NCBI GenBank assembly: GCA_000091165.1
Contig: FP565575.1
Span: 600,001-632,000 of the forward strand
DNA length: 32,000 bases
Direction of reading: 5' to 3'
Source of the DNA: Candidatus Methylomirabilis oxygeniifera
GTDB lineage: Bacteria; Methylomirabilota; Methylomirabilia; Methylomirabilales; Methylomirabilaceae
Part shown: positions 1 through 32,000 of the stretch, piece by piece
Position numbering within the stretch: the stretch's first letter is position 1
Layout of the letters: the number at the start of each line of letters is the position of its first letter
Position numbers and translations under genes: made by a program
The notes under the pieces: generated by a model
Told to the model about the DNA's origin: nothing
Databases searched by the model: none
What the model saw: the letters and a program-made list of their open reading frames with translations, nothing else

Positions 1-255
1 GTCGGGAGGGTCCTGCATCAGATGGAGGCGTTCGGTGTCGTCGAGTCGGTGAAGGCCGTCTCCGACCTGTACTGTCCGCTGACCGGTGAGGTGCTTGAGG
101 TCAATTCCTCGCTCGAATCGAGCCCGGAGCAGATCAACGCCGATCCCTACGGAGGGGGATGGATCATCGCGGTACACATCGCTGATCCCAGGGAGCTGGC
201 GAATCTGATGTCCGCTGAGGAGTACAAAGCCTTTCTGGCGGCGGAGGAGCACTGA
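1..255 (+). CDS. gcvH: Glycine cleavage system H protein, C-terminal part (5' end outside window)
   Basis: Frame 1 is open from base 1. Lipoyl-lysine context VESVKAVSDLY. TGA stop overlaps the next ATG (TGATG). Sits directly upstream of gcvPA/gcvPB. Confidence 0.85.
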   Translation, partial: VGRVLHQMEAFGVVESVKAVSDLYCPLTGEVLEVNSSLESSPEQINADPYGGGWIIAVHIADPRELANLMSAEEYKAFLAAEEH

Positions 256-1604
256 TGCAGTACATCCCGAATACGGAGGCCGACTGTCGCGCGATGCTGG
301 ATGCCATCGGCGTCCGGTCAAGCGAGGAGCTGTTTGCCGACATCCCCTCCAAGCTCAAGCTCAAGCGAGGACTGAACCTGGCGCCGCCACTGTCCGAGAC
401 CGGACTGCGACGGCATATGAAGGAGTTGGCCGGCCGGAACGCGGACGTAGAACAATACCCCTCCTTTTTGGGGGCAGGCGCCTACAATCACTTTATCCCT
501 GCTGCTGTCTCCCACCTGGTGTTCAGATCGGAGTTCTACACCGCGTATACGCCCTACCAGCCGGAGCTGTCGCAGGGGACACTCCAGGCGATCTACGAGT
601 ACCAGACGCTGATCTGCCAGCTTACCGGCATGGAGGTAGCCAACGCGTCGATGTATGACGGTTCCAGCGCCCTGGCCGAGGCGGTGCTGATGGCTCACAG
701 GATCAACGGCCGCCAAGAAGTGGTGCTGCCCATGGCCGTGCACCCGGAGTACCGGACGGTATGCCGCACCTACGTGAGCAAGCTTGGCATCGATCTGCAC
801 GAGGCGCCCTATACGGACGAGGGTACGACCGACCTGAAACAGGTGAAGGCGGCGCTGTCGGATCGCACCTGCGCCGTTGTGGTCCAGAGCCCGAACTTCT
901 TCGGAGTTCTGGAGTCGCTCGATGAGCTTGCGGAGGCCGCTCGCCGCGTCGGGGCGCTCCTGATCGTGGTTGTAGCCGAGCCGGTCTCGTTCGGCATCGT
1001 CCGATCCCCGGGCGAGTGCGGGGCGGACATCGTTGTGGGGGAGGGTCAGGCGTTCGGAAATCCTCTGAACTTCGGCGGTCCCTATCTTGGTTTCTTCGCG
1101 TCGAAACAGGCCTATGTCCGCAGTATGCCGGGTCGTTTAGTCGGCCGGACCGAGGATAAGGTCGGGAGGCCGGGTTACGTCCTGACACTGTCTACCCGAG
1201 AACAACATATTAGGCGGGAGAAGGCGACGTCCAACATCTGCACGAACGAAGGGTTGTGCGCCCTGGCTGCGACCGTTCACCTGTCGCTATTGGGGCGAGC
1301 CGGGCTCAGGGAGCTGGCCCTGCTGAACCTCCGCAAGACGGCCTATGCCAAAGACGCGATCTCTCAACTCCGCGATTACGAGCTTCCGTTTGCGGGTCCT
1401 ACCTTCAATGAGTTTGTGGTGCGGGTGAAAAGGCGGACCCCGGCCCAGGTGAATCGCGCGCTGCTGGCCAAAGGCATTATCGGCGGTGTGGAGCTGGGCC
1501 GGTTCTACCCGGAGCTTTCGGATTGCCTGCTCCTCTGCGTGACGGAGCAAAACAGTCGCGAGGAGATCGACGCGCTCTGTAAGGCAATGGGAGGTAAGCG
1601 ATGA
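255..1604 (+). CDS. gcvPA: Glycine dehydrogenase (decarboxylating) subunit 1
   Basis: 449-aa ORF with P-protein N-terminal-subunit motifs (FLGAGAY, YTPYQPELSQG, EQHIRREKATSNICTN). Coupled to gcvH and gcvPB by overlapping start/stop codons. Confidence 0.95.
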   Translation: MQYIPNTEADCRAMLDAIGVRSSEELFADIPSKLKLKRGLNLAPPLSETGLRRHMKELAGRNADVEQYPSFLGAGAYNHFIPAAVSHLVFRSEFYTAYTPYQPELSQGTLQAIYEYQTLICQLTGMEVANASMYDGSSALAEAVLMAHRINGRQEVVLPMAVHPEYRTVCRTYVSKLGIDLHEAPYTDEGTTDLKQVKAALSDRTCAVVVQSPNFFGVLESLDELAEAARRVGALLIVVVAEPVSFGIVRSPGECGADIVVGEGQAFGNPLNFGGPYLGFFASKQAYVRSMPGRLVGRTEDKVGRPGYVLTLSTREQHIRREKATSNICTNEGLCALAATVHLSLLGRAGLRELALLNLRKTAYAKDAISQLRDYELPFAGPTFNEFVVRVKRRTPAQVNRALLAKGIIGGVELGRFYPELSDCLLLCVTEQNSREEIDALCKAMGGKR

Positions 1605-3178
1605 CGGATGAGGTGCGAGGCAAATCCCCCCTCGCCCCCCTTTACGAAAGGGGGGATGGGGGGTTTTCATGCGGGCCAAGTGCCACAGGCGAGAACGAGG
1701 AGGTCGTTGCCCAGGGACTCGCCTTCAATGAGCCGCTCCTGTTTGATCAGGGATCACGGGGGCGGGTGGGCTGTACACTTCCTGAGTGCGACGTTCCGGA
1801 GCTGAAACCGGAGCGGCTGCTTCCCAGAAAGCTTCTCCGGCACGACATCCCCGGTTTCCCTGAACTCTCCGAGGTCGAGGTGGTCCGGCATTTTACGCGG
1901 CTATCACAATGGAATTACGGAGTCGATACGGGCTTCTACCCATTGGGCTCCTGCACCATGAAGTACAACCCGAAGATCAATGAGGAGGTGTGGCGGCTGC
2001 CGGGCTTTTCATGTGCGCACCCATACCAGCCGGAAAGTCTGATCCAGGGTGCTCTTGAACTGATGTATGAGCTGGAGCAGTGCCTGGCCGAGGTGAGCGG
2101 GATGGACCGGGTGTCACTCCAACCGGCCGCCGGCGCCCAGGGGGAGACCTTGGGCATAATGCTGATCCGGGCGTACCTGGAATCGAAGGGCAATCCGCGG
2201 AAGCGGGTCCTGGTCCCTGACTCCGCCCATGGCACCAATCCCGCGAGTTCCACCATCTGTGGCTACGAGGTGCTGCAGATCAAGTCCGGCCCGAACGGCC
2301 GCCTGGATCCCAAGGCCGTGGCCGACGCCATGAACGAGGACGTGGCCGCCATCATGGTGACGAACCCCAATACCCTTGGGCTCTTCGAGGACCAGATTGC
2401 TGAGGTTGCCAAGATCGTTCATGCGAAGGGCGGGCAGGTCTACTGCGACGGCGCCAACCTGAATGCCATCATCGGGATCTCACGACCTGGCGACACGGGA
2501 ATCGACGTGCTGCACATCAACCTGCATAAGACGTTTGCCGTTCCGCATGGGGGCGGCGGTCCGGGCGCTGGACCGGTGGGGCTCAAGGCGCATCTGGCGC
2601 CATTCATGCCGGTCCCGGTCATCGAGAAGAAGGGAAAGCGGTTCGTCCTGAATGAGGACCTGCCGTCAAGCGTCGGCAAGGTGCGCGCCTTCTATGGGAA
2701 CTTCGCAGCACTGGTCCGGGCCTACGCCTACATCCGTTCGCTGGGTCCATCGGGGCTGCGCCGCGTGGCCGAGGTGGCCGTCATCAATGCCAATTACATC
2801 ATGAACCAGTTGAAAGATTACTACCATCTGCCATACGACAAGTTCTGCAAGCACGAGTGCGTCTTCTCCGATGCGCGTCAGCTTCCGCACGGCGTCCAAA
2901 CCCTGGACATCGCCAAACGATTGATGGATTACGGCTTTCATCCCCCAACCATCTACTTCCCCTTGATCGTCAAGGGGGCCATGATGATCGAGCCGACCGA
3001 GACAGAGAGTAAGGAGACGCTGGATCAGTTCATTGCCGCCATGAAGCAGATCGCCGAGGAGGCCGAGCGCGACCCGGAGCTGGTTCGGTCCGCCCCGCAC
3101 AAGACCAGGGTCTCGCGGCTGGACGAGGCAAAGGCCGCCCGCCATCCGGATCTGCGCTGGAAGGGAAAGACATCCTGA
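1601..3178 (+). CDS. gcvPB: Glycine dehydrogenase (decarboxylating) subunit 2, with an unusual N-terminal extension of about 40 aa
   Basis: 525-aa ORF. PLP-lysine context INLHKTFAVPHGGGGPG and the MIEPTE motif. ATGA overlap with the gcvPA stop. After ATG 1601 and GTG 1613 I see no in-frame ATG/GTG/TTG before the conserved NEPLLFDQ region, so the GC-rich repeat at 1621-1669 is translated. Confidence 0.92.
   Translation: MTDEVRGKSPLAPLYERGDGGFSCGPSATGENEEVVAQGLAFNEPLLFDQGSRGRVGCTLPECDVPELKPERLLPRKLLRHDIPGFPELSEVEVVRHFTRLSQWNYGVDTGFYPLGSCTMKYNPKINEEVWRLPGFSCAHPYQPESLIQGALELMYELEQCLAEVSGMDRVSLQPAAGAQGETLGIMLIRAYLESKGNPRKRVLVPDSAHGTNPASSTICGYEVLQIKSGPNGRLDPKAVADAMNEDVAAIMVTNPNTLGLFEDQIAEVAKIVHAKGGQVYCDGANLNAIIGISRPGDTGIDVLHINLHKTFAVPHGGGGPGAGPVGLKAHLAPFMPVPVIEKKGKRFVLNEDLPSSVGKVRAFYGNFAALVRAYAYIRSLGPSGLRRVAEVAVINANYIMNQLKDYYHLPYDKFCKHECVFSDARQLPHGVQTLDIAKRLMDYGFHPPTIYFPLIVKGAMMIEPTETESKETLDQFIAAMKQIAEEAERDPELVRSAPHKTRVSRLDEAKAARHPDLRWKGKTS
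1621..1669. repeat. GC-rich double-stem palindromic element, copy A (AAATCCCCCC-N3-GCCCCCCCTTT-loop-AAAGGGGGG-N3-GGGGGGTTTT)
   Basis: Read directly. Related copies at 7570-7660 and 23881-23928. Lies inside codons 8-23 of gcvPB. Confidence 0.8.
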
Positions 3179-3195
3179 CTGCCTACGGACCCGAA

Positions 3196-3702
3196 TCAGG
3201 GCCTAACTTCCTGGGATAGTTGGGTCAGGATGCGGTCAGCCTCCTCGAACTGGAACTCGTTGAGGACATGGATGCCCGCTTGCCGAAGGAGGGCTGTGGT
3301 CACGCCCTGTCCCGGGACCCGTCGGGAAGTAAATGTGCCGTCGTAGATGAAGGACGTGCCACAGGACGGGCTGCCCTCTTTGAGGACCGCGACCCGAATC
3401 GACTTCCGCTGAGCGTACTCAAGCGCCTGCTGCGCACCGGCAACGAAGAAGGCGGAGACATTGCCGCCGTTCAGATTAAGGACCCTTCCGGTGCCCGACA
3501 GGACATTTAACCCACCCATCGCGCCTGCGATCTCAGCGGCCGGCCTTGGGATAGGCAACCCTCCCGCGACCTCCGGACAGAACGGCACGACGCGCCCTTC
3601 GTGCAGCCATCGTTGAAGGACGCTATCATGGCTCTGCGTGTGCTCGCCGTTGTGACGAACGCGCTCACCCAGCAGACACGCGCTCACCATCACTCGTTGC
3701 AT
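3196..3702 (-). CDS. DUF523 (YbbK-like) family protein
   Basis: ORF 3196-3771. The likely start is the internal ATG at 3702 (MQRVMVSACLLG). Conserved CPEVAGGLPIPRPAAEI and GSPSCG motifs typical of DUF523. Confidence 0.8.
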   Translation of the reverse strand: MQRVMVSACLLGERVRHNGEHTQSHDSVLQRWLHEGRVVPFCPEVAGGLPIPRPAAEIAGAMGGLNVLSGTGRVLNLNGGNVSAFFVAGAQQALEYAQRKSIRVAVLKEGSPSCGTSFIYDGTFTSRRVPGQGVTTALLRQAGIHVLNEFQFEEADRILTQLSQEVRP

Positions 3703-3828
3703 CGTGAGTTGTCCTGTACGCGACCTGGTAATCGCGCGTGAGGCCCCGCACCGATTATAACTAAAACCCAACCTCGGCCCCGAAGTGTGAGTCGCCGAGT
3801 GCAGCGCCTTATTCGGTGTCCACTCTGA

Positions 3829-4161
3829 TCAACTGAGAGCGAGGAAACCCGACTCATCGTCTGCCGCGACATCATGAATCGCTTGCGCCTGAGCCCTCAG
3901 AATGCAAGCCACCTCAGCGGTCGAGCAGTTGCCGAGCCGGATCCAGACTACCTTCGGTGGATGCCCAAGAATAAAGCTCATCTAGTGAAAGTCCGAGTCC
4001 TTGGAGACGATCGTGAAGTCATGACTGGCAGCGTAGGCCCAGACACACCCGTCGTCGGCCGCCTGGAGATCGACATCACGGACGTGACGGGACCCCGGGA
4101 AGAGATCCTCGATTACCTGAACCAGTCCGGGTGACAGGTTCTGATCGAGGAGGAGCTTCAT
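3829..4161 (-). pseudogene. DUF5615 (Mut7-C/PIN-like) toxin-partner gene interrupted by an in-frame TAG
   Basis: My translation: MKLLLDQNLSPGLVQVIEDLFPGSRHVRDVDLQAADDGCVWAYAASHDFTIVSKDSDFH-TAG(3982-3984)-MSFILGHPPKVVWIRLGNCSTAEV...LS. The ATG overlaps the DUF433 stop (ATGA). Both halves are under 60 aa, so they are absent from the ORF track. Confidence 0.65.
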
Positions 4162-4388
4162 GCGGCTGGCGGGATCCAGGTCATGCGGCGCTCACGATCG
4201 GCTGCAAAGGCCAGACATGCTCGGATGTCTTCGGCGGTGAGATCCGGAAAGTCAGCGAGAATCTCAGCCTCGGACATACCGGAAGCCAAGTAATCCAATA
4301 CATCGTAGACCGTGATGCGCAATCCGCGGATACAGGGCTTCCCGCCTCGCTTGCCGGGCTCAATTGTGATGTGTTTACGATAATCCAT
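4158..4388 (-). CDS. DUF433 domain protein (antitoxin-like partner of DUF5615)
   Basis: 76 aa. GKPCIRGLRITVYDVLDYLASGMSEAEILADFPDLTAEDIRACLAFA matches the DUF433 pattern. Overlaps the downstream DUF5615 reading frame. Confidence 0.8.
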   Translation of the reverse strand: MDYRKHITIEPGKRGGKPCIRGLRITVYDVLDYLASGMSEAEILADFPDLTAEDIRACLAFAADRERRMTWIPPAA

Positions 4389-4550
4389 GAGTGGAGTCTA
4401 GCGATACAGGACCGATCATGTCAAGGGTACGTGTACACCAACGACGCGCTCTAGCCGCGCCCGACGAGGGAAGCGCAAGAGGTGGCGTCTCAGCTTTCAG
4501 GAATCAACGTCCTCCGGCTTATGCCGCTCGCAGGCAGTGGTCGTGCCTTC

Positions 4551-4823
4551 TCATGTTTTAAACAGGTCAGAGTGTGTGCCCATTCTCTCGAAGTACATCC
4601 GATCACCGGCGAGTCTGTAAATCAACAGCCAATCGGACTCAATATGGCACTCACGGCGGCCGATGAAGTTACCGACGAGACGATGGTCACGGTAAATCAG
4701 ATCCAGAGGTTCCGCCGCAAGAAGGCTGCGGATAATGATCTTCAGTTTGTCGAAATTCCTACCACGACGACGGCTTCTCTCCAAGTCTTTAGCAAACTGC
4801 CGGGTATATACCGGCGTGTACAT
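4551..4823 (-). CDS. yafQ: Type II toxin, YafQ/RelE family
   Basis: 90 aa. YRDHRLVGNFIGRRECHIESDWLLIYR...GTHSDLF is the YafQ signature. ATGA-type overlap with the upstream antitoxin. Confidence 0.85.
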   Translation of the reverse strand: MYTPVYTRQFAKDLERSRRRGRNFDKLKIIIRSLLAAEPLDLIYRDHRLVGNFIGRRECHIESDWLLIYRLAGDRMYFERMGTHSDLFKT

Positions 4824-5083
4824 CAGATACCGAGTTTTCGGAACATGTCGTCTGCATCATCGCAGACGACCAGATCACGTCCGGTCTCGGAAGCTTCGAA
4901 TGTCCGTTTCGTGGTTGCTGTCGGAACGACGACATCGAATGGAAGTCCGTCACGAAGCTCAACTTGCCTGTAGAAAATCGTAATGGCTTGCGTTGCATTC
5001 AGGCCCAATCGGTGAAAGACGGATTCGGCGTGGTGTTTCAGGTCCGGTTCCAATCTGGCCCGTACCATTGCGGTCTTGCTCAT
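4823..5083 (-). CDS. dinJ: Type II antitoxin, DinJ/RelB family
   Basis: 86 aa. N-terminal ribbon-helix-helix-like VRARLEPDLKHHAESVFHRLGLNATQAITIFYRQV. Immediately upstream of yafQ. Confidence 0.8.
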   Translation of the reverse strand: MSKTAMVRARLEPDLKHHAESVFHRLGLNATQAITIFYRQVELRDGLPFDVVVPTATTKRTFEASETGRDLVVCDDADDMFRKLGI

Positions 5084-5171
5084 AATATCACCTCCATTTC
5101 CTCAAAATATTGTAGCGCAATTGGGGTACAGACACAAGTCGTCCCTTCGCGCTAACAACTTCGATCTCAGC

Positions 5172-5249
5172 GGCCGGCCTCGGGACAGGCAACCCTCCCG
5201 CGACCTCCGGACAGAACAGCACGACGCGCCCTTCGCGCATCCTATTACC
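5172..5249 (-). pseudogene. Orphan internal fragment of a DUF523 gene (duplicate of 3528-3605)
   Basis: 78 bp aligning to 3528-3605 with 4 mismatches by my count. Encodes EGRVVLFCPEVAGGLPVPRPAAEI with no start or surrounding gene body. Confidence 0.75.
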
Positions 5250-5311
5250 AACCTCAGCTACTGCCGAACGCCTGGGTTCAGGAACGGCCACCACAACGCG
5301 ACGCCGCGACT

Positions 5312-5665
5312 TCACCGAACGCCTCCGTGGTGGTCGCCTGGAGCCTCCCTGTTTGGCGCTTCCGCAGATCGCTGGCACGTGTTCCAGATCTCCTCGGACA
5401 CCGCTACGTAGATTTCAGGCGGCCCGGCGATGTCGGCGTCAAACCAGCGCACGAACTCCTCATAAACGATCCGATGCACATCACTTGCAGACGTGGCCTC
5501 GTGCAGGCGCGGCAAGATCGTGCTCACCTCCACATCGTACTCGTCATCCGGTGCGCCGATCGCGATGAGGCGAATCGGATCAGCCTCACGAACGAGGCGC
5601 GACACCTCGGCGTACAGCTCCCCGTACGCTTGTTTCAGCGATGCTCGTCTGTCTGCGCGACTCAT
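5312..5665 (-). CDS. Hypothetical protein
   Basis: 117-aa ORF with a plausible globular sequence (IGAPDDEYDVEVSTILPRL). No family recognised. The C-terminal tail looks like read-through into junk. Confidence 0.4.
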   Translation of the reverse strand: MSRADRRASLKQAYGELYAEVSRLVREADPIRLIAIGAPDDEYDVEVSTILPRLHEATSASDVHRIVYEEFVRWFDADIAGPPEIYVAVSEEIWNTCQRSAEAPNREAPGDHHGGVR

Positions 5666-5787
5666 TTTCCATGTGCCGAACAGATATTAGCCGACGGTTC
5701 TCGGACGGACTTTACGATATTGGTGCGTGAAGTATAATACGATATTTGTGACGCATCTCTTGGAACATCCTTGAATCCACCGGGTCC

Positions 5788-5829
5788 GACTGGATTCCGT
5801 GTCAAGCACGGAATGACGGGCCAGAACAG
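5788..5829 (-). repeat. 42-bp hairpin element (ATTCCGTG-loop-CACGGAAT core), inverted copy of 11486-11527
   Basis: Its reverse complement is identical over 42/42 nt to 11486-11527. Confidence 0.85.
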
Positions 5830-5975
5830 AAGACACCTCGCAGCTCGTTGCGTGGAAGTTCATTAAAACGCTGGCACAGATACCAACTATTGGATATTCT
5901 GCTGGATAGACCTGTATGTAGTTGCCATGTTCCGCCAGAGCTCTGATTGGGTATAGCAACGGAGGTGAGAAACCA

Positions 5976-6770
5976 GTGCGAACGGCGTTGACCATTGCCG
6001 GATCGGATTCCGGGGGTGGAGCGGGGATTCAGGCCGATCTGAAAACCTTTGCGGCCCTTGGGGTGTTCGGGACATCGGCGATCACGTCGGTGACGGCCCA
6101 GAATACAGTCGGTGTCCAAGGGGTGTATGATCTACCGCCCAAGTTCGTTGGCCGCCAGATCGACTCGGTGCTGGAAGATATCGCCATCGATGCGGCCAAG
6201 ACTGGGATGCTCTCCAGTGCAGCAATCATCCAGGTGGTCGCGGAGAAGGTGAACGCGTATCGGATCGAGCGGCTGGTGGTCGATCCGGTAATGGTGGCCA
6301 AGGGTGGGGCGCCACTCCTGCAATCTGATGCCGTAAAAGTACTTATCGAGCATCTGCTGCCACTCGCGCTCGTCGTCACGCCCAATGTACCGGAGGCCGA
6401 GGCGCTCACAGGGCTGACGATTACTGAGCTCAATGGGATGCGTCAGGCGGCGCGGCAGATCCACGACTTCGGTCCGAGGCACGTCGTCCTCAAGGGGGGC
6501 CACCTTGGCTGTCGTGCGATTGATCTCCTGTTTGATGGAAGTGGCTTTACGGAGTTTGACGCTGAGCGGATCGATACGCCGCACACGCACGGGACCGGAT
6601 GCGTGTTTTCTGCGGCTATCACTGTGGAACTGGCGAAGGGCAGTCCGGTTCCCGAGGCGATCGCCACTGCCAAGCGGTTCATTACGGCTGCTATCCGTCA
6701 TGGGTTTCGACTCGGCAAGGGAGTCGGCCCGACCGATCCGATGGCGGCCGCCGGAAGCCTTACACCGTAA
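5976..6770 (+). CDS. thiD: Hydroxymethylpyrimidine/phosphomethylpyrimidine kinase
   Basis: TIAGSDSGGGAGIQADLKTF, DPVMVAKGG and GTGCVFSAAI motifs. I prefer the GTG start at 5976, preceded by GGAGGTGA. The ORF is open from 5922. Confidence 0.9.
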   Translation: MRTALTIAGSDSGGGAGIQADLKTFAALGVFGTSAITSVTAQNTVGVQGVYDLPPKFVGRQIDSVLEDIAIDAAKTGMLSSAAIIQVVAEKVNAYRIERLVVDPVMVAKGGAPLLQSDAVKVLIEHLLPLALVVTPNVPEAEALTGLTITELNGMRQAARQIHDFGPRHVVLKGGHLGCRAIDLLFDGSGFTEFDAERIDTPHTHGTGCVFSAAITVELAKGSPVPEAIATAKRFITAAIRHGFRLGKGVGPTDPMAAAGSLTP

Positions 6771-6803
6771 AAACAGGGCAGAGGGTGTAGGGGATATTGA
6801 ATC

Positions 6804-7499
6804 ATGCACAATCGGACCCTGCATCGATGGGACGTCTCGCCGAAAGAAGCGGTGGCGATCCAGCTCACGCTGCGATCTCAGCTTTGTCTGCATGGGACAG
6901 GATCGTTCGCCACAGTCGCGGGGATCGATGTCGCGTACGACAAGCATTCGAGGCTGATGTTTGCCGGCGTCGTTGTCATGAGCGGCGATGGGTGTGAACT
7001 GCTGGATTGCGCCACCGCGACGGCCAACGCACAGTTCCCGTACATCCCTGGACTCCTATCGTTCCGGGAGATACCGCCGGTGATTAAGGCATGGGATCAA
7101 CTCAAGACGGTGCCGGAGTGCCTGATCTGTGATGGTCACGGCCTCGCCCATCCCCGCCGCTTTGGGCTCGCCTGTCATCTGGGCCTCGTACTCGATCTCC
7201 CTTCGATCGGGTGTGCGAAGAGTCGTCTAGTGGGGACGCACCAGGAGCCGCGGACACGTCGCGGGAGCGTTGCGCCGCTGCTGGATCAGGGCGAGCAGAT
7301 CGGCATGGTCCTACGGACGAAAGATGGAGTGGCGCCGGTCTTTGTCTCGCAGGGCGATCGGATCAGCCTGGATGCCGCCCTACAGACGGTGCTCGCAACC
7401 TGCCACGGCTATCGACTTCCGGAGCCTCAGCGACGCGCCCATCTGCTGGTCACGAAGATGCGACTGGCCGCCAAAGCGGGGAAGGATGAGGGAGGCTGA
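6804..7499 (+). CDS. nfi: Endonuclease V
   Basis: 231 aa. GIDVAY, IPGLLSFREIPPVI and DGHGLAHPRRFGLACHLG motifs. Confidence 0.9.
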   Translation: MHNRTLHRWDVSPKEAVAIQLTLRSQLCLHGTGSFATVAGIDVAYDKHSRLMFAGVVVMSGDGCELLDCATATANAQFPYIPGLLSFREIPPVIKAWDQLKTVPECLICDGHGLAHPRRFGLACHLGLVLDLPSIGCAKSRLVGTHQEPRTRRGSVAPLLDQGEQIGMVLRTKDGVAPVFVSQGDRISLDAALQTVLATCHGYRLPEPQRRAHLLVTKMRLAAKAGKDEGG

Positions 7500-7569
7500 T
7501 AGCTGACTAATTACGGAACGCTATTTTCCAAGGAACACCTTATACGACTGCGGCCGCACTACGGTGCAC

Positions 7570-7660
7570 GAAAACCCCCTCGATCCCCCTTTGCGAAAGG
7601 GGGAGGCAAAGAGGCGTATCAGTAATACCCCCCTTACGAAAGGGGGGTCAGGGGGGTTTG
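7570..7660. repeat. Compound copy of the GC-rich palindromic element: one outer stem enclosing two inner CCCCC-TTxCGAAA-GGGGG hairpins
   Basis: Outer arms are AAAACCCCC (7571-7579) and GGGGGGTTT (7651-7659). Inner hairpins centre near 7595 and 7638. The 68-aa minus-strand ORF 7521-7727 is just its translation. Confidence 0.75.
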
Positions 7661-7727
7661 TCCGAAGCTGAATGCTGACCGCTGATAGCTTCTTTTGGTA
7701 CAGTGAGAGCGAAAAGGGAGAAATCAT

Positions 7728-8498
7728 ATGGAATTAGGGCTGCGTGGGAAGGTTGTGGTGGTGACCGGTGGAAGCCGGGGGATCGGCAGGGCGATTGCTC
7801 TGGGCTTCGCCGAGGAGGGGTGTAAGCTCAGCATCTGTGGACGAGGTCTGCCGGCACTGGAAGAGGCGACTACGGCGATGAAAGCCTACGGGGTCGAACT
7901 GCTTGCAGTATCCACCGACCTCACCGATCCTCATGGAGCCGAGCGCTTCGTACAGGCGACGCTCGACCGGTATGGCCGGATCGACGTCCTGGTGAACAAC
8001 ATCGGCGGGTCGCGCCGCGGAGAGCTGGAAATCCTCTCAGAAGACGATTGGCGGGAAGCGTACGATCTGAACTTCTTTTCCACGCTGCGGATGGCCAAAC
8101 TGGTCGTACCGGTCATGAAGCGACAGGGCGGTGGGCGGATCATCAACATCGCCTCGATCTGGGGACGAGAGTCGGGAGGGGCGATGACCTACAACGCCTC
8201 CAAGGCGGCGGTGATTAGCCTCTCCAAGTCGCTCGCCAAGGAACTGGCGCCTCACAATATCCTGGTCAACAGCGTCGCGCCCGGTTCGACCCTCTTTCCG
8301 GGCGGCTCGTGGGACAGGCGGCAGCGCGAGAACCCGGCTCAGATCGCTCAGTTTATCAAGGATGAGCTGCCGCTGGGCCGATTCGGCCGCCCCGAGGAGG
8401 TCGCCGCCGTCGTGATCTTCCTGGCATCCCAACAGGCCAGCCTCGTGACCGGCGCATGCGTCACCGTCGACGGCTGTCAGTCGCGGTCGCTCATCTGA
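7728..8498 (+). CDS. Short-chain dehydrogenase/reductase (FabG-like)
   Basis: 256 aa. TGGSRGIG Rossmann motif, NNIG, YNASKAA catalytic motif. RBS AAGGGAGA. Confidence 0.9.
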   Translation: MELGLRGKVVVVTGGSRGIGRAIALGFAEEGCKLSICGRGLPALEEATTAMKAYGVELLAVSTDLTDPHGAERFVQATLDRYGRIDVLVNNIGGSRRGELEILSEDDWREAYDLNFFSTLRMAKLVVPVMKRQGGGRIINIASIWGRESGGAMTYNASKAAVISLSKSLAKELAPHNILVNSVAPGSTLFPGGSWDRRQRENPAQIAQFIKDELPLGRFGRPEEVAAVVIFLASQQASLVTGACVTVDGCQSRSLI

Positions 8499-8815
8499 CC
8501 GCCCGGCGTGGGCGCTGAATCCTGTGCAGGTATATTGAGATTGTCTTGGTCGGTGTTTGTGGGTGTGATAGTGACTCGAAACTGGTTGACAAGTCCCTTG
8601 AAGGGAAAGACAATCCCAGCAGGAACCGACACTCGAATGGCCGTCATATACTGATCAGCGCGCTTATGTCGGTGCGCGATCGGACGACGGCAAGTAACTC
8701 GGGCCGCTTCAAGCAGCGCGGTCTCATATTCGGCGACGCATCGATGGTCAGGGCTGGGGTAGGGTCTGGCGCTGTATCCAGGAACTGATTTCGACGAAGG
8801 ATTGGGAGGCGTATC

Positions 8816-9124
8816 ATGACCCGTGTTCTCGAGAATAAGCGCCAAGCGATAGCTGAAGTCTGCCGGCGTCATGGTGTGGCCCGGCTGGACGCATTCGGCT
8901 CCGCCTTGCGTGATGACTTCAGACCAGGCGAGAGCGATGTGGACCTGCTGGTCGAGTTCTGGCCGATGGCACCATACGCCCGCGTCGACGCCTACTTCGG
9001 CCTGCTCGAAGAACTCAGGGCCTTACTGGGGTCGGAGGTCGACCTCGTCATGGCGGGGGCCGTCAAGAACCCGTACATCGCCCGCGATATCGATCGTACC
9101 AAGCGGATGCTCTATGCCGCATGA
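8816..9124 (+). CDS. Nucleotidyltransferase (MNT-type antitoxin of a HEPN/MNT pair)
   Basis: 102 aa. FGSALRDDFRPGESDVDLLVEF is the minimal-NTase GS...DxD pattern. Overlaps the downstream HEPN start by 11 nt. Confidence 0.85.
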   Translation: MTRVLENKRQAIAEVCRRHGVARLDAFGSALRDDFRPGESDVDLLVEFWPMAPYARVDAYFGLLEELRALLGSEVDLVMAGAVKNPYIARDIDRTKRMLYAA

Positions 9125-9201
9125 CGCACGCGCCTACTTGGCCGACATCATCGAGTCCTGCGACGCGATCACCGTCGCGGTTCGAGGGCTCGATCTCCCT
9201 C
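9114..9201 (+). pseudogene. HEPN (DUF86) toxin gene, 5' part, truncated by the IS insertion
   Basis: MPHDARAYLADIIESCDAITVAVRGLDLP, then the IS left end begins at 9202. Confidence 0.75.
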
Positions 9202-9269
9202 TGTGCCAATAATAGTGAGACACCTGCCCCCCTGTAAATTAGAGTAGAGGGTAGGGAGGAACACACATC

Positions 9270-9773
9270 ATGAGAACTGGACCGATCACAGCTTCCCAGG
9301 GCAGCGCAGTCGCCCGCCGAGTCCCCGCACGTCCGTGGCCTGGCACCGCACGCCCCGCCGAGCCGCAGCGGGTGGTCCCAGCAGTCCCACCCGATCCCGA
9401 GGTGCCCACAAAGCCGGCACGACGACGGTTCACCGCAGCCGAGAAGCTCCGCATCTTGAGACTCGCCGATGCCTGCACGGTGTCGGGGAGCCTGGGGGCG
9501 CTCTTACGCAAGGAGGGGCTGTACTCGTCGAACCTCACCACCTGGCGCCGACAGCGGGACGCGGGCACCCTGTCCGCCCTCACGCCCCAGAAGCGGGGCC
9601 GCAAACCGTCGATCCGCAGTCCACTCGCCCAGGAGCATGAGCAGCTTCGTCGGGAGAACGAACGGCTGACGCGGCGGCTCCGACAGGCCGAGCTCATCAT
9701 TGATGTTCAAAAAAAAGTTTCGCAGATCCTGGGGATCCCCCTGGCGACCTCCGAGGCAGGAGGCAGCGACTGA
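9270..9773 (+). CDS. IS3-family transposase OrfA (HTH plus leucine-zipper part)
   Basis: 167 aa. RRFTAAEKLRILRLADA...LRRENERLTRRLRQAELIIDVQKK is typical of IS3 OrfA. Confidence 0.85.
   Translation: MRTGPITASQGSAVARRVPARPWPGTARPAEPQRVVPAVPPDPEVPTKPARRRFTAAEKLRILRLADACTVSGSLGALLRKEGLYSSNLTTWRRQRDAGTLSALTPQKRGRKPSIRSPLAQEHEQLRRENERLTRRLRQAELIIDVQKKVSQILGIPLATSEAGGSD
9709..9716 (+). other. Probable -1 programmed ribosomal frameshift site (run of 8 A followed by G)
   Basis: The A-run is near the end of orfA. I checked that the -1 frame is open from 9710 through the orfB ATG at 9773, which would permit an OrfAB fusion as in other IS3 members. Confidence 0.6.
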
Positions 9774-10777
9774 TGGGCGCCGCGCAGACTCTGGCCTCCG
9801 AGGTAGGGATCAAACCGGCCTGCGACGCGTTCGGCACTTCTCGTGCCGGCTTCTACCGCGCCCAGACACGAACGCACGCTCCGATGGTGGAGCCAACGAG
9901 GCGCCCCAGCCCTCCACGGGCGCTGTCCGCCGATGAACGGCAGGGCGTGCTCGACCTGCTGCACGCCGACCGGTTTGCCGACCAGGCGCCCCATGAGGTC
10001 TATGCGACCCTCCTGGACGAAGGCGACTACCGCTGCTCCATCCGCACCATGTACCGACTCCTCAACGACCACACCGAGGTCAAAGAACGCCGGAACCAGT
10101 TGCGCCATCCGGTATATCAGAAACCGGAACTGCTGGCCACGGCCCCGAACCAGGTCTGGTCGTGGGACATTACGAAGCTCCTCAGCCCGGTGACGTGGTC
10201 CTACTTCTACCTCTATGTGATCCTGGACATTTTCAGCCGGTACGTCGTCGGCTGGATGGTCGCCTTGGCGGAATCGGCCGCCTTGGCCGAACGACTCATC
10301 CGTGAGACCTGCGCCAAACAGGGGATCGACAAAGGGCAGCTCACGATCCATGCGGACCGGGGCTCCTCCATGACCTCCAAGCCCGTGGCGTTCCTGTTGG
10401 CCGATCTGGGCGTCACCAAAACCCACAGCCGGCCGCATACGAGTGATGACAACCCGTACTCGGAAAGTCAGTTCAAGACCCTCAAGTACCGACCGGACTT
10501 CCCGGAACGGTTCGGGTGCATCGAGGATGCCCGGGGCTTCTGTCAGGACTTCTTCACCTGGTATAACACCGCGCATCGGCATACGGGCATTGGTCTCCTG
10601 ACACCGGAGGTCCTGCACTACGGCTTGGCGGACGAGGTCCGCGCGGCTCGCGCCGCGATCCTGCAGGCCGCCTATGAAACCCATCCGGAGCGGTTCGTCC
10701 GCAAGGTGCCGGTTCCCCCGGCGCTTCCGGAGGCCGCGTGGATTAACAAACCGAAGCCGATGGATACCGAGCGATGA
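9773..10777 (+). CDS. IS3-family transposase OrfB (DDE/rve integrase core)
   Basis: 334 aa. WSWDITKL, HADRGSSMTS and DNPYSESQFKTLKYRP give the D, D, E context. Confidence 0.9.
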   Translation: MGAAQTLASEVGIKPACDAFGTSRAGFYRAQTRTHAPMVEPTRRPSPPRALSADERQGVLDLLHADRFADQAPHEVYATLLDEGDYRCSIRTMYRLLNDHTEVKERRNQLRHPVYQKPELLATAPNQVWSWDITKLLSPVTWSYFYLYVILDIFSRYVVGWMVALAESAALAERLIRETCAKQGIDKGQLTIHADRGSSMTSKPVAFLLADLGVTKTHSRPHTSDDNPYSESQFKTLKYRPDFPERFGCIEDARGFCQDFFTWYNTAHRHTGIGLLTPEVLHYGLADEVRAARAAILQAAYETHPERFVRKVPVPPALPEAAWINKPKPMDTER

Positions 10778-10825
10778 GGCGCGACACTAAATTCGGACAC
10801 CAGGTGTCTCAAAATCATTGACACA

Positions 10826-11113
10826 TTCCGTCTCTCCGGATATGAAAACAGTCGCCTGGTCCGCTCATCGGTCGAGCGCGAGTTTATCATTATCGGAGAG
10901 GCTGTCGCAGCACTCGCCCGGGTTGCGCCGAAGACCTTCGATGCGATCACGCGAGCACGCAGGATCGTGGACTTCCGTAATCATCTCACCCATGAGTATC
11001 CGACCGTGGACAACGCTCTCGTGTGGGCGATTGTCGAGCATGATGTGCCGGTACTTCGCCGGGAGTGTGCCGTACTCATTCAGCGCGTTGTGCCTGAGGA
11101 CACGCCGAGCTAA
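10826..11113 (+). pseudogene. HEPN (DUF86) toxin gene, 3' part
   Basis: My translation: FRLSGYENSRLVRSSVEREFIIIGEAVAALARV...RRIVDFRNHLTHEYPTVD...VPEDTPS, stop TAA 11111-11113. Carries the R-x4-H HEPN motif (RNHLTH). Confidence 0.75.
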
Positions 11114-11115
11114 CC

Positions 11116-11466
11116 ATCGCCTCGATCTGGGGACGGGAGTCGGGAGGGGCGATGACCTACAACGCCTCCAAGGCGGCGGTGATCAGCCTCTCCAAGTCGC
11201 TCGCCAAGGAACTGGCTCCTCACAATATCCTGGTCAACAGCGTGGCACCCGGCTCGACTCTCTTTCCTGGTGGCTCGTGGGACCGACGACAGCGCGAAAA
11301 CCCGGCTCAGATCGCCCAGTTCATCAAAGACGAACTGCCGCTGGGCCGATTCGGCCGCCCCGAGGAGGTCGCGGCCGCCGTGGTCTTCCTGGCGTCCCAA
11401 CAGGCCAGCCTCGTGACCGGCGCATGCGTCACCGTCGACGGCTGCCAGTCGCGCTCGCTCATCTGA
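11116..11466 (+). pseudogene. Second copy of the SDR gene 3' end (351 bp, no 5' part)
   Basis: Aligns without gaps to 8148-8498. I count 24 mismatches but only 2 amino-acid changes (AAVVIF vs AAAVVF). Starts directly after the HEPN stop. Confidence 0.85.
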
Positions 11467-11485
11467 CCGTTCGCCTGTTCCTCTG

Positions 11486-11527
11486 CTGTTCTGGCCCGTC
11501 ATTCCGTGCTTGACACGGAATCCAGTC
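11486..11527 (+). repeat. 42-bp hairpin element, copy 2 (CTGTTCTGGCCCGTCATTCCGTGCTTGACACGGAATCCAGTC)
   Basis: Perfect reverse-complement match to 5788-5829. Confidence 0.85.
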
Positions 11528-11637
11528 TGGCTTTCTGGATACACGAACTCGCGGCAAGCCGCGAGGAATGAACCCTCTGTAGATTCACACGGTTCGAGAT
11601 TTGTCACCGAGAGGTCAGCGCCTCTATGGTTAGACCA

Positions 11638-11858
11638 ATGTCCTAACCCGAGACGGCAGAGGGGTTCGCAGCCGTCTGGACGCACCCGCGGAATTTTACT
11701 TCGGTCGGCCCTATCAGGATCAGGCTGACCGCTGGGGCGGCCTCTGCCGCTCTAGGCCTTGTTGAAATTCCGTTGACAAGTCTGTGAAATCGCAGGAAAC
11801 TCCAACCTATTGTGAGTATTTTTGTGACTGTGCTATACAGACCAGTATAATCATAGTT
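11638..11858 (+). repeat. R220 repeat, copy 1: long imperfect palindrome followed by a promoter-like 3' part
   Basis: Aligns end to end with 18206-18424, with scattered mismatches, a 3-nt indel and one more divergent 16-nt patch. Contains the stem GAGACGGCAGAGG (11650-11662) / CCTCTGCCGCTC (11741-11752) and an inner GGTCGGCC/GGCTGACC hairpin. Confidence 0.85.
11822..11851 (+). promoter_or_regulatory. Putative sigma70-type promoter (TTGTGA-N18-TATAAT) upstream of the TIR gene
   Basis: TATAAT at 11846-11851 is conserved in the other R220 copy. The -35 is weak and the spacing is 18 nt. Prediction by eye only. Confidence 0.35.
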
Positions 11859-11890
11859 CTGTCGCTCCGTGATGGAAAGGGCAGTCGGAA

Positions 11891-13069
11891 TTGGAAGTGA
11901 GCTTTCCTACAGACGCGGACAAGTTCCTTTTGCGGGAATGCCCATCTTGCGAACAGCGGTTTAAGGTCGTATTCGGGGAGGGGAGCGACGAGCTGATCTC
12001 GTGCTGCCCGTACTGCGGATACAACGAGCGCAACTGTTGGCACGCTCAGCCACAGGTCGAGTACATACAGGCAGTCGCCGCCAGCGTTGTTGTCGCCCCC
12101 GAACTCAAGAAACTGGAACGCCATCTCAAGGGAATGTCGAAGGGCATTCTCAAAATCGACGTCAATTCGAGCATCTCGTCGCCGCCACCGCCGCCTATGG
12201 AGACGGATGAACCGTTCGCCATCCTTCACTTTCCATGCTGCAACGAAACAATCAAGGTTGAACGTCGCGACCACCATTTTTGCGTTATCTGTGGTACGGA
12301 GGTTGACATGGGAATCAGCGACTCGAAGAAAGTGTTCTTGAGCCACAAAGGTATTGACAAGGATTTGGTAATTGACTTCAAGAAATCCTTGAAACTGGTT
12401 GGTTACGACCCGTGGCTAGACGAAGATGCGATGCCCGCGGGGACGTCACTTGAACGCGGGCTCCTTCAAAGTATGCGGGATTCTTGCGGCGTCGTGTTTT
12501 TTGTTACTCCATCGTTCAAAGACGAGGGGTTCCTGGAAACCGAAGTCAATTACGCGATTCAAGAGAAGCGGAAGAAGGGCGACAAATTCGCAATTGTGAC
12601 GCTGCAGTTTTGCGGCGCTGACGGCAACGTCGGGGAAATTCCTGAATTGCTCAAGACCTACGTCTGGAAGAAGCCTAAAACGCCACTTGAGGCGTTCGGG
12701 GAAATTGTTCGCGCGCTGCCGGTCGTGCCGGGAATCGTTGACTGGCGCGAAGGGATCACGGGTGTAGTTACCACTCCGAGGACGAAATCGACAACCACGC
12801 AGCTTTGCGATGAAGCAAAGGCGATTTTGAAGGCTGCAGTGGCCGGTGACGGAAGAATCACACACCTTCGCAACATGGGCGGTGAAAAAATTGGAGCGGG
12901 GGGTCAGTCGATGATACCGGACAATGATTCGCGCACCATTGCTCGTTGGGTTGGCGGCCTCGAAGATCTCCAACGTCGCCGATACGCCAAAGATCTCGGC
13001 CACAAGGGCGAGGTCTTCGAAGTCACCAGGGAAGGCTACGAAGCGGCAGACGAACTTCCAGACGCTTGA
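11891..13069 (+). CDS. Zn-ribbon / TIR domain protein with an unassigned C-terminal domain
   Basis: 392 aa. CPSC...CCPYC and PCC...CVIC cysteine pairs sit at the N-terminus. The TIR-like core spans aa 146-275 (KKVFLSHKG...WLDEDAMPAG...VVFFVTPSFKDEGFLETEVNYA). Start is TTG 11891 or GTG 11897; there is no in-frame ATG. Confidence 0.8.
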   Translation: MEVSFPTDADKFLLRECPSCEQRFKVVFGEGSDELISCCPYCGYNERNCWHAQPQVEYIQAVAASVVVAPELKKLERHLKGMSKGILKIDVNSSISSPPPPPMETDEPFAILHFPCCNETIKVERRDHHFCVICGTEVDMGISDSKKVFLSHKGIDKDLVIDFKKSLKLVGYDPWLDEDAMPAGTSLERGLLQSMRDSCGVVFFVTPSFKDEGFLETEVNYAIQEKRKKGDKFAIVTLQFCGADGNVGEIPELLKTYVWKKPKTPLEAFGEIVRALPVVPGIVDWREGITGVVTTPRTKSTTTQLCDEAKAILKAAVAGDGRITHLRNMGGEKIGAGGQSMIPDNDSRTIARWVGGLEDLQRRRYAKDLGHKGEVFEVTREGYEAADELPDA

Positions 13070-13085
13070 TGGAAAGGGGCACGCG

Positions 13086-13175
13086 ACAAAACTAGGCGAT
13101 CCACCAGAGCCGCGTTCAGGTTGTGCAGTATGGCTAGGCTGTATCGTCGCGGCCTGGTGATCCCGGTCGTTAGGG
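13086..13175 (+). other. attC-like imperfect palindrome S1
   Basis: ACAAAAC (13086-13092), 5-nt spacer, then GATCCACCAGAGCCGCG (13098-13114). That arm pairs with CGCGGCCTGGTGATC (13148-13162) as 15 bp with 2 bulged bases. A 6-nt spacer and GTTAGGG (13169-13175) follow. No T-tract. Confidence 0.4.
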
Positions 13176-13249
13176 GGTATTTTGTCAAGCGCCCCAGGGT
13201 GTTTGCGGGATTCATCTGATAGCTGGGCTCTGGAGAAGTGAAACCATAG

Positions 13250-15076
13250 ATGAGCATTCTGGGACGGTTCCTCAATCGACTGACAGAGAGTGAAGAAGGC
13301 GCTTACCTTGCGCCCCGGGAACGTGCATACGAGCATACGCGCGATGCGCGCACGCTAGAACCCGCCGGAGCAGCCATCGTCCGTTTTGCACCGACCTTCA
13401 AGCTTGAGCGGGAAGCAACGCAGTGGCCTGATGGCTTCTGGAACCACTTCAACTCCGCCAACTCTCACTACAAGCGAGGGCACTATCGCAAAGCCAAAGA
13501 GGCCTACTCATCGGCTCGTTCACTGCTTGCCGGCTATGGGGCCCTGGACACCGCCCTGCTCCGGACGTACAGAAAGCTGTACAGGGGCGCCATAGACAAG
13601 AAGCGTTGGGACGAAGCCTACCAGGAGCTATGCGAGCTATTCGAGACGCTTCCTTCTGGCGTCTCAGACACGGACAGGCGGCAGTTCAAAAAGGTTATGC
13701 AGGTGCTCAAGAAGTCCGATCCGGGCTTCTCGGGGCAACCCATGCCGCTGCAGGAACAGAGGCAAACGGGAGGCGAGAAGCCATCGGCGGAAGTGGAGTC
13801 CGCCTCCGGCAAAGACATCGCGGTGCAGCGAGATGAAACGTGGGAGCGACCCAAAGGCGAAAAGCCGCTCAGATGGCAAGAAAACCAGCTCACCTCAGGG
13901 GGGTTTCTTGCCGTGCACCGGAGGTATGACGAGCAGGCCGGAGGCTACCGCTCCTGCAATATCAGGACATACTCTTCACATGGAGACATCCAATCCGAGA
14001 AAGACTGGCTGCGCAGCTTCTACAGACTGAAGATCAGTAACACCGGAGAGCACCTGATAGGCTATTCTGACGATCTGCAGATGTCACTGTCGACGCTAAG
14101 CGGGGACATACTCGCCGAGCGAAGCGTCGCACGCGTCGCCGACGGCAACAAGTACCACATCCGATGCGTTGATCTATCTGAAGGCGGGATGCACTGCCTC
14201 TTCACATCCGCGACAAGGGCGTACCTTCTCGATCAAATGCTTCGCACGCTCTGTGTCTGGATAATGCCGCCCCCGCCTGGCTACCAGGTTGAGCACGGTG
14301 GCCAGGACGCTGGCCACCAACGTATAGAGAGGGCGTTTGCGACGCTGGAGCTGACAGGCCATCCGACGCAGGAGGAGATCAGAGCGCAGTTCCGGCAGAT
14401 GGTGTTCCGCTACCATCCGGACCGGAACCCTGGGGACACTGCGGCGCAGGAACGCACCAAGGAGATCATCGCAGCATACAAGATGGTGTCAGAGGAAGAC
14501 GTCGCTGCTGCCCTTGAGGGCCTGGGTGACAGAGAGTACTACTACCAGATTCTGCATGAGACGGAGCTGGATATAGGTGACACGGGCTACTCTGTGAAGC
14601 TCAGAATGTCCATGAGTGGTCCCGGCGATTGGATATATGCAACCCACATGACGGCGCGGGCGGAGAGGATCTATCTCGGCTGCTATTCCGGCTTGATCTA
14701 CTGCGTTGATCTTGACGGGAACGTCCTCAAAGTCTACCAGACGGATGCCCCGATCGACGGCATCGTGGAGCGAGGACAACATCTATACATATGGACGCAC
14801 ACCAGCCTGTACGTGTTGGGCCGCGACAAGGTCGTTAGCCACATCGATCTTAGGGGAGGCAGCCTCAAGTGTTTCGCAGAATGGGGGCTTATTGTCAAGA
14901 AAGGATCCTCCCTTGTTCTGTGCTCAGCAGACGGGACTTGGCTTGCGAATGTCCGTTTCCAAAGGGAGGCCCATGAGGTAGTCCCGACCTCAAGCGGTCT
15001 TGTCGCCTACACGACGAAAGAACGGTTTCGCGTCTCGCTGTCGGATGCACCTGCGGCTTCGTCTGCCAGATCGTAG
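13250..15076 (+). CDS. J-domain (DnaJ-like, HPD motif) protein with TPR-like N-terminus and beta-propeller-like repeats
   Basis: 608 aa. J-domain around aa 358-417 (FATLELTGHPTQEEIRAQFRQMVFRYHPDRNPGD...IIAAYKMV), with HPD at nt 14414-14422. It is flanked by beta-strand-rich repeats (IYCVDLDGNVLKVYQ, LYIWTHTSLYVLG). The fold assignment of the flanks is inference. Confidence 0.8.
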   Translation: MSILGRFLNRLTESEEGAYLAPRERAYEHTRDARTLEPAGAAIVRFAPTFKLEREATQWPDGFWNHFNSANSHYKRGHYRKAKEAYSSARSLLAGYGALDTALLRTYRKLYRGAIDKKRWDEAYQELCELFETLPSGVSDTDRRQFKKVMQVLKKSDPGFSGQPMPLQEQRQTGGEKPSAEVESASGKDIAVQRDETWERPKGEKPLRWQENQLTSGGFLAVHRRYDEQAGGYRSCNIRTYSSHGDIQSEKDWLRSFYRLKISNTGEHLIGYSDDLQMSLSTLSGDILAERSVARVADGNKYHIRCVDLSEGGMHCLFTSATRAYLLDQMLRTLCVWIMPPPPGYQVEHGGQDAGHQRIERAFATLELTGHPTQEEIRAQFRQMVFRYHPDRNPGDTAAQERTKEIIAAYKMVSEEDVAAALEGLGDREYYYQILHETELDIGDTGYSVKLRMSMSGPGDWIYATHMTARAERIYLGCYSGLIYCVDLDGNVLKVYQTDAPIDGIVERGQHLYIWTHTSLYVLGRDKVVSHIDLRGGSLKCFAEWGLIVKKGSSLVLCSADGTWLANVRFQREAHEVVPTSSGLVAYTTKERFRVSLSDAPAASSARS

Positions 15077-15078
15077 TC

Positions 15079-15154
15079 AGCCGAACACCCCCTAACCGGC
15101 GCTTGCTGCCAGACAGCGCTATGCGCTGCAGCAGAAGCGCCAATCGTTCGGCTT
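15079..15154 (+). other. attC-like imperfect palindrome S2
   Basis: AGCCGAAC (15079-15086) pairs with GTTCGGCT (15147-15154). Inner stem GGCGCTTGCTGC (15098-15109) / GCAGCAGAAGCGCC (15128-15141) has a 2-nt bulge. Also carries ACCCCCTAAC (15087-15096). Starts 3 nt after the stop codon. Confidence 0.45.
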
Positions 15155-15190
15155 GTTCGAGAACTATCAACAGAGTCGGGAGGGAACAGC

Positions 15191-16396
15191 ATGGGACTCC
15201 GTTTTCGAAGGTCAGTAAAGCTCGCTCCCGGTGTCCGAATGAACTTCAGCGGCAGTGGCGTAAGTTGGACGCTTGGCCCTAGGGGCGCGTCCGTCGGTAT
15301 CGGGAAGCGAGGGACGTATTTCAACACTGGTATTCCCGGAACGGGATTTTACGCCAGGGAGCGTATGGCGGGTTCCCGTGCAGGCAACCGGGCACGTGCA
15401 TCATCCTACTCAAACATATCCGTCTCTGTTGGAGTAGCAGATGATGGAACAGTGTATTTCCAGGACGCAGAAGGAAAGCCGCTCGCAGAACATTTGATCA
15501 ATACAGCAAAAAAGCAACAAGGTGACGCAATACGAGATCTTATTCAACAGAAATGTGATGAGATAAATGCACAAATCGAAGCGCTTGGGGAAATTCACGT
15601 CGATACTCCGAACCCCAATGTAAAGCTCCAATATCAACCACAGGAGTTTCCAGAATCTCCGCCCACAAAACCGGGTCCAAAAAAACCTGGGCTAATGGGC
15701 ATGTTCTTCAAGTCCGGACGAGAAAGAATAGAAAGAGAAAACCAAGCGAGAGAGCGTCAATTCGAGGAGGACCTTGAAAAATGGCGAGCGGCTAAATACC
15801 AGTTCGATGAAGCCGAGGAACATCGTAAGGATGTGATCGAACGAGGCATCTACACCAATGTGGAGATGATGGAAAACTTCTTGGAAGAGAACTTACAGAG
15901 CATTGTTTGGCCGCGTGAGACAATTTTATCAACAGAGATTCTTGATAACGGAAAAAGGGTGTTCGTCGATGTCGATCTCCCGGAGTTAGAAGGTATGCCG
16001 AGCAAAACAGCTTCGGCCCCCCAGCGAGGCTACAAGCTATCCGTAAAGGAAATGTCAGCCACACAGATTCAACGACTGTACATGCGTCATGTACACGGAA
16101 TCGGATTCAGAATTATAGGGGAAACCTTTGGTGCTTTACCCAACGCACAAGAAGTGGTGCTCTCCGCATATTCGCAACGTCCAGATCGAACAACTGGCCA
16201 TGTAACGGATGAGTATCTTTATTCGGTGCGAGTAACCAGGGCTTCATGGTCTCGCATAAATTTTGACAATCTGCAGAACTTGGATGTTGTAGATGCTCTT
16301 ACGCAGTTTGACTTGAAGAGAAACATGACAAAGACGGGGGCCTTCAAACCCATCGAACCATTCACCCCGAATGCACAGAAAATCGAACAGGCCTAA
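15191..16396 (+). CDS. DUF4236 domain protein
   Basis: 401 aa. The N-terminus MGLRFRRSVKLAPGVRMNFSGSGVSWTLGPRGASVGIGKRGTYFNTGIPGTGFY is the DUF4236 signature. A charged coiled-coil-like middle and an unassigned C-terminal domain follow. Confidence 0.8.
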   Translation: MGLRFRRSVKLAPGVRMNFSGSGVSWTLGPRGASVGIGKRGTYFNTGIPGTGFYARERMAGSRAGNRARASSYSNISVSVGVADDGTVYFQDAEGKPLAEHLINTAKKQQGDAIRDLIQQKCDEINAQIEALGEIHVDTPNPNVKLQYQPQEFPESPPTKPGPKKPGLMGMFFKSGRERIERENQARERQFEEDLEKWRAAKYQFDEAEEHRKDVIERGIYTNVEMMENFLEENLQSIVWPRETILSTEILDNGKRVFVDVDLPELEGMPSKTASAPQRGYKLSVKEMSATQIQRLYMRHVHGIGFRIIGETFGALPNAQEVVLSAYSQRPDRTTGHVTDEYLYSVRVTRASWSRINFDNLQNLDVVDALTQFDLKRNMTKTGAFKPIEPFTPNAQKIEQA

Positions 16397-16468
16397 CGAG
16401 ATACTCCAACAGAAGGCGCTGTCGGCGCTCCGCGCCGCCAGGGCCGCGGCTGAGCTTCGTCGTTGGGT
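16391..16468 (+). other. attC-like imperfect palindrome S3
   Basis: GCCTAAC (16391-16397) overlaps the TAA stop. TCCAAC (16405-16410) pairs with GTTGGG (16462-16467) and GAAG with CTTC, with bulges. GC-rich centre contains a GGCGC-TCC-GCGCC hairpin. Confidence 0.45.
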
Positions 16469-16505
16469 TACCTGCGCCAATGTCAGTTGGTCGGGTTGAT
16501 ACTAC

Positions 16506-17192
16506 ATGGACTCTCGCTACATTGCTGCAGTTAGTATGGCGTTCGTAATAGCCATAGGTTTCCTCAGGACGCTCACCGCCTATAGAGGGTTGAAGAAGCG
16601 CAGGGACTTTGTATCTGAGTTCTCTGACAAGTTCGTGGAATTTGCCAATAATCCAGATTTCGACGGCAAGCTGTATTATTGGCTGACTCACAACTCGGTT
16701 GCCATTCAATCGGAACTTGGTCCCTTGGGTGTTGCATCCTACAAACCGCCGGCAATTGATTACGTGATACACAATTACCAGATGATCGTCAATCTTCTGC
16801 CAGAACTGAGAAGAAAGAAGACTGAGAATCGTTTGTTTCGCGATGGGGAAATCCACCGCGAATATGCCACAATGTGCCTGGATATCTTGGTCAGGTATCT
16901 GGGTGTAATCGATAGATGGCTACAAGAGGCGAGAGATGAGCTTCGAAACCCGTTTATCTGGCTTGGCCAAGGTGTTCAATCCATTCTGCTTTTGCCCGCC
17001 TATGTCCTGCACTGGTTTGGCTTACTTGGTGCATCTGCTCTGGGGACACTGACAAGAAACATCCTTGTCAAAAGCATTTCGTTCATTGTAGCTGTCGTGG
17101 GTCTTTTGAGTAGCTTGGTTACACTCCTCGTTGGATGGGAGGAGACGGCAAGAATAATTGGGCCTCTATGGCGCGACGCCTTTGGCCCATAA
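16506..17192 (+). CDS. Multi-pass membrane protein, no family recognised
   Basis: 228 aa. Hydrophobic segments YIAAVSMAFVIAIGFL, SILLLPAYVLHWFGLLGASALG and ISFIVAVVGLLSSLVTLLVGW. Same strand as the three upstream genes. Confidence 0.6.
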   Translation: MDSRYIAAVSMAFVIAIGFLRTLTAYRGLKKRRDFVSEFSDKFVEFANNPDFDGKLYYWLTHNSVAIQSELGPLGVASYKPPAIDYVIHNYQMIVNLLPELRRKKTENRLFRDGEIHREYATMCLDILVRYLGVIDRWLQEARDELRNPFIWLGQGVQSILLLPAYVLHWFGLLGASALGTLTRNILVKSISFIVAVVGLLSSLVTLLVGWEETARIIGPLWRDAFGP

Positions 17193-17201
17193 GTCATGGC
17201 A

Positions 17202-17266
17202 GCCCAACATCACGTGCATCCGACCGCTTCGCGCTATGTGCTCGCGGCTTATGCGCTGCGTTCGCT
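17202..17266 (+). other. attC-like imperfect palindrome S4
   Basis: GCCCAAC (17202-17208), 5-nt spacer, then GTGCATCCGAC (17214-17224). That arm pairs with GCTTATGCGC (17247-17256). A 3-nt spacer and GTTCGCT (17260-17266) follow. Centre is CCGCTTCGCG...CGCGG. Confidence 0.45.
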
Positions 17267-17450
17267 GATTTCGGGGACACCATGCTGTATGCTTCACTTC
17301 GGGATTGAGTGGGAATCGGTATGGTATCCTAATATCCTGGGTCGGAAGTTCGGCGAAGAAATAGGCGCCGCATGTGGTGTCACTCCCGCGAAGCTTGTCC
17401 CCGCGGGCTTTAGGCGGGGAGCGGGAATCCAGAACTTCTCTTACTCGCTG
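17249..17450 (+). repeat. R200 repeat, copy 1 (structured, apparently non-coding)
   Basis: Aligns with 19072-19281. Contains the imperfect inverted repeat GGACACCATGCTG / CGGTATGGTATCC and a GTCAyTCCCGCG...GGGAATCC double hairpin. Confidence 0.85.
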
Positions 17451-17632
17451 GATTCCGGCTCGCGCCCGCTACGCGGCCCCCGACCTGATCGGGGGCGGAA
17501 TGACGTCGGAATATCTGCAACGAATTTCAGAAATGGCTCTTCCGGATTGAGTGTGGGTAAAGATCCAAACCTCCGCAATGAAAGTAGATCGCGGTCTTGA
17601 AGTGCTCGACGTTGCGGCGTCAAGACCTCGCC

Positions 17633-17732
17633 GGTCGCCACCGTCGTGATCTTTCTGGCATCCCAACAGGCCAGCCTCGTGACCGGCGCATGCGTCACCG
17701 TCGACGGCTGTCAGCCGCGTTCGCTCATCTGA
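17633..17732 (+). pseudogene. Third copy of the SDR gene 3' end (100 bp)
   Basis: Aligns to 8399-8498 with 4 mismatches by my count and ends at the same TGA. Preceded by the hairpin GGTCTTGA (17593-17600) / TCAAGACC (17620-17627). Confidence 0.8.
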
Positions 17733-17814
17733 CGCCCGGGCCACGCTTGACAGGGAAGACGTTTATCTATACAAATCTCCGCCTGGAAGGCGAACAAACG
17801 ACAGAGGGTGCAGT

Positions 17815-18027
17815 ATGAAAAAAATCGTTGCTGAACCGTATCGCGATATCGATTTCTCCCGTGCCAAGCGAGGCGCAGTCATCAAGCCGGAGCCTGGCAA
17901 GACCAAGATTTCTATCCGGCTCGACAATGCCATCCTCGACTATTTTCGCTCACTGGCTGACGAGGCGGGTGGCGGGAGTTATCAGACACTGATCAACAAC
18001 GCCCTGTCCGCGTATATCCAGCAGTAA
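17815..18027 (+). CDS. BrnA-like (DUF4415/CopG-like) antitoxin, orphan
   Basis: 70 aa. KISIRLDNAILDYFRSLADEAGGGSYQTLINNALSAYI matches the BrnA pattern. No BrnT-like ORF lies upstream. Confidence 0.7.
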   Translation: MKKIVAEPYRDIDFSRAKRGAVIKPEPGKTKISIRLDNAILDYFRSLADEAGGGSYQTLINNALSAYIQQ

Positions 18028-18205
18028 TCGGTCCTGGAGGCGGTTCGACGGGTTGTCAGGGAGGAACTCGTTCTCCCGAAAGCGGGGCGTGATTTAACTC
18101 GACGGTCGACAGGACGCCGCGCGAGCGCGACGTAAGCCAGGTAACGCACCGGGCACTTCGTTTCACTGCCGACAACGCCCTCGTCACCTGTTCCGACTCC
18201 CTCCA

Positions 18206-18424
18206 TTGTCCTAAACCGAGACGGCAGAGGGGTTCGCAGCCTTGGACGCACCCGCGGAATCTTACGTTGGTCGGCCCTATTAGGATTAGGCCGACCGCTG
18301 TGGCGGCCTTTGCCGCTATAGGCCTTGTTGAAATTCCGTTGACAAGCCTGTGAAATCGCAGGAAACTCCAACGTATTGTGAGTAGCCTTGAGACTATACG
18401 ATACAGACCAGTATAATCATAGTT
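18206..18424 (+). repeat. R220 repeat, copy 2
   Basis: See 11638-11858. The inner hairpin is perfect here (GGTCGGCC/GGCCGACC). Confidence 0.85.
18388..18417 (+). promoter_or_regulatory. Putative sigma70-type promoter (TTGAGA-N18-TATAAT) upstream of the antitoxin/ParE pair
   Basis: Same position within R220 as 11822-11851. By eye only. Confidence 0.35.
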
Positions 18425-18478
18425 AGCTATCAAGAAGAGCAACTTGCTGACTTGGTCAAAGGAGCGTATCATCAGGCT

Positions 18479-18700
18479 ATGAGTACGCCAACCATCGACA
18501 TTGAGAAGCTCTCCTCCGAGGAACGCCTTCGCCTTATTGAGGACCTGTGGGAGAGCCTTCGCACGAGACCGGACGCGGTCCCGCTGACCCGCGCGCAGCA
18601 GGACGAACTCGATCGCCGTCTTGATGAACTCGACCGGGGCGAAACCGAAACGGTCCCTTGGGAAGAGGTCAAGCGACGGCTCCGTGATCGGCCCGAGTGA
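18479..18700 (+). CDS. Addiction-module antitoxin (small acidic helical type paired with ParE/RelE toxins)
   Basis: MSTPTIDIEKLSSEERLRLIEDLWESL...LDRRLDELDRGE. The ORF is open from TTG 18452 but I prefer ATG 18479. Its stop overlaps the toxin GTG start (GTGA). Confidence 0.75.
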   Translation: MSTPTIDIEKLSSEERLRLIEDLWESLRTRPDAVPLTRAQQDELDRRLDELDRGETETVPWEEVKRRLRDRPE

Positions 18701-18996
18701 CTCGATCCGGGTTTCGGCCAGCAGCCTCGGCCGATGTCCAGGCCGCCTACGAGTGGTACGAATCGCAACGTCCGGGCCTCGGCAACGAGTTCATCACTGC
18801 CGTGGATACCGCCGTCGCATCTATTCTTGCGTTCCCAAAGGCTTACGCCGTGGTTCATCGTGGTGCCCGTCGCGTCTTGCTCGAACGCTTTCCATATGGC
18901 CTCTACTACCGTATCGACGGTGCGAGGATTGTTGTCGTCGCATGCATGCACGCGGCGCGCGATCCAAGGCGGTGGCGTTCGCGCCTTGATGGTTAA
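18697..18996 (+). CDS. RelE/ParE-family type II toxin
   Basis: 99 aa. AASADVQAAYEWYESQRPGLGNEF...RVLLERFPYGLYYRIDGARIVVVACMHAARDP is a typical ParE-like pattern. Confidence 0.8.
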   Translation: MTRSGFRPAASADVQAAYEWYESQRPGLGNEFITAVDTAVASILAFPKAYAVVHRGARRVLLERFPYGLYYRIDGARIVVVACMHAARDPRRWRSRLDG

Positions 18997-19089
18997 CACG
19001 CGCGTCAACCCGCCGGTCCGTCCGGCTGCGCCGGTTACGTCTCCATGGAGCGAGTGCGGGCGGCCCTCGGGTTACGCGCCCCGTTCGCT
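18991..19089 (+). other. attC-like imperfect palindrome S5
   Basis: GGTTAAC (18991-18997) overlaps the TAA stop. GCGCGTCAACC (19000-19010) pairs with GGTTACGCGC (19070-19079) as 10 bp with one bulged C. GTTCGCT lies at 19083-19089. Internal CTCCATGGAG palindrome. Confidence 0.4.
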
Positions 19090-19281
19090 GATTTCGGGGA
19101 CACCATGCTGTATGCTTCACTTCGGGGTTGAGTGGGAATCGGTATGGTATCCTCATGTCCTAGGTCGAAAGTTCGGCGAAGAAATAGACGCCGCATGTGA
19201 TGTCATTCCCGCGACACTTGTCCCTGCAGGCTTTAAGCGGGGAGGGGGAATCCGGAACTCCTCTTACTCTCTTACTCGCTG
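19072..19281 (+). repeat. R200 repeat, copy 2
   Basis: See 17249-17450. Carries a tandem duplication of CTCTTACT near its 3' end. Confidence 0.85.
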
Positions 19282-19339
19282 AAAAGGGGTCAAGTCTGCC
19301 CTTGACTCACATTGGTGGTCCTGGTTCTGTCTTCCGACG

Positions 19340-19447
19340 TTGCGATTCCTTCGCATTGCATACCCCGGCGCCTACTCTCATGCCATGAACCGCGGCTTGG
19401 CCGACCAGGATGCGTTCACGAATCGATTCGACGGCAGGCTAGCCGAG
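19340..19447 (+). pseudogene. Remnant of a Y1 (IS200/REP-associated tyrosine transposase-like) transposase N-terminus
   Basis: RIAYPGAYSHAMNRGLADQDAF resembles the conserved RIxxPGxxYHVxxRG...F N-terminal motif. Similarity is lost after about 35 aa, and the ORF runs antisense into hicA. Confidence 0.45.
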
Positions 19448-19536
19448 CGCTCGATGTCTCCTTGTGGGGGACGATCTTTTGTAGGGGAAGGCGTTGGGAC
19501 GGTGCGAAGAGAGTGTGAAAGAGGCGCGGATCGCCG

Positions 19537-19764
19537 TTACGATTTCAGGAGCTTGGTAAATTCAGCGTCAGTGAGATTGGCTTGTCGGAGCATGCGGTGG
19601 AACAGGGCGGTCGGGATGTCTCGACCATGCTGATGGCTTACTCGCACTTGGAGAATCGTTCCATCCGTGAGGATCTTCCGCCAGGTTTCGTGCTTCTTCG
19701 ATCGAACTAACAGAAATCCAGCCTTATGCAGTACGCTTCGGAAATCAGCATAGGTCGATGGCAT
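19537..19764 (-). CDS. hicA: HicA-family mRNA interferase toxin
   Basis: 75 aa. LHKAGFLLVRSKKHETW...VSHQHGRDIPTALFHRMLRQANL matches the HicA pattern. Confidence 0.8.
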   Translation of the reverse strand: MPSTYADFRSVLHKAGFLLVRSKKHETWRKILTDGTILQVRVSHQHGRDIPTALFHRMLRQANLTDAEFTKLLKS

Positions 19765-19767
19765 CCG

Positions 19768-20052
19768 TCAGGTGAAGAGGGTTTTGACGTGTTCCTTCGA
19801 TCCCATTGCATGGATTGCCTGAATAAAGGGAGCATGGGCCGCCCGATTGGGGCTTTGGCTGAACCGGTCGTACTCTTCCATATACTGTTCCGCGTAATCA
19901 ATCGCCATCTCGATGAGATCCTCGAAAGCGGCCTCGAGAGTATCCCCTTCTGCGGCCAGATCAAGTTCCGGACAGACAATGACGTACTTGCCGTCAGAAG
20001 GCTCAACAATAGCCGTCAAGGCGGTGGCGCGCTCTTTCAGGATTATTGCCAT
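19768..20052 (-). CDS. hicB: HicB-like antitoxin
   Basis: 94 aa. TAIVEPSDGKYVIVCPELDLAAEGDTLEAAFEDLIEMAIDY matches the HicB N-terminal fold pattern. 3-nt gap to hicA. RBS GGGAGGAAG. Confidence 0.7.
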   Translation of the reverse strand: MAIILKERATALTAIVEPSDGKYVIVCPELDLAAEGDTLEAAFEDLIEMAIDYAEQYMEEYDRFSQSPNRAAHAPFIQAIHAMGSKEHVKTLFT

Positions 20053-20199
20053 CTGGCTTCCTCCCTTCCTCTCTTTTCGTTTGTATCAGAAAAGGAAAAG
20101 GAAAACAAGCGGTGCTATGGACCGACGCCTGCTATCATGTCATGAATTGCGGCCTAGCCTAAGAGGATTCGAGCCCGACGGGGCCGCTACGCCGGTGCG

Positions 20200-22692
20200 C
20201 TAGCGAACGGGCTGGATGTTCCAGATCTCGCGGGCGTATTCGGCGATGGCGCGGTCGCTGGAGAATTTGCCGATACGGGCAACGTTGAAGATCGCCTTGG
20301 ATGCCCAGCCCACCGGGTCTTTGAAGGCCTGAGTAACCCGGTTCTGAGTGTCGATATACGATTCCAGATCGGCCAGATGCAGGTAAGGATCCCCGCGATC
20401 CAGTACCTGTTCATTGATCCAGCGGAACAGGCCAGGCTGGTTCGGACAGAACAGATTGGATCCGAATGCGTCCATGAGACGTCGTATGTGGGGATTACGA
20501 TGATAATAGTCTCGAGGATGATAGGACCCTCGCTCCCGTATCTGCCTGACCGCGTCGACCTGCAATCCGAAGAGAAAGATATTCTCCTCGCCCACCTCTT
20601 GCATGATCTCGATATTGGCCCCATCATAGGTGCCGACGATGACGGCGCCATTCATCGCGAACTTCATGCTGCCGGTCCCTGAGGCCTCCGTGCCGGCCAT
20701 TGAGATCTGCTGGTTGACATCCGCAGCCGGAACGATCTGTTCCGCCAGGGAGACGCGGTAGTCGGGAAGAAAGACCACCGTGATCAGCCCCTTCACCCGG
20801 GGATCGTTATTGATCACCTGGCCCACACTGGTGACCAATTTAATGATCTGCTTCGCCGTCCAATATCCCGGCGCCGCTTTACCGGCAAAGATGTACACGC
20901 GAGGCACAGGCGGTTCCTGCCCGTCTTGAATGATGCACAGATACTGGTGGACGATCTGCATGATATTGAGCAGTTGCCGTTTGTACTCGTGAATCCGTTT
21001 GACGTGCACATCGAACAACGCATCCGGACTGACGACGACCCGATCGGCGTCGTAGATGAGTCGTGCCAGTCGCGCCTTATTCACCCGCCTCATCGCGATA
21101 AACGCCTGTCGGAAATCCGCATCCTGAGTATACGGTTCCAGCGCTCGCAGCTTCTCAAGGTCGGTGATCCATCCGTTGCCGATGGTGTTGCTGATGAGAT
21201 CGGACAACAGCGGATTGGCTTGAAGCAGCCAGCGTCGCGGTGTCACGCCGTTCGTTTTGGTGCTGAATTTGTCCGGCCACAGTTGAGAGAAATCAGGCGC
21301 CAAATGGGTTCTCACCAGTTGAGTGTGGAGCGTCGATACGCCGTTGACGGCATGGCTGCCGACAAGCGCGAGATTGACCATGCGCACGTGCTTCTGCGGC
21401 CCCTCCTCAATCAGGGACATGCGTCGCAATCGCTCGTGGTCGCGCGGCCACATGGAGGCCACCTGCGCCAGGAAGCGGCGGTTGATCTCGTAAATGATCT
21501 GGAGATGTCGCGGCAGGACGGCCTCGAGCAGCGAGACCGGCCATTTCTCCAGCGCTTCCGGCATCAGGGTATGGTTGGTATACGATAACGTCGCCTGCGT
21601 CATCTCCCAGGCGGTCTCCCAGGGCAGGGCATGTTCGTCAACCAGCATCCGCATTAATTCCGCAACGGCCAGGGCCGGATGGGTGTCGTTGAGCTGAATG
21701 GCGACCTTGGAGGCGAACTGGTCAAACGTGTCATGACTCTTGCTATACCGGCGGACAATATCCCGGAGGGCGCATGCCACGAGGAGGTATTCCTGGAGCA
21801 GTCGCAGTTCCCGACCCGCTTCGATCGAGTCGGCGGGGTAGAGGACCTTCGAGATGGTCTCCGAGGCGATCTGCTGCTCAACCGCCTTCAAATAGTCCCC
21901 CTCATTGAAGATCTGCATATCGAATTCCTCGGAGGATCGTGCCGAGTACAAACGCAGCACATTGACCGTAGTCCCGCCGTGCCCGACAATCGGCATATCG
22001 TGCGGGACACCGATAATGATCTTCCAATCCATCCACATGGGATTGTACGCGCCGGTGCGATCAATGCCATGTTCGACGCGACCGTATACTGGTACGATAC
22101 AGGCCTCATCGGGGCGCTCGATCTGCCAGGGGTTGCCGCGGGCCATCCAGTTGTCCGGTTTTTCTCTCTGATACCCACTGTCAATGGCCTGCTTGAACAG
22201 GCCATACTCATAGTTAATACCGTATCCGTATCCCGGCATACCCATCGTGGCGAGCGAGTCCAGAAAACAGGCCGCCAGGCGGCCGAGGCCGCCATTGCCC
22301 AGCGCGGCTTCAGATTCGCCTTCCAGCACCTCATCGAGATCGACGCCCATCGTCCGGAGCGCCTCCCGGCAAGGATCGAGCATCTCCAGATTACTCAGGT
22401 TATTTCTCAAGGACTGTCCGAGGAGAAACTCCATGGAGAGATAATGCAGGCGCTTAGGATCGAGCTGTTGATATCGGTCCTCGGTGTCCAGCATCCGGTC
22501 GACGAGGGCGTCTCGCACCGCGAACGCCACGGCCATAAACAGCTCGCGGTCGGAACAGCGCTCCCATTTGTTTCCCAATGAATACCGGGCATGATGGCGG
22601 ATTGCGTCCTGGAAGGCGGATACCGTGAGGGCCACATGACGACGCGTTCCGGAGTCGGACCCCGGATCCTGCTCAAGTCTCCTGATCGACAT
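20200..22692 (-). CDS. glgP: Glycogen/alpha-glucan phosphorylase
   Basis: 830 aa. LGNGGLGRLAACFLDS, the PLP-lysine context EASGTGSMKFAMNGA and TNHT motifs. Confidence 0.95.
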   Translation of the reverse strand: MSIRRLEQDPGSDSGTRRHVALTVSAFQDAIRHHARYSLGNKWERCSDRELFMAVAFAVRDALVDRMLDTEDRYQQLDPKRLHYLSMEFLLGQSLRNNLSNLEMLDPCREALRTMGVDLDEVLEGESEAALGNGGLGRLAACFLDSLATMGMPGYGYGINYEYGLFKQAIDSGYQREKPDNWMARGNPWQIERPDEACIVPVYGRVEHGIDRTGAYNPMWMDWKIIIGVPHDMPIVGHGGTTVNVLRLYSARSSEEFDMQIFNEGDYLKAVEQQIASETISKVLYPADSIEAGRELRLLQEYLLVACALRDIVRRYSKSHDTFDQFASKVAIQLNDTHPALAVAELMRMLVDEHALPWETAWEMTQATLSYTNHTLMPEALEKWPVSLLEAVLPRHLQIIYEINRRFLAQVASMWPRDHERLRRMSLIEEGPQKHVRMVNLALVGSHAVNGVSTLHTQLVRTHLAPDFSQLWPDKFSTKTNGVTPRRWLLQANPLLSDLISNTIGNGWITDLEKLRALEPYTQDADFRQAFIAMRRVNKARLARLIYDADRVVVSPDALFDVHVKRIHEYKRQLLNIMQIVHQYLCIIQDGQEPPVPRVYIFAGKAAPGYWTAKQIIKLVTSVGQVINNDPRVKGLITVVFLPDYRVSLAEQIVPAADVNQQISMAGTEASGTGSMKFAMNGAVIVGTYDGANIEIMQEVGEENIFLFGLQVDAVRQIRERGSYHPRDYYHRNPHIRRLMDAFGSNLFCPNQPGLFRWINEQVLDRGDPYLHLADLESYIDTQNRVTQAFKDPVGWASKAIFNVARIGKFSSDRAIAEYAREIWNIQPVR

Positions 22693-22695
22693 CGG

Positions 22696-23166
22696 TCACT
22701 CCCTCAGTGGCGCTTCTCTGGATTGACGTGATTGAAGAAACCTCGTCAGGGTCAGAATATTTTTCCCGTGAGATGTCGTATATGTGACCTCGTCCATGGT
22801 TGTCCTGATAATCGCAAGCCCCAACCCCCTTTCGGGAATTCGCTCCAGGCATTCGGGATCAAAATCGAGCGGCGAAGCGGCCTGGGGCGCGAGGCACTTC
22901 GGGTCCATGGTCCTTCCCGCGTCGCAGATCTGGATGATCAGTCGGTCCGAATAGTGGCCAAAGATGACCTCCACCTCATGCTCCGCGTCCCTGCCGTAGG
23001 CATGGACGATGGCATTATTGACCGCCTCGACGACGCACAACGCGATCTGGTGCGATTCGATATCGGAGAGCGGGGCAAGCGAGCAGAGCCGCTGTATCGC
23101 TTGACCGATAAGCGGCACATTGTGCAGATCGCTGGTGATGGTCAATGTGATCCGTCTGCCGCTCAA
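22696..23166 (-). CDS. RsbW/SpoIIAB-like anti-sigma-type serine kinase (HATPase_c_2)
   Basis: 156 aa. N-box EAVNNAIVHA and G-box GLGLAI. Its stop is 3 nt from the glgP ATG. Confidence 0.8.
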   Translation of the reverse strand: MSGRRITLTITSDLHNVPLIGQAIQRLCSLAPLSDIESHQIALCVVEAVNNAIVHAYGRDAEHEVEVIFGHYSDRLIIQICDAGRTMDPKCLAPQAASPLDFDPECLERIPERGLGLAIIRTTMDEVTYTTSHGKNILTLTRFLQSRQSREAPLRE

Positions 23167-23172
23167 CTCGCC

Positions 23173-23520
23173 TTATCCTTTTTCGCCGCCCAAGGCTGAC
23201 ACGGCCTGCTGCTCACTGTCAAAGATCTGAAAGACGCGATCCATTCTCGTCAGCTTGAACAAGGTCATGGTTGTCTCCTGCAATCCGCACACGACCAGCT
23301 CTCCCCGTCCTCCCATTCGCTTCAGGCTGGAGACAATCGCCCCCAAGCCACTACTGTCGATAAACTCAACCTTCGAGAGATCCAGCGCAATCATGGTATT
23401 GCCCGAAGCGATCAGTTCGGTCATCCGTTCCTTAAAATCAGTTGCGACTCTGGCATCCAGTCGATCCTCCAGTGGCGTCACAATCAGCGCATCGCCTGCT
23501 TTCCGCTGGTCAAGCTGCAT
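23173..23520 (-). CDS. STAS-domain anti-sigma-factor antagonist (RsbV/SpoIIAA-like)
   Basis: 115 aa. FIDSSGLGAIVS contains the phosphorylatable serine context. Confidence 0.85.
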   Translation of the reverse strand: MQLDQRKAGDALIVTPLEDRLDARVATDFKERMTELIASGNTMIALDLSKVEFIDSSGLGAIVSSLKRMGGRGELVVCGLQETTMTLFKLTRMDRVFQIFDSEQQAVSALGGEKG

Positions 23521-23536
23521 CGTGTGGCTCCTTTGC

Positions 23537-23851
23537 CTATTCGGGTCGCCGGACCTGGACTGTTACCGTCGCAAGGTACGTTGCCAGCCGCTCGCACAGG
23601 CTCGCCATGGCCTCCCGATCGCCGCGTGCGCCGGCCTCCTCGATCCCTCGCCCTATCTCACTGATCTCCGTGAACCCATAGCCGCCCCCCGATCCTTTCA
23701 GGTTGTGGCCTAATTGCGTAAGCTCCTCGTGCTTGCCCTCCTCGACCAACCGCTTCATCCGATCGATGTCCCGGCGTCGATTCTCCAGGAACTCCGGGAT
23801 CAGATCTTCCAGATCCTCGTCAATATAGACGACCGTCATATGCTCCCCCAT
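23537..23851 (-). CDS. Histidine phosphotransfer (Hpt) protein
   Basis: 104 aa. HNLKGSGGGYGF is the Hpt active-site pattern. Confidence 0.8.
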   Translation of the reverse strand: MGEHMTVVYIDEDLEDLIPEFLENRRRDIDRMKRLVEEGKHEELTQLGHNLKGSGGGYGFTEISEIGRGIEEAGARGDREAMASLCERLATYLATVTVQVRRPE

Positions 23852-23879
23852 TTCTACCTCTCGCTGAAAATCTCACTGA

Positions 23880-26800
23880 TCAAATCCCCCCGTGGCCCCC
23901 CTTTGCAGGGGGGAGTGGGGGGTTTTCGTCGTTGGCCAGATAGCGCCCCACCGTGTCGAGCAGCACCTGTTTCTTCAGTGGCTTTGAGAGATAATCATCC
24001 ATTCCCTGCTCCAGGCACTGCTCCCGATATCCGGCAATTGCATGCGCCGTCATCGCGATGATCGGTACCCGTCCTACGCCATGCTCGCGTTCCCATGACC
24101 TGATGGCTCGAGTTGCCTCAAATCCATCCATTTCCGGCATCTGCACGTCCATCAGGATGAGATCATAGCGGGCCTGCCTGACCGCGTTTACTGCTGCCGC
24201 CCCATTCCCGGCAATCACGACCCAGTACCCGACCTTTTCCAGAATCCTTCTCACCAGGTTCTGATTGTCTACGTTGTCCTCGACCAACAGGATGTGTCGC
24301 TGCAGTGTGGGGCGTCTCGCCTCCGGGATTGACGGCTCAGCGGGCGCCTCCGCCTCCTCCGCCCTTCGAAGCAGCCCCATCAACATATCCAAGAGCTTTG
24401 ACTGTTTGACCGGCTTGGTCAGGACCACCGTTATCCCCAGATCCTCCCTTGTCGCGGTGGGCAGCCCTTCCCATGACGAGAGCATCACCAACTTGATGTC
24501 CTGAAGTCTTGGGTCCTGTCGGATCGCCCGAGCCACGGCTGCCCCGTCCATGTCCGGCATGTGATGATCTAGAATGACGATCTGGTAGCCCGCGTGTGAC
24601 GTGCGCAACAGCGCCAGAGCCTCCTCCCCGCCTGCCGCTTCCTCTACGGTCATGCCCCATGTGTGCAGCGTTCTGCGTAGGATGAGCCGATTGGTTGGAT
24701 TGTCGTCCACGACCAGCACCGCCACGCCGCGTAGATCAGGATACGTCTCGCGTCCCGCTCTCACCGTCTCAGCTTCGGGCTCCGCTACGGTCACGACAAG
24801 ATCACAATGGAAGGTGGACCCCTTGCCGACCTCGCTCTCCACCCATATCCGCCCTCCCATCAGCTCCATGAGGGCCTTCGAGATGCTCAAGCCCAGTCCG
24901 CTCCCCCCAAAACGCCGCGCTGTGGTGGCATCAGCCTGAGCAAACGGGTCAAAGATCCTGGCCTGCTGATGTGTGGGAATGCCGATCCCCGTATCGGCCA
25001 CCGAAATATGGACCCCGATTCGCCCTGGCGCTTCGACCTGCGTCCGCTCAACCTGGATGGTCACCTCCCCGCGCTCCGTGAACTTGATGGCATTGCCCAC
25101 CAGGTTCACCAATACCTGCCTCAGGCGCATGGGGTCGCCGAGCACTCGCGAGGGCAGCGCGGGATCTACATAGCATGTCAGTTCCAGCCCCTTTTTCTGG
25201 GCCCGAATACTCAAGACCTCGGCTACGCCTTCAACCACTTCCCGCAGGTGAAAGGCCGTTTCCTCAATCGCCATCTGACCCGCCTCAATCCTGGAGAGAT
25301 CGAGGATATCGTTGATGACCGTCAGCAGCGCCTCGGAGGAGGATTGCACCACCTGTAGGAACTCTCGTTGCTCCGTCGTGAGCGCGGTGTCAAGGGTGAG
25401 CTCGGTCATCCCGATGATGGCGTTCAGCGGCGTTCGGATCTCATGGCTCATTTTGGCCAAGAACTCACCCTTGGCGCGGCTGGCCGCTTCGGCAACGGAT
25501 TTCGCCTGCTGCATGGCTGCCTCCGCCCGCTTGCGCTCTTCAACTTCCCGTCTCAGCTCTTCGGTATGACGTTGCAGCGAACCCCAGAGTCGGCTGTGCT
25601 TCACGACAATGGCTACTTGATCGGCCAGGGGGAGCAGGCGCTCAATGTCATGTGCGGCGTAGGTTCCAGCCGTCAGACTGTCGAGGAAGAAGACCCCCAG
25701 CACTTCTCCTCCGACCAGAAGGGGAAGGCTAAGCGAGGATTGGACCCCCTCCTGCGCCAGATAGGTCTCATCGCGGAACCCGGCCTCCTTTGCCAGATCG
25801 CGCGTAAGCCGGGGCTCCCCGTGGATGAGCATCCACTCGACCGCCGTATCGTTCGTCTTCGGCCAGCTCTGTTCCTGGTGGGAAGCAAGTGGAGAATGAG
25901 CGACGGAGTAGGCGACGATGAGCTGATCGCCTTCCGGGAGAATCACCCCCAGGCGGTCATAGGGGACGTACGACTCTACTGCCCGGGCAAATGTCCCGAA
26001 GACCTCGTCGAGTTCGAGCGATCGGTTCAGCAGCCGGCTCAGCGTGAAGAGCGCCTCCCACCGCGCGGCGAGGTCCTTTGTGGTCGCATACAGTTGAGCT
26101 AGTTCGGCATTGGCGGCTGCCAGGTCCGCGTCCGCGCGCTTTCGGGCGGTCACGTCTTGCTTGATCGCGATGAAATGGGTGATCTGACCTCGATCGTCTC
26201 GAACAGGGGCAATGGTCTGCTCCTCGGTGTAGAGGCTGCCGTCCTTCCGTCGGTTGATCATCTCGCCGTGCCAGATCTGCCCGGTGAGAATCGTCTCCCA
26301 GAGGGTCTTGAAGAATGCCGTGTCATGTTGATCCGACTTGAGGAGGCGTAGATTCTGACCGATCAGTTCTTGGGCTGTATAGCCGGTAAGCGGGGTAGCG
26401 GCAGGATTGGTCCAGACGATCGTCCCCTCCCGGTCGGTGATGACGATACCGTTGGCCGCAGCCTCCAATGCCGTAGTTTGCAGGTGCAGTTGGACTTCTG
26501 CCTGTTTGCGGGCGGTGATGTCACGAATCGCGGCCATTACGATCCCGCCATCCTTGGCAGGATAGTGGCTCAGCTTGATGTCCACAGGGAACTCGCGCCC
26601 ATCCTTGCGCACGCCGTAGAGTTCCAGCCCCACCCCCATGGGCCGCGTCACGGGGTGCGTGAGGTAGGTGGCACGATCCGCTGCATGCCGGCTGCGGAGA
26701 CGCTCGGGCACCAGCATCTCAAGGGGTGCGCCGTGTAGCTCCTGCTGGGTATAACCGAACAGCCGCTCGGCTTCATCGTTGGCGAGCACGATACGTCCTG

Positions 26801-27029
26801 CTTTGTCGACAAGCACCATCGCGTCCGGCGCATCCTTCACCAGCCCGCGAAACTTGGCCTCGCTTTCGGCAAGGGCATTGAGCATCTCATTCAGGCTGCC
26901 GGCCAGACGGCCGAGCTCGTCCACGACCCGTGGCGCCGCGGGACACTTGCTCACGATGCACTCATCCAAACTGGCGGCCAGCCGTTTGAGTTCGTCAATA
27001 GCCGATGCCGGGTGTAGGCTCGGGTCCAT
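23880..27029 (-). CDS. Soluble hybrid sensor histidine kinase (PAS repeats, GAF, HisKA, HATPase, two receiver domains)
   Basis: 1049 aa. H-box [10 protein letters not shown] and G-boxes DTGIGI / GGSGLGLSI. The two REC domains show [11 protein letters not shown]...DHHMPDMDG and [11 protein letters not shown]...[10 protein letters not shown]. No obvious transmembrane segment. Confidence 0.9.
23881..23928. repeat. GC-rich double-stem palindromic element, copy D
   Basis: CAAATCCCCCCGTGGCCCCCCTTTGCAGGGGGGAGTGGGGGGTTTTCG. Supplies the last 16 codons ([15 protein letters not shown]) and the stop of the histidine kinase. Confidence 0.8.
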
Positions 27030-27079
27030 CCATATCCTCCTACGCGTGAAGCTGCAGCGGCCGGCTCGAAAGCCGAGCG

Positions 27080-28273
27080 CTACATCGTTTCCCTTTCAAG
27101 TGCCAGCAGGGTGATGTCGTCCTCAAACTCATCGCTGCCCCTCCAGCGCTCTATCGCCTGCTTGATACCCGCCATCGCATCTTGCAGCGGACGGTCTCTC
27201 CACTCATCCACGAGTCCCATGAGACGGGGTACGGAAAAACGCTCTCCATCCTTCCCAATACATTCCGGAATGCCGTCCGAGTAGAAGAAGAGTCGGTCGC
27301 CGGGATGCAGATACAACTCCTCTTCCTGATACGTCACATCAGGTAACATTCCTACAGGAAATCCCCCTGTTCCGAGCAGGTCGGCTTTGGCCTCCTTGGG
27401 TTGATAGATTGGGGATGGATGACCGGCCTGAGTCAGCAACAGCTTGGCATCACGGGTTTCGACGATGCCGTAAATCATGGTGAAATACTGCATCACATCG
27501 TCCTTGGACTGAAACAGTTGGTTCAAGGTGTGAATCGCCTCCGCCGGCATAGCGATGTCGTAGTGGGGGGGGTCCGGGATGAAGCGCATCAAAGGACTCC
27601 CCTGACTGGCGGTAGGTGAGAGTAGTGTGCTCAGTGTCACCGACAGCATTGCCGCAGGAATGCCGTGACCGGCCACGTCAAGAATGTAAAAGCCGGTCCG
27701 GTGCTCATTGAACTGGAAGACATTAAAGATATCGCCTGCTACGAAATGACAAGGAGTAAAGATCCACTCAAATCTGAACCCAGGGACAACCAGTGCGCGA
27801 CTTGGCAGGAGAGATCGCTGCATTGTTACAGCCGCATCAAGGTCCTCGCGAATCCTGAAGTAGGCCTCCTGTAACTTCTTGTGCTGCTCTTCAAGATTGC
27901 TTTCCAGCTTGATGATCCGTTCCCCGGCTCTGATGCGGACCTTGAGCTCTCCGGCATTGAAGGGCTTGATCAGAAAATCATCGGCGCCGGCTTCCATCCC
28001 TTTAATGAGTTCTTCTTTCGAGTGTTTGGCTGTCAGCAGGATGATATAGATATATCTCGTAAACCTTGCCCCACGGATCCGACGGCAGAGCTCTAAACCG
28101 TCCAGGTTCGGCATGATCCAGTCGGTGATCACAAAACTGAACGGTTCGTTCTGGAGGAGGTCCCACGCTTGCGCGCCGTCGATCGCCTGGACGACGTCGT
28201 ACCCCCAGCTCTGGAGGGTGTGCAGCAGCAGCCTCCGCATGTCCACATCATCGTCAACGATCAGTATCCGCAT
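27080..28273 (-). CDS. Response regulator with PP2C/SpoIIE phosphatase output (RsbU-like)
   Basis: 397 aa. REC domain (MRILIVDDD...[10 protein letters not shown]...KP) followed by a PP2C region (GDIFNV...[12 protein letters not shown]...FFYSDGIPE). Confidence 0.9.
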
Positions 28274-28363
28274 CGTAAGCTCCTACCACTCAACCGTTCG
28301 TCTCCGACACCAATACCCCATGCACCGGTGGCGCGTCCATGGACATGAACGCCCCTCTGGCTC

Positions 28364-28457
28364 CGTCATTGCGAGCGACCGAAGGGAGTGCGGCAATCTC
28401 ACCGTCGTTGTCCTGAAGGACTGTGAGATTGCTTTGGCCTCGCCTCGCAATGACACG
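28364..28457. repeat. Long inverted repeat of the GTCATTGCGAG...CTCGCAATGAC type
   Basis: CGTCATTGCGAG (28364-28375) and CAATCTCAC (28394-28402) mirror GTGAGATTG (28423-28431) and CTCGCAATGACACG (28444-28457). Intergenic, between the E2 gene and the REC-PP2C gene. Confidence 0.6.
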
Positions 28458-28582
28458 GAGGACTCTCTAACCAATAACAATACTAGTTTAGGGCGAGGCG
28501 GGCTAAGATGCAACTACATGAGGAAGTTGGTCGGATTCGCCATGGTGTCGCTTTCCCGTGCGTTGTCAGGAACGTCAGGATC

Positions 28583-29794
28583 CTAACGAATGACGGAGAA
28601 ATCAAATCCCTCGAGCGTAGCCCGCACATGGTTGAGGAAGGCGCTGGCGTAGGCGCCGTCGATGAGGCGATGATCGTAGGAGAGACAGAGGTAGGCCATC
28701 GAACGGATGACGATCGCATCGTCAATTACGACCGGCCGCTTCACGACCCTGCCCAGGCCCAGGATGGCTGCCTGCGGTTGAACAATGATCGGCGTTCCAA
28801 TCATAGTCCCCAGCGCGCCGAAGTTGTTGACCGTGAAGGTCCCTTCGTGGACCTCCTCCAGGCTGAGCCGTTTGTCGCGAGCCCGGACGGCCAGATCAGT
28901 CAACTGTTTCGTCAGGGTCAGAAAGCTTTTCTTATCGGCCTCTCGCAGCACCGGGACAATAAGACCTTCCTCCAGGGCCACGGCGATCCCGATATTGATT
29001 GCGTGCTTGACAATAATTCCCTTATGAGTGAAGGAGGCGTTGATGAGCGGATAGGCCCGCAGGCCATCCGCGACGGCCTTTACGACAAAGGGGAGAAAGG
29101 TAAGCGCGGTCCCGGTCTCCTTGAGGAAGGCGCTATGGTGTGCCTGCCGGTAGCGGTCGATAGCCGTCATATCGACTTCGTGGATCTGCGTGACATGAGC
29201 AGCGGTCCGCTTGCTCCGGATCATATGCTCGGCGATGGCCTTTCGCATGGGGCTGATCGGGAGGATCCGGTCTTCGATAAGGGGGGCGGGGAGTTCAGGG
29301 GATACGCGAGGTGACGCGGCGACCGTCTCTGACCGCTGCGCGATGAAGTCCAGCAGATCCTTCCTCGTCACACGTCCATCTGCGCCGGTGCCTCTTACTT
29401 GGGTGAGATCGACGTCGTGTTCCTGTGCCAGGTCGAGGACGGCGGGTGAGTACCAGCGCGTTGCCGGCGCTGCGGCCTCTACTGCTGGTGCAGCGGTCTG
29501 AACCCCATCCTGCCGCTCCACTACCGACCTGTCCGGCGAGACCGCGCCGGCGTGAGAAGCCTCGCCGATATAGGCCAGCACGGCTCCGACCGACGCTGTC
29601 ACCCCTTCCTGGACGACGATCTGAGACAATACCCCGGCGGAAGGGGCGGGAATCTCGACGTCCACCTTATCCGTAGAGATAGCCACCAGCGGCTCATCTT
29701 TGGCGATCGAGTCGCCGACCTTCTTGAGCCAGGTGACGACCGTCCCCTCAGCGACGCTTTCGCCCATCTGGGGCATGACCACTTCAATGAGCAT
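28583..29794 (-). CDS. Dihydrolipoamide acyltransferase (E2) of a 2-oxo-acid dehydrogenase complex
   Basis: 403 aa. Lipoyl domain (ISTDKVDVEIPAP), a subunit-binding segment, and a catalytic domain with the DHRLIDGA motif. Confidence 0.9.
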   Translation of the reverse strand: MLIEVVMPQMGESVAEGTVVTWLKKVGDSIAKDEPLVAISTDKVDVEIPAPSAGVLSQIVVQEGVTASVGAVLAYIGEASHAGAVSPDRSVVERQDGVQTAAPAVEAAAPATRWYSPAVLDLAQEHDVDLTQVRGTGADGRVTRKDLLDFIAQRSETVAASPRVSPELPAPLIEDRILPISPMRKAIAEHMIRSKRTAAHVTQIHEVDMTAIDRYRQAHHSAFLKETGTALTFLPFVVKAVADGLRAYPLINASFTHKGIIVKHAINIGIAVALEEGLIVPVLREADKKSFLTLTKQLTDLAVRARDKRLSLEEVHEGTFTVNNFGALGTMIGTPIIVQPQAAILGLGRVVKRPVVIDDAIVIRSMAYLCLSYDHRLIDGAYASAFLNHVRATLEGFDFSVIR

Positions 29795-29803
29795 AGTCAG
29801 CGC

Positions 29804-30775
29804 TCAGAAGGCGGCCAGCTCTCGCGCCTTGCCGGCGATCGTGTCGGGATTGGGCAGATACGCCTCCTCCAGTACGGGACTGAAAGGAACAGGGGTATGG
29901 GGGGCTGCCACGCGGATAATAGGGGCATCCAGATACTGGAACAGGTCCTCGGCGATCCGAGCCGCGATCTCGCCCCCAATGCCGCCGGTCTTTGGCGCCT
30001 CATGCACCACCATTGCCCGTCCGGTCTTCTTGACCGAGGAGGCGATCGTGGACATATCCATCGGCTGAAGTGTCCGGAGGTCCACCACCTCCAGGTCGAT
30101 CCCTTCAGGTAGGAGCCGCTCCGCCGCTGCGAGTGCGTGCTGGAGCATGGCGCCGTAGGTGATGACACTGATGGTACTGCCTGATCTTTTGACCTCCGCC
30201 TGGCCGATCGGCACGATCGAATCTCCCTCCGGCACCTCCCCTTTGATGTGGCGATAGAGGTACTTGTGCTCGAAGTAGATCACGGGATTGGGATCGCGGA
30301 TGGCAGCTTTCAGGAGTCCCTTCGCATCGGCAGGAGTAGAGGGGGCCACCAGCTTCAGCCCGGCCACATGAAAGAACCACGCCTCCGGACATTGGGAATG
30401 GAACGGCCCCGCGTGGAGTCCGCCGCCGTAAGGGGCCCGAATGACCATGGGGACCGGTTCGCCGAGGCGGTAGTGATGTTTGGCCGCCATATTGACGATC
30501 TGGTCAAAGGCGCAGGCGATGAAGTCGGCGAACTGCATCTCGACGACGGGCCGCATCCCCATGAGGGCCGCGCCGATTGCGGCCCCGACGAATGCCGACT
30601 CGGACAACGGCGTATCGATCACGCGCTCCGATCCGAACTTATCTAGGAACCCCTTCGTCACCTTGAAAGCACCGCCGTAGACCCCGATGTCTTCTCCCAG
30701 CATGAAGACGCGCTCATCCCGGTCCATTTCCTCCCACAAGGCTTGGCGGATCGCTTCAAGATAGGTGATTTCCAT
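29804..30775 (-). CDS. 2-oxo-acid dehydrogenase E1 component, beta subunit
   Basis: 323 aa. Typical transketolase-like pattern (GEDIGVYGGAFKVTKGF, RVIDTPLSE). Confidence 0.93.
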   Translation of the reverse strand: MEITYLEAIRQALWEEMDRDERVFMLGEDIGVYGGAFKVTKGFLDKFGSERVIDTPLSESAFVGAAIGAALMGMRPVVEMQFADFIACAFDQIVNMAAKHHYRLGEPVPMVIRAPYGGGLHAGPFHSQCPEAWFFHVAGLKLVAPSTPADAKGLLKAAIRDPNPVIYFEHKYLYRHIKGEVPEGDSIVPIGQAEVKRSGSTISVITYGAMLQHALAAAERLLPEGIDLEVVDLRTLQPMDMSTIASSVKKTGRAMVVHEAPKTGGIGGEIAARIAEDLFQYLDAPIIRVAAPHTPVPFSPVLEEAYLPNPDTIAGKARELAAF

Positions 30776-30809
30776 CCTGTCTCCTCACAATACAACGAAT
30801 AGCTGCCGG

Positions 30810-31781
30810 CTAAGCGGCGTAGACTCCCTCAAGGAGTTCCTTCGCATCCGGAAGCGGGCTCGATTCTGCGAAGAGGACCGCTTCCTCGATCTCCTTCGCG
30901 ATGCGGTCGTCGATCGTCTTGGCGGAGGCGTCATCAAGGATCTTCCGGTCACGCAGGCAGGCGGCGAATCGATCGATGGGGTCCCGCTTTCGCCACTCTT
31001 CGAGCAGGCCGGGCGGGACATACGAGGCGTCGTCATGCTCGGCATGACCGCGCATCCGCATCGTTTTGCCTTCCACGAGAGACGGGCCGTCGCCCGCTCT
31101 CGCGCGAGCGATCGCCTCAGCGACGGCATCGTGGACGGCCAGCACATCGTTGCCGTCCACGATGATGCCAGGCATCCCGTAGGCTTTGGCGCGATCGGCA
31201 ACATGCTCGATAGCCATCTGACGAGAAAGCGGGGTGGAGTAGGCGTACTGATTGTTGTGGCAGATGAAGACGACGGGCAGTTTGAGTACCGCCGCAAGGT
31301 TCAGCGCCTCATGGAAATCACCGCGGCTTGACGCGCCGTCGCCGAAGAATGCCGCCACCACTCGCCGCTCGCGCCGAAGCTTGAAGGTCAGGGCAACGCC
31401 TGCCGCCACCGGCAGCAGGTCGGCCATCGGACTGATGAATCCGATGATGCCGCGCGTGATATCGCCGAAATGCACATTGCCGTCCCGCCCCCTGGTCAAC
31501 CCGGTCTGCCTGGCGAGGTAGTGGGTCATGTACTCCTTCGGCGTGATCCCTTTCACGAGGTTGGCGCCAAGATCCCGATGGGTAGGGGCGATAACGTCAT
31601 CGCGTTCCAGCGCTGATGCGCTTCCCACCGCGATGGCCTCTTCGCCGTTACCGAGGTAGACGCCGCCGACGATCTTTCCCTGTCGGTAGAGCGTAATCAC
31701 CCGCTGTTCCATCCCGCGGGTGAGCTTGAGGTAGTAATAGATATTCAGCAACTCGTCCGGTGCGGGCTTCCGAACCCCCAT
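30810..31781 (-). CDS. 2-oxo-acid dehydrogenase E1 component, alpha subunit (TPP-dependent)
   Basis: 323 aa. The TPP-binding region GDGASSRGDFHEALNLAAVLKLPVVFICHNNQYA. Confidence 0.93.
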   Translation of the reverse strand: MGVRKPAPDELLNIYYYLKLTRGMEQRVITLYRQGKIVGGVYLGNGEEAIAVGSASALERDDVIAPTHRDLGANLVKGITPKEYMTHYLARQTGLTRGRDGNVHFGDITRGIIGFISPMADLLPVAAGVALTFKLRRERRVVAAFFGDGASSRGDFHEALNLAAVLKLPVVFICHNNQYAYSTPLSRQMAIEHVADRAKAYGMPGIIVDGNDVLAVHDAVAEAIARARAGDGPSLVEGKTMRMRGHAEHDDASYVPPGLLEEWRKRDPIDRFAACLRDRKILDDASAKTIDDRIAKEIEEAVLFAESSPLPDAKELLEGVYAA

Positions 31782-32000
31782 CGCGCCACCTCTCCCCTGT
31801 GTGGTACAAAGCGGCTTCGCCTTAACGGGCCGTAGTATAGTCTGTCCAAACTGTGTTTGTAAATCATTTCATCATGCACGCGAACATCTTCCGCCGTCTG
31901 CTGAACAGGCTGTCCCGTGGTATTCTCAGCGTCCCATCGCGAACATCATCACGATGATCAAAGCAATAGCGACAGCCGCCACAATCAGTAGTAGGCGAGT

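Follow-up and report, generated by a model that had tools for sequence, protein, structure and literature searches.

Repeated SDR gene ends mark a toxin-antitoxin and defence islet probably filled stepwise in Methylomirabilis oxyfera

The 3' end of a short-chain dehydrogenase (SDR) gene occurs three times in a 32-kb stretch of DNA (the window) from the methane oxidiser Candidatus Methylomirabilis oxyfera. The first copy closes the intact gene, and the other two lie as relics in the DNA that separates it from the convergent core gene glgP. The features are as follows, by window position.

7728-8498, + strand: intact SDR gene, 256 aa (Pfam adh_short_C2 1.4e-55, adh_short 2e-54); its last 351 bp (8148-8498, +) are copy 1
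8499-8516: spacer remnant behind copy 1; ancestral SDR-glgP spacer 17-18 nt (by-eye comparison with empty-site loci)
8816-9124, +: module 1, MNT nucleotidyltransferase, antitoxin (Pfam NTP_transf_2 2.9e-12; PADLOC PDC-S09 2e-33)
9114-9197, +: module 1, N-terminal part of HepT (HEPN toxin), cut by the IS (reading frame; intact gene in L167)
9198-10830, +: IS3-family insertion sequence (Pfam rve 1.1e-21; inverted repeats 9202-9226 and 10801-10825), with orfA (9270-9773), orfB (rve, 9773-10777) and target duplication TCTC (9194-9197 and 10831-10834)
10831-11113, +: HepT C-terminal part, end of module 1, stop TAA at 11111-11113
11116-11466, +: copy 2, 351-bp SDR 3' relic from a different functional allele (repeats, alignment, dN/dS, tree)
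11482-11543: hairpin-type dispersed repeat, inverted copy at 5772-5833 (87% by repeat search; 97.8% over 46 nt by blastn)
11635-11858, +: module 2, R element, conserved non-coding DNA (90-95% identity to 18203-18424)
11897-17192, +: module 2 cargo (Pfam, PADLOC TIR-type matches, gene calls of other assemblies), namely TIR protein (11897-13069), DnaJ/TPR protein (13250-15076), DUF4236 protein (15191-16396) and a 228-aa protein without family match (16506-17192), all +
17240-17449, +: module 2, Y element, dispersed non-coding repeat (89% identity to 19063-19272)
17633-17732, +: copy 3, 100-bp SDR 3' relic (repeats, alignment)
17815-18027, +: start of module 3, brnA antitoxin gene without a brnT partner (Pfam BrnA_antitoxin 4.1e-10)
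18203-18424, +: module 3, R' element
18479-18996, +: module 3 cargo (Pfam and gene calls), antitoxin Unstab_antitox (18479-18700, +; Pfam 1.3e-18) and ParE-type toxin (18697-18996, +; Pfam 7.1e-9)
19063-19272, +: module 3, Y' element
19537-20052, - strand: module 4 (Pfam, comparison with L004), HicA-type toxin (19537-19764, -; Pfam) and PHD-like antitoxin (19768-20052, -; Pfam)
20182-20199: spacer remnant beside the glgP stop and right islet edge (empty-site homology resumes at 20182-20209)
20200-22692, -: glgP, glycogen phosphorylase, core gene on the right flank (Pfam Phosphorylase, 1041 bits)

Repeat search and MAFFT alignment delimit the direct copies at 8147/8148-8498, 11115/11116-11466 and 17633-17732; all three are closed by the same in-frame TGA, past which the repeats extend for about 9 nt. 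By exact count copy 2 differs from copy 1 by 24 substitutions and no indels, with 21 of the 24 at third codon positions and V228A and I230V as the sole protein changes, and copy 3 differs from copy 1 at 4 positions and from copy 2 at 9. These results agree with the original prediction, according to which the last 351 bp and the last 100 bp of SDR recur downstream in the same orientation and up to the same TGA, with 24 differences and two amino acid changes in the longer copy and 4 differences in the shorter. A 351-bp match at 93% identity far exceeds chance. Only 2 nt separate the HepT stop codon from the left joint of copy 2; the shared AAC that had been pointed out there carries no weight, since it is a match of 1-3 nt that needs a 1-nt offset. 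Within the window sequence the two relic joints show only 1-3 nt of possible microhomology, too little for a mechanistic signature to be read from them.

Between copies 1 and 2 there are 22 synonymous and 2 non-synonymous changes (dS 0.29), and the resulting dN/dS of 0.027 indicates that copy 2 diverged within a working gene. In a neighbour-joining tree of the 3' ends and SDR orthologues, a comparison that the original prediction had proposed, copy 1 joins the SDR of another organism (L095) and stands apart from copy 2 (reported bootstrap 100%), while copy 3 joins copy 1 (reported bootstrap 97.5%). Duplication of the SDR end in situ, followed by divergence with or without gene conversion, would fit the similarity of the three copies, which at 93-96% identity rank among one another's nearest relatives, but it is effectively refuted by the substitution pattern and we regard it as very improbable: if half of the changes (12 hits) had been neutral in a dead copy, two or fewer non-synonymous changes would arise with P = 3e-4, and the L095 orthologue is nearer to copy 1 than copy 2 is. 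The earlier view of the middle copy as shaped by purifying selection, and not a recent duplicate made in place, is thus upheld. Of the 4 changes that set copy 3 apart from copy 1, two are synonymous and two alter an amino acid (A to T, S to P), and the latter occur in no other sequence compared; because of these private changes copy 3 looks older, a weak indication of the order of the insertion events. Of the 24 differences between copies 1 and 2, 16 fall within 118 bp (P = 0.013), a clustering that may reflect later gene conversion.

The contents foreseen for the DNA between the copies, MNT/HEPN plus an IS element in one segment and a TIR block in the other, are corroborated by Pfam. Its extent was underestimated, as the accessory DNA runs to 20199 and comprises four modules, and the R and Y repeats had gone unnoted. 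Also absent from that account is the interruption of the HepT (HEPN) gene by the IS, whose boundaries were set against the uninterrupted MNT-HepT of L167. Once rejoined, the HepT protein gives a Pfam HepT-like match (1.6e-13), and another assembly also calls it HepT-like. The MNT gene shares 94.5% nucleotide identity with that of the sister species L168 at the same locus and 97% with that of L167 at another locus.

Modules 2 and 3 have the same order of SDR end, R, cargo and Y. The end of R holds a predicted sigma70-like promoter directed toward the cargo (11822-11851, promoter scan), and in R' the same scan gave the best promoter-like site of the islet (18388-18417, 11/12 matches). R is also found directly behind SDR in L002 and L168, and a piece of Y occurs in the unrelated contig L166. 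This shared scaffold gives modules 2 and 3 the look of alleles of a single locus and not of unrelated mobile elements; it is what the addition of entire variant alleles would lead one to expect. In L004, DNA homologous to module 4 begins 10 nt behind the SDR stop.

The empty site and alternative occupants, which the original prediction suggested looking for in related genomes, were both found. In at least seven related lineages the stop codons of SDR and of the convergent glgP are only 17-22 nt apart, and these loci read 'TGA CCGGCCGCGTCGGGCGGG CTAG'; the islet is absent from L003, L081, L083, L084, L085, L171 and L173. The similarity of this spacer to 8499-8516 is only suggestive because the sequence is short and GC-rich. 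Given the empty site in relatives, 8499-20199 as a whole represents an accessory islet, in which MNT/HepT (interrupted by the IS3-family element), the TIR block, brnA with ParE, and HicA are the four modules. Other occupants of the site are R, an AbiJ-like gene (PDC-S32) and a type I restriction-modification system in L002, a HicA module in L004, and ORFs without family matches in L095. SDR orthologues are full-length in all relatives. The SDR-glgP gap (17-18 nt) is a hotspot for toxin-antitoxin and defence modules in Methylomirabilis, with constant core flanks, an empty state and varied content that is mostly of these two kinds (in the window MNT/HepT, TIR, BrnA, ParE and HicA).

The sister species (L168, L169, L170) harbors SDR relics of its own at the same site, of 293 bp and about 20 bp, so that the four relic breakpoints in the two species (-351, -100, -293 and about -20) are all different. 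The dN/dS of 0.095 between copy 2 and the L168 relic shows that the two do not descend from a single inherited pseudogene. In L168 the 293-bp relic is joined to a 42-codon gene fragment whose N-terminus is reminiscent of that of type I restriction subunits. Together with the empty site and the other occupants, the independent relics of the sister species support the proposal that the three copies mark separate acquisitions. The relics all derive from SDR and none from glgP; the last 351 bp of SDR are 87-93% identical among lineages and those of glgP 73-84%, and SDR is the best available anchor.

A second islet in the window (3772-5921), missing from the original prediction, contains a relic of its own flanking desulfurase gene, from which it follows that the process is not specific to SDR.

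The genome derives from an enrichment metagenome, and contigs of two other assemblies break within the IS, at window positions 9322 and 10704, as might be expected if the arrangement were an assembly artefact such as a chimeric join of co-existing enrichment strains. Nevertheless, two other assemblies match the window at 100% identity over 10704-26396, on contigs that run through both relic joints, a third contig does so over 11500-17288, the joints have no k-mer logic that could mislead an assembler, and the HepT halves flanking the IS make one complete gene. An artefact is accordingly extremely improbable.

Pfam searches of the window's main ORFs, covering most of those with at least 100 aa, revealed no tyrosine or serine recombinase, the IS3-type transposase being the only recombinase among the ORFs scanned, in agreement with the earlier remark that neither segment carries an integrase. 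Nor was an integrase present among the genes scanned or called behind SDR in L002, L095 and L168 (Pfam scan of cargo ORFs for the first two, precomputed Pfam labels on gene calls for the third), where only IS transposases occur. Prophages and islands that target the 3' ends of protein genes and supply a replacement end are exemplified by e14 and phage 21 in icd and by ICESt1/CIME accretion in fda. As at this locus, part of the gene end is repeated directly, most of the differences are synonymous, and tandem arrays can form; these elements possess an integrase and a fixed crossover core, whereas here no integrase was found and the breakpoints vary.

Site-specific accretion would require integrative elements whose tyrosine or serine recombinase recognised an att site at the 3' end of SDR and which brought replacement ends; the integrase would since have been lost and the relics trimmed by deletion, or an integrase encoded elsewhere in the genome, outside the 32-kb window, would act in trans. 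In its favour, the copies form direct repeats of one orientation that each extend just past the stop codon, and 50 nt identical in all three (8427-8476) could hold a crossover core; this stretch, however, is coding sequence that is conserved in empty-site lineages as well. No single crossover core or common repeat boundary is apparent from the relic lengths (351 and 100 bp; 293 and about 20 bp in L168), although secondary trimming could also yield differing breakpoints, and secondary truncation is known at the locus from the fused L168 relic and from truncated SDR copies beside IS200/IS605 genes in L168 and L091/L172. Module 1 is a toxin-antitoxin pair of only about 1 kb, with a relic 2 nt behind its last stop codon, which leaves no room for att arms. 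Furthermore, no SDR fragment adjoins glgP in the window, the place where the native end displaced by a first integration would be expected, and modules 2 and 3 share their internal scaffold as alleles of one locus do. On balance we consider site-specific accretion unlikely, though deserving of consideration.

The relics could also stem from deletion of larger tandem duplications, or from rearrangements, via IS3, IS200/IS605 or hairpin repeats, and not from acquisition itself. Dispersed repeats (R, Y and hairpin elements) are abundant at the locus, 290 bp separate the IS3 element from copy 2, truncated SDR copies have IS200/IS605 transposase genes as direct neighbours in the two other lineages named above, and 7 kb of housekeeping genes have been transplanted into the site in L168. 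The IS3 element, on the other hand, is a simple insertion, bounded by a target duplication of 4 nt and by HepT halves that fit together, and neither relic joint in the window has an IS end. As the copies come from different alleles, DNA of another lineage must have come in anyway, and we hold an origin by rearrangement to be quite unlikely.

Repeated insertion-duplication, in which a DNA circle with cargo and a conserved SDR end enters by a single homologous crossover, is the best explanation, to which we assign a probability of roughly 55%. DNA of a related lineage would bring the conserved 3' part of SDR with its own downstream cargo, and a circle would be closed by one illegitimate joint between the cargo end and SDR position -351 or -100. 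The circle would then join the resident SDR through one homologous crossover (Campbell-type insertion-duplication); a linear homology-facilitated illegitimate event bridging sister chromosomes could give the same product. Since the fragment includes the stop codon, the upstream SDR copy would remain complete and functional, and a 5'-truncated, promoterless copy would stay behind the new cargo, each event thus adding one module and one relic. We infer the circular intermediate, the dependence on host homologous recombination and the route by which the DNA entered the cell.

Direct, 5'-truncated copies running to the same stop as an intact upstream gene, and bracketing the insert, are the textbook product of single-crossover insertion of a 3'-end fragment, and the differing breakpoints agree with the arbitrary segment length that an illegitimate joint produces. 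In a screen for homology-facilitated illegitimate recombination in E. coli, single crossovers of circular molecules accounted for 56/60 events, with duplications of 109-950 bp (PMC3240628); the relics in the window, at 100-351 bp, match the lower part of this range or fall slightly short of it. Several observations count against insertion-duplication. No circular form or excision product was found, nor was a donor lineage with single occupancy (e.g. full SDR-B, R and TIR block alone), and the protein collection searched lacks the hybrid SDR protein that loss of module 1 should produce. Also, homologous recombination works poorly on a 100-bp stretch of 91-96% identity, the clustering of the differences between copies 1 and 2 is not predicted by the simple model, and the joint of copy 2, 2 nt past the HepT stop, is tidier than a random break, for which selection for an intact toxin-antitoxin pair could account. 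Of the two routes originally envisaged, integration into or recombination at the gene end with a replacement end, the second gains support from the lack of an integrase in the occupied loci examined, the differing breakpoints and the Campbell-type architecture, and the first is disfavoured.

The locus is a clean new example of an already known type of process. It resembles insertion-duplication and homology-facilitated illegitimate recombination (PMC3240628; de Vries & Wackernagel 2002 and Prudhomme et al. 2002, as cited in PMC5361080) in having one homologous anchor, one illegitimate joint and no dedicated recombinase, and in the intact upstream and truncated direct copies (about 100-950 bp) that bracket foreign DNA. 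It differs from the laboratory cases in that the process would have recurred naturally at a single chromosomal hotspot of an uncultured bacterium, with diverged alleles of the same locus as donors. In C-terminal displacement arrays, such as the orphan toxin-immunity strings of Rhs/CDI and the T6SS immunity-gene arrays of Vibrio cholerae (PMC5361080), entry behind a conserved region likewise shifts older 3' ends and downstream genes into a stratified array, and the mechanism proposed is the same. There the displaced end is a variable toxin domain and itself cargo, whereas the displaced SDR ends, which each differ from the intact end by 2 amino acids, are near-invariant housekeeping sequence serving as portable homology only, with the cargo downstream. 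Hotspots of defence and toxin-antitoxin genes between core genes, turned over by homologous recombination of the flanks (PMC10250203; PMC13617665), share the same two core flanks, highly variable content, empty sites and lack of mobility genes; double crossovers leave no relics, unlike the additive events here with their dated flank remnants.

The SDR-glgP gap of M. oxyfera has thus probably been filled stepwise, most likely by successive addition of modules from related strains through ordinary recombination rather than a dedicated integrase. A further reading, which we put forward as doubtful, is that the SDR end and promoter element R form the portable homology arm of an integrase-free cassette system. 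A module between SDR-end repeats would loop out by host recombination as a circle with one hybrid SDR end and could re-enter the SDR gene of any related cell, R driving expression of whichever cargo follows. R is more conserved than the synonymous sites of SDR, and in four contexts, each with a different first gene, its homology ends about 7 nt past the -10 box; the cassette reading would explain both, as well as the restriction of relics to the SDR side. Integrons need intI, attI and attC, while here a conserved promoter-bearing element precedes different cargo, no integrase was found and repeat searches gave no attC-like repeats bounding genes. If true, the locus would constitute an integron-like gene-capture platform run wholly by homologous recombination.

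A repeat search of the Candidatus Methylomirabilis oxyfera window and alignment of the recovered segments placed three copies of the SDR 3' end where the original prediction had put them, with difference counts accurate to the base. The upstream gene encodes a complete short-chain dehydrogenase of 256 aa, and its last 351 bp (8148-8498, copy 1) recur as a direct repeat with 93% identity at 11116-11466 (copy 2). The last 100 bp, with about 9 nt beyond them, form a three-copy family (8399-8507, 11367-11475 and 17633-17741), copy 3 being the SDR end at 17633-17732. Copy 2 differs from copy 1 by 24 substitutions and no indels, with 21 of the 24 at third codon positions and V228A and I230V as the only amino acid changes; copy 3 differs at 4 positions from copy 1 and at 9 from copy 2.

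In at least seven related lineages (L003, L081, L083, L084, L085, L171 and L173) the site is empty, with the SDR stop and the convergent glgP stop separated by 17-22 nt, and all of 8499-20199 is therefore accessory. The copies had been proposed to divide the accessory DNA into two segments; the repeat-bounded copies stand, yet the extent does not, as four modules lie between SDR and glgP.

Features of the SDR-glgP islet (window coordinates)
7728-8498, plus strand: intact SDR gene
Module 1: MNT/HepT pair; an IS3-family element interrupts HepT, whose stop codon lies 2 nt ahead of copy 2
9198-10830: IS3-family element, splitting the HepT toxin gene; MNT antitoxin gene intact
Module 2: hairpin repeat, non-coding element R, TIR / DnaJ-TPR / DUF4236 / 228-aa gene block, repeat Y
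11482-11543, inverted at 5772-5833: hairpin-type repeat (GTCATTCCGTGCTTGACACGGAATCCAG...), directly behind copy 2 and also upstream of thiD
11635-11858 and 18203-18424 (also L002 2785-2957 and L168 8154-8428): element R, conserved non-coding, behind SDR, four contexts
17240-17449 and 19063-19272: repeat Y, 210 bp, 89% identity, closing modules 2 and 3
Module 3: orphan brnA, second R, antitoxin/ParE pair, second Y
Module 4: HicA-type pair, which in the related locus L004 starts 10 nt behind SDR
20200-22692, minus strand: glgP

Besides the empty sites, relatives yielded alternative occupants, which the original prediction had proposed to look for, with different cargo in L004, in L002 (R, an AbiJ-like gene and a type I restriction-modification system) and in L095 (ORFs without family matches). 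The idea that the SDR-glgP spacer was duplicated as a target site on both sides of the islet was considered and not retained, the two remnants resembling the empty-site spacer while being too short and GC-rich to decide. Among lineages the SDR 3' end is 87-93% identical, versus 73-84% for the glgP end, and all relics derive from SDR and none from glgP; the SDR 3' end is the hotspot's best available anchor.

The changes between copies 1 and 2 comprise 22 synonymous and 2 non-synonymous substitutions (Nei-Gojobori; dS 0.29, dN 0.008, dN/dS 0.027), and had just half of these 24 changes accumulated neutrally in a nonfunctional copy, finding at most two non-synonymous ones would have P = 3e-4. In neighbour-joining trees of the 3' ends with SDR orthologues, copy 1 clusters with the SDR from a different organism (L095; reported bootstrap 100%), copy 2 joins L082 weakly and copy 3, over 100 bp, falls with copy 1 (97.5%). 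Given this substitution pattern and these trees, copy 2 belonged until recently to a functional allele of a related lineage, as originally proposed. Duplication in situ is contradicted by the substitution evidence and is very improbable. Two of the four differences between copy 3 and copy 1 are non-synonymous and absent from every other sequence compared, as would suit a fragment that has been dead for longer. Clustering of the differences that separate copies 1 and 2 (P = 0.013) hints at later gene conversion. In the intact SDR gene, the middle part (7938-8398) is 96-98% identical to L095, and the first 210 bp, last 100 bp and neighbouring genes 78-91%, so that the middle looks like a recombination tract inside the gene.

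An assembly artefact, one possibility that could have undone the original prediction, is contradicted by the agreement between assemblies. In GCA_009026205.1, contig WBTX01000004.1 ends with window 1-9322 and WBTX01000003.1 starts with 10704-26396 (100% identical); an ENA assembly spans 10732-26396 and a Logan contig from SRR023516 spans 11500-17288, both 100% identical to the window. Both relic joints are therefore internal to contigs elsewhere, and the sole contig break at the islet lies in the IS interior. Put back together, the HepT halves flanking the IS give a complete HepT-like protein (Pfam 1.6e-13), and comparison with the uninterrupted gene in locus L167 shows that the IS inserted simply, duplicating 4 nt of target. 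Taken together, these observations make an artefact very unlikely, the least probable of the explanations weighed. The contigs of two other assemblies end inside the IS3-family element, which is therefore probably multi-copy in the genome.

Modules 2 and 3 share the order SDR end, R, cargo, Y, and so resemble two alleles of one locus set in tandem. The TIR / DnaJ-TPR / DUF4236 / 228-aa block (11897-17192) corresponds to no named PADLOC system beyond TIR-type matches. Homologues of its 608-aa DnaJ-TPR protein (65-69% identity) adjoin SIR2_2 or other genes in other metagenomes (L166 and JGI contigs), suggesting a candidate defence system with exchangeable effectors. The closest homologue (94% identity) lies on a 3-kb contig, more distant ones occur in unrelated contexts, and no single-occupancy donor of the block was found. 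Module 2 was also considered as a piece of a known plasmid or phage and this was rejected, a distant blastn search giving one 159-bp plasmid match and no phage match. In module 3 the brnA antitoxin gene (17815-18027) is without brnT and only 82 nt from the copy 3 end, so the toxin gene was probably lost as that joint formed, or earlier. A piece of Y occurs in the unrelated contig L166 (6443-6499), indicating a dispersed element, and the long ORFs over Y (17196-17600 and 18734-19282) are probably spurious. The hairpin-type repeat may be a REP-like or miniature element; a nearby hairpin resembles, by eye, one adjoining an IS200/IS605 transposase gene in contig L091. G/C-run hairpins (CCCCCC...TTACGAAA...GGGGGG) at or near gene ends (1621-1666, 7613-7658 and 23881-23926) may be terminators or a repeat family.

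The core of R, over 60 nt, is identical in M. oxyfera and L002, a conservation exceeding that of SDR synonymous sites. Its 3' end holds the best predicted sigma70-like sites of the islet, and homology ends about 7 nt past the -10 box, after which the first gene differs in all four contexts (TIR, an antitoxin, an AbiJ-like gene and a 120-aa ORF). Of the loose ends, this predicted promoter element, with a different first cargo gene behind it in each of four cases, is the most intriguing. One stretch resembled a T-arm plus CCA, as in a tRNA/tmRNA 3' fragment acting as a classical att site; this reading was rejected, as ARAGORN returned nothing and Rfam no tRNA-like match at E up to 10, nor any other match to R. 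A structured RNA was likewise not supported, since the covariation term from RNAalifold on the four copies was positive, which is unfavourable, and no more than 3 compensatory pairs appeared.

The sister species, named Ca. M. lanthanidiphila in protein accessions, has its own arrangement at the same site (L168, L169 and L170).

Order of features in the sister species
First part: intact SDR, R, 120-aa ORF, IS200/IS605 transposase gene, 19-20 nt SDR-end relic
Second part: spacer and MNT gene shared with the window, 42-codon fragment from an unrelated gene, 293-bp SDR relic, further genes, glgP

The spacer and MNT gene are 94.5% identical to the window, versus 80-86% for flanking core genes. Between copy 2 and the 293-bp relic dN/dS is 0.095, so the two are not one pseudogene from a common ancestor. 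The 42-codon fragment, fused to the relic, showed no match to the hsdR gene of L167. Between relic and glgP (L168 11519-18710) lie seven housekeeping genes (selA, tmk, holB, a PSP1-domain gene, metG, tatD and others), indicating that the hotspot also hosted a larger chromosomal rearrangement. IS200/IS605 (Y1) transposase genes abut truncated SDR copies in two lineages other than M. oxyfera: at L168 8974-9683 the neighbour is the 20-nt relic, and at L091 2003-2533 (L172 1-213) a truly 5'-truncated SDR lacking its first ~42 codons adjoins glgP and the element, with upstream synteny gone. A protein search also gave many short SDR-like ORFs (104, 117 and 127 aa); the long-contig cases checked (L171 and L173) are contig-edge truncations of intact genes at empty sites and thus were not counted as relics.

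A complete gene with direct copies behind it, each without promoter and 5' part but reaching the stop codon, is the pattern expected of Campbell-type insertion, in which a single crossover with a circle carrying an SDR 3' end would leave a complete gene and a direct truncated copy. Insertion-duplication is thus our preferred reading, with a probability of roughly 55%, and leaves the order of the two insertion events unfixed. The original prediction, supported in its interpretation, allowed for integration into the 3' end or recombination at it; recombination is favoured. Accretion by an integrase, followed by its loss and by relic trimming, is compatible with the 50 nt without difference among the three copies (8427-8476), and secondary truncations do happen at the locus. 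However, as originally noted for the two segments, neither the main ORFs of the window nor the genes scanned or called at the other occupied loci (L002, L095 and L168) yielded a tyrosine or serine recombinase, the four known breakpoints all differ (-351, -100, -293 and about -20 bp from the gene end), module 1 is tiny and no displaced SDR end lies beside glgP, making this route unlikely. Derivation of the relics from larger duplications by IS- or repeat-driven rearrangement is a shade less probable again.

For insertion-duplication there is precedent in an E. coli screen for homology-facilitated illegitimate recombination, where single crossovers of circular molecules made up 56 of 60 events and duplicated 109-950 bp of the homologous locus (PMC3240628). 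Orphan Rhs/CDI genes and Vibrio T6SS immunity strings are analogous natural arrays explained by the same mechanism (PMC5361080), and toxin-antitoxin islets that lack mobility genes are believed to spread through recombination within the core genes beside them (PMC13617665). Neither a circle nor a deletion product nor a single-occupancy donor turned up, the joints show no useful microhomology, and the hybrid SDR protein that loss of module 1 should create (5' part of copy 1 with the end of copy 2) is absent from a 15-billion-protein collection.

A second variable islet, missing from L003, lies between a 2-thiouracil desulfurase gene and thiD (3772-5921), and carries DUF433, YafQ/RelB and ORFs of no known identity. 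Within it, 45 codons of the adjacent desulfurase gene survive as a relic (5127-5240, minus strand; nucleotide repeat 3525-3608 / 5159-5242), a footprint of the kind seen at SDR, so the process does not depend on a single att site.

The way in which small toxin-antitoxin and defence islets that lack mobility genes enter chromosomes is still debated mainly from statistics on flanking core genes. At this locus at least two additive events have left physical remnants, and the sister species has its own at the same site, giving a readable stratigraphy in which DNA comes from related lineages, the conserved 3' end of a housekeeping gene serves as anchor and insertion adds without replacing. For an organism closed to genetic manipulation the locus yields testable predictions, since defined deletion and circle junctions ought to show up in long reads from enrichment cultures. 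Known recombination processes are at work rather than a new system, and the locus offers a natural, well-preserved case of additive insertion-duplication at a core-flanked defence and toxin-antitoxin hotspot.

Follow-up and report, generated by a model that had tools for sequence, protein, structure and literature searches.

The locus described here, in Candidatus Methylomirabilis oxyfera, is most likely a decayed integron of the CALIN type that lacks a working integrase and in which the platform is present twice in tandem. It lies within a 32,000-nt stretch of DNA (hereafter the window, to which all coordinates refer) and is organized around two pairs of repeats, R220 and R200. On our preferred reading, to which we assign a probability of about 0.78, R220 marks the proximal and R200 the distal border of a sedentary chromosomal integron whose integrase gene and cassettes share one orientation (the 'inverted' type). 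R220 would be the platform, comprising the last ∼40 codons of a dead integrase gene (intI), hairpins, a promoter (Pc) and an attI site whose G|TT is the last conserved step. The downstream genes would be cassettes that entered at attI as circles through IntI-mediated insertion, each ending in an attC-like imperfect palindrome, and R200 would begin at the G|TT of the last attC and would have lain next to glgP in the ancestral locus. In M. oxyfera, the SDR (short-chain dehydrogenase) 3′ end, platform, cassettes and R200 would have been stacked twice.

Layout of the repeats

R220 occurs at 11635–11858 and 18203–18424 (224 nt, 89.7% identity) and R200 at 17240–17449 and 19063–19272 (210 nt, 89% identity). 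A preliminary description had placed the two pairs in the same order and orientation around two payloads, and its coordinates were almost exactly right. The payload annotations stand, with the four TIR-block genes on one side and the antitoxin and ParE genes on the other, and the sequence between flank and cargo is unrelated in the two copies. In other genomes the R220 homology reaches further left, to ∼11566, and comparison with two further copies places the left edge of R200 at 17259/19082 rather than at 17240/19063.

R220 contains the remnant of an integron integrase gene

11566–11700, + strand: decayed intI 3′ end (ΔintI copy a), left part of R220a, from DNA alignment to the L022 and FeB30 copies
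17815–18027, + strand: BrnA-type antitoxin gene (Pfam BrnA_antitoxin), in the place expected for the intI body of unit b
18203–18424, + strand: R220b, with a shorter ΔintI remnant, VLNRDGRGVRS, at 18208–18240

The 5′ part of R220 is the decayed last ∼40 codons of an integron integrase gene; the region that would hold the IntI-specific insertion is deleted. The better preserved R220 copy, from L022, has as its top match among solved structures residues 283–317 of the 320 residues of VchIntIA/IntI4 (PDB 2a3v; E = 4.7e-11), with a weaker match to XerD (7e-6), and the IntI4 match takes in the IntI C-terminal tail RGGxGVxSP. L022 also retains an N-terminal intI fragment, which covers positions 1–51 of TIGR02249 and matches the PRK15417 integron integrase as well. 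Both R220a and R220b align to the L022 copy at the DNA level, and they are the top two matches when the window is searched in six frames with a profile of the IntI C-terminus, the best place being 11634–11684.

Only the C-terminal part of intI is left in the window, and it carries a stop codon or frameshift; copy a translates as IHTVRDLSPRGQRLYG*TNVLTRDGRGVRSRLDAP. In the DNA alignment the L022 and FeB30 copies, unlike R220a, remain readable. Neither the window nor any of the R220 copies contains an intact intI, and no other recombinase ORF was found in the window.

The 3′ part of R220 carries a predicted promoter and a putative attI site

11703–11730, + strand: GC-rich hairpin GGTCGGCC...GGCTGACC, directly after the intI stop position
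11760–11780, + strand: invariant block TGTTGAAATTCCGTTGACAAG, in which GTTGA recurs at a distance of 11 nt, from the R220 alignment
11822–11851, + strand: σ70-like promoter TTGTGA-18-TATAAT of R220a, candidate Pc (10/12 consensus matches)
11852–11862, + strand: putative attI crossover region, homology ending CATAG|TT with the G at 11856 (eight contexts)
18388–18417, + strand: σ70-like promoter TTGAGA-18-TATAAT of R220b

The hairpin at 11703–11730, which is possibly the intI terminator, is followed by a second one reaching ∼11752. Its two copies differ as previously described (GGTCGGCC/GGCTGACC at 11703–11730 versus GGTCGGCC/GGCCGACC at 18269–18296 in R220b), and one related R220 copy has a change on both sides that keeps one pair. 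The hairpin is dispensable, since the R220 copy of the related species bin48 has lost it. Further downstream, a 21-nt block is identical in all eight R220 copies (18326–18346 in R220b) and is a candidate protein-binding site.

The TATAAT and the −35-like hexamer 18 nt upstream, noted earlier in both copies, were recovered with ends at 11851 and 18417, and they are the two best promoter-like matches within 11400–19600. The pattern TTGnGA-18-TATAAT is kept in all R220 copies and ends 5 nt before the crossover G, a position from which the promoter would read into the array as Pc.

R220 homology stops at ...TATAATCATAG|TT in eight genomic contexts, with divergence setting in 0–5 nt beyond. The junctions are GTTCTGT, GTTAGCT, GTTATGC (twice), GCTATGC, GTTAGAC, GTTGTGC and GTTCGGC; what comes after the GTT is mostly purine-rich or ATGC sequence, and the junction of bin48, GTTAGAC, is canonical. 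This G|TT boundary (G at 18422 in R220b) looks like the expected attI crossover, and R220 carries a putative attI site. R220 is most likely an integron platform and not the end of a mobile shell. The idea of a modular docking site was essentially right for R220, which offers an attI-like site with a predicted promoter directly ahead of it and from which eight payloads start at one G|TT.

The payloads resemble integron cassettes

11857–13169, + strand: cassette-like unit 1, TIR-domain protein, ORF 11891–13069 (Pfam TIR_2; PADLOC PDC-M14A/TIR models)
13170–15146, + strand: cassette-like unit 2, TPR/DnaJ-domain protein, ORF 13250–15076
15147–16462, + strand: cassette-like unit 3, DUF4236 protein, ORF 15191–16396
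16463–17260, + strand: cassette-like unit 4, 228-aa protein without family match, ORF 16506–17192
18423–19083, + strand: ParDE-type toxin–antitoxin unit, antitoxin 18479–18700 and ParE 18697–18996 (Pfam Unstab_antitox, ParE_toxin)

The 5.3-kb TIR block had been taken for a single payload. It looks instead like four separate single-gene cassette-like units, and the antitoxin/ParE pair looks like a fifth with weaker signals. PADLOC gave no match for three of the four TIR-block proteins. In cassette arrays, attC sites are imperfect palindromes of 57–141 nt with R″ (RYYYAAC) and R′ (GTTRRRY) boxes that directly follow promoterless same-strand ORFs, and a CALIN has at least two of them. Here attC-like sites were called with a home-made scan rather than with the IntegronFinder covariance model; there are five, three of them weak. 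To look for the circular-permutation signature of cassettes, each R″ was compared with the complement of the G plus the first six bases of the same unit.

Unit 1 ends in an imperfect palindrome at 13086–13175 (R″ ACAAAAC, R′ GTTAGGG), whose R″ matches the complement of its own start at 6/7 positions. The site of unit 2 lies at 15080/15090–15152 (R″ CCCTAAC or GCCGAAC, R′ GTTCGGC); CCCTAAC is the exact complement of the start of this unit, GTTAGGG (7/7), and no AAC...GTT hairpin anywhere in the window is stronger than the one at 15080–15152 (−25.4 kcal/mol over 73 nt). Matches of 6/7 were also obtained for unit 3 (16391/16404–16468; R″ GCCTAAC, R′ GTTGGGT) and for unit 4 (17202–17266; R″ GCCCAAC, R′ GTTCGCT), the latter with a weak fold. 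When the AAC...GTT hairpins of the 32 kb are ranked by strength, two of the top three (15080–15152 and 16404–16468) directly follow TIR-block stop codons. Each of the four R″-type boxes of the block lies ∼20 nt or less from its stop, and the joint chance of the four own-start matches is roughly 1.7e-7. In a cross table of R″ boxes against unit starts the diagonal is the row maximum, tied in two rows, so the specificity is only modest.

The ParDE unit ends in a palindrome at 19002–19077 (GCGTcAAC...GTTACGC), with a second possible R′, GTTCGCT, at 19083–19089. Its outer stem has 10–12 bp and one bulge and is not significant against shuffled sequences, and its own-start match is only 5/7. The sites that follow the genes for the TIR protein, the 228-aa protein and ParE have weak or irregular folds. 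At the bin48 and L022 loci no attC-like site exceeded the scan threshold, and the payloads there may not all be classical cassettes. There is precedent for this architecture: two unrelated metagenome contigs (L025 and L029) each carry a truncated IntI C-terminal ORF followed by a same-strand array, and in their intergenic gaps the same scan found attC-like R″/R′ pairs of the form xxCTAAC...GTTAGxx.

R200 and the distal flank

17261–17449, + strand: R200a, non-coding unit from the G|TT of the preceding attC
17450–17632, + strand: X, REP-like sequence after R200a
19084–19272, + strand: R200b, second copy, after the last attC
19273–19536, + strand: Y, sequence after R200b with an IS200/RAYT-like N-terminal remnant (IAYPGAYSHAMNRGL), the RAYT assignment being by eye and without a Pfam match

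R200 starts C-G|TTCGCTG, directly 3′ of an attC, in four contexts, in one of which the preceding attC is canonical (GTCTAAC...GTTCGCT). It is non-coding, and its substitutions show no codon-position bias. A conserved core at 17261–17382 in R200a holds a long hairpin, and the 3′ part is REP-like (GTCAYTCCCGCG...GGGAATCCAG). No attC can be recognized in R200 itself, and its right edge does not coincide with a GTT; it is either a non-coding cassette that became fixed long ago or the array's distal flank. The earlier suggestion of neighbouring non-coding cassettes was close for R200, which is non-coding and begins at a cassette junction.

X adjoins glgP in bin48 (L031) and in L023 and is therefore the ancestral distal flank of the array. 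In L019, the Y sequence also follows the payload. REP/REPIN elements are short GC-rich palindromes that come as inverted pairs, have many copies in a genome and are associated with a RAYT transposase. An inverted pair, GAGCGGGAATCCAG/CTGGATTCCGGCTC, lies at 17419–17461, across the 3′ part of R200 and X. REP-related copies are found at 5790, 11516 and 19246; the 6 matches compare with 3.1 expected by chance, which is not significant.

The locus is syntenic between species and stacked in M. oxyfera

7728–8498, + strand: SDR gene (Pfam adh_short/adh_short_C2)
11115–11475, + strand: second copy of the SDR 3′ end, heading the unit with R220a (355 nt, 93% identity to 8147–8501)
17633–17741, + strand: third copy of the SDR 3′ end (last 109 nt), heading the second stacked unit

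In bin48, whose contigs L011 and L031 overlap at 99.95%, SDR is followed in turn by R220, a 13-kb array, R200, X and glgP; SDR thus borders the integron locus on its left side in that chromosome. The thiD–endoV–SDR genes of the window are syntenic with L011 at 86% identity, and in L011 R220 follows the SDR stop by at most 65 nt. The true SDR gene end in the window is at 8147–8507. A further copy of the SDR 3′ end lies ahead of each R220, which indicates that the whole locus has been stacked twice in tandem. The two copies share ∼90% identity, and R220a resembles R220b no more closely than it does the copies of other organisms. This probably means either that one of them came from a relative or that the duplication happened long ago. 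Between species, R220 and R200 are conserved at 90–94% compared with 81–86% for flanking housekeeping genes, a difference that may point to selection acting on the docking unit as a whole or to its horizontal exchange. More speculatively, allelic integrons from different lineages may have been stacked in one chromosome.

By annotation, most payloads downstream of R220 are defence or addiction modules, among them the TIR protein, ParDE, an AbiJ-like/PDC-S32 gene with type I restriction–modification, an EcoRV-like restriction–modification pair and DUF4160/DUF2442. In FeB30, R220 stands ahead of a housekeeping gene, glutamate dehydrogenase. No R200 was detectable downstream of R220 in L019, L022 or L023; in such contexts X, Y or an IS3 comes after the payload. 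Copies of R220 are few, with one or two per contig, and its 20-nt invariant core has 2 true matches in 185,579 species genomes and 4 in JGI metagenome contigs. The 22-nt core of R200 gave no match in metagenome or viral collections.

New cassettes are expected to enter at attI, and the attI-proximal cassettes accordingly differ between copies. Compared with the L022 and FeB30 copies, which are still readable, the intI remnants of R220a, R220b and the copies in L019 and L024 apparently have a one-base gap in common, and each of these four has a different first cassette starting from the same G|TT. If the gap is indeed shared, attI turned over after intI had become a pseudogene, presumably through IntI supplied in trans. 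We therefore raise, tentatively, the idea of an orphan attI that went on capturing cassettes after its own integrase died, while regarding it as doubtful.

Alternative explanations

Could the locus be a plain variable hotspot, with R220 and R200 as conserved intergenic arms around a defence/toxin–antitoxin island and no site-specific recombination? Payloads would then be exchanged through homologous recombination with DNA that had been taken up, and Campbell-type integration or unequal crossing-over would give rise to the tandem. Several observations fit: a copy of the SDR 3′ end heads each unit and all repeats are 86–95% identical, R220a resembles copies from other organisms more closely than it resembles R220b, a 45-nt identical block in contig L007 connects ParE, R200a and X, intI is dead in every copy, and attC-like sites fall below the scan threshold in bin48 and L022. 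We nevertheless consider this account unlikely as the origin of the structure because it leaves unexplained the intI remnant in R220, the exact common G|TT start of eight payloads, the AAC...GTT palindrome matching its own start after each TIR-block gene, and the start of R200 at G|TT after an attC in four contexts. Homologous recombination at a hotspot is best seen as a complementary process behind the stacking.

The same two ends enclose different contents twice in M. oxyfera and again in bin48, and an IS3 element and RAYT-like remnants lie nearby, as might be expected of a non-autonomous mobile element (a mobile insertion cassette, MITE-like shell or transposon) bounded by R220 and R200 and moved by a transposase in trans. 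This explanation, a form of which had been put forward as a mobile shell, is the most improbable that we weighed: the start of R220 and the end of R200 do not form terminal inverted repeats, target-site duplications are absent, R220 is scarce and stands without a detectable R200 in several contexts, the R200 core is missing from the metagenome and viral collections, and the locus is syntenic (SDR ... glgP) across species. It is also very unlikely that R220, R200 or both are structured non-coding RNA genes (sRNA, leader or riboswitch-like) regulating the genes downstream. R220a does fold somewhat better than its shuffles (z = −2.8), its hairpins are conserved with one compensatory change, and the R200 core has its long conserved hairpin. 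Against this, Rfam gave no match in the whole window at gathering score or in 11400–19600 at E up to 5, alifold gives an unfavourable covariation term, with a double change in only 2 of 52 pairs, z is only −1.2 for R200, and bin48 has lost the R220 hairpin. Moreover, R220 ends at the predicted transcription start, which would leave most of it outside the downstream mRNA. No tRNA or tmRNA was found.

Relationship to known integrons

Integrons of the 'inverted integrase' group have intI and cassettes pointing the same way, so that attI lies downstream of the intI 3′ end. R220 has exactly this order, as do L025 and L029, a likeness by orientation given that the integrase body is missing. The group is named in PMC3575428, and Treponema integrons, such as that of Treponema denticola, are treated in PMC3607928.

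Like class 1 integrons, the M. oxyfera locus has two conserved segments, R220 and R200, that bracket variable cassettes. Stokes and Hall reportedly showed in 1989 that 5′- and 3′-conserved segments do so in class 1 integrons, the proximal one carrying intI, Pc and attI. R220 and R200 have no sequence relationship to these segments, the M. oxyfera locus is chromosomal rather than on a transposon, and R200 is a short non-coding unit, unlike the distal qacEΔ1/sul1 segment.

CALIN is a class defined in IntegronFinder (Cury et al. 2016, PMC4889954), and the Xanthomonas chromosomal integrons are a genus-level example of decayed integrons with an intI pseudogene (bioRxiv 10.1101/2025.06.18.660453). 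The M. oxyfera locus likewise has attC-bounded cassettes at a fixed chromosomal position, no working integrase in cis and an adjoining intI remnant, and its cassettes are mostly small genes of unknown function together with a toxin–antitoxin pair. Unlike these examples, it keeps only the last ∼40 intI codons, has its platform and distal border twice in tandem at ∼90% identity, and belongs to the phylum NC10/Methylomirabilota. Sedentary chromosomal integrons have been described as stores of anti-phage defence cassettes (bioRxiv 10.1101/2024.07.02.601686), and the R220 payloads, mostly predicted defence or addiction modules, resemble them in this respect. The only paper we found to mention integrons in M. 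oxyfera (PMC3001079) lists its group IIC-attC intron as lying outside a cassette array.

Implications

We found no paper describing a chromosomal integron in Ca. Methylomirabilis. The present analysis adds a probable one, with TIR, restriction–modification and toxin–antitoxin cassettes, to this NC10 methane oxidizer, and turns an apparent exchangeable shell into a recognizable mechanism, a known kind of gene-capture system. For annotation, the lesson is not to treat the four TIR-block genes by default as a single operon or a single defence system. The locus also provides a natural case for the fate of an integron after intI loss, in which the platform and distal unit remain 90–94% conserved and the first cassettes differ, and it bears on the question of whether CALIN-type arrays stay active in trans.

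Repeat structure and gene order of the locus

Comparison of the window with itself confirms that R220 and R200 lie in the same order and orientation at both payloads, and the payload annotations of the preliminary description hold: TIR_2, TPR/DnaJ, DUF4236 and a 228-aa orphan on one side (unit a) and Unstab_antitox/ParE on the other (unit b). The window is 100% identical to Ca. Methylomirabilis oxyfera assemblies. A point absent from the earlier account is that the 3′ end of the SDR gene (7728–8498) occurs three times (8147–8507, 11115–11475 and 17633–17741), and an SDR 3′ copy therefore stands ahead of each R220.

Order of features in the window
Left part: gcvH, gcvPA, gcvPB, thiouracil desulfurase, thiD, endoV, SDR
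After SDR: possible HepT toxin fragment (below family cutoff), interrupted by IS3
Unit a: SDR 3′ copy 2, R220a, four genes, R200a, X (the sequence after R200a)
Unit b: SDR 3′ copy 3, BrnA, R220b, antitoxin/ParE, R200b, Y (the sequence after R200b)
Right of Y: HicA/PHD-like pair (minus strand), then glgP
R220 copies: 11635–11858 and 18203–18424; 224 nt, 89.7% identity in the self-comparison
R200 copies: 17240–17449 and 19063–19272; 210 nt, 89% identity in the self-comparison

The IS3-family element (9270–10777; orfA 9270–9773, orfB 9773–10777) adjoins the HepT-like fragment (10814–11113, whose partial match is weak and falls short of the family cutoff), and public M. oxyfera assemblies break at this element, with contig ends at 10704 and 10732. 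REP-like palindromes (GTCATTCC...GGAATCCAG) also occur in the window; one pair (5772–5833 and 11482–11543) forms a 62-nt inverted repeat 5.6 kb apart, and an inverted pair at 17419–17461 spans the R200a/X boundary. C-run/G-run hairpins (CCCCCC...GGGGGG) at 1621–1666, 7613–7658 and 23881–23926 lie directly 3′ of gcvPA, endoV and a hybrid kinase gene.

R220 contains an integrase remnant, a candidate promoter and a probable attI

In the R220 copy of L022, a contig from outside this genome, the left part of the repeat reads as the terminal portion of a tyrosine-recombinase gene (45 aa in translation). Among solved structures, the closest to this fragment is that of IntI4, a Vibrio integron integrase (2a3v, residues 283–317 of 320; E 4.7e-11), compared with only 7e-6 for XerD, and L022 also carries a separate intI N-terminal fragment (TIGR02249 positions 1–51). 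The decayed intI remnants of the window read IHTVRDLSPRGQRLYG*TNVLTRDGRGVRSRLDAP in R220a and VLNRDGRGVRS in R220b. The two best six-frame matches in the window to a profile of IntI C-termini fall exactly at 11634–11684 and 18208–18240, with absolute scores kept weak by the shortness of the remnants. When the window's remnant was compared with an IntI fragment by BLASTP, no alignment resulted; the profile search did match. The recombinase C-terminal profile also matches weakly, possibly by chance, at a third place, 19606–19662 on the plus strand (GGRDVSTMLMAYSHLENRS, domain E 0.07), opposite a HicA-like ORF.

3′ of the intI stop, R220 carries a GC hairpin or two, which bin48, a related Methylomirabilis species, has lost; the invariant block TGTTGAAATTCCGTTGACAAG and the candidate promoter follow in that order. 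No promoter-like sequence within 11400–19600 matches better than the TTGnGA-18-TATAAT of the two R220 copies. A sigma-54 promoter in R220, compared by eye, was rejected as not conserved between copies. A structured RNA was likewise rejected: an Rfam search gave no match, no tRNA or tmRNA was found, and covariation in R220 proved weak.

At its right edge, homology between R220 copies stops at CATAG|TT in 8 of 8 contexts. In integrons, crossover at attI and at attC, the cassette recombination site, takes place at G|TT; PMC4889954 describes the architecture. One group of integrons is named "inverted integrase" in PMC3575428. In this group intI, attI and the cassettes follow one another on one strand, and R220 shows the same order. 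Two unrelated metagenome contigs, L025 and L029, are arranged in the same way: downstream of a truncated IntI C-terminal ORF lie same-strand arrays in which our own scan finds attC-like R″/R′ pairs (xxCTAAC...GTTAGxx) in the intergenic gaps.

The L029 array also holds an IS110-family element. Many short IntI C-terminal ORFs (42–79 aa) occur in the metagenomes (L025–L030, proteins P0001–P0120), although the HMMER length correction may be partly responsible for the short lengths among the top matches. In L022, the N-terminal (51 aa) and C-terminal (45 aa) intI fragments are ∼2.6 kb apart (3291–3431 and 5520–6179), with several likely toxin–antitoxin genes (by eye, same strand) and an IS110-like piece between them; in unit b, BrnA occupies the equivalent place.

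R220 precedes different genes in other genomes

We searched species-representative genomes and JGI metagenome contigs with the 20-nt invariant core of R220 and confirmed true copies by BLAST and nhmmer; L012/L021 and L020 were rejected as chance 20-mer matches. Every true copy outside the window points into different downstream genes.

Genes downstream of R220 in other genomes
L011 (Methylomirabilis bin48): AbiJ-like/PDC-S32 protein and a type I restriction-modification system
L022: EcoRV-like endonuclease and Dam-like methylase
L023: DUF4160/DUF2442 pair
L024: coiled-coil protein and DUF262-like protein (by eye)
L019: two proteins of unknown function
L010 (Methylomirabilota FeB_30): glutamate dehydrogenase

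The stop codon of the orthologous SDR stands 65 nt ahead of R220 in bin48. Viral contigs gave no match to R220, and a viral origin was rejected on this ground. Downstream of R220 in FeB_30, gdh is followed by a PNPOx-like gene, and directly 3′ of the latter lies a 60-nt palindrome with perfectly paired R″/R′ boxes (GGCTAAC...GTTAGCC; L010 1909–1968); given this palindrome, gdh may possibly itself sit in a cassette-like unit.

The payloads resemble integron cassettes

A first scan for attC sites using a rigid L-box rule found nothing useful, and we instead searched all of the window with a home-made, fold-based procedure, distinct from IntegronFinder's model, for R″(xxxxAAC)...R′(GTTxxxx) pairs able to form hairpins. 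Two of the three strongest hairpins in the window (15080–15152 and 16404–16468) lie directly 3′ of the DnaJ-type and DUF4236 stops. Setting cassette limits at G|TT steps, with the start defined as G plus the first six bases, divides the TIR block into four units.

Cassette-like units and their terminal sites
11857–13169: cassette 1, TIR; start GTTCTGT; R″ ACAAAAC at 13086; complement of own start 6/7
13170–15146: cassette 2, TPR/DnaJ; start GTTAGGG; R″ CCCTAAC at 15090; complement of own start 7/7
15147–16462: cassette 3, DUF4236; start GTTCGGC; R″ GCCTAAC at 16391; complement of own start 6/7
16463–17260: cassette 4, 228 aa; start GTTGGGT; R″ GCCCAAC at 17202; complement of own start 6/7
18423–19083: antitoxin/ParE unit; terminal palindrome GCGTcAAC...GTTACGC at 19002–19077

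All four R″ boxes of the TIR block lie within ∼20 nt of the stop codon and match the complement of their own cassette start in 6 or 7 of 7 positions. Such a pattern would follow if the units had once been circles, each of them closed at its attC. The joint chance of the four matches is roughly estimated at 1.7e-7, with modest specificity (two rows tied in the own-versus-other table), and three of the attC-like sites fold weakly. The antitoxin/ParE palindrome is no better than shuffles, with an own-start match of 5/7.

Two further R″-like heptamers were noted. AGCTAAC (11108–11114), immediately ahead of the left junction of SDR 3′ copy 2, is the exact complement of the ParDE (antitoxin/ParE) cassette start GTTAGCT and occurs once on the plus strand of the window. 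CGCTAAC (5150–5156) precedes a duplicate (5159–5242) of an 84-nt stretch from inside the thiouracil desulfurase gene (3525–3608), 1.6 kb away at 93% identity; three small plus-strand ORFs between the duplicates (3874–4973) have no Pfam match. This region may be a second cassette-like insertion.

R200 starts at a probable cassette junction

One frame of R200 is open in both copies, but their 23 differences fall at codon positions 1/2/3 as 4/11/8; a coding role was rejected for lack of third-position bias, and R200 is non-coding. Its 22-nt core found no match in metagenome and viral collections, and a search with its translated spurious ORF recovered two diverged further copies, in L031 and L032. 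The left edge lies at C-G|TTCGCTG in all four copies, preceded by differing sequence, and in L032 the preceding sequence is a canonical attC (GTCTAAC...GTTCGCT). The left edge of R200 is thus a cassette junction. The conserved core (17261–17382), 89–94% identical between copies, contains a long hairpin; the 3′ part is REP-like and varies between genomes, and L031 has in its place a motif resembling the C-run/G-run hairpin.

Contigs L031 and L011 overlap at 99.95% identity, which gives the order of the bin48 locus as SDR, R220, ∼13 kb of genes, R200, X, glgP. In this second species, too, R220 and R200 border the array. Not every locus has both repeats: in L023, where no R200 was detected, DUF4160/DUF2442, X and glgP follow R220, and the place of R200 is taken by Y in L019 and by an IS3 in L022.

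Within Y, positions 19312–19420 resemble by eye an IS200/RAYT-like transposase N-terminal remnant (IAYPGAYSHAMNRGL; no Pfam match), and two similar fragments occupy the equivalent place in L019 (1–412).

Tandem stacking and later history

An SDR 3′ copy heads both units, and unit a ends in R200a and X, which abuts glgP in bin48 and L023; the locus is therefore stacked in tandem in M. oxyfera. R220a is 92–93% identical to copies in other organisms versus 90% to R220b, and the SDR fragments are 86–94% identical to one another, which argues against recent duplication within the genome. From these identities we infer the route, and they favor either an allelic locus imported from a relative or an old duplication.

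One Logan contig (L007, ERR13927237) joins ParE to R200a and X, aligning to 18383–19082 and 17260–17684. The join falls inside a 45-nt block identical in the two R200 copies, and both sides are 100% window sequence. L007 could be a product of recombination or, equally possibly, an assembly chimera; the contig may come from a circle after excision, from a tandem copy or from such a chimera. We rejected it as proof of recombination between R200 copies because a k-mer assembly could generate such a chimera at an identical block.

Compared by eye with the readable L022 and FeB_30 copies, the intI remnants of R220a, R220b, L019 and L024 apparently have a one-base gap in common, and the first cassettes of these four differ. 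If this lesion is truly shared, either an IntI acting in trans let further cassettes into attI afterwards or homologous recombination exchanged the payloads. The 3′ part of R220 and the R200 core are 90–94% identical between M. oxyfera and bin48 (L011/L031); the flanking housekeeping genes are 81–86% identical.

Of the ideas first offered for the locus, the docking site was right in substance because R220 contains a probable attI, and the mobile shell is not supported. The locus is most probably a CALIN-type decayed chromosomal integron with an intI remnant and same-orientation architecture, stacked twice, and represents a kind of integron that is already known.

Follow-up and report, generated by a model that had tools for sequence, protein, structure and literature searches.

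Why do genes between 11.9 and 19.1 kb of the window, the 32-kb stretch of the Candidatus Methylomirabilis oxyfera genome analysed here, end in imperfect palindromes bounded by AAC and GTT? The sequence-only reading had proposed five integron attC sites, S1 to S5, and all five were found where it had placed them, on the + strand and each beginning 0–17 nt past a stop codon. S1 (13086–13175, +) lies 17 nt past the TIR gene stop at 13069, S2 (15080–15152, +), a strong hairpin, 4 nt past the J-domain gene stop at 15076, and S4 (17202–17266, +; R'' GCCCAAC, R' GTTCGCT) 10 nt past a stop at 17192. The other two had been said to overlap TAA stops, as was seen at 16394–16396 for the GCCTAAC box of S3 (16391–16468, +; R' GTTGGGT) and at 18994–18996 for the GGTTAAC box of S5 (18991–19089, +). 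AAC and GTT terminate all five elements, which at 65–99 nt have their inverted core boxes within the 50–150 nt range, and successive sites are separated by gaps of 0.7–1.9 kb. Several R boxes, such as GTTCGCT and ACAAAAC, do deviate from the consensus RYYYAAC/GTTRRRY, a caveat raised from the start. S2 contains two candidate R'' boxes: GCCGAAC (15081–15087) pairs in place with the R' box GTTCGGC, and CCCTAAC (15090–15096) pairs with the 5' end of its own cassette.

The internal geometry of the sites was compared with that of 14 genuine attC sites from class 1 integrons. These share a layout of R'' (7 nt), 5 nt, 3 bp, an extra C or G, about 6 bp and an extra A, followed on the return side by 3 bp, 6 nt and R'. 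S1 (ACAAAAC-TAGGC-GAT[C]CACCAG[A]GCCGCG...CGCGGCCTGGTGATC-CCGGTC-GTTAGGG) and S5 (GGTTAAC-ACGCG-CGT[C]AACCC...GGGTTACG-CGCCCC-GTTCGCT) have exactly this architecture, with 8/8 pairs and the extra C in a strict geometry test; S1, like aadA1, has another extra base as well, an A that follows 6 bp later. The test picks up most real attC sites, and S1 and S5 were its sole matches in the window (64 kb of strand), compared to 3 matches per 2.49 Mb of control strand. S2 passed a relaxed geometry with 7/8 pairs; its bulge is at the canonical distance from CCCTAAC, yet its 3' spacer is 8 nt. The L boxes of S3 and S4 are weak, and the weak stem of S4 has probably decayed. The extra C and A lie on the top-strand 5' arm, a position that would agree with recognition of the bottom strand. 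By folding energy alone, S2 was the sole exceptional hairpin (z –5.0 and –4.2); S1, S3 and S5 ranged from –0.5 to –1.8 and S4 reached +1.2. Covariation was assessed across 15 sites: 84.8% of cells were paired versus 23–40% with slid partners, and 8 of the 11 L''/L' pairs changed on both sides.

The sites were also scored with two small surrogate covariance models. R1 was built from the 14 class 1 sites only, and R2 from 10 attC sites of other Methylomirabilis/NC10 contigs, with no window sequence. An attC covariance model was the check that had been asked for, and the model matches coincided with the stated coordinates. With R1, whose E-values, like those of R2, are rough, S1 ranked first in the window (18.6 bits, E 0.0099), and S3 (12.0 bits, E 0.51), S5 (8.7 bits, E 3.7) and S2 (7.4 bits, E 7.6) were among the 11 window matches at E ≤ 10; R1 gave no match at S4. 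With R2, S1 scored 25.7 bits (E 2e-4), S3 21.6 bits (E 0.0025), S4 17.9 bits (E 0.02), S5 17.6 bits (E 0.025) and S2 11.5 bits (E 0.83), taking window ranks 1, 2, 3, 4 and 6 in that order; unrelated control DNA (96 kb) reached 15.6 bits at best. Both S2 scores are within noise, and taken alone the site is weak by model score. On other NC10 contigs R1 found 10 attC sites at 17–37 bits. Its top match in 1.28 Mb of other-genome loci (21.7 bits) was in locus L006 of Methylomirabilis sp. bin48, at the hairpin behind the ORF that comes first after the repeat R220 described below. This hairpin is followed by a group II intron, which is oriented like the ORF.

Cassette boundaries could be assigned for each gene between the sites. 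Cassette 1 (11857–13169, +) encodes a TIR-domain protein (ORF 11891/11897–13069; Pfam TIR_2; PADLOC PDC-M14A and TIR models), and its last base is the G of the S1 R' box; it opens with GTTCTGTCGC, which agrees with its own R'' in reverse complement at 9/10 positions. Cassette 2 (13170–15146, +) encodes a J-domain/beta-propeller-like protein (ORF 13250–15076; Pfam DnaJ) and starts with GTTAGGGGGT, a 10/10 match with ACCCCCTAAC; the exact inverted repeat said to bracket this gene was indeed present, with GTTAGGGGGT at 13169 and ACCCCCTAAC at 15087. Cassette 3 (15147–16462, +; 8/10, or 10/12) encodes a DUF4236 protein (Pfam; ORF 15191–16396). Cassette 4 (16463–17260, +; 8/10) encodes a predicted membrane protein (ORF 16506–17192) with no family in Pfam or PADLOC, and the bracketing of this gene by GTTGGG (16462) and CCCAAC (17203) likewise proved to be an exact inverted match. 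Cassette 5 (18423–19083, +; 8/10, or 10/12) contains an antitoxin (Unstab_antitox, 18479–18700) and a ParE toxin (18697–18996), both identified by Pfam. Each window cassette thus begins after the G of G/TT with bases that complement the R'' box of its own attC site, at 9, 10, 8, 8 and 8 of 10 positions. With GTT/AAC fixed, the chance of at least 8/10 is 0.018, of at least 9 is 0.0021 and of 10 is 6.5e-5. Geometry, model matches and these values all place the pattern above chance. The corresponding complementarity was 12/12 in both L006 and L097, two of the related loci. Cassettes 1 to 4 form array 1 and cassette 5 forms array 2. Identical-protein look-ups for the J-domain protein, ParE and BrnA matched M. 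oxyfera assemblies only, with the context unchanged throughout, so these look-ups give no sign of recent movement of these cassettes.

Both arrays share an insertion point, the G/TT at which the 220-bp repeat R220 ends, and a conserved right flank, R200. R220 copy 1 (11635–11856, +) contains a promoter-like TTGTGA-18-TATAAT at 11822–11851, with the crossover between G 11856 and TT 11857–11858; copy 2 (18203–18422, +) contains TTGAGA-18-TATAAT at 18388–18417, with the crossover between G 18422 and TT. A promoter scan of 11.4–19.6 kb placed its best promoter-like matches in R220, just before the crossover. The five R220 copies, located in the window and on three other contigs, stay near-identical as far as CATAGTT (...TATAATCATAG/TT) and diverge beyond it into different cassettes. 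Because different cassettes are joined at its terminal G/TT in the window and in relatives, we regard this conserved leader as attI-like; the repeated use of one junction suggests that it may be a true attI to which an integrase binds. A similar but longer palindrome had been described in about the first 125 nt of both R220 copies. This segment folds weakly, is missed by both R1 and R2, and its left arm is not kept in L006 or in a further related locus, L111; we rejected it as an attC site. R200 copy 1 (17261–17449, +) starts at the TT of G/TTCGCT, and a search for an R'' box of its own found none; copy 2 spans 19084–19272 (+). As predicted, both copies start at the 3' edge of a site, their identity beginning exactly at CGTTCGCT. 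Unrelated REP-like hairpins occur at 5788–5833 and 11482–11527, and R200 also contains such structure in its 3' half.

The comparative signature to look for had been named as presence/absence differences that break at G/TT, and it was observed, the R220 copies diverging there into different cassettes. The same R220 G/TT is followed by an AbiJ-like cassette in L006, by AbiTii in L111 and by a coiled-coil cassette in L097, each with a high-scoring attC site, and the first cassette is a defence-type gene in four lineages. An empty site was found in L007, L103, L110, L112, L118 and L119, and in several relatives the SDR gene runs straight into glgP. A cassette with a 117-aa ORF, situated elsewhere in the window, was met again in two further genomes, in other array contexts and preceded by different attC sites, its homology beginning from exactly G/TT. 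In a GC-rich genome such hairpins might instead be ordinary terminators of transcription or intergenic palindromes of the REP type, with AAC/GTT ends by coincidence, and an ORF preceding every site, the very stable S2 hairpin, the unrelated REP-like hairpins of this genome and the L006 intron (ordinary group IIC introns sit so at terminators) would fit; this reading is strongly disfavoured and very improbable, however, as the sites have no T-tracts, mostly fold no better than shuffled sequence, exactly reproduce class 1 spacer lengths and extrahelical bases and are detected by class 1-trained models, and as neither a gene 5' flank complementary to its own 3' hairpin nor G/TT homology breakpoints are expected of terminators. 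The claim that the sites lack T-tracts and are not intrinsic terminators also agrees with a terminator scan, whose matches were no commoner than in shuffled sequence and overlapped the sites only at a small sub-hairpin, 13153–13174.

No integrase had been seen in the window, and none was found there by Pfam (30 longest ORFs chosen, among which there was no tyrosine recombinase) or by tblastn with IntI1. The search for an intI gene or pseudogene was negative in the 32-kb window, L006, L097, L111 and every other NC10 locus fetched. Of a complete integron, with intI beside attI and Pc, the locus thus offers candidate attI and promoter elements in R220, with no intI.

The arrays are part of a larger structure. 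The entire 8.5–20.2 kb region forms an insertion between the convergent SDR and glgP genes, made up of three tandem blocks with a copy of the SDR 3' end at the head of each. Copy B (11115–11475, +; 93% identical to 8147–8501) marks the left edge of the array 1 block, and copy C (17633–17741, +; 95% identical to the native copy) that of the block with BrnA and array 2. The block repeats most likely reflect single-crossover homologous insertion of related locus alleles. An 84-bp duplication flanks a toxin-antitoxin islet at 3.5–5.2 kb. A separate second array lies on the – strand (5263–5775) and consists of leader-2 (5775→5681, last bases ...GTCGGCTAATATCTG/TT), then the 117-aa-ORF cassette with its attC site (5357→5263; R2 17.5 bits). 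Conserved leader-2 sequences also occur three times in L103, twice in L106, and in L112, with different cassettes after each.

This layout raises the alternative that the blocks are islets integrated at the SDR 3' end by a classical site-specific integrase or a homologous single crossover, with the SDR repeats as attachment scars and the hairpins having no role in mobility. Three SDR 3'-end copies, 92–95% identical, delimit the three blocks, the entire 8.5–20.2 kb is missing from several relatives, and the duplication around the toxin-antitoxin islet is comparable. However, there is no integrase in any block, and the window, L097, L006 and L111 differ in the first cassette behind the same R220. 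Islet integration would account for how the blocks are ordered. It leaves unexplained the attC architecture, the complementarity seen gene by gene at the boundaries, and the joining of different cassettes to R220 at one G/TT. We consider it improbable as a full account, and SDR-end insertion is best treated as an additional, second process acting on the arrays.

Taken together, the architecture, model scores, covariation, boundary complementarity and G/TT breakpoints in relatives support the initial identification of the hairpins as integron attC sites, and we conclude with considerable confidence that two arrays of gene cassettes of the integron type, neither with an integrase close by, lie within 11.6–19.3 kb. 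Each cassette consists of a single ORF or toxin-antitoxin pair and the attC site behind it. In the mechanism we propose from established integron biology, the bottom strand of attC would fold so that R''/R' and L''/L' pair, leaving one or two bases extrahelical. A recombinase, presumably an IntI-type tyrosine recombinase located away from the arrays, would cleave between G and TT at sites that may be active at present, and the cassette would be excised as a circle or inserted at a double-stranded attI-like site. R220 would provide that site, together with a putative outward promoter whose –10 box lies 5 nt upstream of the crossover. This predicted promoter would read outward to the crossover, so that the first cassette would be transcribed.

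Alternatively, the cassettes may be real and R220 and leader-2 favoured secondary, attG-type genomic targets (GWT) that lie by resident promoters, used by a transient or foreign integrase, with the arrays now fossils. Genomic attG insertion and promoter-adjacent expression have been reported, and an origin of small CALINs (defined below) in this way proposed (Loot et al., bioRxiv 10.1101/2022.09.11.507474); both junctions here are just past –10-like boxes, TATAATCATAG/TT and GCTAATATCTG/TT, and intI was not found in the window or related loci. Against this, at least four R220 and seven leader-2 contexts independently show use of one and the same nucleotide, and the leaders are repeated, conserved modules of 100–220 bp, which resemble a dedicated site more than a chance hotspot. 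We regard the attG explanation as possible, if doubtful. Keeping to integron-type arrays, we tentatively suggest that Methylomirabilis genomes may carry a dispersed, 'split' integron. Its leader modules, R220 and the unrelated leader-2, multicopy and with no integrase beside them, might each combine an outward promoter with a fixed G/TT insertion point, and might be loaded with lineage-specific defence and toxin-antitoxin cassettes. If true, this split form would imply either a trans-acting integrase serving many attI-like sites or a new class of integrase-independent platform.

Among known systems, the CALIN (cluster of attC sites lacking an integron-integrase) is defined by a minimum of two attC sites no more than 4 kb apart, with no such integrase in the vicinity, and 83% of CALINs stay below six sites (Cury et al. 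2016, PMC4889954). By this definition the M. oxyfera locus is a CALIN, a known kind of element found here in the phylum NC10: its attC sites are spaced by less than 4 kb and co-oriented with the ORFs, with no intI nearby, the array is small, and the cassettes are unrelated to antibiotic resistance. A full-text literature search found no described integron or CALIN in NC10/Methylomirabilota. Unlike in a CALIN, each array starts at a conserved, promoter-bearing leader with a reused G/TT end, and this leader is duplicated in the genome and conserved in related species. With sedentary chromosomal integrons the arrays share a chromosomal location, toxin-antitoxin and anti-phage defence cargo, and canonical R/L boxes with extrahelical bases; they differ in having no adjacent intI, in being short (1 and 4 cassettes), and in attC sites that vary in sequence and length (65–99 nt) within an array. 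Large chromosomal integrons typically carry near-identical repeats. The cargo recalls the description, in PMC12614218, of sedentary chromosomal integrons as biobanks of defence cassettes. Compared to class 1 attC sites (aadA1, aacA4, cmlA5, dfrA12 and others), S1 and S5 have the same spacing and extra C, whereas there are deviations in the R boxes (GTTCGCT and ACAAAAC, for example), the class 1 model gives modest window scores of 7–19 bits, and S1–S5 lack the GCCGAC motif that many class 1 sites, and several NC10 sites, contain. As in attG insertion, which draws on a very broad landscape of sites (bioRxiv 10.1101/2022.09.11.507474), cassettes lie outside a complete integron, G/TT fits the GWT core and the window cassettes are beside a promoter predicted to be able to express them. 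Unlike in attG insertion, many different cassettes, across species, share a single junction within a leader that is conserved and repeated.

The five plus-strand hairpins (S1, 13086–13175; S2, 15080–15152; S3, 16391–16468; S4, 17202–17266; S5, 18991–19089) that the sequence-only reading had proposed as integron attC sites are correctly read as attC sites in a cassette array, as shown by their geometry, their covariance-model scores and the complementarity at the cassette boundaries. We reproduced all five sites, along with their spacing from the stop codons and the inverted repeats quoted for them. We took our reference from class 1 integrons on plasmids, in which the 5' arm of attC consists of R'' (7 nt ending in AAC), a 5-nt spacer, 3 bp, an extra C or G, ~6 bp and usually an extra A, followed by a variable stem, 3 bp, a 6-nt spacer and R' (GTT....). 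When both strands of the window were scanned strictly for this geometry, with 8/8 L-box pairs, two places were returned, S1 and S5, each with the extra C; the same scan gave 3 matches in 2.49 Mb of control strand and recovered most real class 1 attC sites. S1 resembles the aadA1 attC site in carrying a second extra base, A, 6 bp past the C. A relaxed-geometry scan was dropped as too unspecific (~17 matches per 64 kb in controls). By folding energy, S2 was the sole exceptional hairpin (z about –5), with S1, S3 and S5 ordinary and S4 folding worse than shuffled sequence. With Rfam, neither the gathering threshold nor a cut-off of E = 10 gave a family, except for a single snoRNA match attributed to chance; none fell at S1–S5.

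Covariance models ranked the same hairpins. The first, R1, derived from 14 class 1 attC sites and a hand-written R/L structure, was run on the window with filters off. S1 was its top match (18.6 bits, E = 0.0099), and S3 (12.0 bits), S5 (8.7 bits) and S2 (7.4 bits) were among the 11 matches, at the positions originally proposed. When 1.28 Mb of loci taken from other genomes was searched, the best R1 match (21.7 bits) fell at 3893–3962 of a Methylomirabilis sp. bin48 contig (L006), a hairpin that follows the first ORF 3' of R220, the 220-bp leader repeated in the window. Further NC10 contigs yielded attC sites scoring 17–37 bits, each 3' of an ORF and in the same orientation. A second model, R2, made from ten of these NC10 sites with window sequence excluded, placed S1 (25.7 bits), S3 (21.6), S4 (17.9), S5 (17.6), a minus-strand site at 5263–5357 (17.5) and S2 (11.5) at ranks 1–6, against a control maximum of 15.6 bits in 96 kb of unrelated genomes. 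Over 15 sites, 84.8% of cells were paired, compared to 23–40% with the partners slid, and change on both sides was seen in 8 of the 11 L''/L' pairs. The weakest of the five are S2 and S4. S2 contains two neighbouring R''-like boxes (15081–15096): GCCGAAC pairs in place, 8/8, with GTTCGGCT further downstream, and the second, CCCTAAC, pairs 10/10 with the start of its own cassette. Several NC10 attC sites share GTTCGGC as their R' box.

Integron crossover takes place between G and TT of R'; a cassette consequently starts with bases that complement the R'' box of its own attC site. This complementarity was present in every window cassette: TIR (9/10), J-domain (10/10), DUF4236 (8/10), membrane protein (8/10) and ParDE (8/10). 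With GTT/AAC fixed, the chance of at least 8 matches is 0.018, of at least 9 is 0.0021 and of 10 is 6.5e-5. The first cassettes of L006 and of another contig, L097, start with bases complementary to their own R'' at 12/12 positions. No PADLOC model matched the J-domain, DUF4236 or membrane-protein cassettes, and identical-protein look-ups for the J-domain protein, ParE and BrnA returned no context other than that of the window.

The array lies in accessory DNA between two stretches of housekeeping genes, 1–8.5 kb (including gcvP, thiD, nfi and an SDR gene) and 20.2–32 kb (including glgP, a two-component system and a 2-oxoacid dehydrogenase), where the SDR gene (7728–8498) and glgP (20200–22692) converge. 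In several Methylomirabilis relatives glgP directly follows the SDR gene, and 8.5–20.2 kb is therefore an insertion; one relative has HicAB alone between the two genes. The accessory DNA begins with an MNT/HEPN pair, interrupted by an IS3-family element, and a repeat of the SDR 3' end (360 bp) that precedes R220; it continues with the TIR, J-domain, DUF4236 and membrane-protein genes and R200 (the repeat taken as the right flank), and ends with a shorter repeat of the SDR 3' end (109 bp), BrnA, R220, an antitoxin/ParE pair, R200 and HicAB. The SDR 3' end is present in triplicate (8147–8507, 11115–11475 and 17633–17741; 92–95% identity), which delimits three tandem accessory blocks. The two copies of R220 (11635–11856 and 18203–18422) are 90% identical to each other, as are those of R200 (17261–17449 and 19084–19272). 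These repeated copies suggest that the blocks are diverged alleles of one locus added in tandem, for which single-crossover homologous insertion would be the simplest route.

Several smaller features were also seen. Some SDR alleles contain GTTCGCT, the heptamer of the S4 and S5 R' boxes, within their codons CGT TCG CT. An R''-like AGCTAAC at 11107–11113, directly followed by the SDR 3' fragment, contains the HEPN stop codon and may represent an attC site truncated when blocks were joined. The IS3-family element (9216–10811) interrupts HEPN; it has HTH_Tnp_1 and rve ORFs and TGAGACACCTG/CAGGTGTCTCA as terminal inverted repeats, and contigs of other assemblies end at it. Part of the 2-thiouracil desulfurase gene (84 bp) occurs twice (3525–3608 and 5159–5242, 93% identity), bracketing a toxin-antitoxin islet (DUF433, RelB/YafQ), a duplication of the same kind as at the SDR gene. 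REP-like palindromes of two types, ATTCCGTG...CACGGAAT and CCCGC...CCCCGC...GCGGGG..GCGGG, occur as inverted or dispersed copies at 5788–5833, 11482–11527, in the 3' half of R200 (17380–17435) and at 8867–8923 of the M. limnetica contig (L103); M. limnetica has the R200 palindrome near thiD too.

The five copies of R220 in the window and three other contigs were near-identical up to ...TATAATCATAG/TT and unrelated beyond. R220 is followed by an AbiJ-like cassette in L006, by an AbiTii cassette and further cassettes in L111, and by a coiled-coil protein cassette and then a GmrSD cassette in L097. The first cassette was of defence type (TIR with a PDC-M14A-like N-terminus, PDC-S32/AbiJ-like or AbiTii) in three of the four lineages (window 11897–13069, L006 2975–3880, L111 1133–2056, L097 275–775). 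Of all promoter-like matches in the region, the best are those within R220, where the –10 box stands 5 nt ahead of the G/TT junction; both R200 copies begin at G/TTCGCT behind two different attC sites. Since the R220 junction is reused, a promoter-like site is found there and R200 lacks an attC of its own, we read R220 as a putative attI-like insertion point that also carries a promoter, and take R200 for the probable original right flank. The idea that R200 is itself a cassette with an attC was rejected, since a search for an R'' complementary to TTCGCTGATTTC gave none. The resemblance to attC that had been seen in the palindrome of the left part of R220 did not hold up: it is not an attC site, as it folds weakly, matches neither R1 nor R2, and has other sequence in place of its left arm in L006 and L111. 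No uninterrupted R220/R200 junction was present among the loci fetched. Viral contigs gave no match to R220 and only chance matches to leader-2, the leader of a second array, and a metagenome scan with an R220 24-mer found one 1.2-kb contig, without integrase.

This second array occupies the minus strand upstream of thiD (5263–5775), behind its own conserved leader ending ...GTCGGCTAATATCTG/TT. Leader-2 occurs in three copies in M. limnetica, in two in an NC10 assembly (L106) and on another contig (L112), with different cassettes each time. A cassette with a 117-aa ORF is common to the window, L106 and L112 at different array positions, standing in the latter two behind attC sites of other cassettes (~97% identity to both copies, judged by eye on the alignment). 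Its homology starts exactly at G/TT, which supplies the presence/absence polymorphism with a G/TT breakpoint that the sequence-only reading had sought.

That reading had also seen no integrase, and our searches agreed: among the 30 longest ORFs selected in the window, Pfam detected no tyrosine recombinase/integrase, and IntI1 as a tblastn query gave no match in the window or any NC10 locus fetched. The literature searched yielded no description of integrons in Methylomirabilis or NC10. Integron-type cassettes with canonical attC architecture are now placed in NC10/Methylomirabilota, nitrite-dependent methane oxidisers, and the variable SDR-glgP and thiD-upstream hotspots, whose cargo comprises defence (TIR, AbiJ-like, AbiTii, GmrSD) and toxin-antitoxin genes, are explained as loaded one cassette at a time. 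The integrase-less leaders, conserved, putatively promoter-bearing and reused to the nucleotide, offer a testable case for how integrase-less arrays form and are expressed.

In L006, the R' box of the attC that belongs to the first cassette is interrupted by a group II intron at 3956–~4750 (Rfam group-II-D1D4-3, 131 bits); the intron has no large plus-strand ORF and shares the orientation of the cassette ORF, in which it differs from the group IIC-attC introns of PMC3001079. One paper lists an M. oxyfera intron of the group IIC-attC lineage, outside any cassette array. The element in the window is a CALIN by the published definition (PMC4889954). R220 and leader-2 may be genuine attI sites on which an integrase encoded elsewhere would act, or preferred targets of attG-type genomic insertion (bioRxiv 10.1101/2022.09.11.507474). 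The kind of element is known; what is new is its host lineage, together with the repeated leaders that lack an integrase.

Follow-up and report, generated by a model that had tools for sequence, protein, structure and literature searches.

What does a J-domain do in the middle of a protein built of β-strand repeats, and does it act with the TIR protein encoded next to it? These questions are raised by a 608-amino-acid protein encoded in the window, by which we mean the whole 32,000-nucleotide stretch of the Candidatus Methylomirabilis oxygeniifera genome analysed here. J-domain proteins decide Hsp70's targets and, to our knowledge, those characterised in bacteria are almost all housekeeping proteins. 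The initial annotation of this DNA had proposed a J-domain presented on a propeller-like scaffold, perhaps coupling host Hsp70 to a sensing or effector function beside the TIR protein.

A J-domain within a predicted β-propeller

The gene is complete and its product divides into the following parts.

13250–15076, + strand: complete gene for the J-domain/propeller protein, 608 aa, ATG start (ORF list)
13427–13729, + strand: TPR-like helical domain, aa 60–160 (AF2 helices, weak TPR_2 match)
13775–14299, + strand: predicted N-terminal propeller half, aa 176–350, 15 strands (AF2, Foldseek, conserved motifs KYHxRCxD and LFT..RAYL.D)
14306–14524, + strand: J-domain, aa 353–425, four helices with low-confidence linkers on either side (Pfam, PDB DnaJ matches, AF2)
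14414–14422, + strand: HPD tripeptide H389-P390-D391, the Hsp70 ATPase-stimulating motif (34 of 34 aligned family members)
14534–14620, + strand: long β-hairpin accompanying the J-domain insert, aa 429–457 (AF2; strands of 14 and 11 residues)
14630–15049, + strand: predicted C-terminal propeller half, aa 461–600, with PQQ-like blades (pLDDT 94–97; invariant DWI and Y.G.Y.G..Y motifs)

The canonical mid-protein J-domain reported earlier is present, both the open reading frame and the quoted peptide being found in the translation. Pfam DnaJ (PF00226) matched aa 363–417 (E 1e-11; 45.2 bits against a gathering cut-off of 27.8), and a profile search of the PDB with the family profile recovered the J-domain of Escherichia coli DnaJ (1bqz) at E 2.6e-16. 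In a gapless pairwise alignment with DnaJ residues 7–70 the window J-domain is 33% identical, with H389-P390-D391 aligned to H33-P34-D35 between helices II and III; the residues kept are R22, Y25 (as F), K26 (as R), the HPD, R36, N37 and K48. By fold, Pfam score and HPD the protein is thus a member of the Hsp40/DnaJ superfamily. The linkers of the J-domain (aa 351–353 and 415–426) are modelled by AF2 at pLDDT below 50. Across 34 aligned homologues the HPD is invariant and many residues are conserved in every domain. Values of dN/dS were 0.15–0.22 against relatives at informative divergence, the closest pair, with locus L070, having too few substitutions for such a reading. The J-domain had the lowest values of all domains (0.07–0.19), and diversifying selection, which is often seen in immune sensors, was absent from every domain, all being under purifying selection. 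Conservation of the basic residues of helix II and of the HPD, together with this selection, predicts that the J-domain is competent.

This J-domain is not part of a housekeeping DnaJ or CbpA, as had been claimed, since the families for the DnaJ C-terminal domain and zinc finger gave zero matches and the NCBIfam scores fell far below their cut-offs (DnaJ 41.6 against 338; CbpA 17.9 against 403; DjlA, NF006948, 22.3 against 162). The NF006948 match was confined to the J-domain region and does not place the protein in DjlA. With the J-domain as the sole Pfam match, the class A/B features (G/F-rich region, CxxCxGxG zinc finger and C-terminal substrate-binding domains) are absent, and the stretch that follows the J-domain, SEEDVAAALEGLGDRE, is not G/F-rich.

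The strand-rich repeats on either side of the J-domain are real and larger than first described, comprising 15 strands at aa 180–349 and 17 at aa 429–597. AF2 models of the full-length protein (pLDDT 81.6, pTM 0.65) and of aa 176–608 (pLDDT 85.8, pTM 0.77) contain 30–32 strands, and Foldseek searches of the PDB returned β-propellers for all of the best 50 matches (probability 1.00), with TM-scores normalised to the target of 0.63 (5xjc_E) and 0.60 (9l5r_E and 6vyc_B). These alignments span 439–476 columns, cover both halves and include seven-bladed WD40 propellers among their targets. The propeller hypothesis of the initial annotation is therefore borne out by structure prediction, AF2 and Foldseek placing both β regions in one propeller. 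For the C-terminal blades the likeness to PQQ propellers also holds at the sequence level: profile residues 463–527 matched the PQQ-type propellers Cake9, Cake10 and Cake8 at E 6e-13 to 9e-12 and, by this segment only, 3hxj (E 3e-10) and Scone. The PQQ-like Pfam family Beta-prop_ACSF4 gave a weak match (E 0.0035; 17.2 bits against a cut-off of 133), and the WD40 families of Pfam had zero matches in the protein. Internal blade-to-blade repeats were not significant by hhalign (best P 0.04), so the N-terminal propeller half rests on structure prediction and on relatives that lack the J-domain. In three such relatives (P0119, P0164 and P0173) the two halves are joined directly at the same site by junctions of 5–9 residues, and it is because these suffice that we regard the J-domain as an insertion in the propeller, a point on which the initial annotation had sought evidence. 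P0119 and P0164 lack the β-hairpin as well as the J-domain, P0173 still has the hairpin, and P0187 has an acidic insert at the J-domain site. Both β regions are thus predicted to form a single propeller with the J-domain in one loop; its seven or eight blades and the exact loop of insertion are taken from the predicted models.

The N-terminal helical stretch described earlier is present in the model, in which AF2 predicts five helices at aa 63–156 (pLDDT about 90). Their identity as TPRs is weakly supported by sequence, with one TPR_2 repeat matched at aa 66–91 (E 0.0096; 16.4 bits against a cut-off of 27). W64, Y74, Y79, A82, R108, K109 and D142 are invariant in this domain.

A rare family with changing neighbours

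The family is rare, phylogenetically patchy, accessory and uncharacterised. We found 43 homologues with the full architecture and, among 1.84 billion proteins, 173 clusters (50% identity) at E≤1e-30; about 10 matches occurred in 185,579 species genomes, in Aminicenantes, Nitrospirota, Desulfobacterota, Bacteroidota and Peribacteria. With this patchy spread and with contexts that vary, the homologues are not ordinary housekeeping co-chaperones, the outcome that would have counted against the initial annotation. Variants of about 700 aa have unrelated N-terminal regions, in which Pfam gave a weak HHH_5 match alone. The family is represented in Pfam, NCBIfam and PADLOC through its J-domain alone; PADLOC-DB v2 models gave no match to the J protein at E≤0.1, and in our literature search no J-domain/propeller protein was described or tied to defence. 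Searches of 2.9 million viral contigs and of 50,697 phage genomes found no relative, which speaks against a phage origin.

Comparison with L070 shows how the gene is packaged within the window.

13168–15150, + strand: mobile module by homology, the ORF with 82 bp upstream and 74 bp downstream (blastn against L070, 96.4% identity)
11891–13069, + strand: upstream neighbour, a Zn-ribbon (PDC-M14A-like) and TIR protein, not a conserved partner (TIR_2 E 1.1e-12; PDC-M14A E 1.4e-18)
15191–17192, + strand: separate downstream cassette of 2.1 kb, absent from L070, encoding a DUF4236 protein (15191–16396) and a 228-aa protein (16506–17192)
11635–11858, + strand: left flank of the cargo slot, repeats D4/D2 (90% identical copy at 18203–18424; also at L070 1–93)
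17245–17449, + strand: right flank of the cargo slot, repeat D1 (90% identical copy at 19068–19272; also at L070 2919–3018)

The J protein of L070 is 94% identical to that of the window. Upstream of it a trypsin-like protease replaces the TIR protein, and downstream of the module the D1 repeat stands in place of the DUF4236 gene (Pfam E 1e-21 for the window protein). Imperfect direct repeats of about 35 bp flank the downstream cassette (~15116–15152 and ~17231–17267) and are reduced to a single copy in L070. In the window the gene lies on a chromosomal island between housekeeping genes, without a recombinase of its own. From these comparisons the J gene appears to be a self-contained mobile module in a cargo slot whose neighbours are swapped.

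Several features of the slot were also inspected in their own right. The D1 and D2 repeats had no Rfam match at E≤0.1 and contained no tRNA or tmRNA. Integron-like attC sites were sought by eye at the cassette junctions, where just a short hairpin and the imperfect direct repeat were seen. A 10-nt core, TATGCGCTGC, occurs twice, by itself no more than expected by chance.

The suggested coupling to the adjacent TIR protein did not survive this comparison. A TIR protein adjoins the window gene alone, L070 has the protease, and no neighbour is kept across 44 locus groups, so a functional partnership of the J gene with the TIR protein is not supported. ThsB models match the TIR neighbour weakly (E 2e-4), the PDC-M14A and SAVED-TIR models being closer. 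We rejected a Thoeris system with the J gene as accessory: the J, DUF4236 and 228-aa proteins have no ThsA match and the TIR protein is not conserved beside the homologues.

The survey of homologous loci covered 73 loci (755 kb), de-duplicated to the 44 locus groups, with all-vs-all BLASTP of ORFs within 6 kb. It yielded no conserved partner gene. The commonest neighbour was a tyrosine integrase (6 of 44 locus groups), and recombinases or transposases lay within 6 kb in 18 of the 44. Upstream genes included SIR2/PDC-S65 (E 1e-164; L072 and the P0007 contig), a NucC-like PD-DExK protein (E 4e-24; L022), HEPN_AbiU2 (E 7e-26; L025), PDC-M19B (E 7e-62; L013), PDC-S31 (E 1e-65; L014) and the DRT reverse transcriptase RT_UG34 (E 3e-166; L038). 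At L012 the gene is placed between HerA upstream (E 2e-67) and a PD-T4-6-like kinase downstream (E 1e-66), and SMODS and SLATT genes are near it at L009. About two thirds of upstream genes had no defence annotation, defence association being judged from immediate neighbours alone. Even J proteins at least 85% identical have unlike upstream genes (L006 vs L025; L026 vs L027 vs L047). Searches with E. coli DnaK and GrpE (tblastn, E≤1e-3) found no dedicated Hsp70 or GrpE in the 73 loci, and the corresponding Pfam families were absent from the gene tables of these loci. In the neighbourhoods of homologues, which the initial annotation had suggested surveying, varied defence-type genes recur; a specific partner, TIR included, was not seen. 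Such recurrence fits a conflict-related role with no nameable partner.

Proposed role and its alternatives

We propose, with a probability of about 50%, that the gene encodes a stand-alone, mobile class-C (type III) J co-chaperone on a TPR-like/propeller scaffold, acting as a single-gene player in the conflict between hosts and mobile elements. It is read as a single-gene player because the module is self-contained and mobile and has different defence genes beside it each time. The TPR/propeller surface would bind a specific protein target and the tethered J-domain would, by analogy with established J-domain biochemistry, use its HPD to trigger ATP hydrolysis in housekeeping DnaK, which would then clamp, remodel or sequester the target. 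No dedicated Hsp70 is encoded nearby, and host DnaK is for this reason taken as the probable partner. The module inserts into defence islands and into the ends of integrative elements. The TPR-bearing clade of the window most likely serves in defence, against phages or other invaders, and the protein may tie the cell's main chaperone into phage or plasmid conflicts. A more specific version, which we offer tentatively, is a one-gene immune device in which the TPR/propeller region recognises a conserved phage or plasmid protein and the J-domain has DnaK clamp and unfold or sequester it, or else diverts DnaK from a DnaK-dependent phage; infection would be blocked without a toxic effector domain, and plasmid-borne cousins would do the reverse, acting against host defence proteins.

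The protein could instead serve the element that carries it, with plasmids and integrative elements hijacking host DnaK either for establishment or replication once transferred, or for anti-defence, in which a host defence protein would be passed to DnaK and so neutralised, a possibility that we take seriously though we think it unlikely. In its favour is the occurrence of distant core-form relatives with the HPD kept (profile positions 298–597 in one stretch, 108–145 bits) at conserved backbone positions of four Rhodobacterales repABC plasmids, proteins from cultured members including WP_241188392, WP_317389063 and WP_114294386. They lie either between repABC/large ParB and SSB, DUF932, RadC and antitoxin genes, or between a zincin-like (ArdC-type) peptidase and DUF2958, relaxase and T4CP genes. 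This setting, a backbone region linked to establishment and anti-defence (SSB, ParB, ArdC-like, relaxase), is an observation that speaks against defence. Mobility genes likewise adjoin other homologues: an integrase with HTH_17 directly upstream (L004), integrases with SSB and an N6_N4 methyltransferase (L009/L010), and serine recombinases, an integrase or Mu-like transposases (L019, L020, L059, L060, L067 and L068). Viral J-proteins such as the polyomavirus T antigens and phage RB43 Rki commandeer Hsp70, and several plasmid initiators, among them P1 RepA and F RepE, depend on DnaK/DnaJ. Plasmid leading regions are enriched in SSBs, methyltransferases, toxin–antitoxin genes and anti-defence genes, although the survey that reports this does not mention chaperones or J-proteins (PMC11541004). 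Against an element-serving role, the window's own clade is chromosomal, beside defence genes and without a recombinase, and the viral and phage collections hold no relatives. Moreover, the plasmid proteins share just 26–28% identity and differ in their N-terminal domain, and may therefore have taken on another role.

It is improbable, in our judgement, that a two-gene module is at work, in which the J/propeller protein senses or regulates and the gene upstream is a swappable effector, held inactive or activated through DnaK. Such a module would account for the same-strand upstream ORF found at nearly every locus with enough sequence, for the effector-type enzymes among these ORFs (TIR, SIR2, NucC-like, AbiU2, HNH and trypsin-like, with HExxH proteins by eye), for the exchange of TIR for protease beside J modules with 96% DNA identity, and for the DUF2971 genes that precede the J gene in both L006 and L014, which are divergent J lineages. 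In the window, the sole consensus promoter is a sigma-70-like sequence in D2 (11822–11851; 10 of 12 matches in a promoter scan), and its position upstream of the TIR gene means that the TIR and J genes may be co-transcribed. Yet homology with L070 breaks off between the J gene and its upstream neighbour, the two genes mostly lie about 120–600 bp apart rather than overlapping, and the plasmid relatives have no such neighbour. Some upstream genes are complete systems independent of the J protein (DRT UG34 and the single-gene candidates PDC-S31 and PDC-S65) and others are not effectors (HU-like with AAA_33 and, by eye, a DHH phosphoesterase and an AlkD-like protein). An adaptor domain shared among upstream proteins was sought and rejected, all-vs-all BLASTP linking just L011 with L023 (the same gene) and, weakly, the DUF2971 pair.

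That the protein is simply a specialised co-chaperone with a housekeeping client, in the manner of HscB or DjlA, and in a defence or mobile setting by coincidence, is very hard to reconcile with about 10 occurrences in scattered phyla, the lack of conserved synteny, the cassette-like form of a module whose neighbours in the cargo slot are swapped, and the recombinases and defence genes that often adjoin it, even though its J-domain is canonical and under strongly purifying selection, class-C J-proteins with diverse client-binding domains are common (PMC10410713), and housekeeping genes are neighbours at a few loci (NAD synthase–Ddl at L034, ABC transporter genes at L006).

Comparison with known systems

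In this protein a J-domain is grafted into a loop of a predicted propeller-type recognition domain, and the gene behaves as mobile cargo carried by plasmids, integrative elements and defence islands. If the proposed single-gene co-chaperone is real, it would be a direct and genetically simple link between DnaK and the conflict of hosts with mobile elements, complementing an NLR-like defence protein that needs host DnaJ/DnaK. Annotated today only as 'DnaJ domain' or 'hypothetical', this family of 173 clusters merits a model of its own; the plasmid relatives from cultured Rhodobacterales provide tractable test cases and an HPD-to-QPD change a clean separation-of-function control.

Virus-encoded J-proteins such as polyomavirus large T antigen and phage RB43 Rki offer a likeness, an element-borne J-domain that redirects host Hsp70, although their architecture is unlike that of the window family, which has no relatives in viral collections. 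With the bacterial class C J-proteins (DjlA, CbpA-like, HscB) the protein has in common a four-helix J-domain with HPD and the lack of the G/F region, zinc finger and DnaJ C-terminal domain, so that the rest of the protein would set client specificity; it differs in that its J-domain is internal, in a predicted propeller loop rather than terminal, and its gene is mobile and rare rather than core genome. A large J-protein survey lists 1,725 different partner domains for class C, many of unknown function, and the words 'WD40' and 'propeller' are absent from its main text (PMC10410713). The eukaryotic DNAJC3/p58IPK and DNAJC7 resemble it in joining an Hsp70-recruiting J-domain to helical repeats, in their case of TPR type and used for client or partner binding. 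These proteins lack a propeller and carry the J-domain at the C-terminus, and they are homologous to the window protein in the J-domain only (that of DNAJC3, 2y4t, was matched by the family profile at E 7e-6); TPR-containing J-proteins had been found in eukaryotes only (PMC10410713).

The predicted anti-invader GAP1-N2 GTPase-centred systems provide an earlier case of Hsp70 co-chaperones in a bacterial conflict setting and also fuse a J-domain or TPR repeats to a β-rich binding module (Kaur, Burroughs, Iyer and Aravind 2020, PMC7159879). That module is FNIII rather than a propeller, and dedicated HSP70, GrpE and GTPase genes stand beside the J-protein in these systems; membership is ruled out for the present family, since none of its 73 loci has Hsp70 or GrpE. 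The NLR-related defence protein bNACHT25 needs host DnaJ/DnaK for phage sensing, and its authors predict further uncharacterised systems that guard or use host chaperones (PMC12169576). It has a NACHT NTPase, a nuclease effector and no J-domain of its own, whereas the window protein has its own J-domain and neither an NTPase nor a recognisable effector. Finally, the STAND/Avs immune receptors of defence islands recognise proteins by means of propeller and TPR repeats (PMC13581612, PMC7159879); in the window protein, which has neither the STAND NTPase nor an effector domain, the J-domain would be the output module.

Architecture of the J protein and insertion of its J-domain

The J gene (13250-15076, + strand) starts with ATG and encodes 608 aa. 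Its J-domain contains the HPD motif as H389-P390-D391 (nt 14414-14422) and matched Pfam DnaJ at aa 363-417 (E 1e-11; 45.2 bits, gathering cut-off 27.8), and the peptide quoted for it in the initial annotation was found in the translation. The family profile matched the J-domain of E. coli DnaJ (1bqz) with an E of 2.6e-16, and a gapless pairwise alignment with DnaJ residues 7-70 gave 33% identity, with R22, Y25 (as F), K26 (as R), HPD, R36, N37 and K48 kept. HPD and ~25 further positions were invariant among homologues down to 26% identity, all four modules contained conserved motifs, and dN/dS (Nei-Gojobori, relatives at useful divergence) was 0.15-0.22 overall and 0.07-0.19 in the J-domain.

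A full-length AlphaFold2 model made from 34 homologues (mean pLDDT 81.6, pTM 0.65) gave the following layout.

Domain layout of the J protein in the AlphaFold2 model
aa 1-30: disordered N-terminus
aa 63-156: helical domain, five helices
aa 180-349: N-terminal beta region, 15 strands
aa 353-425: J-domain, four helices, low-confidence linkers on both sides
aa 429-457: beta-hairpin, two long strands
to aa 597: C-terminal beta region, 15 more strands, pLDDT 94-97

Modelling aa 176-608 separately gave a better result (pLDDT 85.8, pTM 0.77). For both models the best 50 Foldseek matches in the PDB were all beta-propellers, with alignments of 439-476 columns that therefore covered both beta regions, and TM-scores normalised to targets of ~300 residues were 0.60-0.63 for 6vyc_B, 9l5r_E and 5xjc_E. 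Residues 463-527 of the family profile matched the PQQ-type propellers Cake8-10, Scone and 3hxj (E 3e-10 to 6e-13), Cake8-10 and Scone being designer proteins. Pfam propeller-repeat models scored below threshold against the J protein, hhalign detected no significant blade-to-blade similarity within it, and the TPR was recognized by sequence as a single weak repeat (16.4 bits, cut-off 27). We hold the architecture with high confidence; judging from the models, the propeller would have seven or eight blades, and the exact loop holding the J-domain is likewise deduced.

Among 1.84 billion representative proteins, searched exhaustively with a profile, there were 173 family clusters at E<=1e-30; mapped to the family profile, most had the full architecture. 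Several relatives without a J-domain retain both beta halves: profile matches pass from 346 to 461 over 6 residues in P0119, from 350 to 461 over 5 in P0164 and from 343 to 438 over 9 in P0173. At the same site the insert of P0187 is acidic, of low complexity and ~140 aa long, and P0181 and P0159 have degenerate J-like inserts without HPD. Independently of structure prediction, these relatives show that the two beta regions form one unit, and that an older scaffold, with predicted TPR and propeller, received the J-domain and adjacent hairpin at one fixed loop. The initial annotation, which had placed the J-domain between the beta regions of a propeller-like scaffold beside a TIR protein, was confirmed in every particular of its observation.

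Other scaffold variants exist. The TPR and both halves of the propeller are retained in two J-less proteins, P0119 (1212 aa) and P0154 (1074 aa), whose long C-terminal extensions end in TerB_C (E 3e-17 and 9e-20); as DjlA combines TerB with a J-domain, related scaffolds seem to carry either a TerB-type module or a J-domain as their output. In others the TPR part is swapped for unrelated N-termini, some with a helix-hairpin-helix motif, while the late N-terminal beta region, J-domain and C-terminal beta region are kept. Bacteroidales-type relatives of 714-825 aa (L018 9137-11602, L060 3393-5870, and P0085) have an extra N-terminal region with helix-hairpin-helix (HHH_5 in L060, E 5e-6), which hints at DNA binding in this branch.

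The window island and mobility of the J gene

The J gene lies in an island of ~11 kb between housekeeping genes. Several toxin-antitoxin genes accompany the features below, and no integrase was found in the island.

Features of the window island and its flanks
to 8.5 kb: glycine-cleavage P subunits, ThiD, endonuclease V, SDR
7728-8498: SDR gene, 3' end in three copies (8147-8506, 11115-11469, 17633-17739; 93% identity over 355 bp, 95% over 108 bp)
8816-9124: MNT-type nucleotidyltransferase gene
9202-10825: IS3-family element directly after the MNT gene; 25-nt inverted repeats (9202-9226, 10801-10825), OrfA with HTH_Tnp_1, OrfB with rve
11152-11466: ORF, C-terminal SDR fragment (adh_short_C2)
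11635-11858 and 18203-18424: left repeat D4/D2, ~220 nt (also L070 1-93); sigma-70-like promoter in D2, 11822-11851
11891-13069: TIR gene (TIR_2, E 1.1e-12)
13250-15076 (+): J gene
~15116-15152 and ~17231-17267: imperfect ~35-bp direct repeat (GCGCTATGYGCT..GCGC..CGTTCG), single copy at L070 ~2919-2953
15191-16396: DUF4236 gene, 401 aa, family model covering the first 56 aa only
16506-17192: 228-aa gene, weak match to PADLOC '2TM effector' (E 0.0015)
17245-17449 and 19068-19272: right repeat D1, ~205 nt (also L070 2919-3018)
17815-18027: BrnA-type antitoxin gene (E 4e-10), no recognizable BrnT toxin gene adjoining
from 20.2 kb: glycogen phosphorylase and others

The threefold SDR 3' end looks like the product of successive insertions at one site, each supplying the gene with a new 3' end. 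Ahead of the IS3 element, a short ORF tail without a Pfam match reads by eye as the start of a HEPN/DUF86 toxin, and the element has therefore probably disrupted the HEPN partner. In the TIR protein, a Zn-ribbon-like N-terminal part (aa 1-137) matches the PADLOC candidate PDC-M14A (E 1.4e-18) and the C-terminal ~140 aa form an uncharacterized region; no PDC-M14 partner was found among the TIR neighbours tested.

The same repeats (~90% identity), which have no Rfam or tRNA match, delimit two 'cargo slots' arranged in tandem. Their cargo differs: one slot holds the TIR, J, DUF4236 and 228-aa genes, the second an Unstab_antitox/ParE pair. The same D2/D1 flanks surround a protease and a J gene on L070, a contig of 3 kb from a different metagenome. 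The L070 J protein is 94% identical to that of the window. DNA identity (96.4%) is confined to window 13168-15150, comprising the J ORF, 82 bp before it and 74 bp after it; D2 and D1 are shared outside the swapped neighbours. Where the window has TIR, L070 encodes a 260-aa trypsin-like protein (Trypsin_2, E 0.003; LmuA, E 2e-4; catalytic H, D and GGLSGCP by eye), and downstream its J gene runs directly into D1, without the DUF4236 and 228-aa genes. By this comparison, the J gene is a discrete module in a conserved, putative cargo slot with exchangeable neighbours. The ~35-bp repeat, present twice around the 2.1-kb DUF4236 and 228-aa segment and once in L070, agrees with that segment being a cassette that is added or removed by recombination between the repeats. 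The GC content of its two genes is 49-51%, well under the 60% of the flanks.

TIR adjoins the J gene in the window only, no neighbour was conserved in 44 de-duplicated locus groups, and J proteins at least 85% identical had different upstream genes (L006 vs L025; L026 vs L027 vs L047). The functional coupling to TIR that the initial annotation had envisaged is therefore not supported.

The family is rare. A word-indexed search of 5.8 billion proteins returned 43 members, nearly all from metagenomes and labelled 'hypothetical', 'DnaJ domain' or similar. Among 185,579 species (one genome each) there were 10 loci, in Aminicenantes, Thermodesulfovibrionales, Desulfobaccales, Bacteroidales/Rikenellaceae and Candidatus Peribacteria, a scattered distribution typical of an accessory gene that moves horizontally.

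Genomic neighbours and the proposed role of the J protein

A same-strand gene lay directly upstream in nearly every locus with enough sequence. In nine of the 31 loci with a listed upstream gene, and on the P0007 contig, strong matches to defence-associated families were found.

Upstream genes with strong matches to defence-associated families
window: TIR (E 1.1e-12)
L072 and P0007 contig: SIR2, PDC-S65 (E 1e-164)
L022: NucC-like PD-DExK (E 4e-24)
L025: HEPN_AbiU2 (E 7e-26)
L013: PDC-M19B (E 7e-62)
L014: DUF2971, PDC-S31 (E 1e-65)
L038: reverse transcriptase RT_UG34 (E 3e-166)
L012: HerA (E 2e-67)

Upstream genes further included an HNH nuclease gene in L061, and the protease in L070 and DUF2971 in L006 were weak matches. 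Downstream or nearby genes included a PD-T4-6-like kinase (1e-66), a FokI-like nuclease, PIN_12, SMODS+SLATT, and BrnT and HicA toxins, and recombinases or transposases lay within 6 kb of the J gene in 18 of the 44 groups. L072 (201-5072) is a dense defence island: upstream of SIR2 it encodes a protein of 1143 aa that resembles a STAND-like sensor and combines guanylate cyclase, AAA_16 and TPR domains.

No Hsp70 or GrpE was detected by tblastn in the family loci (73 loci, 755 kb), which implies use of the housekeeping DnaK. We consider the J protein a DnaK-targeting adaptor, with a probability of roughly 0.7. Following established J-domain biochemistry, the J-domain would trigger the DnaK ATPase, so that DnaK would capture what the TPR and propeller hold; from genomic context, the target may belong to an invading element or, in the case of the members on plasmids, to the host. 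A conflict-related role is somewhat less certain, although favoured, and host defence by the window clade is a tentative proposal.

An alternative is that the J protein serves mobile-element establishment or anti-defence. A tblastn search of 72,556 plasmids found relatives at conserved backbone positions on four repABC plasmids, all from cultured Rhodobacterales (575-710 aa; profile positions 298-597 matched in a single stretch, 108-145 bits), with HPD kept and a winged-helix-like N-terminus in place of the TPR. The gene order in the first of two arrangements runs repABC, large ParB, J protein, (H-NS), SSB, DUF932, RadC and antitoxins, and in the second HipA, zincin-like peptidase, J protein, DUF2958, relaxase and T4CP. 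As plasmid leading regions are enriched in SSBs, methyltransferases, TA genes and anti-defence genes (PMC11541004), this company supports the alternative; however, no relatives were found in viral contigs or phage genomes, and we regard it as rather unlikely. An intact 575-aa J/propeller gene opens the Leisingera caerulea plasmid record (NZ_CP081097.1, ~1-1730), almost identical in layout to the Pseudohalocynthiibacter protein and with no feature in the plasmid collection's gene table.

Regulation of a neighbouring effector by the J protein is less probable still, because several defence neighbours are self-sufficient by definition (single-gene PDC candidates, a DRT), gaps to the upstream gene are mostly 120-600 bp and none of the neighbours is conserved. 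Our reading is co-residence in defence islands and mobile-element cargo ends, not operon partnership. A housekeeping co-chaperone is highly improbable. Pfam found no DnaJ zinc-finger or C-terminal domain, and scores far under the cut-offs of the NCBIfam DnaJ, CbpA and DjlA models bear out the earlier view that this is not a housekeeping DnaJ/CbpA.

If the adaptor role holds, the J protein would give simple access to the part that chaperones play in bacterial immunity or in the establishment of plasmids, and the cultured plasmid-borne relatives make its function testable; its interest lies in both. The literature searched contained no description of a J-domain in a propeller loop as a stand-alone mobile module of defence islands and plasmid backbones, and Pfam, NCBIfam and PADLOC have no entry for the family. 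Class-C J-proteins with diverse client-binding domains are already known. J-domain fusion proteins also occur in the GTPase/HSP70/GrpE conflict systems (Kaur et al., PMC7159879), whereas the present loci encode neither Hsp70 nor GrpE, and the J protein family is thus distinct from those fusion proteins.
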